Of a DNA stretch of 64,000 nt, positions 1 to 64,000 are shown one piece after another. How positions within the stretch are numbered: position 1 is the first letter of the stretch; each line of letters opens with the position of its first letter. The notes beneath the pieces are model-generated. The model searched no databases, had not been told where the DNA came from, and saw nothing but the letters and a program-made list of their open reading frames with translations. The translations under genes and the position numbers were made by a program. Origin of the DNA: Kudoa neothunni (Eukaryota; Animalia; Cnidaria); contig OZ199840.1 of NCBI GenBank assembly GCA_964304625.1, forward strand, positions 779,284-843,283, read 5' to 3'.

Positions 1-2694
1 TAATTCCTCCTATTTTATGTTATTTTTATATTCATTGTTCATAGTTATAATTTATAAACTTTGTTTATATGTTCTTCGAAAAATTAAAAAAAAACTTTTT
101 TTGCTCAGTTATTAAAGAAAATCTTTACACTTCATCCCTCATTTGAGCCAATTACATCTCATGTTATTATTATTTTGCTTAAAGCTTTACTAGATCACGG
201 AAGTTTTATAAATGAGGACGTTATTTACCCCCATACGCATGATGGGAATAATTTTGATGGTCGCCTGATTTAATGTGTGATTCTTGTAAATATAGCATAC
301 GGAATTAATTAAGTCGATCATTAATAAATTTCCAAGATTCATTATTTACAATAAATAATTATAATTTGTCTTTATAGACACTTTAAACCTGATAACATTA
401 AAATCACATAACCCATTATTTTTTTAAACTTCAAATAATGTGTAAACAATTTTTAGTGTACTTTAAAAATGAGGAATAATTATAATAGGAAAATTCTAAA
501 TAATAATATATACTTAAAAAAGAAAATATTATTTTATTTCTCAAACATTTGTCATAGAGTCTAAATCAGTAGAAATATGCTTCTTTTAGAAATAGAAGAA
601 TTTACAGATAATTATTTTAAATAATTATAAATTTTATATGTAATCAACGTGGGTGATTCGTAGTTCGTTGTGTAGTGTAGTTTGTAATTTGAGAAAATGT
701 CAAAAATTTAACTTACACATAATATTATAATAAATTATGTAATTTTAATCTATTTTAAACGATATTTTACCATTAAGAAAATAACTTATTAATGTCGAAA
801 ATGCTTAATTATGTTTTTAAGGATTATTTTTTAGTGAAGTGTAGTTCGTAAATGTTCTTACGGGTTGAAATTTTTGATTTCGATTAACGTCAGAATGTGA
901 AAAGAGAAAATATTGAGTCAATAATTTAGAAGAGAAATATGAAATAATAATGTTTTTCCAATAACAAGCGAAGGCGTGGAACGGAAACAATATTGAAAAA
1001 TACGATTAGATAATTGATTTTGAAAGTGGTAGTAACTGTAACAAAGACCAAAATTTTCATACGTTCGATCACTGAGAAAGAAAAATTATTCCATTCAAAA
1101 TTACCTCTCTCTCATTTGTCTGATTAGGACATTACTTGAAATATCATAATTTTCATAGTTATTAACATCAAACGGATATTGAACGAGAATTACACACTAT
1201 AATTGTCAGAAAACTTAAGAATATAACTATAACTAAATAATTTACCTCTAAGTAACATATTATAATTGATTTAAAGCAGGGTTCGTCAACGACAAGCCCA
1301 GGGAAGGGAGTCCACTTTAAAGTTCAGTTGTTTTTATTATTAGACATACCTTGTATTATTTATCTTATTTTCATAATCGATCTCCTCGACTCACAAAGAC
1401 GATTGATTGCAATATAAACGAACTTAATTAAATATTATTTCCTCTTTTACTAAATGTAAATGTGTAAAAAACAAAATAAAGCTCAAAAAATCCCCCTAAT
1501 TAGATTTCTTTCACATTTTAACTTATTAAACGGTACTTTTCTCATTGTGACGAATGGAAACGTATAATTATTGTTTTTAAAGATTTTGAACTATCATCTG
1601 GGTGTCTGAAATATTAAGTCCAATATAAATAAAATACATGACAGAATAACTGTAAAAAACAACATATTTTTATGAAAATATATAAAACGCCCGTTATTAT
1701 TTTCTAGCGATATCATCAAAATGTATTCTAATAAACTCAAAAACATATTTATCAAGCTGATTTTCAATTGTATTGTGTTAAATGCAATATATCTAAATGA
1801 CTAAGATATATTCTGACCCGCCTTATATTATAACAGGACTATCCGGCCCTGTTTAAAAACATTTTATCGGAAACATTTAATAAAACGGCGATCGTCCATA
1901 CTGAATTGGGATTGGATATGAACTTGTAAATCTGTTGGAAACAAAATTTTTTCTTTTGGAGTCTTAGAATTAAATAATCGTTTAAATACCCGTTTAGTGC
2001 ATTTTCAAATCTGGTCAAAGATTAACGACCTTAAAATGTAAATGAGAAAGTTCTGATAAGTTTTAATCTTCAGATAATATTGAATATCGACCAGGAATCG
2101 ATTAATTAGTGAACGAAGATAGTTTGTTTTGTGCATTTGATAATTTAAATAATATCTCGTACAACGAAATCGTTGTCGAACCTGCCTAGAAAATTTATAA
2201 TGAACTTATAGATCCAAATACCCTTTTAATGAAATTTATATTCTTGTCGAAAATTTTAAAATGTTTTTAAAAGGTGTTGGTTGCGAATTAAAACTCAAAT
2301 CTTAAGTAAATAATTATATTGGGAATATTCAAAAAATCTAAAATAATGGATTCTTCAAATAATTTTTATAAAATATTTAAAATTTCTGGTTTTCATTCAA
2401 TTTTAATGTTGCCTGTGTACAGCATTATCACAAAAAACGTCACTAAAGAATAGATCTTAATTTTCTACGATTTCCAGGTGATTACAAGTTATTAGTCATT
2501 TAATTTATGATAATTTTTTTTTCAATATTATTCACGAAGTTGTTAGGAAGTCAATGTCAATATATAACGAAAGCTAGGATACTTAAAATAAAAAAATCAA
2601 ATAAAAGAAAAATTGTATATTGCTAATTAACGAAGAATTTTAGTTTAGATGTAATAAGAAAGATATATGTTTTTTTAGATGGCGATTGATCTAT

Positions 2695-3499
2695 TCAAAT
2701 ACACGGCGTGTTGGCACGACGAGTCAATGTGACTTCCACACGCCGAGGGTCCGAAATGTCTCGCATTTTCGAACGGGTCAATTTTTTATTACCTTGAAGA
2801 TCATTAATGGCTGTGGATAAAAATATAATACCTTGTACATTGTTTTCTTGAGGATTTGTATCGCCCAAAAATCTGTCCTTTAAATATAATAGGGCCATAA
2901 TATCATTGATTGGTGAATCATATTGGTTAGAAAATGGATCGATAACCTCTTGCAATTCATTACCAGTTAATTTATCGCTTTGATGTTCATCGTGGCTGAC
3001 TTGTAAATCAGGAGTCTCATTTCTAACATTTATGGTGGACGTTGTTTGGACTGATTCCTATAACGTTTACAAAATGACGGCGTGTGAACAACAATCGAAT
3101 TTACAGTTGAGGAAGTTTGCGTAGGAGCACTATTTACACTTGATGTGGATGTCGATGTGGTTATGGATGTCGATGTGGGTATGGATGTCGATGTGGGTAT
3201 GGATGTTGATGTGGGTATGGATGTCGATGTGGGTATGGATGTTGATGTCGATGTGGATGCGGATGTAGATGTCGATGTAGATGTAGATGTCGATGTAGGT
3301 GTGGTCGTGGATGTAGATGTCGATGTAGACGTGGATGTGGACGTGGGTGTAGATGTGGTTGTAGATGTAGATGCGGGTGTAGATGTCGATGTAGACGTAG
3401 GTGTGGACGTGGATGTAGATGTAGAGGTTGGTTCATTTATACTAGGTGCATGGTTATTCATATTTGCTTGTTCAGCTGCAATGTAATCAAGAGGATTAC
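2695..3499 (-). CDS. Mucin-like Thr/Ser-repeat protein (spliced; 5' exon unresolved)
   Basis: ORF 3030-3461 is a (TS)n tract; a 47-bp GT..AG intron joins it in frame to ESVQTT... and ORF 2695-2955; AG acceptor at 3500-3501. Confidence 0.65.
3142..3426. repeat. Coding hexamer tandem repeat (GATGTN units; 18-bp higher-order unit encoding IPTSTS)
   Basis: Directly visible repeat; shorter version at about 21025-21178. Confidence 0.95.
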
Positions 3500-4332
3500 C
3501 TATTTTATTTTATTTAAAGGTTTCATGAGATCATATATAATTTTTAATGACTTTTAAAGTTTTAATGAGAGCGATGTGGTATGATCTAAGTAATTAAGGT
3601 CATTAAAAATTTTTATTTTAGATAGACAATTATTAAGAATCGTATTTATTAGTACGAAATATTTACGAGCAAAACAAAAATTGTCAATTTACTCGGAAAA
3701 CATTTGCTTATTCATAGAAATATATTATAATAATTAAAATATAAATTATAATATTATTGGTAACAGTTCAAATGTTTTTATTATTAAAGCACATTGAAGA
3801 TAATGTATACTTTAAAATATGTAGGATTTTCTAAAATATGGAATAACTGATTATTCTCTAGTATAAATGATGTGTAGAAAAACTTCTAAGATTAATTTTT
3901 CAAATTTTAGTTAAAAATAAATCAATAAAAAAATTTTATATGCTTATTCTGATTGGTTAATATATAACTTAGAATTAAATTTTACATTAAGATTAATAGT
4001 TTTAAATAAGGTTAAATTACACCATCGAAAAAAAACAATTGGGGCGAGTTAACCATTCATTTATGTCTAAATTATTAATTTAAATAACTTGTTGATGAAA
4101 ATATTCTCTCTATTAGCATCATATTATTTATAAATATAAATATTATTGTAATAAATTATATTAATGTTTTCATAACCTGATTATTAATATTGATTATTTT
4201 ATATTAATATTGAAATTTTATAAAATATATTAATTTATGAAATTTTTATTTGTTTTAAGAAAATCAATATCGCCTAGTTAACGTAACGCAGAAAGTCTAA
4301 ATTCTTTACTCCTATCTACAAAGAGTGATTCT

Positions 4333-5101
4333 TCAAGCATCATAATCGAAATTAACTTATTTGATATAACTCATAATTCTCGGAAAAGTTTTCTTACCTA
4401 CGAGTTTGATGTTTTTATCTATGAGGTGCTCTTTCAAACGATCTAGGCATAAATTTGTTATATATGCCAAATAAGATTGCTAAATTATTCACTACATACA
4501 CATGTGTTTATATTTAGATTACATAACTAGCAAGTTCTTCTTCAGAATATTCTTTCAGTAATTTGTGTGTCATTATTCTCTAAATCGCGGATGATATTTG
4601 AATACAAATAATCACGTACACCACAAGTTAAATTAGATATAGCATCAGTGAAATAAATAACTATTAAATTATTAGAGGAGATTTAAAAGAGTACTCTAAA
4701 GATTTACTTTTGTTACTGACGCAATAAGCGTTTGTTCCACATCTGACTTGAGAACTCATTTTATTGAATTCAGCCGTAAGGTCTTGAGTTATAACACTAC
4801 ATATATCACTCTATTTAATTTGTAAAAGCTTGAATACTAAAGACATTACCAGCTCTGAATTAATTGTAGCATACGACTCGCTATGGATATCAAATATACG
4901 TTTCAAATGATCGTATGATGTTTTCGTTAAACACGCCTAGCATCCAACGTAAAATACATTATTTGGGATGTAAACCTGCGGACAATTTCTTTCAAAAACT
5001 GGGGTTTCCGCCGATGTGCATGTTAAACTAAACACTAAAAAAATAGTTATATTATATATGATGTAACATTTACAAAGAATAAGGAAACATTCGCCTAACA
5101 T
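4333..5101 (-). CDS. 8-exon secreted Cys-containing protein of about 165 aa, family member A1 (function unknown)
   Basis: Manual splicing across GT-AG introns of 39, 39, 39, 47, 40, 43 and about 42 bp gives MLGECFLILLFSLTCTSAETPVFERNCPQACLTKTSYDHLKRIF...CGTNAYC...LTC...LC; hydrophobic N-terminus; intron positions match the paralog at 34646-35425. Last exon is the least certain. Confidence 0.8.
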
Positions 5102-7873
5102 ATTTATTAATTCGCAATTATTTTAGTATAGTTTTACGCGTGATGCTTATATCCATGTTATATCGGTTAATTTATTCTCATATTATTTCTTTTGTTTAAA
5201 TTAAATGTGCGGTTTTTTAGAAATGAAATATCTGATAATATATTTATTGTGAATATTAAACAGTATTTTTTACTCTAACAAAAACTTATCAACTGATAAT
5301 TTATAATAACTGTACAAAATTATTACTTATCGTACTTTAATAGATGGTACTCATAGAATATACATAACTTTTAAAATGGAATTGAAAAAGTATATATTAA
5401 GGATAAATCTGTAGTGAATCTAATTGATAAATTTATTATAAATTTCGTTAGGTTATGCGTTAAGACGTACGTATGGTTAATCCATATTGGAACAATTAAT
5501 GAATATAAACTCTAAGTAATAATTTTAATATAAATTATAATAAAAAGTTATATTGGAAATTACAAAAAAAATTATTATTAATTTTTATCCAAAATATACT
5601 TACAATTAGAATTGATTTCTTCAAGTTGGTGTTTGTTTATTCATGTCTGAATCTGCGTATACCTAAATAAGTTTACCTTGTTTTATATATGAAATATTAG
5701 ATAGAACAATATATATAACGTTAATTACTTACTATTGGCTTACTAAACTAAGGAAGGTATCTTCGCTGTCCTAATTGAATGGTATTTTATTCGTAATAAA
5801 TGACTGGTTGATTTGGCTGAATCATTAATAATGAAATAGTTGATAACGTTATTAACCACTTTTTATAACACCTTTGAAAATTCATTATGGATTTTATGTG
5901 ATTAATATTTATATATTATAAAATTCTATCGTATAGAATATTATATAATATCCTCGTCGTATTATTTAATGAATATTACAATTGGTATAAATTTTTATTA
6001 ATATTTGATTTATCTCTACATGAACGTCCAATTGTTTTATGTTTTTTTAATATTTATTTACCTTGTATAATTTTAACTTAAAAAATCTATTCATAAGGTA
6101 TATTTATTCTAATCAATCGGTTCACTTATTGACTAACCTTCAACTTTAAAAAATGTACTTACGAATTATTACAACCCTGGAGTCAACAGTGAACTCATTA
6201 AACGGAAAATATATTTTCTACGAGAAAAATATAGGTTTATATATTTTATGATGAAGTTCATATAAAAAAGCTCTACTTTTCGGAATCATTGAATTAACAT
6301 TCTTAATAATATGTAATATTTATTTTATGAGTAATTATTTTTTTATTAATTATAATCGGATTAGCAAAAATAAATTGAATATTAGCGCAAAATTGTCCAA
6401 CCTTATAGTATTTTATAAACAAGAAAGTTTTATCACATGAAATCCTTATTAAAATAATAAACTATAGTCGTAAAATTTTGAATGTGTCAAAATTTAATGG
6501 ATACAAAAATCCTCAAGTTGAATTTATATAAAAGCAAGCTCTGATTCTATTATGGATCTTCGTTCTAAACACTCCTAATGTTATACTTGACTCCAAAGAG
6601 GAGTTAATATATTCACTTATCGTAAGTTTCGCATTTTTTAATAGATCGCTGGTGCTAGAAATATTGAATTTCTCTTTTGTGTGATACCAGAAGTTTTATT
6701 TGAAGATATCAAACTGGTAGGAACTAGATTTTTTGATCTTCCAGAAACGCCAAAGATTTTTTATTTCTCCAAATAAATTAATTTAAGTAGTGTATATGGG
6801 TTTCGGTTCTACGTACTTAAATGATTTATATATTCATTTTAACATAGTGTGGTATTCAACTCAGTTACACGCGTTAAATTTTAGACTGCTAATTACAGCA
6901 TTATGGGATGATTTTAAATCAAACTAACGAATATATGATTATATTAATATATTATCTAGCGTGGGATAATAAAAGTTCTCATTAGATATTAGCTATTGGG
7001 AAATTATCATTAAAAACAATTTTTTGCTATTTTAGAACATCATAAATTATTATATTTTTTAACATTATTTATATTAAAAATATGATAATTTTTATTGCGC
7101 CCTCTGTTCTTATGGTAAACCTGATAAAAATATTCTTTTAATTTTTATCAAAATATGATAGCACATCCGGATTTTTATATAAAAATCAAGTAGATCTGAC
7201 GTTAGAGCCGAAATTAGCCATTAGTGATAGTAGGAAATTATGTATGCTAGAAGTTCCAACAGAATTATTTCATAATCACTCCATAATGGATGCGTCGTAA
7301 AAAATTATGATTGATTAAGTTATAAAATTATTTAATTTCAATAAAAATGGAAAACTTTAGCCACGTTTCAATTCAGTAGAGTCAAAAATAAATAACTTGG
7401 CTATTTATCGAAAAATAAGGACTCTAATATTAAAAGAAATGCAGAAATAACATAATATATTATATCAGTTGTTGTACATCAATTTTTCTAAATAGTTTAC
7501 TAAGTATGCCGCCTTCATATATTTTATGAAATATATAATCCGAAATAAACCGCGAAAGTACACTTCACATTATTAATAGTATTTCCTGCGCCTACTGCAA
7601 AATTATCTTCCTGTGGTTTGAATTTTATTGATATGTAAAAAAAAAGTTTTAAGCAGATTAACTACTCGTCAACCAGGCACGTACCGTCAGGGTAGGCAAG
7701 GTAGGCAGTGCCTACCCTTTTGAATCAAAATTAATTAATTTTATGAGGATAAAATCCCTTTTATCTCAAAACCACAATAACCATTCAAATATTCTTAAAA
7801 AATTACAAAATATTCGAGGTATTAGTAGCAAAATAGGCACAAGTCGTCTCTGCTTTCTAATCGTTATATAAAA

Positions 7874-10800
7874 GGAAGTGGCTATACCTCAGGTAATCAA
7901 TATCTCTAAAACTACTCAATATTGTTTGCCAATATTCCATATATCATCTAATGTTTATCTAACTTAAGTTTTTGTAGATTTTTGAAAAATTAAAAAAAAT
8001 TATTATTTCTTTGTGTGACCATACACAAGTCCAACCGCAGCTGGGCACGATTTTTTATTTTTTTAATATAATTTCATCAATTAGAATAATTATACACAAA
8101 ATATAGAAATAATAATAAATTTCAGAGTTATCTATAACTTGAGCGCGTAATTTCTCTTTCTAATTAGCGTGGCGCAGGATGAGTTCAAATATGTTTGCAA
8201 TTGGAAAACGATTTCATTCTTTCGAGGAACTCGATAATGCTATAAAAAATTACTAAGAGTCAAACTTTTGCATTCTTTATAAATATCAAGCGATGACTAT
8301 TTCGAATATTCGAAATAGAATTACAAAATAAATTAACCAATCTCTGCGGTATCATGAAATTACACATCGTTGTATTTTCAGTGGCAAGAATAAAACAAAA
8401 TCCGATGGAATTAGAAACAAACCGGCATTAATGGGAAACTGCCCCTTGGTTTTATACCTTAGGACCTCTGTTGATGGTGTAGCACTTGAAGTACGTTCTA
8501 GTATATTAGAACATAATCATGATTTAAGTGCAGTGCTATATCGAAATCTCCCGAAACAACGAAAAATTGACCTAAATGACCCAAATCTCGTGGAATTAAT
8601 TCACTTTAAGGTCAATACAAAATTAATTCAAAATAAAATTTACAACGAAACGGGTAAAAACATCCGTTTGAAGTCCATCCACAACATAAGAGCAAACAAA
8701 GACTCATTCGGTGATAACCTATGTGTAATAGAGAAAATATTGAAAGAAGATTTCAATTGTTGCGTTAGGATTTTATATGATAAACATAAAGTCGTTAATC
8801 GTTAATGGAATTTTTTTCACTGACGACAAAATGAAATCATTTTTGGAATTTTATCCTGAGGTTATGTTCATTTATGCAACTTATAAACTCCTTAATTCAA
8901 GGTAACTTTTGAAAATGGATGAATAATTTTATAATTTTAGAGCCCCGTTATACATATCTGATGGGGAGTATTCTTTTGGTTTGACTCACATTTCGAGTGC
9001 CTGCATTCTCTACGAAGAGATGGAAGATTCAATCCAATGGTTTTGTAATACTTTGGCAGAATTGATACCAAACTTATCAAAAAATGTACATACCATTGTT
9101 ACAGACAAGGATGAAAAGCTAAGAAAATGTCTCAAATTAAGTTTTCCACTATCATCATTCATTTTATGTAAATTTCATGTGAATCAAATTTTTCAAAGAC
9201 ATCACCGTTAACAAATTTGAGACATCTTTTATTAAAAGACAAGAGATTTTAAGTTGTTTACAAAAAATGATGTACTCGACTGATTACATTGAATATTTGC
9301 ATTATGTTGACCAAATTCACGATTTTAAAAATCCCAAATTAAGTGAATATTTCAAAAGAAATTGGGAAGGAGTATACAATGAATGGGTCATTGGTATCAG
9401 CAATACGAAAAATTTTTACGACAACGAAACCAATAATCGCCTTGAAGTAATAAATTCCCAAATTAAAAGTGTTGTCCAAAAATTCAGCTCGTTGGCCAAC
9501 TTCATCCAAAGTTTTTTTAAAATTCTAAGTTCACTTAAAATTGAAAGGGAAGTTTCTTCAATTGATCAACTGTATTATGAATCAAATGAGATTCTCAACA
9601 ATAAGCAGGTTCTACACCATAAAGAATGTCTGAGGAATTATGCACTTATCATGCTTCAAAAAGAACATAAATTCGTGGACAATACTGCATTATCCTCTAA
9701 CTCAAATGAAACCAAAAGTCGATCAACGTGTCATTGTTTATTTTATCGCTCATTTTCATTACCATGTCGCCATATTCTATGTTACAGGTTATCAGAAAAA
9801 CTCCCGTTATTCTGTGAAACATTATGCAGTGATCGATGGAAAAAGGCATACGGAATGAAGTTTTTAAATGCGGAATCTACAACTCAAAATAATACAGAAA
9901 ATCTTCCTACTGTTGTTCTTGAAAAGAAACAAAAAATTAACATAAAGACATTTGTACAAAAGTTGAAGTACGCGTCAAGTTTTACAACCAAACTAGCCAA
10001 TACAACTTCCGAACTTTGCGGAGAATTTTTCGAAAAATCAGTGAAATCAATAAATCTATTGGAAAAAATAATTAGAAGTCACGATGTCATGGTTATCGAT
10101 CAGTTCCTTGATACATGTGATTTTTGTTTATCAATGAAATATTAAATTTTAATTAGTTAAAGATGAAACTGAATTTCAAGAAAATGTATAAAATTTATAA
10201 TTTGACTTTAACTAATAAAAATTAGGAGTCATCGAGAAATTTAATAGAAGTCTCAACTACCAAAATACCAAAACTTAATTCCAATGATGATTTTGGTCCT
10301 CTAGAAGAACAAATTGATTGTAACGATGAATCAAACGCCATCGTAGAACCTCAATTAAAAGGTTAAACCAAAAAAAAATTATGCTAATTTTTGTTTAGAT
10401 CTAGTGATTCCTTCTAAAGTTAAATCGATTGGTCGACCACGAGGAAGTCGTTTAACTGCAATCGGAATTATAAAGAAAAAGAAATAAAATTATAACTTTA
10501 AAACTAAATATATAAAAAAATTTAATTTTGAGAATAATCCTCTACATGTGTTATATGAAAGCTGTTTTATTGAGTGATCGCTTAAACTAATATTTCAATC
10601 CATTATTAGTTTTATTTCATATAACGTGAACAATGTTAATTTCTTAAAAAAAAGACAAACATTATTATTATTATTTCTATATTTTGTGTATAATGATGCT
10701 AATTGATGAAATTATATTAAAAAAATAAAAAATCGTGCCCAGCTGCTGTTAGACTTGTGTATGGCCACACAAAGAAAAAATAATTTTTTTTAATTTTTCA

Positions 10801-10946
10801 AATTCTACAAAAACTTAAGTTAGATAAATATAAGATGATGTGTGGAATATGAGCAAACAATATTGAGTAGTTTTAGAGATATTGATTACCTGAGATACAG
10901 CCTGAGGCCGACCGGATTATCAGGTACCTGAGATATAGCCACTACC
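7874..10946 (+). mobile_element. Mutator-like (MULE) DNA transposon nested in the hAT element
   Basis: About 245-bp terminal inverted repeats (7874-~8118 and ~10665-10946) and 9-bp TSD TATATAAAA (7865-7873, 10947-10955). Confidence 0.93.
8179..10487 (+). pseudogene. MULE transposase with SWIM zinc finger, disrupted
   Basis: Fragments carry HNH, IVTDKD and CKFH (MULE domain), TNNRLE, SWIM-type CHC...PCRH and a C-terminal GRPRG AT-hook-like motif; several stops and frameshifts. Confidence 0.85.
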
Positions 10947-11279
10947 TATATAAAATCCACGTAAAATTTCGTGACTAGCACGTGCCGCATCATTCTGCGC
11001 ATCACTGCATTTTTAATGGCCGACCGTAGGCAGTATAAATTCGGCCTAGTATCGAGTCACATGATCTTTCTAAAATATTCCATTTGCGCGTGTATTATTA
11101 ATTCAAATAAATTGTTCTGTTTCTTCAATTTTTTCTTAATTTTAATTAAAGGTAATTTTTAAAATACGATAATCTATATGACAACTATACTGGGAATATC
11201 GCCCAAAGTTAATACTAATTATTGTCCTACTTGTAAGAAGGGCCCGCGCCTCTGTTAGTCTTATTTCATCCCTTCAAAT

Positions 11280-13401
11280 ATGAATAGAAGATATCTTAAA
11301 GAGTTTTCAAAACTTCCTTATGAAGATAAATTACAAATTATAAGAAATGGTAGTCTGACTCCTGGTCTTAAAAAACTTAAAAAACTGAAAGGGAAGACAA
11401 TTATCTGGACGTTTAATAATTCGTGATATGAAAAAAAAGAGGGTTATGTGGGTGTACTGTAACAAAAACGCTATTTTGTTTCCAATGTTTGCCTTTTTCG
11501 AGGACTAATGAAAGTGTGTGGATCAAAGAAGGATATTTCGACTTAAATAATTTACCAATCGCTTTAAATAAGCATGAGCGATCTGCAACACACTATCAAA
11601 ATCAAGTTTCACGGAAAACATTTGGATTTATACGCGTAGAATTGTTTCTTGATAAACAGAAGAATATTTCAATTGAACTTCACAATAAAAATGTTAAGGA
11701 AAACAGAAAGATGTTGAAAAATTTGATCCGCGCAGTTTGCTTTTTGATTCAACAAGAACCTACTTTTCGCGGTGATAATGAAAACAAGCTGCCTTTAAAT
11801 CATGGTAATTATTTGGAGTTGTCGAATTATACCGCAAAATTTGACGAAAAATTATCGTATCATTTACAGAATTCATCTGTTTTTTCTGGCATCTCCAACA
11901 GGATTCAAAATGATCTGATTGAGGCTATAAAGGTGGTTTTTGAGAATAATATTAAAAAGGAATTAGCACAGGCTCCGGTCGTTGCCATAGAATCGGATGA
12001 GACGACCGATATCTCATGGACATCTCAATGTTCAACAATATTAAGATACGTATTGGGATCGAAAATTAAGGATGTTTTCATTGGATTTCATACTCTTCGA
12101 GGCAGAACAACGGATGGTGTGACGGAATGTGTATTTAAAAACATATATAAATACAACATCGAAGAGAAATTAGTCGCATGATCGTATGATTGAACAATAG
12201 TTATGGCATTCCATTTAAATGGAATTCAGTCAAAAGTTCGACAAAAGATATTGACCGCGCTGTTCACTCACTGTTATGCCCATAAGTTAAATCTTGTGTT
12301 GCCACAATCTACCAAATTTATTCCTGATTGTACGAGCCTTTTCAAGACTAATGAAGTACTTTTTTATTTTCTCAAAAAGTCAACTAAACAGGTCCAATTT
12401 TTTGAGGAGATTGTGTTGAGAAGCATTCCAACAACAGTGGCAACGAGATGGAATTCAAATTCAAAATTAGTGCAGATAATATTAGAGTATCACGGTGATC
12501 TTCGCAAACGTTTCTACAATGTAAACAACAATCCCTAATTTTGGGATTCAGACACTTTATTTCGAAGTATTGGACTTTACAATTGGCTGAAAAATGACTC
12601 AACATACTTTTTAATGCTGATATATAATGAAATTTTCGTTTTAGCTGACGCGCTCTTCCATATATTGCAGACAAAAATGATAGACATTGCGTATTGTATC
12701 GAAAGAATCAATGTAACAATAACAAAACTTGAAGATATGCGCATAAGATTTAAGTCATTGTATTATAATTTCGAAAAATACTGTCAAAAAATATCTTAAT
12801 TAGACCTATCCTTCCCCTCAATGTGACAAAAAAATGAAAAAGCGATATTATTGGTTACAATAGTCAGTGATATAATAAATAATCTGAGAACGAAATCTAA
12901 TGATTTAGAAAATCTCAAGTTTATTTCATTGATTAATGGAAATAATTTTGACATTTTATCATGCCAAATTGACGCGAATGCCCTTGAAAGTCTGCAAACG
13001 AATTATGAGAAAAGCATTGACATTTTAAGACTGAAAGGTGATTTAGCTGGAATTTTAATGCTCACATATTCAATGAATAGTCCCCTACAAAATTGTTCGA
13101 TTTTATCTCCCAAAATCAACTGGACCAAATATTTCTCGAAGTTGTCAATTTGTTACAATTAATTTTAACGATTCCTGCAACAACCGTTTCTGTGGAAAGA
13201 TCGTTTTCCGCATTGAAACGAATTAAAAGCTACACCTGGAACAGGATGACAAACCAACGACTTTCTTCCCTTGCATTAATATCGATTGAAAAGGAAAGAC
13301 TTAATCAAATGAAACAAGACCCAACCTTCAATTTCTATGAAAAGGTGATTGATACCTTAACTACAACAAAAGAAAGAAGAATAGGTTTCCTTTATAAGTA
13401 G
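11280..13401 (+). pseudogene. hAT transposase (ZMYM1/DUF4371-like), disrupted
   Basis: DETTD, HCYAHKLNL, TRW and hAT dimerisation motif IPATTVSVERSFSALKRIKS..RM...RL; split over five ORFs. Confidence 0.9.
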
Positions 13402-15021
13402 AAACATACAAAACACCAGCTTTCAAATATTTTTGTAATCTTAACTTACAGCAATGATTTATCCGCTTTATTTGGGCCTATCATAACATTATTGGTTTGT
13501 ATTATAAAATATTGTAAAAATAATCCCTTTGTTATCTAATTTAGATGTCCATATAATATAGGACAGAGTAGAAAATTTAAATTAAGAATGTTCTATGGTG
13601 TTAACTAGACATTACCTCCATAATAATTGTTAAGAATGGAGTATCATTAATTTCATGATATAAAAGCCATTATAAAATAAAAATTTATCATTCAATTATT
13701 TTTTTAACCTATTTAATTTGATAAGGAGACGTCCACAATCCAAATAAATCGTTGGAGTATAAATTAATTGCATTCTCACGCATAGACGTTAATTTAATTA
13801 AGTAAATATTTTAAAATCCAGAAAAATTCTATTTCCAACTGTAATATTTAATTTTTAGTCTACAGATACAACTTAGGAATTACAATTTCCGGTAAATAAG
13901 TTATTACAAAATTTATTGAGCAATAATTCTTACACATTAAGTCAAAACTAATTTTCTTGAAAAATTATTTAAAGATTCGATATTATTTAGTTTCATTTAT
14001 TCAAACATAAATAGTTAAAATTTTGGCTGAAATTTTCTTGTACAAAGGCACCGGCTGCTTACCAAGAGCAAGTACCCACGACCCACGCCTGTCGTCAACA
14101 TTAGCCGCGCATGCGCGGACTGTAAACCGGGGATGGGAATTTTGTTAAAAAATTATAATATTGAAATTTCGATCGTGTCGTTGGGTTTTACTTGTGACAA
14201 TTTATGTTGGTGCTCGCTCACACGAACGAAACTCATGAATTTGCCACTCCTGTATTAAACGGGTTGCTAGCAGGATTAATAAAAACCCGAGGATAGACGG
14301 TCAAAAATCCCAAGCCCTAGTATTAAAATTGTATGTAAGAATGAGCGAAAAAAATTTGATTAATCAAATTATGACTCAACTAAACTCAACGAGGATTTGG
14401 CTGTAAATCCCATATAACGTATACTTCTACGTAAATTGTCATTCTAGAAAACAATACTTCTGGAGCCGCGAAAAATAATCCACACAGGCTGGTCGATTGT
14501 TGCGCGTGCGTGTGATATTTCAATTATCAAATAAAATATGGGAACATAATTATATCGTCGTTCAACACGAATTACAAAAGAATTATTTGATAGTAAAATA
14601 AAACGTTGTGGCCTGCATTAGTACTTAGATTCTATATTAAATTTTGTTAAAGTATATACTTCATGCGCACGCAGATTTTGTTGGCGACTGTTTGTCAAGC
14701 GCAATATAACGTTTTTTTGGCAAATTTTGCCATGGGAAAATTCCATACTGTTTAGATAATAATATCCCCCATTTATCGGTTTAGATGATATCATTTTACA
14801 ATTATTATCTAAAATAATTTTTCAACAATTACCATTCGTTGTTTATTTTACAAGAAATAGGTTGTTTCCGTTTTAATAGCCTAAAAAATCATATTTCTCG
14901 GTGGTTACCTGGTTTCCATTGATTTGTAAAACGAAATTTCTTATGCCAATATTTTTTTAATAAATAATGTCCAATGTAATCGAAATGCTGAACAATTTTG
15001 TCCAAAATTCTATTTGCCCTT

Positions 15022-15118
15022 TGTAGCGTACCAACTTAACCGGCAGCAGCCGGTTGATAATGGGATTATTTGTGCTTTGATAAAAAGGGGTTTTTATTAG
15101 CGCAAAATACATATTACA
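15022..15118 (+). mobile_element. Solo LTR (97 bp) of the gypsy element
   Basis: TG...CA, same sequence as 5' LTR 26890-26986; flanks CCCTT and CCTTT; occupies the site of the full element in copy 2. Confidence 0.95.
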
Positions 15119-15621
15119 CCTTTCAAGAAGGATTCTCATGTGTTTTGATTTTTCGAAATAGTTAACCTTAGTGAATTGTATTTTACAAGGTAAAATATAA
15201 ATAGTTTCCTTAACGGCAGATTAGAGTAATGCTAATTTTTTCCTACTTTTTAGTATTTCTTTAGAAAACAATCATAATAACAAAAAAAAACAACAGATGA
15301 CACGAATTATATCTGATATTAGATTTAATCGTCCTTCATGTGAATTATCCTCTGATGAAATCGGATTAAGAGTCTGTAATTTTTTAAAAACATAAATGAT
15401 ATATATATATTTATTGAAAATACATAATATTTCATATTATTTGAATCAGTTAATTTAAATCAAAATTCCTCCTAACACGTTCAATTTCCCTATGGCGCAA
15501 TGAATGATTGAGACCGCAGTAGGTTTTGTATAGAATATCCCCAAAAAATATTAAAGGATAAAACAACAAACGTTTTACGAGGAGGAAATATTGTGAAGAA
15601 GATAATATGTGTGTTTATGAA

Positions 15622-16202
15622 TTACGGAGTGGATGAACATTCATCTTTAGTTCTCTCATGTGGAACGGAGAACGTGATTTCTACTCTCTTTGGTTTCTTC
15701 TTAAATTTCTTCCCCATAATGGAATTCCATAGATTCTTATTCAAACTACAAGATTTTTGTGGATTTGATTCAGCCGTTGGTAGCTTACATTTTTCGGAAA
15801 TATCGTCATCAGTAGAAGAAACTTTCTTTTCGTTTATAACGGGATCGTTAATTTCGGATGATGGATCATGTTCAGTAGACTTGATTTGGGTAGGTTGGAT
15901 GAAATCGGTACTATGTGTTTTAACATTTTGGGGATCATCGGTATTGTACAGCGAGGTAGGGCCAGCTGGTTCAGTAAATTCGAATTTCTCTGTTTGCACA
16001 GATTCCATATAGGGGATATCAGTCGATGTTGGTGATGATGATGGTGTTGTTGTTGTTGTTGGGAAAATTTCGGTCAATGTTGTAAACGACTGATTAACAT
16101 CGTCATATAAAGTAGATGAAGATGGTGAATTAGGTTGGTTTGTTCTTAATTTTGACGTATTTATTCTAATATTTTCGCACGATGAATAATTGGTAGATTC
16201 AT
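15622..16202 (-). CDS. Ser/Thr/Pro-rich mucin-like protein, main exon (upstream exons likely)
   Basis: Frame stays open upstream of 16077 to an AG acceptor at 16203-16204; shares ESVQT and P[KR]RVE[IV]T with the 2695-3499 product. Confidence 0.6.
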
Positions 16203-16699
16203 CTAATTTAAATAGTATTATAAATAATGATAACTATGAATTGTTGGTATTAATTGAAGGTGTATTAACCTTAAAAAGAGAGTTTTTATTTGTTTTCAGA
16301 AATAGAATATTATTATAAGTAAATACTTATGAATCACAAAGCGTTTACTGCTTATTCGATATAATTTTTGATACAATAGAAAAATATTTAACCTATAAAT
16401 AAAATAATAACTATAAAATTAATTATATACATTATTTTTCCGATAATATATTTAAAAATAATTATAACATATTATAATTATTGAATTTTTATTATTGACA
16501 TAGGTTTAATTAATTACGTTTTTATTTATTTTAGTTTTTCATTAATTATAACGATGTGAGTTTTTCAAACACTGCTTTCTATTAAATCTCAGAGTAAACT
16601 GCATGTGTGGCTACATTTACTACTTCTGAAACAGTTCGATTATTTCTACGGAATGGCGCTTAGTAGGGTCTATGTTTGATCATCATCTATTAATTTATT

Positions 16700-17601
16700 A
16701 TGGAATCTTGTTGAGTATATTTATTATTTATTTTATTTAGACATCTTTGAAGTCTTTAATGCTGATATTTATGCATTGATTTGATCACATTGGTCCGCCA
16801 CAATAAGTTCATCTTGGTTTTATATCTGCATTTTAAGTTACCGGAGAGAACTAGATTTAGTTTTCATACTTATAAATGTCTTTAAATAACATCACGTTAA
16901 TTTCATAATAATTGATGGCGTTTAGACCGACTCAAAAAGGGGATTCCAAATGGACCCCATCGGCAAACCCGTAATTTTTTCGCACACAGTAAGTTTAAAA
17001 TCATAAACCAACCAACCAACCAATAGATACAGATTCTGATTTGGAGACACCAAAAGGAATTCATTAACTTTATTAATAAAGACATATTGAAAATCTTCTA
17101 TCTTTTTTAGCTCGTCAATTAAATCGACTCTTCCACTTGTAGATCAACATCCATATTTTCTCCCTTTGAGTTTTTATTACTTTTGTAGGGAACAATCGTT
17201 ATAATGTTAAAATATCCAGTCTGTATAATTAAAATAGCATATAAAGCAGATCTTATTTTTACATCCAAGAACATCATTATTTCAAATTCAATGTTTGATT
17301 TATTCGTTATTTTTTGAGAATATTTTACAATTTCAACTTTTGAGGTAGAGTTGAAATTTTTAACATCTATTGGCACATAAGCCATAAATTTCCTTGTGTT
17401 GAAGTAAATTCGTTAAGCACAAGCCAGAACTGTGAACAACAAATAAAATGCATAAAAACTATTGTTATTTTAATTTTTCTAGAGTGTAATTGATGGAATA
17501 TTTTACTTTCGTTATAAAGTTTGTATAGTACAAATTAAGTTTTCTAGAAATTGATTAATTTATGTTTTATTGCGATTTTACGTACCACCCATAAGTCACT
17601 G
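16700..17601 (-). mobile_element. pogo/Tigger-like (Tc1/mariner superfamily) remnant with one terminus
   Basis: TA-flanked end CAGTGACTTATGGGTGGTACGTAA at 17601, same as the TIR at 49422; decayed translation resembles a pogo N-terminal HTH (KVEIVKYSQK) and the CENP-B-like S.GW...F motif. Left boundary approximate. Confidence 0.6.
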
Positions 17602-20575
17602 TATATAAATAAATAAAACTACTCTTTATTATAGCATTGTTAATTAATATATTTTGTAAGAATTCCAAACGAAATATATTAATAAAATTAATCAATAAAA
17701 TATTTTTCACATTCAAATTGATAAAACTAATAAAAATGTTTCTACAGAATTTTTTTATTCAAAAATTATTAATGAATATTAAAGTATTTTCATCCTTATT
17801 AATTAATGTTTTTCACATCCATTAATAAATCTAAATTTTTTTAATACAAAATTTTTGTTAAACAATTTAATTAAGATTGAACTAATTTACTCTAAATTAT
17901 ATCATGTTTCTGAGTAAATTTTATATAAGATTTGTGTTAATAATATTGATTTCTTGATTAAAAGAACAGTTAAACCATTAAAATTAATTAATTAATTATG
18001 ACATAAATAGATATAACTTTAAATTATAGAAAATATATTTAGTGATCGTAATATTATTGAAGAGTAAATTTAATAACAAAGTTATATTTTTTCTCATTCA
18101 AATCTATTTGAATATTTCAAAGTGCTATATATTTTATGAGGGATTTAATTGCGTAGAGCAATACTACGTTATCTTTTACAATATTCATTTAAAATAATAT
18201 AAGATTTTAAATTTCCTATTAAAACCACATTATAATGACATCCATGATGAGAATAATCTAGCGATAACATTATATAAACTGTTAAACCATATGATGAGTC
18301 AAAATTTAGCTCCCATTCAAAGATTAACTGAATTTGAAATCATGTTTAAAAAGAACATAAGTGCCTATAAATTCATCTAACGCGAGATTACAACCATCAG
18401 TTATTACTTACATTCATATTTTTCGGTTCATTATTCCGATAAACAAACAACAACCAGTATACCTCATTAAGTCATCTTTTAAAACCGAGCCTTGCTCTTG
18501 TCGTTCATTTTATATGTAATCAACGTGGGTGATACGTAGTTTGTAGTGAAGTGTAGTTTGTAATTTGAGAAAATATTAAAAATTTAACTTACACATAATA
18601 TTATACTAAATCATTTATTTTTAATCTATTTAAACGATATTTTACCATTAAGAAAATAACTTATAAATGTTTAAAATATTTAATTATGTTTTAAGAATTA
18701 TTTTTAGTGAAGTGTAGCTCGTAAATGTTCAGATGGGTTGAGATTTTTGTTTACGAGTGATGGCGAAATATGGAAATGAAAAAAATTGAGTTAAGAATTT
18801 AAAAGAGAAATATGAAATTATAAATTTATTCCAAAACCAGCGAAGGCGGGAAGCGTAAATAATATTGAAAAGGACGTTTAGTTTAGTGATTTCATAAGTG
18901 GCGGTAAATATCACAAAAACGCAAATTATCATAAGTTCGATCACAGCGAACGATAAATTACTTCATTCGAAATGACCTCTCTCTCATTTGTCTGATTAGG
19001 ACATTACTTGAAATATCATAATTTTCATAGTTATTAACATCAAACGGATATTGAACGAGAATTACACACTATAATTGTCAGAAAACTTAAGAATATAACT
19101 ATAACTAAATAATTTACCTCTAAGTAACATATTATAATTGATTTAAAGCAGGGTTCGTCAACGACAAGCCCAGGGAAGGGAGTCCACTTTAAAGTTCAGT
19201 TGTTTTTATTATTAGACATACCTTGTATTATTTATCTTATTTTCATAATCGATCTCCTCGACTCACAAAGACGATTGATTGCAATATAAACGAACTTAAT
19301 TAAATATTATTTCCTCTTTTACTAAATGTAAATGTGTAAAAAACAAAATAAAGCTCAAAAAATCCCCCTAATTAGATTTCTTTCACATTTTAACTTATTA
19401 AACGGTACTTTTCTCATTGTGACGAATGGAAACGTATAATTATTGTTTTTAAAGATTTTGAACTATCATCTGGGTGTCTGAAATATTAAGTCCAATATAA
19501 ATAAAATACATGACAGAATAACTGTAAAAAACAACATATTTTTATGAAATTATTATTTTTCTAGCGATATCATCAAAATGTATTCTAATATAACTCAAAA
19601 ACATATTTATCAAGCTGATTTTCAATTGTATTGTGTTAAATGCAATATATCTAAATGACTAAGATATATTCTGACCCGCTTTATCTTTTAAAAAGGATTT
19701 TTCGGCCCTGTTTTAAAAAACATTTTATGGAATAATTTAATAAAACGGCGATCATCAATACTGAATTGGGACTGGATATAAGCTTGAAGATCTGTTTGAA
19801 GCAAAATTTTATCTTCTGGAGTCTTTGGAATTTAATAATTCATTTATATAACCCGTTTAATGCCTTTTCCCAAATCTGGTCCTAGATTAACCACCTTAAA
19901 ATGTAAATTAGAAAGTTCTGATAAGTTTGCATTTTCTTATAATATTGAATGTCGACCAGGAATCGATTAATTAGTGAACGAAGATAGTTTGTTTTGTGCA
20001 TTTGATAATTTAAATAATATCTCGTACAACGAAATCGTTGTCGAACCTGTCTAGAAAATTAATAATGAACTAATAGATCCAAATACCCTTTTTAATGAAA
20101 TTTTTATTCTTGTCGAATATTTTAAAATGTTTTTAAAAGGTGTTGGGTTGCGAATTAAAACTCAAATCTTAAGTAAATAATTATATTGGGAATATTCAAA
20201 AAATTTAAAATAATGGATTCTTCAAATAATTTTTATAAAATATTTAAAAATTTCTGGTTTTCATTCAATTTTAATATTGCCTGTGTACAGCATTATCATT
20301 AAAAAACGTCACTAAAAGAATAGATCTTAATTTTCTACGATTTCCAGGTGATTACAAAATTATTAGTCATTTAATTTATGATAATTTTTTATTCCAATAT
20401 TATTCACGAAGTTGTTAGGAAGTCAATGTCAATATATAACGAAAGCTAGGATATTTAAAATAAAAAAAATCAAAATAAAAAGAAAAAGAAAAATTGTATA
20501 TTGCTAATTAACGAAGAATTTTAACTAAGATGTAATAAGAGAGATATATGTTTTTTTAGACGATGGTTGATCTAT

Positions 20576-21252
20576 TCAAATACACGGCGTGTTGGCACGA
20601 CGAGTCAATGTGACTTCCACACGCCGAGGGTCCGAAATGTCTCGCATTTTCGAACGGGGTCAATTTTTTATTACCTTGAAGATCATTAATGGCTGTGGGA
20701 TAAAAATATAATACCTTGTACATTGTTTTCTTGAGGATTTGTATCGCCCAATAATCTTTCCTTTAAATATAATAGGGCCATAATATCATTGATTGGTGAA
20801 TCATTTTGGTTAGAAAATGGGTCCACAGCCCCTTGGAATTCATTACCAATTAATTGATTGCTTCGATGTTCATCGTGGCTGACTTGTAAATCAGGAGTCT
20901 CATTTCTAACATTTATGGTGGACGTTGTTTGGACTGATTCCTATAACGTTTACAAAATGACGGCGTGTGAACAACAATCGAATTTACAGTTGAGGAAAGT
21001 TTGCGTAGGAGCACTATTTACACTTGATGTGGATGTCGATATGGATGTGGATGTGGTTATGGATGTCGATGTGGGTATGGATGTGGATGTGGGTATGGAT
21101 GTGGCATGTCGATGTGGATGCGGATGTGGATGTGGATGTAGATGTAGATGTAGGTGTGGTCGTGGATGTAGATGTAGAGGTTGGTTCATTTATACTAGGT
21201 GCATGGTTATTCATATTTGCTTGTTCAGCTGCAATGTAATCAAGAGGATTAC
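20576..21252 (-). pseudogene. Copy-2 mucin-like gene with shorter repeat and frameshifts
   Basis: Homologous to 2695-3499; several 1-bp homopolymer indels and a frameshift in the repeat, which may be consensus errors. Confidence 0.55.
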
Positions 21253-22626
21253 CTATTTTATTTTATTTAAAGGTTTCATGAGATCATATATAATTTTTAA
21301 TGACTTTTAAAGTTTTAATGAGAGCGATGTGGTATTATCTAAGTAATTAAGCTCATTAAAAATTTTTATTTTAGATAGACAATTATTAAGAATCGTATTT
21401 ATAAGTACAAAATATTTATGATCAAAACAAAAATTGTCAATTTACTCGGAAAACATTTGCTTATTCATAGAAATATATTATAATAATTAAAATATAAATT
21501 ATAGTATTATTGGTAACAGTTCAAATGTTTTTATTATTAAAGCACATTGAAGATAATGTATACTTTAAAATATGTAGGATTTTCTAAAATATGGAATAAC
21601 TGATTATTCTCTAGTATAAATGATGTGTAGAAAAACTTCTAAGATTAATTTTTCAAATTTTAGTTAAAAATAAATCAATAAAAAAATTTTATATGCTTAT
21701 TCTGATTGGTTAATATATAACTTAGAATTAAATTTTACATTAAGATTAATAGTTTTAAATAAGGTTAAATTACACCATCGAAAAAAAAACAATTGGGGCG
21801 AGTTAACCATTCATTTATGTCTAAATTATTAATTTAAATAACTTGTTGATGAAAATATTCTCTCTATTAACATCATATTATTTATAAATATAAATATTAT
21901 TCATTACAATAATATTTATATTTATAATTTAGTCATCTTATTGAGTTAATATTTAAAAATTTTAATACTGATATGAAGACATTATAATATTAATATTTAT
22001 GTATATTTTTAAATTTACACAATAAGGAAATATTCTTATATATATATATAATGGTAAAGATTATAATTCTTAAAAATCCATAAGTAATATTTAACATTTA
22101 TGAAATAATAGAGATATTACCATAGGTGAAAACATAATCAAAGGTAAAAATAGCCCCGATTTACTATAAAAGTTATAGTTTATATTATTATTATAATTTG
22201 GTGGTAAAATCCATTTTTTTAATGATATTTAATTGGCACAATACATATTTTAGAGAAAAAAATAAATAATTTACATTTAAATGAACGAATAAATTAAAGA
22301 CAATAATATGTACTATAATTAAATGCCATATAATAAACATACACTTATAAGAAATTAGAACATAGAAAATTTTTTTAAATAATTAATCATCAAAAATATT
22401 CTATATTGATACTCTCTTTTGTAGAATGAATTAAATTATCGTTTATAAATTATATTAATGTTTTCATAACCTGATTATTAATATTGATTATTTTATATTA
22501 ATATTGAAATTTTATAAAATATATTAATTTATGAAATTTTTATTTGTTTTAAGAAAATCAATATCGCCTAGTTAACGTAACGCAGAAAGTCTAAATTCTT
22601 TACTCCTATCTACAAAGAGTGATTCT

Positions 22627-23397
22627 TCAAGCATCATAATCGAAATTAACTTATTTGATATAACTCATAATTCTCGGAAAAGTTTTCTTACCTACGAGTT
22701 TGATGTTTTTATCTATGAGGTGCTCTTTCAAACGATCTAGGCATAAATTTGTTTTATATGCCAAATAAGGTTGCTAAAATATTATCTACATACACATGTT
22801 TTTATATTTAGATTACATAACTAGGAATGTCTTCTACAGGAAATTCTTTCAGAAATTTGTGTAACACTATTCTCTAAATCGCGGATGATATTTGAATACA
22901 AATAATCACGTACACCACACGTTAAATTAGATATAGTATCAGTGAAATAAATAACTATTAAATTATTAGAGGAGATATAAAAGAGTACTCTAAAGATTTA
23001 CTTTTGTTACTGACGCAATAAGCGTTCGTTCCACACATGACTTGAGAACTCATTTCATTGAATTCAGTCGAAAGGTTTCCAATTATAACATTACTTATAC
23101 CACTCTAAGTCCATTTGTAAAAGCTTGAATACTATAGACATTACCAGCTCGGAATCAGTTGTAGCATACGATTCGCTATGGATCTCAAATATACGTTTCA
23201 AATGATCGTATGACGTTTTCGTTAAACACGCCTAGCATCCAACGTAAAATACATATATTGGGGATGTAAACCTGTGGACAATTTCCTTCAAAAACTGGGG
23301 TTTCCGCCGATGTGCATGTTAAACTAAACACTAAAAAAATAGTTATATTATATATGATGTAACATTTACAAAGAATAAGGAAACATTCGCCTAACAT
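22627..23397 (-). CDS. 8-exon secreted Cys-containing protein, family member A2
   Basis: Same splice sites as A1, spliced frame open, many replacements (e.g. RIVLHKFLKEFPVEDIPSY versus RIMTHKLLKEYSEEELASY). Confidence 0.8.
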
Positions 23398-26300
23398 ATT
23401 TATTAATTCGCAATTATTTTAGTATGGTTTTGCGCGTGATGCTTATATACATGTTATATCGGTTAATTTATTCTCATATTATTTCTTTTGTTTAAATTAA
23501 ATGTGCGGTTTTTTAGAAATGAAATATCTGATAATATATTTATTGTGAATGTTAAACAGTATTTTTTACTCTAACAAAAGCTTATCAACTGATAATTTAT
23601 AATAACTGTACAAAATTATTACTTATCGTACTTTAATAGATGGTACTCATAGAATATACATAACTTTTAAAATGGAATTGAAAAAGTATATATTAAGGAT
23701 AAATCTGTAGTGAATCTAATTGATAAATTTATTATAAATTTCGTTAGGTTATGCGTTAAGACGTACGTATGGTTAATCCATATTGGAACAATTAATGAAT
23801 ATAAACTCTAAGTAATAATTTTAATATAAATTATAATAAAAAGTTATATTGGAAATTACAAAAAAAATTATTATTAATTTTTATCCAAAATATACTTACA
23901 ATTAGAATTGATTTCTTCAAGTTGGTGTTTGTTTATTCATGTCTGAATCTGCGTATACCTAAATAAGTTTACCTTGTTTTATATATGAAATATTAGATAG
24001 AACAATATATATAACGTTAATTACTTACTATTGGCTTACTAAACTAAGGAAGGTATCTTCGCTGTCCTAATTGAATGGTATTTTATTCGTAATAAATGAC
24101 TGGTTGATTTGGCTGAATCATTAATAATGAAATAGTTGATAACGTTATTAACCACTTTTTATAACACCTTTGAAAATTCATTATGGATTTTATGTGATTA
24201 ATATTTATATATTATAAAATTCTATCGTATAGAATATTATATAATATCCTCGTCGTATTATTTAATGAATATTACAATTGGTATAAATTTTTATTAATAT
24301 TTGATTTATCTCTACATGAACGTCCAATTGTTTTATGTTTTTTTAATATTTATTTACCTTGTATAATTTTAACTTAAAAAATCTATTCATAAGGTATATT
24401 TATTCTAATCAATCGGTTCACTTATTGACTAACCTTCAACTTTAAAAAATGTACTTACGAATTATTACAACCCTGGAGTCAACAGTGAACTCATTAAACG
24501 GAAAATATATTTTCTACGAGAAAAATATAGGTTTATATATTTTATGATGAAGTTCATATAAAAAAGCTCTACTTTTCGGAATCATTGAATTAACATTCTT
24601 AATAATATGTAATATTTATTTTATGAGTAATTATTTTTTTATTAATTATAATCGGATTAGCAAAAATAAATTGAATATTAGCGCAAAATTGTCCAACCTT
24701 ATAGTATTTTATAAACAAGAAAGTTTTATCACATGAAATCCTTATTAAAATAATAAACTATAGTCGTAAAATTTTGAATGTGTCAAAATTTAATGGATAC
24801 AAAAATCCTCAAGTTGAATTTATATAAAAGTAAGCTCTGATTCTATTATGGATCTTCGTTCTAAACACTCCTAATGTTATATTTGACTCCAAAGAGGAGT
24901 TAATATATTCACTTATCGTAAGGTTCGCATTTTTTAATAGATCGCTGGTGCTAGAAATATTGAATTTCTCTTTTGTGTGATACCAGAAGTTTTATTTGAA
25001 GATATCAAACTGGTAAGAACTAGATTTTTTGATCTTCCAGAAACGCCAAAGATTTTTTATTTCTCCAAATAAATTAATTTAAGTAGTGTATATGGGTTTC
25101 GGTTCTACGTACTTAAATGATTTATATATTCATTTTAACATAGTGTGGTATTCAACTCAGTTACACGCGTTAAATTTTAGACTGCTAATTACAGCATTAT
25201 GGGATGATTTTAAATCAAACTAACGAATATATGATTATATTAATATATTATCTAGCGTGGGATAATAAAAGTTCTCATTAGATATTAGCTATTGGGAAAT
25301 TATCATTAAAAACAATTTTTTGCTATTTTAGAACATCATAAATTATTATATTTTTTAACATTATTTATATTAAAAATATGATAATTTTTATTGCGCCCTC
25401 TGTTCTTATGGTAAACCTGATAAAAATATTCTTTTAATTTTTATCAAAATATGATAGCACATCCGAATTTTTATATAAAAATCAAGTAGATCTGACGTTA
25501 GAGCCGAAATTAGCCATTAGTGATAGTAGGAAATTATGTATGCTAGAAGTTCCAACAGAATTATTTCATAATCACTCCATAATGGATGCGTCGTAAAAAA
25601 TTATGATTGATTAAGTTATAAAATTATTTAATTTCAATAAAAATGGAAAACTTTAATTACGTTTCAATTCAGTAGAGTCAAAAATAAATAACTTGGCTAT
25701 TTATCGAAAAATAAGGACTCTAATATTAAAAGAAATGCAGAAATAACATAATATATTATATCAGTTGTTGTACATCAATTTTTCTAAATAGTTTACTAAG
25801 TATGCCGCCTTCACATATTTTATGAAATATATAATCCGAAATAAACCGCGAAAGTACACTTCACATTATTAATAGTATTTCCTGCGCCTACTGCAAAATT
25901 ATCTTCCTGTGGTTTGAATTTTATTGATATGTAAAAAAAAAGTTTTAAGCAGATTAACTACTCGCCACATTATTGCGCGTGCGCGGACTGTAAACCGGGG
26001 ATGGGAATTTTGTTAAAAAATTATAATATTGAAATTTCGATCGTGTCGTTGGGTTTTACTTGTGACAATTTATGTTGGTGCTCGCTCACACGAACGAAAC
26101 TCATGAATTTGCCACTCCTGTATTAAACGGGTTGCTAGCAGGATTAATAAAAACCCGAGGATAGACGGTCAAAAATCCCAAGCCCTAGTATTAAAATTGT
26201 ATGTAAGAATGAGCGAAAAAAATTTGATTAATCAAATTATGACTCAACTAAACTCAACGAGGATTTGGCTGTAAATCCCATATAACGTATACTTCTACGT

Positions 26301-27007
26301 AAATTGTCATTCTAGAAAACAATACTTCTGGAGCCGCGAAAAATAATCCACACAGGCTGGTCGATTGTTGCGCGTGCGTGTGATATTTCAATTATCAAAT
26401 AAAATATGGGAACATAATTATATCGTCGTTCAACACGAATTACAAAAGAATTATTTGATAGTAAAATAAAACGTTGTGGCCTGCATTAGTACTTAGATTC
26501 TATATTAAATTTTGTTAAAGTATATACTTCATGCGCACGCAGATTTTGTTGGCGACTGTTTGTCAAGCGCAATATAACGTTTTTTTGGCAAATTTTGCCA
26601 TGGGAAAATTCCATACTGTTTAGATAATAATATCCCCCATTTATCGGTTTAGATGATATCATTTTACAATTATTATCTAAAATAATTTTTCAACAATTAC
26701 CATTCGTTGTTTATTTTACAAGAAATAGGTTGTTTCCGTTTTAATAGCCTAAAAAATCATATTTCTCGGTGGTTACCTGGTTTCCATTGATTTGTAAAAC
26801 GAAATTTCTTATGCCAATATTTTTTTAATAAATAATGTCCAATGTAATCGAAATGCTGAACAATTTTGTCCAAAATTCTATTTGCCCTTTGTAGCGTACC
26901 AACTTAACCGGCAGCAGCCGGTTGATAATGGGATTATTTGTGCTTTGATAAAAAGGGGTTTTTATTAGCGCAAAATACATATTACATTGGTGCCGAACGT
27001 GTTTAAC

Positions 27008-27781
27008 ATGAAGTTTACATTTGAATTTGACTTTGCAAAACCAATATGTGATCAGCTGAAAACCCTCGAGCTAATGGCGGTTGCTAACCAATGGAATGAA
27101 GATCAGCTCTATGCTTTTGCTGCCCTAGCCATACCTGCTGAGGATCGAATCTCTCTGCTTCCGAATGAGATAGGAGTATCCGAATTGGGTAAATTCAATG
27201 CACTCCGTAGAAACATTGTTACCTATGCTCAAAACAAGCAATGCCCTCTAGATTCGTGGAATAAATTGCTCTGTAGCTCCATAAGACCAGGCGTAAACAT
27301 CGACTCATATGTCAAACGTCTTCTTGAATATATGAAAATAGCGAGACCAAACATGAGTCAAGATGATATAAACTTTCTTTTGAGACCGAAAGTCATCGAA
27401 TGTGTTCCAAATGATACATTGAAACTTGTTTTGAAGGCTGAAAATAAGTTGAGTCTCGAAGAGATCATCGAAAAAGTGGAGTTGTACTCCAAGTTAGAAA
27501 AGAGAAATGACGTCTGCTGTATTGGAAATGAACCCGAAACTTCTAATGTCTCTGCAATTCATCAAAAATATAGATATAAGAACGATAACAAAGCCCATAG
27601 AACTCAAACGAACGAATGTTCACAATGTGGAAGCTTCAATCACAAAACATCGGTTTGTAGACGCGACGCAATCCGTTCATACTGTGGAAAACAGGGTCAC
27701 CTTAGAAGAATATGCCGAAGCTATTTGGGAAACTTAAGAGGGGGAACTGGAGGTCAAAAACGGTTTCCCCGACAACACTAG
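27008..27781 (+). CDS. gag: Gag with CCHC zinc knuckle(s)
   Basis: ATG at 27008; CSQCGSFNHKTSVC knuckle plus a second degenerate one (RSYCGKQGHLRRIC). Confidence 0.88.
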   Translation: MKFTFEFDFAKPICDQLKTLELMAVANQWNEDQLYAFAALAIPAEDRISLLPNEIGVSELGKFNALRRNIVTYAQNKQCPLDSWNKLLCSSIRPGVNIDSYVKRLLEYMKIARPNMSQDDINFLLRPKVIECVPNDTLKLVLKAENKLSLEEIIEKVELYSKLEKRNDVCCIGNEPETSNVSAIHQKYRYKNDNKAHRTQTNECSQCGSFNHKTSVCRRDAIRSYCGKQGHLRRICRSYLGNLRGGTGGQKRFPRQH

Positions 27782-27786
27782 ATCTT
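27727..27786 (+). promoter_or_regulatory. -1 programmed ribosomal frameshift signal
   Basis: In-frame slippery heptamer G GGA AAC, 6-nt spacer, 10-bp stem GGGGGAACTG/CGGTTTCCCC; pol lies in the -1 frame. Confidence 0.75.
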
Positions 27787-30700
27787 ACTTGCCTTACAAC
27801 ACAGAGCCCGGATGTTCCAACGCAACCTTGGACTACTTTAATTTCATTTCCTTATTCTTCTAAAACTTTCAAAGCCATCATTGACACCGGTTCTGCGTAT
27901 ACAATTATAAAGTCTTCAATTATACCAAAAAATTGCCCCTATCAACCAACACATTTGAACTTGTATACGGCCTCTGGGTCTCCTATAAAAGTCATATCTT
28001 TAGTACCCGTAAATGTACAATGGGATAATAAATTTTCGCCCTTTGATGCCCTTGTTACCCCAACCCTGGTTTATGATGCTATTATTGGTCGAGATTTTCT
28101 TAAGTCTACTGGTGCAAATGTATTCCATGATGGTGCTACCGATGCAATAACTGCTAATGTGAATATTTCGGATAACAATGCTAATACCAGTCTGAATAAA
28201 TTGGTAAATGATGTATTTGATGAATTCAAAACTGTTTTCGCAACAAGTGTCAATGATCTACTTACTGCAAAATCCATTTACCATACCATCGATACTGGCT
28301 ATTCAAAACCAGTCGTAACCAAGCCCTAAAGACTGCCTTTACATTATAAAGATGAAATCACCAAGCAGGTAGAGGATGCCCTCCGCAATAATATAATCCG
28401 CCCATCAAGTAGTCCCTGGTGCTCTTCTGTGGTTTTGGTTCCAAAAAAAGATGGCAAGACTAGGATGTGCGTGGATTATCGCAAACTCAACAATATTACT
28501 CAGCGAGATGAATATCCACTCCCCAGACTGGAAGATACATTAGACGTGCTCTCTGGATCAACTATCTTCACCACACTTGACCTTCAGTGTGGATATTGGC
28601 AGATACCCGTCCCGGAAGAAGATATTCCCAAAACCGCGTTTTCTCCTGGGAATGGTCTTGGTCTTTTTGAATTTATCAAGATGCCATTTGGCTTGTCGAA
28701 TGCTCCGGCAACATTCCAACGAGGAATGGATGCTATACTGAAAAATGTTCCTAATGCCATGGCGTATCTAGATGATATAATAATTTTCTCTCGAAATGTA
28801 ACCGATCATACCAAGCATGTTAAAACAGTCCTGAGGATATTGCTTCGAGAGAATCTTCGTGTTAATCTTTCGAAGAGTAAGTTTTACCAAAATGAACTTA
28901 AGTATCTTGGCTTTATTGTTTCGAAAAATGGCATCAAATGCGATCCAGAGAAAATCGACTCTATCTTGAAGTGGAAAACTCCATCTAACAGGGACGATCT
29001 CAGAAGTTTTTTGGGCACAGTAAACTTTTTACATAAACATCTTGAAAATTTGGCTGACGTTTCCGCTCCTCTGACACAATTGCTAGAACGATCCCATCCT
29101 TTCTGTTGGAATGATCAATGCCAAAACCACTTCTTGAAGATCAAAGAGCTAGTTAAACAATCTCCTGAACTGTGTTTTCCAGACCTTTCAAAAACCTTCT
29201 CAATTGAAACTGATGCTTCCAACGTGGCCACAGGGGCCGTCCTGTTTCAAGAAACAAAAAGATGCATTGTTGCTTATACTAGTCACAAATTAAACAAAAC
29301 CGAACAAAAGTATTCAACTATAGACAAGGAAGCATTGGCGATTATCCATGCAATAAGAAAGTTCAGACCTTATTTACTCGGTTGCCGTTTTATTATCTAT
29401 ATAGACCACAACCCACTTGTATATCTAAAAAATTCTAAAGATCCAAGTGGTCGCAGAGATCGATGGATTTTGGAATTGGAGGAGTTCGATTTTGAAATTA
29501 AATATATTCAAGGGAAAAACAACCAATGCGCCGATGCTCTCTCTCGAAGTATTGCTATGATAACACCCAATATTGATATTAGTACATTGATGTCTGAACA
29601 AAAAACCGATCCCATGATTGTCCAAGTTAAAGAAGCTATAGAAAGTGGAAACGTCAGGAAATTGAAAAGCAAATCTGCGTGGCAACTCTGGCAAAGAAAA
29701 CGAAATCTCAATATTGAAAATGGAATCCTTTATCATCAATCTAGAAACGGTAACCTTCCAATAGTCCCTAAGAAACTTCAAACTCATATGATCAACTGTA
29801 TCCACCAGGAAACGGCACATTGCGGTGTGAATAAAACACTTAACAAAATTCGAAAAACTTGTTATTGGACCAATATGGACGTTGATGTTGCTAACTTTGT
29901 GTCTAAATGTGAAACTTGCTACAAAATCAAAGGGGAAAACTCTAAGCCTAAAGCGCCCTTAATGCCGATACCTGTTACATCCCAAGCTTTCATGTGGCAT
30001 GCCGACTTCATTGGTCCTCTGGAGCGAACTAAGTTGGGAAATAGATATATTCTTCTATTTGTTGATCAATTCAGTAAATGGGTTGAAGCTTGCCCACTTC
30101 AAGTTATCGACGCCAAATCAACGGCGGATGCTTTAGTGAGCCTAATTGTATCGCGCCATGGAGTTCCTCAACGCATCCATACTGATCAAGGTAGTCAATT
30201 TGAATCTCGCTTATTTAATGATGTGTGCAAATCACTACAAATAAACCACAGCCATTCAACAGCTTATCATCCTGAAGGGAATGGATTGGCAGAAAGACAA
30301 GTTCGCAATTTGAAAACAAAACTCAAATCTATTCTTTATGAACAAGACACGAGAGACTGGGATGAAATCCTTGATTATGCTCTTTTTACCATCAGAACAA
30401 CTATCTCATCGACTACTGGTTACACGCCAGCTTCATTAATTTACGGTAGAGAGTTACGAACCCCAAGCCAAAATGTTTTTGTTTCAGAGAAAACATCGAC
30501 CTCCGATATTCATACTTATGCTAAAGAGTTAGAGAAAAGATTAAGAGTATTATCAAAATCAGCCTTATCAAACATTAAGCAATCACAACTGAGACAGTGC
30601 AAATATTACAATCGGAACTGCCGCCTAAAGTCACACCCGACTGGAGATTATGTTTTAATCAAAAAAAGAAAAGTAACATCATTATCACCGAAATATGAAG

Positions 30701-30966
30701 GACCTTACAGAATTATCAAAAGAAATGGATTGGTATACACTGTTCAAGATTCTGATGATAAATTGCTAAACGTACACTTCAATGATACTATTAGAACCTC
30801 GAAACCATTTAATAAGATTATGCCACCTCCTAAATCCTCCGGCTATTCAAACCATCCAATAAAGAATCCAACTACAATAACCTCAAGTGGTAGAGCAATA
30901 TTATTACCGTCAAAATATGATGGTTTTCAAATTTATGGAGGGGAGGAATGTAGCGTACCAACTTAA
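27727..30966 (+). pseudogene. pol: Pol (protease, RT, RNase H, integrase) with one in-frame TAA at 28327-28329
   Basis: IDTGS, YLDD, ETDAS, HHCC, HADF/TDQG/GLAER and GPY motifs; KP*RLP where KPYRLP is expected. Confidence 0.92.
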
Positions 30967-31547
30967 CCGGCAGCAGCCGGTTGATGATCGGATTATTTGT
31001 GCTTTGATAAAAAGGGGTTTTTATTAGCGCAAAATACATATTACACCCTTCAAGAAGGATTCTCATGTGTTTTGATTTTTCGAAATAGTTAACCTTAGTG
31101 AATTGTATTTTACAAGGTAAAATATAAATAGTTTCCTTAACGGCAGATTAGAGTAATGCTAATTTTTTCCTACTTTTTAGTATTTCTTTAGAAAACAATC
31201 ATAATAACAAAAAAAACAACAGATGACACGAATTATATCTGATATTAGATTTAATCGTCCTTCATGTGAATTATCCTCTGATGAAATCGGATTAAGAGTC
31301 TGTAATTTTTTAATAACATAAATGATATATATATATTTATTGAAAATACATAATATTTCGTATTATTTTAATCAGTTAATTTAAATCAAAATTCCTCCTA
31401 ACACGTTCAATTTCCCTATGGCGCAATGAATGATTGAGACCGCAGTAGGTTTTGTATAGAATATCCCCAAAAAATATTAAAGGATAAAACAACAAACGTT
31501 TTACGAGGAGGAAATATTGTGAAGAAGATAATATGTGTGTTTATGAA

Positions 31548-32128
31548 TTACGGAGTGGATGAACATTCATCTTTAGTTCTCTCATGTGGAACGGAGAACG
31601 TGATTTCTACTCTCTTTGGTTTCTTCTTAAATTTCTTCCCCATAATGGAATTCCATAGATTCTTATTCAAACTACAAGATTTTTGTGGATTTGATTCAGC
31701 CGTTGGTAGCTTACATTTTTCGGAAATATCGTCATCAGTAGAAGAAACTTTCTTTTCGTTTATAACGGGATCGTTAATTTCGGATGATGGATCATGTTCA
31801 GTAGACTTGATTTGGGTAGGTTGGATGAAATCGGTACTATGTGTTTTAACATTTTGGGGATCATCGGTATTGTACAGCGAGGTAGGGCCAGCTGGTTCAG
31901 TAAATTCGAATTTCTCTGTTTGCACAGATTCCATATAGGGGATATCAGTCGATGTTGGTGATGATGATGGTGTTGTTGTTGTTGTTGGGAAAATTTCGGT
32001 CAATGTTGTAAACGACTGATTAACATCGTCATATAAAGTAGATGAAGATGGTGAATTAGGTTGGTTTGTTCTTAATTTTGACGTATTTATTCTAATATTT
32101 TCGCACGATGAATAATTGGTAGATTCAT
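31548..32128 (-). CDS. Ser/Thr/Pro-rich mucin-like protein, copy 2
   Basis: Same translation as 15622-16202. Confidence 0.6.
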
Positions 32129-32629
32129 CTAATTTAAATAGTATTATAAATAATGATAACTATGAATTGTTGGTATTAATTGAAGGTGTATTAACCTTAA
32201 AAAGAGAGTTTTTATTTGTTTTCAGAAATAGAATATTATTATAAGTAAATACTTATGAATCACAAAGCGTTTACTGCTTATTCGATATAATTTTTGATAC
32301 AATAGAAAAATATTTAACCTATAAATAAAATAATAACTATAAAATTAATTATATACATTATTTTTCCGATAATATATTTAAAAATAATTATAACATATTA
32401 TAATTATTGAATTTTTATTATTGACATAGGTTTAATTAATTACGTTTTTATTTATTTTAGTTTTTCATTAATTATAACGATGTGAGTTTTTCAAACACTG
32501 CTTTCTATTAAATCTCAGAGTAAACTGCATGTGTGGCTACATTTACTACTTCTGAAACAGTTCGATTATTTCTACGGAATGGCGCTTAGTAGGGTCTATG
32601 TTTGATCATCATCTATTAATTTATTATGG

Positions 32630-33528
32630 AATCTTGTTGAGTATATTTATTATTTATTTTATTTAGACATCTTTGAAGTCTTTAATGCTGATATTTATGC
32701 ATTGATTTGATCACATTGGTCTGCCACAATAAGTTCATCTTGGTTTTATATCTGCATTTTAAGTTACCGGAGAGAACTAGATTTAGTTTTCATACTTATA
32801 AATGTCTTTAAATAACATCACGTTAATTTCATAATAATTGATGGCGTTTAAGACCGACTCAAAAAGGGGATTCCAAATGGACCCCATCGGCAAACCCGTA
32901 ATTTTTTCGCACACAGTAAGTTTAAAATCATAAACCAACCAACCAACCAATAGATACAGATTCTGATTTGGAGACACCAAAAGGAATTCATTAACTTTAT
33001 TAATAAAGACATATTGAAAATCTTCTATCTTTTTTAGCTCGTCAATTAAATCGACTCTTCCACTTGTAGATCAACATCCATATTTTCTCCCTTTGAGTTT
33101 TTATTACTTTTGTAGGGAACAATCGTTATAATGTTAAAATATCCAGTCTGTATAATTAAAATAGCATATAAAGCAGATCTTATTTTTACATCCAAGAACA
33201 TCATTATTTCAAATTCAATGTTTGATTTATTCGTTATTTTTTGAGAATATTTTACAATTTCAACTTTTGAGGTAGAGTTGAAATTTTTAACATCTATTGG
33301 CACATAAGCCATAAATTTCCTTGTGTTGAAGTAAATTCGTTAAGCACAAGCCAGAACTGTGAACAACAAATAAAATGCATAAAAACTATTGTTATTTTAA
33401 TTTTTCTAGAGTGTAATTGATGGAATATTTTACTTTCGTTATAAAGTTTGTATAGTACAAATTAAGTTTTCTAGAAATTGATTAATTTATGTTTTATTGC
33501 GATTTTACGTACCACCCATAAGTCACTG
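32630..33528 (-). mobile_element. pogo-like remnant, copy 2
   Basis: Duplicate of 16700-17601. Confidence 0.6.
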
Positions 33529-34645
33529 TATATAAATAAATAAAACTACTCTTTATTATAGCATTGTTAATTAATATATTTTGTAAGAATTCCAAACGAA
33601 ATATATTAATAAAATTAATCAATAAAATATTTTTCACATTCAAATTGATAAAACTAATAAAAATGTTTCTACAGAATTTTTTTATTCAAAAATTATTAAT
33701 GAATATTAAAGTATTTTCATCCTTATTAATTAATGTTTTTCACATCCATTAATAAATCTAAATTTTTTTAATACAGAATTTTTGTTAAACAATTTAATTA
33801 AGATTGAACTAATTTTCTCTAAATTATATCATGTTTCTGAGTAAATTTTATATAAGATTTGTGTTAATAATATTGATTTCTTGATTAAAAGAACAGTTAA
33901 ACCATTAAAATTAATTAATTAATTAATTATGACATAAATAGATATAACTTTAAATTATAGAAAATATATTTAGTGATCGTAATATTATTGAAGAGTAAAT
34001 TTAATAACAAAGTTATATTTTTTATAATTCAAATCTATTTGAATATTTCAAAGTGCTATATATTTTATGAGGGATTTAATTGCGTAGAGCAATACTACGT
34101 TATCTTTTACAATATTCATTTAAAATAATATAAGATTTTAAATTCAATTTTATCTATCTATAATTCGGATTAAGCTAAATTCTGTAACTGAATAAATTAT
34201 TGAATTATTGTTTAACATAAATAATTGGTAAATATTTTTTTCTCAACATTTAGTTGGATATATATTAATTTGAATTAATGTAATCATATGATAAAAGAAT
34301 TTGAAATTGTACAAAATTCTCATTTCTTAAATCCCTTCTATAATTTTTAGATATAAAAACAGAATATTTTTGAATAAAAATGAATATTTTTTGGCTTAAG
34401 TTACTTTTAAAAAAATAATATTTAATATGATTGGCTGAATAACTTTTATTTTTGCTTTTAAATTCTCACGGTTAAATTTAAATATTTAGTATTATTACTA
34501 TATAAACTGTAAGGATTTTATCATCATATAAAATTAATAATGTCAAAAATTTAAAATATGTTTATATTAATCGTTCCTGTTACGATAATTTACTACATAA
34601 ATTTTTAATGCTTATCATACTAACTTTAATAAGTTCTATTTCCAT

Positions 34646-35425
34646 TTAAATAACTATAGATTATTCTATTTACCGGAGTTTTTTTCTCCAAAAATAAATT
34701 ATACCTATAAACGTCAAGTTATTCCTTTTTGTGAATTTTATGAATTGATCTTCACATAAACTTATGAGATAATTATATATATTTGACCTCTAATGATTCA
34801 ACTCATATACACAAATAGATTTTATAAAATTACTTTTCCGTCTGTTATTGGCTCTTCATTATAATTTTTCATTATATTTACGGCCATTATTCTCTATATT
34901 CATCAATTAAATTCTTAAAACACATATAAAAGTATACAGCGCATATGATATCATAAATCCCCTTCTTGAAGAAATGAACTAACAAAATATTTTATGGTTT
35001 CGATTCATGCAATGATTAAACTACTTTTTTTGTTGACACAACATGCATTTATGCCGCATAAAATATTTTCTCTCATTTCCTTGAAATGTAAATTCAAATT
35101 TTGATTTATGTCTTTTGTAATATTTTTCTAAATGAACGTAAAAACATAAACAATTTTAAAAATACAAGTCCTGGAGCGTTCTCCGAATACATCTTGACAA
35201 ACGTATCAAGTATATTCTTCAATTGAACATAAGACGGTTCAGTTAAACAAACCTAAAAAATCTAATACAAAGATTAATTTTTTATATTGAAACCTCGTTG
35301 CAGTTTTCTTCAAAAATAGGAGAATCCATTAATGCCAATCCATAGGTAATACAAAGCACTATAATCACATTAACAAATTATTTGATATATTATTTACAGA
35401 AAATTAACAAATAATTTTTAAACAT
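34646..35425 (-). CDS. 8-exon secreted Cys-containing protein, diverged paralog A3
   Basis: Spliced product MFKNYLLIFLLCITYGLALMDSPIFEENCNEVCLTEPSYVQLKNIL...CGINACC...IICA RIM...LC has the same intron positions and phases and the same six Cys as A1/A2; last exon uncertain. Confidence 0.8.
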
Positions 35426-36299
35426 CGTAAGTAATCAATAAATTTTAATATTATAAAGCAAACGATTGTTTTATAGTTGCGACTCGAGATAATTTACCAT
35501 TGCATACAATGTTTGTTTATCTAGTTTTGATAATGAATATTTTGTGATTAATGATATTGAAATGCCTCGAATTAATTAAACTATATGTAGACCTAAAAAG
35601 TTAAAATAATAATTCATTAAATATTAAATCCGAAAATAATAAGAATTAAATGTTATTTTTCTTTAAAATTTTTTGCCCAAATCCATGATAAATGACATAA
35701 TTATCATGTCGGAATAATTGGCTATTCAGAGAAAAGATTGAAAATAATAAATTTAGATAAAACAAATTAACTGATAATTATTATTATATGTGATCATTCT
35801 TATATAACAAAAATTATTTGTATTAATAAATCTTTGAAATTATTTTATTTAGTTTGTGAGATACACTGATATTATTTAATATATATACAAATTAAAAAAA
35901 TTACATTAGCAATTATTAAGAAACGATCATTTAAAAATTTTAAATATTGAATTAATAATTATAAAAAATAATTAAAATACATGTTATTCTTATTTTTTAA
36001 TTAACTGATTTATCAATTATTTAGATATCTGTATATTAATTCTCATATCGAGTTTGTGTAAATTTAATCCACATCCTGCTATATCTTTTTAAAAATTGAT
36101 TGTATTTTTCCCAGAAAATTTATATTGATAAGAATTTTATTTTAAAAATTTTATATTTTAACTCTAAATTCAGATTAACAGGTATAAGCCTGGTATTGAA
36201 CCGAACTATACATTGAATCTTCTGTTTAAGGGTTCTGTCGATAGAAATACTAGATGGGATTTGATTTTTTTATTATTTAACTCTTCACTCACTGTTAAA

Positions 36300-37100
36300 A
36301 AAATTACGCGTCGTCCAGCATGAGGTACCTGCCGTACCCCAGCAAAAGTATACCTTAGTTAATTTTAAATTCATCGAAGTCAATGTAATTTAAACTATCA
36401 TGAACATATATATTAATAGACGTTAACGTTGAAAAATGTTTTAGAGCCTGTAATAAAAAAACTGACAATATTGCAAATACAATAAAATGCAGTTGCAAAA
36501 GTGTACAACCAACCAACCAACCAACTCGCGTATTTTTCAACCAAACAATGATCTAAACCATATGAACCAACAAATATGGTCGAAACACATATATACATAA
36601 TTATTAGCAAACATATTTGCTCGCCCTTCTCATTTTATCGATATAATTGGATTAAGTCTCCCCTTGGTTTGGATATACTTGCGTGTGGGTAAAATAATTA
36701 ATCTCTGAAATTGAGGTGTTTAAATCAAAGTATCTACCTGAAAATGAATGAGGTTAAATATAATAACAGCAACAATAATAGACTGAACTTTAGTATAGGT
36801 CCCATAATCACTCAAATGTGGCGCTTCGTCCTCCGTCTTCAGAAAAACGTATGTTTACTCCTTGAAGAAAAATTTAAGCCATTTTTTCTATTGACAATAA
36901 GATCATTTCTTAGTCACTTAAATAAAGTTGAACAAAACGGTAATTTTGGGGTGCGTGGCCCTCCCGTTTTGAGAATTGTTTACAGTTTTCTCATCGGAAA
37001 AAGTCAAAAAATCATATTTACTCTTTTTATTTGGCGCGAGGTCAAATTTTTTCCCCAGTCTTATACACGATGGCGTAATAAACACAATAATGCTTATTAG
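36300..37100 (-). mobile_element. Possible highly decayed pogo-like transposase remnant
   Basis: Only an AS..GWL..F-like motif and raised GC; no termini found. Confidence 0.25.
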
Positions 37101-39535
37101 GCAATGGCGAATTAAGAGGCTTATACTAAATGAGATCTCAATTGATTCCTTAAAATTAACAATATTTTTAAATTAATTCAAGACAAGACAAGAAATCACC
37201 TTAATAAATAACAAATTTATACAAATTGTGAGTATGCTCCAGCTGCCAGATTAGTAAAGTATTATTGAATTAACTTTCGTAAAAACCCAATCAGTTTTAT
37301 TTGAATGAAAACACGCCTTTTCGAGCTGGTAATCTAGGAATTTTAATTATTAAATGAAGTTATAGTATATATTAGATATAAATACAAATTGGCGATTCAT
37401 TATTTAGGAAATAATTATCTCACGATTTTTAATGGTGTATAATTTTTAGTTTATAAAATATCTAATACAATCTTTTTTTGTTTAAATAGAAACTTCATAA
37501 GTTTGTAAGGATATTCGAAAAATTCTGCGGAGAAAAAATATTCGTGCTTTGAGTAAAACAAAAAATGTTTCTTTTGGGGTATGACAAACACCCACCCGGG
37601 CTGGAAAGGTTAACATCACATAACAAAATACAAGGTTAAAAAGCTAGAACAAAATTAAGAGAACCACTCAAGTATTAATGTGAATTCGAACCAGCTATTA
37701 TTGAAACACTCTCGTAAAACTTTTTCCACTTCAATTATTAAAAAAAATTATTAGCGATGAAGTAATCACACTGATTTTAATTTTAACTAAAATATGTTTA
37801 TAAGGACAGATCATTCACAAAATCTCGTAAAAAGTTTTTATACAATATTTTTTAATTATTATTAAAGAATTCAATCATTGAATATATTTATAATAGAGTT
37901 ACTTTGCCTTTTAAAAATCATTGTTTGTTATTGTTAATTATAGATCTAGTCATATTCTATAATAAATTTTTAGCTTGAGTCAACGAAAATTTATTACGGT
38001 TAATAGTTGAATAAGATCTAATATTCAATAAAATAGAGTCGTAAAAAAAGTGCAAGTATTGGCGAAATTTAAGAAAACTTAATGTGTGAAATTAATAACT
38101 AATTTTGTAATACTTGACATTGCCGACGAACATCATCTTTAAATTTAGTACAATAAACAAGTTTTAGTATAGTTTTTTATCCTAAAAATTAATCCAAAAA
38201 AATATAAAAAGAAAGTGGATTAATACAGATGTTAACATAAGAAATTCCGTATAAATATAAAACTGAAGATTTATATAAAACATTGTACTGAATAGTGAAA
38301 TAAACAAAAGAAAATATTGCAATATAAATCTAAATTTTTATGAAAAAATACTGACCAATCACGAATAATAAAAATTAAAATGATACCTATTTATGACCCT
38401 TACCAAAAAATATTACAGTCAATGATTGGTTTAAGCACTTTTTAAAATGATTAAAATTAAAATTATCAAATATATAATATTTTTTTTGGTTTTTATTAAA
38501 GATTTGATCTAAATAATATAATAAGGTTGCTGATTTTGTCACTATAAAGCGCCGGACATACCTTCTACTTCCAACTCCTATGGCACCTTAAAAAACATAA
38601 ATAAAATTTTTTAAATGATTCAACACAAATCGATTATTGTCTTTATTTGCGAATTTATTAAACGGAGGTTAAAAAATTATCCAAGTTAGACAGAAAAAAG
38701 TTGATTGATCATGATCGCAATGGTGAAAGCTATATTTCAAATAATTGGACGAAATTTCTGTTACAAAAATAACTAATTATTTTATTTATAAGTGAAAAAA
38801 TTAGTTTTTTCTTAAATGAATGCAATTCAATTATATTAAATAGTTACATATATTATTATATGCGTGCTAGTAAATATGTAAAATTGGACATTACCTATTT
38901 TACACACATTTTTCCGCTATCTTGAAAAGATTACTCAAGTCCTGTTGACGACTGTGTTTTCATTTAAAAATGATTTAACGTTGTTACGGGAATTTGCGCA
39001 TTTTAATTATGTTATTTAATGAATAATTTAAAAATTATCTGTGATGCGAGCGCAAAACGATTCTTCTACTGTATTTTAAAATTATTATTAATTAAGTTTA
39101 TAATTAATTATATATATTTTTGTGATAATTTTCGTAATCGGCATAAAATATGGTACAAACTTCTTTTCACAAGTGAATATTGCATAGTAGATAGATGTGT
39201 TAACTGCATAAACATATTTGTTATTAATATTTAATTAAATTATTGTTTTAATTATATGGAAATGAGAAAAACATGAAAAAATATTTCCCAAAAATACAAA
39301 AAATCATACGTTTCTAAATAAAACCAATCTCTCATTTCTCTAAAATTTTTGTTCACACATGTATTGCTAATATTGTTCAAACCAAGTTTCTTTAAGCATA
39401 TATAATTTTGTAGAATAAACTATGGATTATTATATTCTAATTTTAGGTGACCTGAATGTTTATGGGATTGAAATAATGTCTGACTTTTCTAGATCTCTAT
39501 GTATCAATATATAGAAAAAGTTGTCGAATAAATAA

Positions 39536-40855
39536 TTACAATAATTTATAACCCATTTTATTACTTTCACGCCCTTGTCTGTTCCTCGTCTTCTTCTCTA
39601 CTTCATCTAATCCTTTGTATAATTCCACCAACAAGCTGTCTTCGCTGGGACTGTTATTTGATTCTTCTTTGGACATATTTTTTTCCTCACGCTTAATAAT
39701 AATAAATTTCACCTCCTTTTAATACAATTATCTATCTTCACCCATTGTAATGATGAAAGAGTATCTATGGATTTGTTCATGTTTTCTATCATTGTATATT
39801 GCTGTTTGATCATGTCATTTAACGGGATGATTGCTTGATGAAGATAATTGATGTGATTTAATAGTTTATCAAATTGTTGTCGAACTGGCCATTGGTCTTT
39901 TTCAAATTTGGAATAAAATTTTTCGCCTCGCATATTTTTCTCATTGCTAAATCTTTTCTGTGATTATCGTTAAATATGTTTTTTTCATCATGATCCACAT
40001 TTGGAAATCCATAGTTAATACAGTTGAAACCGATTCCCTTATAGTTCCTATTCCTTATATAATTCGGTCTGATCACTTCAAGAAAAACGTCGTTCTCTTT
40101 TAGTACATCCGCCTAAATAGCGATTTTAAGCAAACCCTATTTCATCCAAAGTGTATAATCACAATAGGATCAGGAATTTTGTAAAATTCATTATTTCTTT
40201 TTGCGTAAATAACAAGCTCATCATCCTTCAACAGTCTAACTACATCATTCCATTTCTGTACATTTATGAGACTCAGTTCACCATCATTTGTTTGGTCTTG
40301 TATTCTGTTCAACAAAGAAGTGCCATATCCATCTTTTAACTTCCAAATCATCTTTTTACGATGTCTCCCCAGGTGGAGTTGGAGCCAATTGAAAATATCC
40401 CGATTTACTTAAACTATAAATATACACATATTTAGAGTTGGAAAGAATTTAGTGGATCAAAATGACCATTGTCTAATTGAGTTCTTATAAGTTTGATCCA
40501 TGGGTCCCCAATATTTGTAAATATTTTCACCATATTCGTAAATTTCTTGTAATGATGCCATTTGATATGGATGTGCCATTATGGCTTGTACGCAGAGGGT
40601 CACATGAGGAATGGGGGGTCTTTTAAATTTATCCTTTCCACGTTTCTATATTATATAACTAAAAATGTGTTTTTTTAATAGAACATACATTTTTTGGATG
40701 AATTAAAGAGTCTATGTTGGGTTCATTGGTTGGTGAAGTTTTGATCTCATTAGGATACAATTGGAGTAACTTGGTGAATTTTTCAAATGAATCACTGCTT
40801 TTACTTTCTTTTGCGCCATAATTAATGGATTCATCCAACTTGCGAAATACTATGC
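39536..40855 (-). CDS. Divergent forkhead (Fox) domain protein, multi-exon; start unresolved; one apparent frameshift
   Basis: Spliced domain KRPPIPHVTLCVQAIMAHPYQMASLQEIYEYGENIYKYWGPMDQTYKNSIRQCLSKSGYF...IWKL follows the forkhead pattern KPP..Y...I..AI...P.....L.EIY......Y.....W.NSIRHNLS...F...W; an extra base in the C4 run at 40367-40370 breaks the frame. Confidence 0.8.
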
Positions 40856-42845
40856 CTTAATTTTAAAAATTTCAACCAAGTTTCATGATTATAATTTACT
40901 GTCCATCACTATCTTTTTCTGGATGATTATCAATGCGTATGAGCGTTAACTTGTTGATTAGCATTAGAAAATATATCCAACGTAACTGTAGTTACGTATA
41001 AATAAACATAGTGATATACAGTGAAGCCATGAAACCAATTTATAAATAAAAGGACAATTAAATTGTTATTTGTTGTCAGTAAAGTTGCCTTTTATTAATT
41101 AGACCCAGCTTATCATGAAAAAACTCTAGAATTATTTTACTTAAAAAATATTAAATTATATCAATAAATCAGAACAAATAGCATGTACATGTTCGATTCG
41201 AAAAGTATCAAATCACACTTAATATAGTATATGAATTGATTTTAAAAATATTCATAAAATTAAGAATATATTTATAAATATTATTATTATTATTATTACA
41301 TTAAATCAATTTTTGTTAGCCTTTATAATTTTATTGTACTCTAAAGCAGTGTTTTCCACCACTGGACTTAAAAAAATTTTGTGGGTCTTGGGAACTTTCA
41401 AAGGTTTAATGAACGCTCTAGTGGGACGTGGAAAATCTTGAGTAATGGCAATGATGTGACACGGATAATGGTGGAACAATTGAGCAGTATGACGTACTTT
41501 GAAGTCAATATCGCAATTTTTGATATCGCTTATTTATAATTTATAAATGACGATTAATTATATAAAGATTGATAATAATATTTAGCATATCTCTCATCCA
41601 AATAGAATCAGAACGGTTAGAATCTCAATCTTGTCCCATTTAGAATCATATAATCATATATCCCATTTTTGATTACATCTAATATAATATCGATTATACA
41701 TGTTATATATTAATTTTTTGGAGGAATGAAGAACAAAATATGTTAATTATTGAAGTCAATCAAAAAATTATATCAGATCTACTCGAACACATTTTAATTT
41801 TAATGAATAAAGAAATATATATTATTTTCTTTCAAATTTCTAATTTTAATGTGATATCGAGCTATATTCATAATTATGAACAGTTTAGAGTAAAAAAATT
41901 AATACTTTTGAAAGTAATGCGTACGGGACTTTTCAAGAAAAAAAGGTTGGGGAACTCTAATCTAAACCTTGCTGTTCATAATATTATTTATTGATTTTAT
42001 TCATACCAGTTAAATCTCTAAAAAACAAATAAAATTATTATCGAGCTTAGACTAAAATTAAACAGATCATAAAAAATCCTCTCTCTATAATCTATAATCT
42101 ATAATCTACAATATATAATATAATATAATATAATATATAATCCATAATCTATAGTTTTGATCGAATTCAGTTTGAAAACCGCTGCAATAAGCACAAGAAA
42201 TAAAAACAAAATACTCGGTAACCATGGTGATTAATACCTCCTCCATACTATTTGATATCATAAGTTTATTTAATTTACATGCCATCATAATTAAAACAAT
42301 AGGAATCAAAATTAGAAGGTAGTATGAATCATTAAAGTAATACAAAAAGTCACAACCTACAAAGTTATTTAACGCATGATAATTCCACATGTTGCATATT
42401 TAATCCGCCAGATTATAAACAGTATTGAATTTCCCATAAATGGAAATAAAATTTATCTACTATATAGCGGTTATAATTTTCAAATTTAAAATGTCTCAAA
42501 TAACACTTGTACACAAGATGAAAATAAGATAAAATTCATTATGCGCAAGCAACTGTTGAACCTCACAATAACCAACACAATATTTTCTGTAGTATCGAGC
42601 GGAGATTGGTAATTTCCGAACCGTATAATATGATTCACATTAAATAGTTGAAATAATAAATATCTTAAATAAATGACAAAAATAATATATGTATATTAAT
42701 TAAATTAAACTTCAAATTTCTACTAATTAAATTCACTGATTAACCACATAAACAAATAGAATACAATATCGGACACAATACAGAGTATGCCCCTAAACAT
42801 TTAAACGAAAGTATCACGCGCACGCAGTCACTTTTAAATTTAAAG

Positions 42846-44540
42846 ATGCTTAGGGTCGGTCGATCACTGTTTACAAATTTTTTTTCCTCGCGAACATTGG
42901 CTACTACCGCCCGAGTGAGCCACTTTCGAATAATTCTAATTTTTAACGAACACATTTAAAGTGTAACACAAAAGTGGCAGTTGTTGGTGCGGCTGGTGGC
43001 ATTGGTCAACCATTAAGTTTGCTATTGAAACACTCCCCATACATTAAATCATTGGCGCTCTATGATGTGAAAAATGTTGACGGTGCACATCTTTCGATTA
43101 CACTTAGTGAATAATCCACTTATTTTAGGCATTGCAATGGATCTGAGTCATATCGACACAGCTAGTCAAGTTTATGGCTATACAGGTGAATCCCAGTTGA
43201 ATAATTGCTTGGATGGTGCCGAAATTGTGTTGATAGCAGCAGGAATACCACGCAAACCAGGTATTTAATTTCGCGTGCTCTTCAAGTTGGTTACAAATAA
43301 TTCCAAATACTCCTTTTTATGCCATCTATCTATCTATCTATTGAGTTGAGTTGAATGTATTCGTATGTTTATGTGATAGGTATGTTGAGAAGTGATTTGT
43401 TTAATGTGAATGCTAAAATTGTCACTCATGTGGTTGACCAAATATGTAAATCTGCGTTCAATCCACTTATAGCTATTGTTACCAATCCTGTATGTTGTTT
43501 GATTTACTTGTTTCTTTGGTAATACGTAACAACAAAATTCAGGTTAATTCAATGGTTCCTGTGGCAGCTGAAGTATTACGATTGAATGGCATGTTCGATA
43601 CAAGAAAGTAATTATTAATGTGCTTTATGAGTGAGGATGGTAATTGTTGTTTGAAGATTGTTCGGTGTGACCACCTTGGATTTGGTACGTGCTAGCACAT
43701 TCTACGCTCAATTGGTCGGATGTGATCCACGCGAGACCCATGTACCTGTAGTGGCTGGTCATTCTGGTGAAACTATTGTTCCATTGTTTAGTTTGGTAAT
43801 TTTATTGTTTCGACATGAATTCAATGTGATGATTTTTACTCAGGCCACACCGCCCGTTAAAAATTCCGACAAAATTTCCACTTTGGTTAATTTGGTTCGT
43901 GATGCTGGAACTCATGTGGTTAATGCAAAAGGGGGTGAAGTAATTGAATTGGGTTGAACAAAATCAAATAAGTGATGTGTTTGTATAATAGGGATCGGCT
44001 ACACTTTCGATGGCCTATGCCGCTTTCCGTTTCGCGAATTCGCTTCTGCAAGCTCGTCTTGGAAAATCCGATGTCATCGAATTCGCCTATGTTTATTCGA
44101 AATATCACGATGACATTGATTTCTTCTCAGATCCCATCAAATTAGATGTATTTATTGTGATTGCCACCATCAATTTTTCAGCCAATAATAGTTTGAAGGA
44201 GTTATGAATGTGTGTGATTATGGGCTCATTGAGGAGGGGTGAAAAAGCTATGATACTCAAAGTATACTTGAATATTTGGAGGTGCACACTAAAATTTATG
44301 TAATCAAAAATATTTTAGGCCAAAGATCAAATCAAAAAAGACATTCAAATGGGTTATGACTACGTTAAAAACAACTACACTGCTCCTGCTAATGTGGAAG
44401 CTAAAATTGTAGCTCGATTTTCCGAAGTTAAAGTTAAAGACGCATGGCTTCTTCCTAACGACTATGGTGTTTACAAGACCGGTCATATACCCAAATCGAA
44501 ACTGGGCGATGCCACCGTTACCAATCCCACTGAAAAATGA
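42846..44540 (+). CDS. MDH2: Mitochondrial malate dehydrogenase, multi-exon
   Basis: Arg/Ser-rich presequence [88 protein letters not shown]. Confidence 0.96.
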
Positions 44541-47500
44541 AAAGTCGTCCAATTCAACCAACTGTGTTGAACACCATTAAACTCACAATAGAACTAAATC
44601 GTTCTCTATCGTGTTTCCATTTATTTTTTCTTTTTATTCTTTTTTCTTTTTATTTATAAATTATAATTATATAATTATGGGTAAAATAAAATATTGTTTT
44701 TCGCGCATTTATCTGTACTTTGGGGATCAGCTTTCCTTAACATAAATTTAGTTAACCCATTGTTAAAAGAATTATTAACAAATTCACATATAACATTCTT
44801 ATCTGATTTTATCCCATTGGCGGGCGTTCCCACAAAGGGTTTGAAACGGTGCTTCTCGATTCATTTCAGTTTACAAACTTCCTGTCAGTCATTTACGAAG
44901 ACAAATCGGCATCCTTTCTCATAAAAATTAATTACAAATAGACTTGGTTTTATTATGCGAAAATTTATTACTAAACTCTATCTACATTCCAGGCACCAGG
45001 CGGGGTACATTTGGTTCCCATCTATGAAAATGTCTTCCTAATTCGTAATAGAGGCAATTTATTCGATTGAAATTTCATGAATTTAGCATGTTAGTTATTA
45101 GTTGGAAAAACTTTTAATTCATGTTTAACTTTAAAAATAATTATGACCTCACATTTCTAATTTCTAATTGGTTAGACGATTTTATTTATAAAAATAATCG
45201 TTGGGATGATTGAAAAATATTCATTTATATTTTTCGGAATATTTAAATAGTATATATCTCAATAATTCCATTTTATGATTATGATTATGATAGATACTTT
45301 CAAACTTAAATTAAGAAATTGGGATTAACCAACATTTATTCGTAACCATCGTGGTCTGTTGAATGTTGTTTCGTTATAGTATTGAGTATTTCACTGTAAT
45401 TATGTTTAAAATCATTTTAATAATTTTTATTGGATTTAAAGGATACTTAATGCATAACATGAGTAGAAGCCTGAGGATGATCGCGTATGTAGTTGTTACC
45501 ACAATATTTTGATAATGTGTTGACAGGTGTGGGTTCCCTTCTCCGTAAAGTTATAATTTTTATTAGAAATTAGACTTTTTCTAACTTGGAATTTTATAAT
45601 ATCGACAACGGTTTTTATAAATGATTTATTTTGGTGTGGGTTGATGTTTAAATTGTAGATTACCAATCCGATTAATCTAGTTTCATTTCAAATATTATAA
45701 CCGCTAATATTTGAAGTCTAGATGAGTTAAAATGTCTGGTAAATTTATTTAAAGATGTTTTTACCTACTTAAAAACGAATAAAAATAGTTTAACCTGGTT
45801 TCTCTTAGGATCACTCAGATACCTCATGGGCATACATGGAATTTTATGCGCTCAATACGAACGGGAAGGGTTAAACAAAATCCGTCTAACTTCTTCAAAA
45901 GTGAGTTAAACCTGAAAGTAACGTGACTAACAATAAGGAAATTTCCTAATTTTAATATATTATTTAGACTCAAATTCATTAATAAAAAAATTTAAAAAGA
46001 TATTATGTAACGATTGTATAATTGATTAATCAAATTGTATTTCTTTTTAAAAAATAGCGTCAAAGTGGACATGTGTAAAACCGGTCACTGACTGTAATAA
46101 TATTTAAGGTGTCTTTGTTAATGTAAAAAATCCATTTCTGCTTTTCTTAGGTTTTTTTAAATATAATGCGCAAAGTTCTATAATATATTATGTATAGTTC
46201 GCACCTTTTATTTGCGATTTCGCATTCTAGAAAACCCCAATAAACCATCAAGACGCCGACACCGACGCCGACACCTACGCCTACACCTATTAGGTGTTTT
46301 TCCTCGCTCATCTAATTTATATTTCCTTTTGGAGGTATTTGATCATCGATTACACTTGTCAATGTTGATGGTCTCACTCCCTTTGTAATTAGTTTTACAT
46401 GTTTAGAATACATTTTGAAGTTCTTACTTTTTTATTTAAAGCTATGAATGCTATATTGTTTTCATATGTAAAACTACAACTCAGAGGACAGTAACTTAAC
46501 TGCCAACAAATATAGAGATGTACCATTTACAGTGAAAGTGACAGAGACAGAGACAGTGCAACCTTGGAGTTCGAAAACATATAGAAAGAGTATCCTGAAC
46601 CAATCTAGTCGAAGCAAAAAACAGAGAAGGTAAGAAATTCTAGAAGAAGATACGCTCAATCAAATCGTAAGAACCTCAGCAAAAGAGAATCTTTTATAAT
46701 CTATTGTATGACACCGAAAAATATTTACTCTATGTAACATGTGGATGATAAGGGTTGTAATCTACTAATCACATATGCACGGCCGAGAGCGGAACGGCAT
46801 GGCAACACCCCCTTTTAATGCTAATTTAGCAGGTTCGATTCACAGTTCGAACCTTGTGTTACACCCTATATTTCATTTTTATTATTATATTTAATAGTTA
46901 TTTTTTATATTGTATAAACACAAGGAACGTTTGTTTTTAAATGAAAAAGAATACGAATAGTCATCTATTTGATGGGCGATAACGGATTAAACTAATTTTC
47001 ATTATTATGTATGGAACGTAATTATTCTGAGTTCGAACGCGCTTCTAGAACGGATTATCGTCGTAGTCAGGTCCGAGGTTGCACTGCATTTGATTTCTAG
47101 CCCAGCTGATGTAGAGAGATCCTCATCAAAAACAGATAATATAATCCAAATTAATTTTATAAATTATAACAGCCAACCTAGAATAAAATAATTATTTTTT
47201 TAATAATATAGGAAAAGATTGGTAATATAATTAAAAGACCTCAGGTATCGAGAAAAATCATCTAACATGTTTGATGTATATTTAACAATATACTATTAAT
47301 TTCCTATTCACATTGCTCCCTTTCTTTTGTAAAAATAGCTTTAATTAAAAAAGATTATTCTAAAATTATTTAATGTAATGTAGTTGGAATATTTGTTGTA
47401 TTATCAATATAAAAATTTACTGATAAAATTTTTATGATATGATTAGAACTTTTTAATAATTAAAATAAATGAATTAAAAAATTTATAAACTAAAATACGT

Positions 47501-48600
47501 GATAATTAATTATATTATAGTTTTAAATAGTTAATAGTCATTATACCAAATATGATAGAGAAGCTGCTTTACAATCAAATATGTAAAACATATTTAAATT
47601 GTCGAGCAGTATGATTTTGATGCGAAACATTATTGAAAATATTATTATGATGGTTAATGAATTTAGACAATATCTTATGTGCAATAGAGTAGGTTTTCAT
47701 TGGTTTGGGGGATTTAACAAAGATTTCACGTCCACCAGCGGTATTGTGTTCTAAATTCTTTGATAAGGATAGCAAACAACGGCGAAGGAATCGGCATAAT
47801 AAACTACACATAGAATGGTTTATTTAAAGTGTCACATCCTGCCCTATTACTCATTCCATGATAGTTTTCTGTTGTTTATTTCTCTATTATTTGAACTAAG
47901 AGATAATAGATACATTGAAGAATTTGGTGTATTTTAATAAAACATTAATTAGATAGAGTAAGAGAAAAAGTTGTTAACAATACGGAGATTAAATTTCCAC
48001 GAAGTTATGTGCGAAAGGACTATTCAAAAAATTTATCAAATATTTTTACTAGAATAAAAACGTATCACTCCATATTTAATTTTTACTACAAAGTATTGAT
48101 AAAGTTTTCGTAAGAAAATAACATGTCTTTTCGGTTAAATTTTTTGAGCCACTAGCTGCTACACGATAATCCGACAAAGTATCGTTTGTGGTAGGATTGT
48201 CGACATATTCAACGTTCGGTTAATTTATGGCATCATATAGGCCAGGATCTGGTAACAATATTAATTTTTATACAATTATATTGGATTTTGTTCTCCTGAC
48301 GTCGAGTCCTCCCCTATCCTCCATCTTCTCATTACACCATATGACTCCGGATGATTCCATATGGGGAGGAAGGATCGGGAGTCTGCGGTTTCTTAAGGTC
48401 ATAAGTGAAACATCCCATCTTATATGCATAATATAAACCACAATATCTAAGATTTAATCACGAAGAAATTATGTAATTCGCTGTTTTTGAACTTACCATT
48501 ACATTCAAATTTTGAATTATCATTAAACACAAACCATTTTTAATCGAAATATTTGGGTAACGAATGAATGTTTGGTGCTTAACGTTAACACCTTAAACTG

Positions 48601-49422
48601 CAGTGACTTATTTTGTCGTGTGCAATTATGTGTCGTACGTAATATCGCAATAAAACGTAAAAGAATGAGTATATAGAAAATTTAATTTGTATTCTATAAA
48701 CTTTGTAACAAAAGTAAGGTATTGCTATAATTTGACATTAGAAAAATTTAAATATCCATAGATTTTATGTATTTTCTGTCTTGCGTAATGGATTTTCTTC
48801 CACAAAAGGAAAATTTCAACACTACCCCAAAAGTTGAAATAGTAAAGTATTCTCAAAAATTAGCGAATAAATCACACGCTAAATTTGAAACAACGAAGAT
48901 CTTGGATGTAAAAATAAGATCTGCTTTGAATACTATTGTAACTATATAGACTAGTTATTTTAACATTATAATGATTGTTCTCTTCAAAAATAATAAAAAC
49001 TCGCAAAGGGAGAAAATATCGATTTTGATCTACAAGTGAGAGAGTCAATTGAACTGATGAGAGACGAAAAGATAGAAGATTCTCAATATGTCTCTATTAA
49101 TAAAGCTAATGAATTCCTTATGATGTCTCAAAATCAAAATCAACATCTGCATCTGCATCTATTGGTTTATTTATGATTTAATAAAAAGATTTAACATTTC
49201 GCATAACACATTATTTAGTGAATCTCCAAATTTTAAATCGTGTTACATTATAAAATAATTCAAATATTAAACTAAAAAAGTACGTTAGTTGGTCAAAATA
49301 AAATCCAATTTTTTATATTTTTGTTAATTTCGCATGCACAAAGTTACGTGCCGTGCGTAATTTTGGCTCATGCATAGTGGGTTTGATTTCCCATTCGATT
49401 ACGCACCACCCATAAGTCACTG
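48601..49422 (+). mobile_element. Internally deleted pogo-like element with both TIRs
   Basis: Starts CAGTGACTTAT and ends TTACGCACCACCCATAAGTCACTG followed by TA; 48601-~49180 is a diverged inverted homolog of ~17000-17601. Confidence 0.7.
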
Positions 49423-49557
49423 TACATGTCATTATTTGCAACTTGCAATTCAAATATGGAAAAAAAAAGATTCAGCAAAAACAATAACTTATGAATATTA
49501 AGAAATTCTCATAGAACATTTTTCTATACAGCTACAGTTATTAACTAGACACAGTAA

Positions 49558-50542
49558 GGTTATCCTTTACATAACAGGACTGTAGTCGGAAACTTCCTCG
49601 CAGATTCGGGAAACGGAACGCGTTGGGAGAAACTTTGATTTTAAAAATAATCATTCCATCAATATGATGGATTATGCATTTTTTGCATAGGTGCGACTTA
49701 TACTATCAAAATTTTGCAGAGTATTTGTCTGATTTCAGAGAAAAAAATGAATATCTTGGGCGATGATGCATCTTATAAGAAATGTTAGTCAAGATATATT
49801 TCTTCCGATATATTTATTGTTTAAAAAGCAAAATTTACGAGTTGACTCAATTTTTCAGCATTCCATACTGAAAAATTGGGAAATATTCGTATTTTTCACG
49901 CAAAAATTCACCTTACAAAAGTTACCTGTGATGAAACACAAAAGCATGCAGGAATTCTCTCTTCAAAATCTATAAGCTATTGAACCAAATTGTTGAGAAG
50001 TATTGTTACGTTGAAGATTACGGATAAATGAAAAAAAAAGGTCAGAATTCCATTGTCCAGATCGATGAAATTAGGGGGGACAAAGGGAAATCTGTTGAAT
50101 TGTTGGTGGAGTCGACGTGTAAGATGAATGTTCTTTCTAAAATCCCAAGTGAAGAGGCAATTCTGACCATGGGAAAATTGTTCTTAATAATGTGGAAAAG
50201 AATTCTATTATACCGGCAGATAAAAATGAAGCTACAATCGTCTGAATAATGTATGATTTTGTCACAAATATTCGCTTGTTTTTGGTATTGGTGTACATAC
50301 AAATATAATCGTTACTAGGTAGGGAGGCTTTAAAAGAGGGTACCGGAACATTGCTAATCAAAATGAAGAGTCATTGTATGACTTCATATGGGGTTATTTA
50401 TAACAAAAAAATATAAAAATTTAAATTTAGAACTTTCTATAAAGAAATAATAAAGAATTATTGAATATAATTTATTGTGTTGTTATTGCACGATTTTATC
50501 AGACATTTTCCGACTATAACCCCCTTTATGTAAAGAATGGCC
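49558..50542 (+). mobile_element. Merlin (IS1595/ISXO2-like) transposon remnant
   Basis: About 35-bp imperfect TIRs (GG..AT.CTTTACATAA...TAGTCGGAAA); decayed motifs IVQIDE, (W)IVGGVD, GVHTN..(W)GGFKR. Confidence 0.75.
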
Positions 50543-50650
50543 TAAGAAGTATTAATTAATTTTTAAACATAAAATATTAAATTTAAGAATATGGTAATGA
50601 AAAGAAATTAAGCAATCATAGAATCAAAACATACAACACTAATCAAAATT

Positions 50651-52530
50651 TTAAAAGGATTTCTGGTTTAAAATTTTTACATTGTGTACTTTTAATTTTT
50701 TTTGTCGTATTCGTTGAATAATTAAAACACCAACAATAACCAAAACGATTGCAAAGGTAACACCACCAGTTGATATCAGAGTCAGTTTTAACCGACCGTT
50801 GACACTATTTTCAGATTGTGTTACATTATTTGGGTCTTTATCTTTTTTTGAGATCATATTTCCAGGTTTCGTATTTTCATTGTCCTTTTTGTTGACTTTT
50901 TTTGGAGACATAGGTGTATTAGAATTCGTTTCTACTTTTTCTTTTGGCTGAGTAGGTTTAATATCCGAACTGGAACCTGATTTGTTGGGATTAAGGTGTT
51001 GACTTATTTTTTTACTGTATGAATCCATGTGATTTGAATATGCATATATCTTGTTCATAAGATAACCACCTTGATTGTTTATATCTTCAATTTCTGTTAA
51101 TAATTTTTTGACAGAATCCAAGTAATTCCTAACACTCCTGTCATTAATGGATTGTGTGTATTCCCATGAGGTTTGCTTGAATTCTTCTATTGAACTTTCA
51201 GCACAGTGATATGAATTGTAGTTTCTAAATAAAAAATATATACAACCAATCACTAACCTTGTTAATTCGATATTTTTTATGTCGATGTTGGCATCGTTGA
51301 GATGGTTCACATATGTTGATCTATGATTCTCGATTGGGATTTCAGTCTGTTTGACTAACTCTATGAAAACATTCAGTTCTTTTTTTAAAGCCTCATGCTT
51401 GTTTAGATGAACAGTTAGCAGGGCGATATCAGTATTTATTGCCTCACGAGTTGATGCAGAGAATTGATCTATTCTGCTGGTTATATTTAGTTTCAGGTCT
51501 TTTATATTTTTAACACTCTCTTCAACTTTTTTAAGATATATACGTATAATGGAGGCTTTATTATTTATTTGACTTTGTTTTACATCAATATCCAGAGGGA
51601 TATCTTTTCGAATTTGTTGAATCAGGTCGGAATAACCTCTGACCTTTTCTTTAAATTCATCATTGTAGTTGTCAAAATCTTCACTCTCCGATCTGATAAC
51701 TTCTACTATATCGTTGTATGTTTTTAATGTAGTGGATACAACTTCAGAATAAGGAGGAATATTTTCAGCTTTTTTACAGGCAACTTTTATTTTCTCAACT
51801 TCTGCAATGGCTTTTTTTTTGTAATCATCCAAACGGTCTTTTATGTTAAAAGTGCTTATAATATTTTTGTACTGTCTTTCATTTGCAAACGATTCATTAT
51901 CTTCACATACATGCTTAGATTCACGGATAATATTGAATAATATATTTATATCATTTTCAAATTTTAATTTTCTTTTCTGTGTGGCAACTGCATCATTTAG
52001 AATTCTTTTCATCTCGTCGTTTTTCTTTGTTAATTGCTTTAGCTCGTCCCTCATTGATTCCAAATTAGTTAATAGTTGGTCAAGTTTAGTATAAAATTTT
52101 TCCAAAACATTCTTGATAACTGGAATATTTTCAGTTATAGATTTTGTATTTTTCAAAAATTTAAAACATTTTTTCATTGTTGCAATCATTAAATATTGAC
52201 GTCCAAAAAGTTTTGTGGGCTCGTTCAATGACTTCAAAGTCTTGTCTCTTAATTGATTTGCATCGCAGTGTACATACTCAGTTTCATTAAGGTAGTAGTT
52301 TTCCCTCACATATTTAGTTTCATCGAAGGGTTTGTTCGTATTATGTGTACATTTTATTTTATGCATCGTTTCAACATCGTTAATATCATTCAAAATAAGG
52401 TCTTGGTTATTTGTGAAAGAATCATCCATATATTCGCTGCAAGTCGACAGTTTTCCAATCACTGTAAAAGTTTTTAAATAAATTACATTTTTTAAAATTT
52501 ACCAGAAAATAGTCCTATTAACCACAACAT
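50651..52530 (-). CDS. Type I single-pass membrane protein of about 610 aa with helical/coiled-coil-like ectodomain
   Basis: 28-nt first exon (MLWLIGLFS), phase-1 intron, 1.8 kb exon; low-complexity stalk, hydrophobic segment GGVTFAIVLVIVGVLII and basic tail. Confidence 0.85.
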
Positions 52531-52915
52531 GTTTCAACCTTGTAAATAAACGAAGGGTTAAATACTTAAATATTGATATTCTGAATGGATTCATTGGATT
52601 ATTTGATTTTATACGATGATATTTGGTATAAATGGAATGATTAATTGTTATTATTTAAGATTAATCTTAATTTTATGTCAACAAAATGACATATTCAGAG
52701 CTAAAAAGTGGAGCTATTTAAAAATTAAATTAGGTGAACTCGTTTATATAAAAATTCACAAGTCCACTACATACACGATGAAATCCCCTTATTCAGCAAA
52801 TTGAAAAAAATATTTCAACCAATCAGTATTCGAGGAGATATTAAGTTTATAAAGTAAATTTTGTAATTGGAATCTCCTTAAAAATTCCTCAACATTATCA
52901 TCACTTCATTTAATT

Positions 52916-52987
52916 TAGTCAGTGACCAATTTTACGCACTTTTTCCATGGTCCCGAGGGGATTACGTAAAACCGGTCACTGACTGTA
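52916..52987. mobile_element. About 70-bp MITE-like inverted repeat
   Basis: AGTCAGTGACCAATTTTACG / CGTAAAACCGGTCACTGACT-GTA; the same end recurs at about 46075-46096. Confidence 0.6.
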
Positions 52988-53304
52988 GTTCCATTTGACA
53001 TTGCTACAATTTGATAAAGAAAATAACTCAATTTATTAGTTAATTTTAATAAGAAAAATACAATAAGTAACCAGTTGAAAAAAAGTTCATACATACTTAA
53101 TGATAAATGAGCAGTATTTATGTTTTTATTTGACTATATCGTGAATTTAATCCAATTAGAATTAAAATAATGTGGAAAATATTCACAGTAAAAATCAGAA
53201 AATTGACCATCTTACGTAATTTTTGAGTGTGTATTGTTTATTAAGTCGTATTTTCATACTTTTTAACTGACCCAATTATCCAGAAGCACCTATATAATGG
53301 TTAA

Positions 53305-54031
53305 CCCTTTCGCGTCCAGTGTACAGTTGAATGCACATACGAAAAACACAGTCTTTAATACATTTAACTACTGTTTCATACAACACACTTGATTTATCAT
53401 AAGCGATATCGAATTTTCCTCACTATTTCAAAGTTTGAATCATTTTCCTTGAAAATTTAAGAAAATAATTTGAATTTTTCATAACAAATAATAAAATATA
53501 CGGGTATTTTAGTAAAAAGTTATAAGAATAAATAGTTATTCTGCTCGATGACAATATTTCAGAACTCGAGATATGTCCAGAAAACGAAAATATCATTACT
53601 TTTGAAAAATGCGGTGACTACTCAAAAAACCATAATGAAGCTACCGACGAAGAAAAATGCAACTCGAACATCAAATTTAAATTTAACATAGAGAAACCAA
53701 CGTTAGATGAAGTTTTTTATTTTGAGAAATAAATGCATTATTAATACTATCGATTAACTCAGACATTTCATCAATAAATCCTTCATAGATTCGATGGTTG
53801 AACAAACAAACCTTCATTCCAGATAGTCTACTTCATGTTTCAAAACTGATAATGATGAAATAGAAAAGTATATTGGAGTCCTTGTCTTATTGGGTGTAAT
53901 AAACGTGTTCACACGCCGTAGATTTGAGTCGATTTCAAAATAAGATCATTGTTGGACTACTTAAGATCAGATTGCTAAAAGATGTAACCTGGAAGGAAAT
54001 TATCTGTAGATGAACAGATGATACCATTTAA
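53305..54031 (+). mobile_element. piggyBac remnant (5' part)
   Basis: TTAA-CCCTTT terminus; decayed EQTNL, EIEKYIGVLVLLG and SVDEQMIPF motifs. Confidence 0.75.
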
Positions 54032-55274
54032 CCCTCTAAGCACGCCAAAAACGACTATACATCAAGTAGTTATGTGGTCCTCTCTGACCCCAGATTTTTA
54101 TTTCTTATTTTGATATACAATATTATGAAATATAGTTAAATTCTTTTAAAAAGTTTTTTACCCCATCGATAAGTAAATAATCATAATTTACTTGTGTAAC
54201 GATGCTAGTCGATGTCTTCCGAACAATTATTTATTAATCTTACGTGTTTAAATATTAATGAAATTATATCTTGATATATCATATGATCGTTTCACAACAT
54301 TATCTAGATACGAAAATGATAGTAGAATTTACCTAAATTCTAATAATATCTGAAAATATCGATGTTCACTTGTAACAATATCATTCTGATTTTACTGATT
54401 CTTATAATTTTTTAATAAAATTTTTTAAAATTCTATAAAATAAAACATTACTTAACTGATATTCATAAAAAATTAGGCGCATCAACAATTGCGAACTCAC
54501 ATAGGGACCAATCATTCATAATAAAATATGGATTAATAATCAAATAATTACTATATTCCTTAACTTAGCTAAAAAGCCTCAAAATTAATAATTAAAAATA
54601 TATTATGTAACTAGATAATTTTTATTGATCATTTATTGTTTCTGTTTGTAACAAATAGTTCTCGAATGTTTATTGCAAAGATGTTCGGGCAATTATAACA
54701 TTTGTTCTTATTTTTATGTCGGAGAATCGAGCGCGTAAAATACACCTTTTTCGAAATGGAAGGGATATTATCTAACGTATCCACACACCCTTATTTTTGT
54801 TATAAGCGACAATAACTTGGGGGTATTTTATGGGGGAACAAATACAGCTATGGCGATCTCTTGGCTATTATACAAGAGAAATAGTAAATCAAGAAAAATA
54901 AAAAGGGAGCGGAATATTAGATTTACCGAATTTCACCTATTCAGTAGTATGTGAGTCTAATATTCCTTGAAAATGAGGTAAACGTAAAGTTAAAGCGCGA
55001 TAGACCATCATTATCATTTAAAAATGAATTGGAAAATTCGATCTTCCTCTTTTTCTGACGACATCCGATTCGATAATGCTGGATATTCACCCAAAATCAC
55101 ACCCACATGCAATAAATTTGAACTTTGCCTAATATCGCTCAAATCAAATGCATTAAATGCAAAGCGATCTGTTGTCTGGTTAAACCTATCATGCCTATCG
55201 TGCGGTATATAGGGCTTCAAAAAATCGAGGGACGAGAGTCAAGGTTATAGGGATTATCCTCTAGTTAAAGGAGA
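54032..55274 (+). mobile_element. Second piggyBac-like remnant starting at a TTAA inside the first
   Basis: TTAA-CCCTCT begins inside the DEQMIPF codons; DDIRFDNAGYSP and decayed Cys-rich tail at 55058-55210; right end uncertain. Confidence 0.5.
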
Positions 55275-56779
55275 TTAAATCAACATATTAACAAGATAGT
55301 GTGATTCGTTCATAATGGATTGTCGTAATTAATGTTAGGAGAAATTTTCTTATCAAAATTCAGTAGTGCATTATTTTTTGGAAAAAATTATTATATTTCT
55401 TTGAAAATATCGACTAAACTTTAGTACCACAATATGTGTACGAACTTCGGGTGGTGTCGCATGCAAAATCGGAAATAAAGTCGTTTCCTACAATTACAAT
55501 TTGCCCTGTTAATTCATTTCTTTTTCAAAAGTTTTTCCATTTGTGATCTTATCACAATAAAATTAATTATGTAGTTAAATTCAGCTCCAAAAGAATTAAT
55601 CCATAAACTGGAAACGACTCTTAAGTCGAACACATTCGGATTCACGGGGAATTCCTATGTTGTTTATAAATACAACAGAAATTATTAATTCTCTATAATT
55701 TTAACAAATTCGAAGTCGTTTATTATTTATTGAATTTTTTTGTATCTGTTTGTTAGTAAACAGTTTGTAAGCTAAGCGCTCAATCTTGTGACTTCGTATT
55801 TTAAAAACAGAACATTGTGATGTATTCTATTAAAAAATTAGAATGTAGATATTTTAATTTAACGATCGTATTCCTTAATATTGTTTTTAGTTTATAAATT
55901 TTTTCAGGTCGCTCTTTCATGGTTTAAAAATATTACAATAATATTTGTTCCAAAATTCAAACATAAAAATTTTTAATTTATTTTATAAGGTTCTCAATTC
56001 AATTATATATACATTATGTAGCTATAAATAAAAATATTTAATTATTATTTTTGAATTAAAATTAACTTTAAAGTAGAAAAATCGTCAAATTAAAGATATA
56101 CAATATTTAAGCATTTAAGGTTAAATCATTTATTAATGTTAATACGTAGGAATAATTGTATTATATCTTACTTTAATATTTTTGTGTGGTTGAATGTTTC
56201 AAGCGCTTTAACCTAATATAATTAATTTACTGAGATTTATTATCTATCAAAATGTTTGTAAAAACTAGTAACAACAACATAACGTTGGAATCATGAATTC
56301 CCTATCCAAATCCTTAATACTCCTCATTTCAACACATAATCATCCTCGTTTTTTAAAATTCCTAGCTGTATACCAAACGTTAACTTCTTCTTCCTCGTCG
56401 TCGTCGTCGAAAATGTACATTAAACTATTGCTTCGCATTCGGGATATATATATATATACATAATTTCGAATCAAATAGACATTTAAAAATCGTGAAAATT
56501 ATATTTTTTAAGAAACTTTATGTGTAATAAATTGCATTCACACTGTTCAACTCTCCATACCATGTTCGTCCTTAAAGTAATGTATTAATTTGTAAACCGA
56601 ATTATATTATTTTCTGGAACTAAAATTTTTACAATTACAATATGTTGTTAATTATATTTGCCTGTTTAAATTTTAAGTAACTTATTATTATCTGAAATAG
56701 TACGATTTTAATTCATGTCAGTAAGCTAGACAACAAAAATTCGTGGGCTTATTTTTGGCCAATCGCGATGCATTACGAC

Positions 56780-58663
56780 ATTTGTAAAGATGAGGTTAAA
56801 ATTGGAAAAAGAACTTTGGAAATCATATTACTACCTGATGTCGAAATATCCAAACCGGATACATATTCTGAAGACGACAACATTTACATCCGCAATTATG
56901 AATGAATTTTCAGATGCCAAAAAATGTTCATCATTTTATGGTTCTGACACTGAAATTGACATTGACCTTCAATGAAAAAAACCGATGTCAGTCAAAATTT
57001 ACCAGAGAAATTATGAAGTATAAACGATGAATTTGAAAAGTTAGATCATTTAATTCACTCTATCGATTATTTCAATCAATTTGTTGGTGATGATTTGATT
57101 GAATTAATTATAACCGAATCGAATCGATACATCACACAAAATCATTCTAATCTCAAGACAAACAGTTTAGAAATTAAAACCTATGTAGGAATCATAATTT
57201 TAATGGTGATCGTACGGATGTCCCGTTATCGATGCTATTGGTCCAAACATTTTAATTCTTCACCTATTTCGGATGTATTTTCTAGAGATAGATTTGAGTA
57301 ACTGCCACAATTTTTTCATTTTGATAATATTCATAATGCAACCAACAATCGGCCGTCTGAAATCTTTTGACAGTTTTGTCAAAATTAGACCACCTTTTTG
57401 GAGCATTTGAGACAAACATTTTTAAAAAAACAATCCAGAAAACATAAATTCAGACGACGAACAAATGATTTCCTTTAAGGGTAAGTGCAAGACAAAACAA
57501 TATATATCAAGTAAAGTCACAAAATAGGGAATCAAAGTTTTTTCTCTATGTGGAATAGTATAGGATTTTCATTTGTATGATGGAAATTCGACCCTTGTAC
57601 AAGAAGAAAGTTGTGGTTTGGTTTCCGGGGATTTTGTAATAAAATTGTGTGATCAACTTCTAAAGAATAGCGTGTATCTGTTGAATTTTGACAAGTGGTT
57701 CACATCATTCCAAATGCAATTTATATTGAAAAAAAGAGAATATATTCCGTGTGGATTATTCGAAATAATAGAATTTAAGGGTTTCCTTTAGTCAGAAAAA
57801 ACGATCTAATGAAAAAAGGACGTGATTCATTTGATGGTACCTGAAGCCCTAATGATGCACTAAATATTAACTCGTATGGTATGGTATTTCCGTCGTGACT
57901 TTATCATCCACTCATTCTGGTAGTGAACATCTAACAACTGTGAATAGATATTATAGGCGGTAAAAAACGCGTTAAAATTAAATTCCCAGCTGTTGTATCG
58001 GAATATAACAAAAATATGGGTGATATTGAGGTCATTATATAGATTACATCACGAATGTAAAAAATTTTACATGAGGATATTTTTAGCGGGTATCGGAGAC
58101 AACATGTCATGAATATGTGTTAACAAGAGTAAATTTTTCGATTTGCTTTCGTTCACATAATCAATCTGTAAATCATTGTTGTATAAAAACCAAACGTTAA
58201 TACAAACTCGAAAACGTGGTTGTCCCGTTAATGAATCTAATTCACAACACATAATGGGATCTACTATATCAAAACGCTAAAGAAATATTATTTTATCCGA
58301 TGACAAAAGATATGATAATGTAGGCCATTTTCCAGAAGTGGTATCTACGCCTTGTAGATGCAGAAAAATATGGAAGGAACACTCAAATAATTTTCTTGAA
58401 ATGTGGCGCTCCTTGCTGCCTCGTAAAAGGTAGGAATTGTTTTTATAATTATCAGAATACGCAAAATTATTGTCTTATTGATTTCTCTATCTGTTACTGT
58501 TATAATAAATTCGATTTCTCCTTTGAAAATTTTCTTTACCACCAAGACCCATTGTTCAGTCCACTGCACAAAACTTACGTTATAACTTAAAAATATTAGC
58601 TCAACAACATTTTTCTCTCCAAATTTTGTTTAAGGATAAATAAAAAAATCAGGCTTGAAAGGA
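56780..58663 (+). pseudogene. piggyBac (PGBD-like) transposase, heavily disrupted, with right end
   Basis: ESNRY, YRCYWS, FSRDRFE, DEQMISFKG, FDKWFTS, YNKNMG, RYDNVGHFP and a Cys-rich C-terminus; ends GAAAGGA-TTAA. Confidence 0.85.
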
Positions 58664-59616
58664 TTAAGGAAAGGAATTTTTTTCTACAAATTTCATCAAA
58701 AACGAAATTAATTAGATTGAATTAATCTGTACATTTCATTATATCGTGTGTTTTTTCTTGCGTATTATTGTCATTTTGTCTTCTGGCGACAGTGAAATTA
58801 AATAAGCCGAACCAATGCGTACTAAAAGAAAATATATATATTTTTACTAAGAAAATGAAACAAATTTGGAAATGGTTCATGTGAGACATGCGGTTTTAGG
58901 GTTATTTGTATACAATTTTTTTATAAATTTTGAAATTAATAAAATTTATTCATTTAACCAAATTCCACGAGAGTCATACAATATGTTTTAAGACTAAAAA
59001 TAGGAGTGTATGTGCATGTTCTATGTAATTCCAACACATAAAATTAAAACAAATCACAAAGTTATTTTTAATAGCATTTTTACGCTATTACAAATCAATG
59101 AAGAATATTTCTCATCATCAATGCGACAATAGTGTTCTGCATGGTTTTGCAGACGGCTTTGTATTCTGCTTGATAAGTGGTAAGATCAAACTTCATACAG
59201 ACTTTTAGGTATCCATTCGTTAAATTTCACCGTAGTTTTGTCTTAATATCTTTTATATGTAGAAAGGCTGCTCACCTACAAACTTAGTGTTAAACATATT
59301 CGTTACAGTGCGTTACAGTAAGTAACCGACTTTCTGTAGTGATCGTTTCGGAAATGCACAATGGGGTTTAACGAAACATATTTTTAAATTGAAAATTTTT
59401 TGGCGAGTCACAGGTTCCCGACCCCTGCTATAAATGGACATTCTACACATACATGTAAGCGTTAAGTCTAATTTAACCATTTTTTATGTAGTTTTCGCTC
59501 AACGTGAAAATGAATCTAATTCATTATATACTATACATATTACACATAATATGAACTTAATTATTTGACAAAATATAATTAATAGGTGTAATAACATTAC
59601 ATAAGTGTCTTATTAA

Positions 59617-59617
59617 T

Positions 59618-59651
<34 letters not shown>

Positions 59652-59680
59652 GTCGAACATCGTTTATCCGAATGATTTTT
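59617..59680. repeat. (TA)n microsatellite followed by a Tigger/pogo-like end CAGTCGAACATCGTTTATCCG
   Basis: Repeat directly visible; terminus recognised by resemblance only. Confidence 0.5.
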
Positions 59681-61107
59681 TAAAATTTAATTGAGAATAA
59701 TGTAGATTAAAAATAAAAAAATGTTTGTTTAACCAAAATTTCAACAACCGCAATCCAAACACAACTTTTTTCTGGAATTTTCGGATAAAAATGCCATGAA
59801 GTCCGGATTAGTACCTGTTTAAAATGGCACCTACATTTATTTTTTTTATACATATGTTCGTTATTTATTCAATTTAAGTTTACGGTTGATTAATAGAAAT
59901 ATCGCAACGTAGATAATATAATATTTTATGTTCAAAATACAACCATGTTCATGATGAACGAATAAATGTTAGGTAAAGACAAACTCCCTTATATCTTATC
60001 TTTACGTTAGGAATAAAACATAAAAATGGAATTTATATTATTTTTTAACCACAAATCAGTTTTTTCCAATAGCACCTCCACTTTAAATCTTATCGAGCCT
60101 TAACAATAGTTAATCAATGTTGAATTATTGGAAAATGACATATTTTAACTAATGAGGAAATTCTAAATATCTTAATGGAGAATTCTGGGAAAATATTCCT
60201 TATTGTTACTTTATTATTCTTACCATAATTATTAGTACATCCCACAATATTAAAATAGGGAAGAAATTATAAAAAAATTAATAATAGTCTATTTTTTAGA
60301 ATCTAGAATGTATCATTCTAATATGGCACATCGGCGACATGCGTGCGCCTACTACGTTGGACCTAGAACTACTGTGCCTTAAACTTATGTTTTCACATTG
60401 TATTCACTAATATAACTTATGTATACTAGAGGTTTCTTATAAATATAAAACAAACATTGAATAATGAGAAATAAAGTGTGTAATCAATTTACAATTTCTT
60501 CCTTTTCGCACATGCGCATTTACCGAACTTCATTAAATCGAAATTTCAGTATCCGAAAGGAAAATGCTGATAATGTTGTTAAATAAATTATCATTATTTA
60601 TTATTTATACTTAAAATTTTGGTTCTGTGGTACCAAAATTTTTTTCCCTAGTAACATTTACAATGTCTAAGATATAAATAAACGTAATCCTAGTTAATTA
60701 TACTCATAATTTGTTTTGGAAAGTTTTTTTCATTAACTGAGAGCCATTATATTGATATTTTGGTAATATAACTGGTAGTTAGAATTTAGTTGTTCAAGAG
60801 TTTTCACAAAATAATATGATTAATTGCCATATAAATGGTTAATGTAATAAACAAAGAATTTTTGTAAAATTGGTTAGCATTATATGTAAGCTTTAGGAGA
60901 GACGCATATTATAAATTTGAGTATTTTAAGTAGTATTGAGTGTAAACAACTTATTTAAATATTAATTCTTTACTAGATTTGATAAACAATTATTTTGATT
61001 ATATTAATCAATGAAAATGTTCAAAACTGATGAAATAATTTTCATGGTATAATTTTAGATAGAATTTACTATACTTACTTGCGAGCTTAAACGAATTCAT
61101 TTTGGAT

Positions 61108-62977
61108 ATGCTAGGGTTATTGTTTGTAATTTCAAGTAATAACTAATTGTTTTTTAAATATATTTATTTTTTTCCTAATAGTAGTTACATGCGGAGTTTA
61201 TACAACAGATGATGATTACCTGGATAATACCTTTAGAAATGATCATGGAATAACTCTCAAAAACGACTTTGATTTTGACAATATGCATAAAATAAAATGC
61301 GAACTTAATCCAAATAGACCATTATCTCAATATGCAAATATTGAAAACAAATACAATATAGATAGAAAATTAAAATGTAATTTGAATCGGTTGGAAAATT
61401 ATATAAAACAAAGAAAAAATACTATAATATTGCCTACATTTTTCATCTCAGATAAAACTTTTTCGAGGATGATTGAGTCACTTAATTTCTTGAAAGTTTC
61501 AAAGTTTGTATTTGAAAAAGTTCACATTACACAATTGAATTCGGCCAATGATTTTTCAAATGTCTTACAGCTAATTGAAGATATAACAACCGCTAAAACT
61601 GAATATAAGACATTTGAGGATGATACCAACAATTTTCAGGAAATATTAACAAAATTACAAGATGAGGATTCTTTAATAGAATCATATAAAAATATTTTTA
61701 AAAATATTTTCAATTCAATTAAAAAATCGATAATAGTTTGTAATGGAAAGGCTCAACCAGATATAAATATCTACAAAAATATCATCAGCAGTTATGACGT
61801 GGTCAATTATGTAGATGGATACATGGAGGATATGGACAGTCTATATGCGAATGTTAATGAATTCTGTGACAAAATCGATAAGATACCTAAAAGTTATCCA
61901 ACTTTATCCAATACTTTGAAAAAATATAATGATATGATTGAATCCCTATCAAATATTCTTACCGCGATAAAAGCGAATATTCCTGATTTGGATTCAAAAA
62001 TACAATCATATACGACATGGATTGAATTAATTAGCGAAAAAGACCAAAAATATTTTGATACAAAAATTAGTATCATCAAAAATATACTGACAGATTCAAA
62101 TAATATGTATCTGAACGTTGAAAAAGAAATAAAAACAATCAAAAATTTGATTACCAAAATATCTCCAGACATTCATCGCTTTTCTCCTGAAGTTAGTACT
62201 TTGATTAAAAATACTATTTCTTCCCTTGAAAATCAGCTAGAGAAACATAAAACCATACGTGAAACGTTCGAAGGTTTGAAAACAACCATAGAATTATTTG
62301 AATCTTCCTCGAGGGAAAAAATAGTAAAATATGCCGAATTAATTAATAACGCAAATGATGCGAAGGAGGGTTTTGAATTAGTCAAGAGTCTTCTATTGGC
62401 GCTTGAAGATATTAAACAAAATAAATTCCTAAGAAATACAGAAATATCAACCAAACTCGCCAAATTCACTCAGAGTCAAAAAACGTTTACGATGGATGCT
62501 GATACATCCATCATTTCAAATTATGTTGAATCTCTTAATGATATGGAAACGATTATTAATAATTTTCCAAATAAAAATCAGGCTGTTTACTCAGGACTCG
62601 CTGAATATTTGAGAAATTTAATTAATGAAAAGGAATTATTGATGAAACAATTCAATTCTCAAAAACCAACAGAAATCCACCCTATTAATGAAGAAGAGTT
62701 TTCTCAACACTATCAAATAAATGATCAAAATGCTGATATTACAAAAAAAGACAACAACCAAAAAACATCTACAACATCTAAACCTTCAGTTGAAAAAATA
62801 CAAAGCTCTTCGGATAATACAGTTTATTCGGTACCTACAGCACCAGAGAGAAATACTGCTGGAAAAAAAAGTGTCGCCATAATTGCTACCATCATGATTT
62901 TTGTCGCAATATTATTTATAGGTATTGGTGCTTTCATTCATCATAGAAGAAATAGAATCCCAGATGGATATGAATAG
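61108..62977 (+). CDS. Type I single-pass membrane protein of about 605 aa, paralog of 50651-52530
   Basis: 28-nt first exon (MLGLLFVIS), phase-1 intron 61136-61181; shares MHKIKC, YKNIIS and TLK.YND with the paralog; TM segment VAIIATIMIFVAILFIGIGAFI. Confidence 0.85.
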
Positions 62978-64000
62978 TTTATAACTACATATATTAATTA
63001 TATCAATATTTATTTGGTTTGAATTTTGTTTCCATTTTCTTCCAAATATTTTGAAATGTTATTTTTTTCTTAATTGAAATATTGTAATTGTCAATCAAAT
63101 TATATTGAATTTTATAATATCCATTAACTTAGTCATCACAATACATTTTGTTTTTTGATAAATATTATCTTTTTTGCGTATCAATTTTTATTTTATTTTT
63201 AAGTGTTATCTGTTATTTTTACAAACTTATTCAATAGTTAAGTAAGCTTTTGAATGATTATTTGATATTTATTCCAGAATTAAGAACTTATGTTAAATTT
63301 AAGGTTAATTTATATTTAACTCTAATTTATAGACTATAGAATAACACACAATATAGTCAACTACTATATATATATAAAGTTCTTAGGTCTGTCAATGTGT
63401 GTTTGCAGCAGTATTCATATGCCATGGTGTAACTTTTTTTATATACAACTTTTAGTTTGCATTTGAATAGATGATACCATCAATAAAAATCGTTCAATCA
63501 CTTAAAAATATAAATATAATCAATACCCCAGTCAGAATGAAGGAATCTTCTGGTTGTTTACATCAATTACCAGATCAAAAGATACCTGCATAACATTGAT
63601 GTTTGTTTACTTCAGCGTGATACTCAATATTAATGAATTTTTACTCGCGATATACTAAGAAAATCTTTTAATTTTGGTATAGAATGTTTTAAAAATGTTA
63701 CATATGCCTTTTTGAAGTAATAATAAGGCAGATAATGTCATTAGAGTCATATTCACAAGATATATAGCATTTACCTTAAAATTCGTAGCATAACCAAATT
63801 ATTTAGGCTGCATTTTCATGTTTCAAGCTTTATGAATATAGTTAAGCAAAAACGATTCTGATAGTTCTAACTAAAGTACATAATTCGAGATTAATGTTGT
63901 TGCCATTTTGGAATAATTTGGGTCCCTATAAGCATTCTAAATCGATGCAAGATGTGTGTTGAGTCTTCAAATAATTAAATTTTTGCGAAAATTACTTTTT

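Follow-up and report, generated by a model that had tools for sequence, protein, structure and literature searches.

Near one end of the 64,000-nucleotide stretch of DNA analyzed here (the window) lies a small protein-coding gene, A1, and a tandem copy of it, A2, lies on the same strand (Table 1). The window is AT-rich (approximately 21–39% G+C) and eukaryotic in character, with many introns of around 40 nt, and the gene models share this character: the eight exons of A1 measure 28, 59, 87, 103, 41, 57, 82, and 23 nt and are separated by introns of 39–47 nt. Every intron begins with GT and ends with AG, the reading frame is open in both A1 and A2, and the two predicted proteins are 84% identical. 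An AATAAA motif occurs 83 nt past the A1 stop codon, at 4250–4245 on the minus strand. Upstream, a TATA-like box (5151–5146, minus strand) precedes the ATG by approximately 45–50 nt, and it aligns in all five of the paralogs described below. When three RNA runs and a DNA run, labeled with the same species as the runs that contain this stretch, were mapped onto positions 4100–5300, just six poor reads aligned, confined to the AT-rich ends. The 1.9-Gb DNA run would correspond to approximately 48-fold depth if the genome is about 40 Mb, yet almost nothing mapped; these samples therefore probably do not contain this organism. The 40-Mb assembly may then derive from an organism that lives in association with the labeled species. 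A search for the SL1 RNA family, as a probe of nematode origin, gave no match, and neither did the control genomes.

Table 1. Coordinates of the genes, repeat-unit segments, and mobile elements at the locus. Positions are those of the window unless given as positions of the contig; unit 1 carries A1 and unit 2 carries A2.
Feature	Position	Strand	Description
Gene A1	4333..5101	minus	8 exons, 480-nt CDS, 159 aa; open frame, comparative structure
A1 exons	5101-5074, 5034-4976, 4936-4850, 4810-4708, 4660-4620, 4579-4523, 4479-4398, 4355-4333	minus	
Gene A2, tandem copy of A1	22627..23397	minus	Exon lengths as in A1
A2 exons	23397-23370, 23330-23272, 23231-23145, 23104-23002, 22954-22914, 22873-22817, 22773-22692, 22649-22627	minus	
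Gene P3, older third-type paralog	34646..35425	minus	Same 8-exon structure, intact frame; 32–36% protein identity to A and B
Gene B1	~746310-747084 of contig		8-exon paralog, 32 kb before the window
Gene B2	~762781-763548 of contig		8-exon paralog, 16 kb before the window
Mosaic segment S of unit 1	631..4248 (counterpart 18507-22011; third copy before the window)		91.5–91.9% identical to unit 2
Near-identical 3' stretch	4231..4441 (~22525-22735)		0 differences in 4242-4441; most of exon 7, intron 7, exon 8, 3' UTR
Divergence island A1/A2	4442..5041 (counterpart ~22736-23337)		Exon 2 end to exon 7 start; 47 differences/600 bp, 7.8%
Homogenized 5' flank	5342..7671 (counterpart 23638-25967)		10 differences/2330 bp, 0.43%
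Unit 1-only 6.4-kb insertion	7672..14106		DUF4371 (transposase-like) ORF
Homogenized part of unit 1	14107..18213		99.5–99.9% identical to unit 2's 25975-26986 + 30949-34144; includes solo LTR
Ty3/gypsy-type LTR retrotransposon, unit 2	26890..31045	plus	LTRs 26890-26986, 30949-31045

A1 and A2 belong to a family of five tandem members, the others being B1, B2, and P3, with none elsewhere in the 40-Mb assembly. A 114-kb self-comparison, covering the window plus 50 kb upstream, resolved four tandem units of approximately 17–18 kb that carry B1, B2, A1, and A2, followed by P3. All five genes consist of eight exons with matching phases, have canonical splice sites throughout, and preserve an open frame; exon lengths differ among them by multiples of three while intron lengths drift, and protein identity between the family types is just 32–38%. 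The common exon structure of the five paralogs is good comparative evidence that these predicted genes are real. Their products begin with a hydrophobic, signal-peptide-like N-terminus and are thus predicted to be secreted. Six cysteines are common to the mature parts, at residues 27, 31, 82, 88, 105, and 136, which gives the spacing C-x3-C-x50-C-x5-C-x16-C-x30-C. The two types differ in charge, the mature protein having a pI of 5.4 in the acidic A type and 9.1 in the basic B type. A seventh cysteine occurs at residue 62 (exon 4; approximately 4799–4801 in A1) in A1, B1, and B2, where A2 has serine and P3 threonine; copies that differ at this residue may differ in a free thiol or an intermolecular disulfide.

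Relatives of the family were sought exon by exon, with single-exon queries of 29–34 residues that have little reach. In Pfam, these queries produced only a chance-level match to Adt-1 (E 0.012), and in the PDB nothing below E 0.002, the match at that level being unrelated. An exon 4 profile searched against 1.84 billion representative proteins retrieved two spurious repeat proteins and no credible relative, and exon-wise searches of metagenome contigs returned no relatives. Two protein classes resemble the family in general layout: insect odorant-binding proteins and saposin-like proteins are small, secreted, helical six-cysteine proteins, and the family has in common with them the signal peptide, the length of the mature part (about 140 residues), the conservation of six cysteines, the division into many short exons, and the tandem arrangement. 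Odorant-binding proteins follow the pattern C1-x25-30-C2-x3-C3-x36-42-C4-x8-14-C5-x8-C6, and saposin-like proteins the order C-x2-C ... C ... C ... C-x5-C with nested disulfides. The spacing in our family fits neither; the odorant-binding family (PBP_GOBP) was rejected on this misfit and on the lack of an exon-wise Pfam match, and saposin-like proteins were rejected because the C-x5-C pair here lies in the middle of the protein instead of at its end, with exon-wise Pfam and PDB searches again without a match. Judged from exon-by-exon searches with short queries, the family is best called an orphan, and the suggestion in the initial annotation that it was previously undescribed is upheld within the reach of these searches, five members now being recognized.

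Alignment of A1 with A2 revealed 35 coding base differences that alter 26 of the 159 residues, together with 10 intron substitutions and two 1-nt intron indels. The replacement and silent counts given in the initial annotation are correct (Nei–Gojobori Nd 28.5, Sd 6.5), and so is its description of the gene structure: exon lengths are equal in the two copies, there are no coding indels between them, and the splice sites are kept. Exons 4 and 6 hold most of the changes, as it had stated, with 13 and 10 differences, respectively, those in exon 6 amounting to nine replacements and no silent change. Exon 1, exon 8, and the six common cysteines are the same in A1 and A2, in line with its description of an unchanged signal peptide, C-terminus, and cysteines. 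The flanks had been called unchanged; they are near-identical on the 5' side (5342–7671 and then 14107–18213) but not on the 3' side, where identity lasts for only about 200–300 bp before giving way to approximately 85% in 4031–4230 and to a 424-bp insertion specific to unit 2. The promoter stretch at 5042–5341 contains five differences.

In and around the gene, the divergence is concentrated in an island that begins approximately 110 nt past the ATG and stops before the last exons; over 4142–7671 as a whole, unit 1 and unit 2 are 98.2% identical, with the differences nearly all in the gene. The clustering is pronounced, with 47 differences in 4442–5041 vs 10 in 5342–7671 (Fisher p 5e-24). Within the island are two dense blocks, one comprising the end of exon 3, intron 3, and the first half of exon 4, and the other exon 6 and intron 6. 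In these blocks the exons differ by 15–17% and introns 3 and 6 by 9–10%, and the divergence of exons and introns (28/175 vs 8/82) is not significantly different (p 0.25). The introns themselves are unequally affected: introns 3 and 6 together differ at 8 of 82 positions, whereas the other five introns differ at 2 of 207 (p 8.6e-4). Core introns and synonymous sites are 6–15 times more diverged than the flank. The substitutions comprise 21 transitions and 24 transversions and include all 12 types; when polarized by B, 16 derived states fall in A2 and 8 in A1, with 6 positions matching neither, and the corresponding counts for B1/B2 are 20 and 17. Divergence that proceeds tract by tract and includes the introns points to tracts of old divergence, and not to codon selection in a young duplicate.

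The excess of replacements over silent changes had been read as a sign of diversifying selection on a hypervariable gene. The coding sequence of A1 and A2 contains 380 non-synonymous and 97 synonymous sites, so that 28.5 non-synonymous against 6.5 synonymous changes is simply the neutral expectation: dN is 0.079 and dS 0.070, giving an omega of 1.13 (Fisher p 0.83), and across estimators omega ranges from 0.96 to 2.0 without ever being significantly above 1. Because four fifths of the coding sites in such an AT-rich genome are non-synonymous, counting 26 replacements to 6 silent changes without regard to the number of sites can mislead. For exons 4 and 6 combined, omega reaches 3.7 with just 1.5 synonymous changes (one-sided p 0.11), and in exon 6 alone all 10 changes are non-synonymous (one-sided p 0.09). 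There is accordingly no significant excess of replacements, and in exons 4 and 6, where dN/dS is not significantly above 1, the adjoining introns are approximately as diverged, which is roughly the pattern that the initial annotation had equated with plain old divergence.

The second pair, B1/B2, provides an independent comparison with 34 amino acid differences. For this pair omega is 0.74–0.89 overall and 0.45 when only exons 4 and 6 are counted; comparisons of A-type with B-type genes give approximately 0.5. In both pairs, variation is concentrated in corresponding parts of the protein, encoded by the end of exon 3, by exon 4 or exon 7, and by exon 6. At the level of individual codons, repeated variation at the same positions is not above chance, with 26 variable codons in the A pair, 33 in the B pair, and 7 in common (hypergeometric p 0.32). 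Diversifying selection, as proposed in the initial annotation, is thus borne out by neither pair nor by the comparison between types. The core evolves at about the neutral rate under little constraint, and hypervariability of the gene does not follow from these data.

Turning to the array as a whole, the clearest record of exchange between units is preserved in segment S, which consists of blocks with 0% and blocks with 8–17% difference and in which the closest unit switches from block to block. Between 1170 and 1640, no difference separates unit 1 from unit 2 (0/471), and the preceding unit departs from the two at 38 sites. Between 640 and 1100, it is the preceding unit that unit 1 matches without a difference (0/457), and unit 2 departs from these two at 77 sites (16.8%). 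In a three-way alignment this switch of closest relative is highly significant (Fisher p 2.6e-31), and the alternation of identity demonstrates that the array swaps blocks between its units. The B pair presents the same picture in a sharper form than A1/A2, with 82 differences in 800 bp of gene vs 2 in 2800 bp of 3' flank (~10% vs 0.07%; p 2e-52); its island covers the gene and promoter-proximal DNA, and the other flank differs by approximately 1.7%. Near-identity that extends to non-coding DNA, sharp boundaries, and incongruent adjacent blocks are all present in the array, as in tandem paralogs under concerted evolution. The divergence of the gene core, both the overall 7.8% and its dense blocks, falls in the same range as the 8–17% of the unhomogenized blocks in S. 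Segmental conversion, which the initial annotation had offered as a possible origin of the variation, therefore holds in part: recombination between copies shapes the pattern, but it is not the source of the variation, for which the assembly contains no A-like donor. Conversion from B or P3 in particular was rejected, as the differences between A1 and A2 include no B-like tract and do not copy B or P3 states.

Mobile elements in the units serve as time markers. The Ty3/gypsy-type element of unit 2 has very short LTRs of 97 bp with TG..CA ends, which differ from each other at 2 of 97 positions and are flanked by a 5-bp target-site duplication, and it contains open frames for protease and for reverse transcriptase, RNase H, and integrase. 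At the same site in unit 1 is a solo 97-bp LTR (15022–15118) with the same 5-bp target duplication. Since the insertion site is common to both units and the LTRs differ at 2/97 while the flank differs by only 0.1–0.5%, the identity of the flanks is younger than the insertion. The 6.4-kb insertion found only in unit 1, which contains inverted repeats (7880–8118 and 10665–10902) that are 93% alike, probably represents a DNA transposon inserted once the units had been homogenized. As judged from the sequences of these elements and units, the divergence of the gene core and of S would be much older than the sharing of the flanks.

We lean, without great confidence, toward the view that A1 and A2 are old paralogs whose flanks were recently homogenized by crossover or conversion, while the core kept its old divergence and evolved near-neutrally. 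According to this proposal, they would be old tandem paralogs of a gene restricted to this lineage, which codes for a small secreted six-cysteine protein, and would reside in an array whose ~17-kb units trade segments via unequal crossover and short-tract interlocus gene conversion. Through one such recent event, the 5' flank and the DNA beyond it (>13 kb, including the gypsy element) would have become almost identical, and a separate short tract would have homogenized the 3' end of the gene. The ~600-bp core that codes for the mature protein would have been spared from overwriting and would retain its older divergence of approximately 8% overall and 10–17% in the two blocks. Within it, the poorly constrained parts (the end of exon 3, the first half of exon 4, and exon 6) would change approximately neutrally, with the signal peptide, the cysteines, and a few motifs conserved, and the island could have persisted without the action of selection. 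Mosaic divergence of tandem paralogs under gene conversion is a described outcome (PMC3924837; bioRxiv 10.1101/2025.10.29.685298), and the present locus is a new example of a known process in an uncharacterized protein family.

Several observations weigh against this reading. The unhomogenized patch coincides with the gene in both independent pairs, and by a rough estimate a purely neutral patchwork would produce gene-coinciding patches in both with a modest probability of about one in ten. Across the whole island, exons are approximately twice as diverged as introns (35/323 vs 10/208), and the ~40-nt introns are probably constrained themselves. Exon 6 of A1/A2, in which no change is synonymous, is a further point of this kind. 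Finally, a 600-bp gap within an otherwise continuous homogenized stretch needs two events or patchy repair.

The coincidence of island and gene, in DNA that is otherwise homogenized around both A1/A2 and B1/B2, is also the foremost argument for a different explanation, in which overwriting of the mature-protein core is selected against, through diversifying selection or distinct functions, and divergence peaks at the sites under selection and in the short introns between them. Such a divergence peak under gene conversion is a recognized signature of selected sites, as in the red/green opsins (PMC3924837; PMC3728101). The omega of the A core, at approximately 1 or above and 3.7 in exons 4 and 6 vs approximately 0.5 between the A and B types, is in line with this explanation, as is the recurrence of variable stretches in the same protein parts in both pairs, and the contrast between the acidic A type and the basic B type indicates that the family has diversified in its properties. 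Even so, no omega is significantly above 1, and the value of 0.45 for exons 4 and 6 of B1/B2 runs in the opposite direction; the two pairs have no more variable codons in common (7; p 0.32) than chance predicts. Moreover, islands that are equal or greater occur in stretches that look non-coding, at 640–1100, where there are 1- and 2-base indels, and at 4031–4230, and in the B pair the promoter-proximal DNA has diverged as well. We therefore regard selection against overwriting as unlikely, though with an appreciable chance of being correct. A shade more doubtful is the fuller proposition that in this secreted six-cysteine family, from a possibly host-associated eukaryote, diversity is kept by selection against homogenization and recombination spares only the mature cores. 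If true, the array would comprise ligands or antigens whose functions differ.

Two further explanations would place the origin of the island elsewhere. The possibility of an assembly artefact, with A1/A2 (and B1/B2) being two haplotypes or strains of one locus placed side by side, draws on the observation that the units differ in transposon presence and in divergent patches, as haplotypes can. The gene order is nevertheless B1, B2, A1, A2, P3, whereas two haplotypes of a B–A block placed next to each other would produce the order B, A, B, A; unit 1 matches unit 2 in one block and the preceding unit in another, as fits exchange within an array and not two haplotypes; and the assembly is highly contiguous, with 40.3 Mb in 4 contigs, 11 Mb of which belong to the contig considered here. 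In addition, four runs of one sample, which may be the source of the assembly, contain 47–94% of the words sampled from the A1 stretch. An artefact of this kind is hence improbable. Slimmer still are the prospects of a recent duplication (0.1–0.5% ago) followed by locally raised change, whether from targeted or transcription-linked mutation or from donors absent from the assembly. It would accommodate the 6- to 15-fold excess of divergence in core introns and synonymous sites over the flank and the position of the island, from about 110 nt past the ATG to before the last exons. Against it, the substitution spectrum is ordinary and changes fall on both copies, no donor is available among the five members, which include no third A-like copy in the assembly, and segment S has the same island pattern, fully explained there by block exchange between units. 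Templated or deaminase-type hypermutation was rejected on the same two grounds, the presence of all 12 substitution types and the lack of a third A-like copy in the assembly.

Old divergence preserved in a recently homogenized array, the reading we prefer, has parallels in known systems. Like the red and green opsin genes, A1 and A2 are paralogs ~18–24 kb apart in which flanks and some introns are near-identical by exchange and a short coding segment has diverged, with sharp block boundaries and different closest relatives by block. Unlike in the opsins, where the peak falls on known functional residues and the flanking introns are homogenized, the introns beside the variable exons have here diverged, and omega is not significantly above 1. 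The MHC, RPP8-type NLR clusters of plants, and CEACAM are variable secreted or surface multigene families shaped by conversion together with selection. The present genes resemble these systems in being a tandem family with patchwork similarity and a secreted-looking, fast-evolving product (omega ~0.5 between types), and depart from them in having five members, no transfer of variable blocks between members, and no significant positive selection.

The locus illustrates that near-identical flanks can be young and a variable gene between them old, and, small as it is, it displays the mosaic divergence of a tandem array cleanly. With two gene pairs, datable insertions, and block exchange among three units, it offers a good test of selection vs chance in the escape from homogenization. 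The family itself would gain in interest if the organism is a parasite or symbiont and the proteins are secreted.

Two other sequences accompany the units. Downstream of A1, at a distance of 870 bp and in the same orientation, is an ORF (3030–3461, minus strand) for a Ser/Thr/Pro-rich, mucin-like product of 143 aa, which may be a gene of its own or a distant exon of the six-cysteine gene. The ORF is built on an 18-nt repeat, with a tandem repeat at 3142–3425 and a counterpart in unit 2 near 20860–21310, and it is present in each unit with a variable repeat length, the comparison of unit 1 with unit 2 containing 121 gap columns. A repeat of approximately 560 bp occurs in both units (17032–17594 and 32959–33521), and a 76%-identical inverted copy lies 15–30 kb further on, at 48626–49141.
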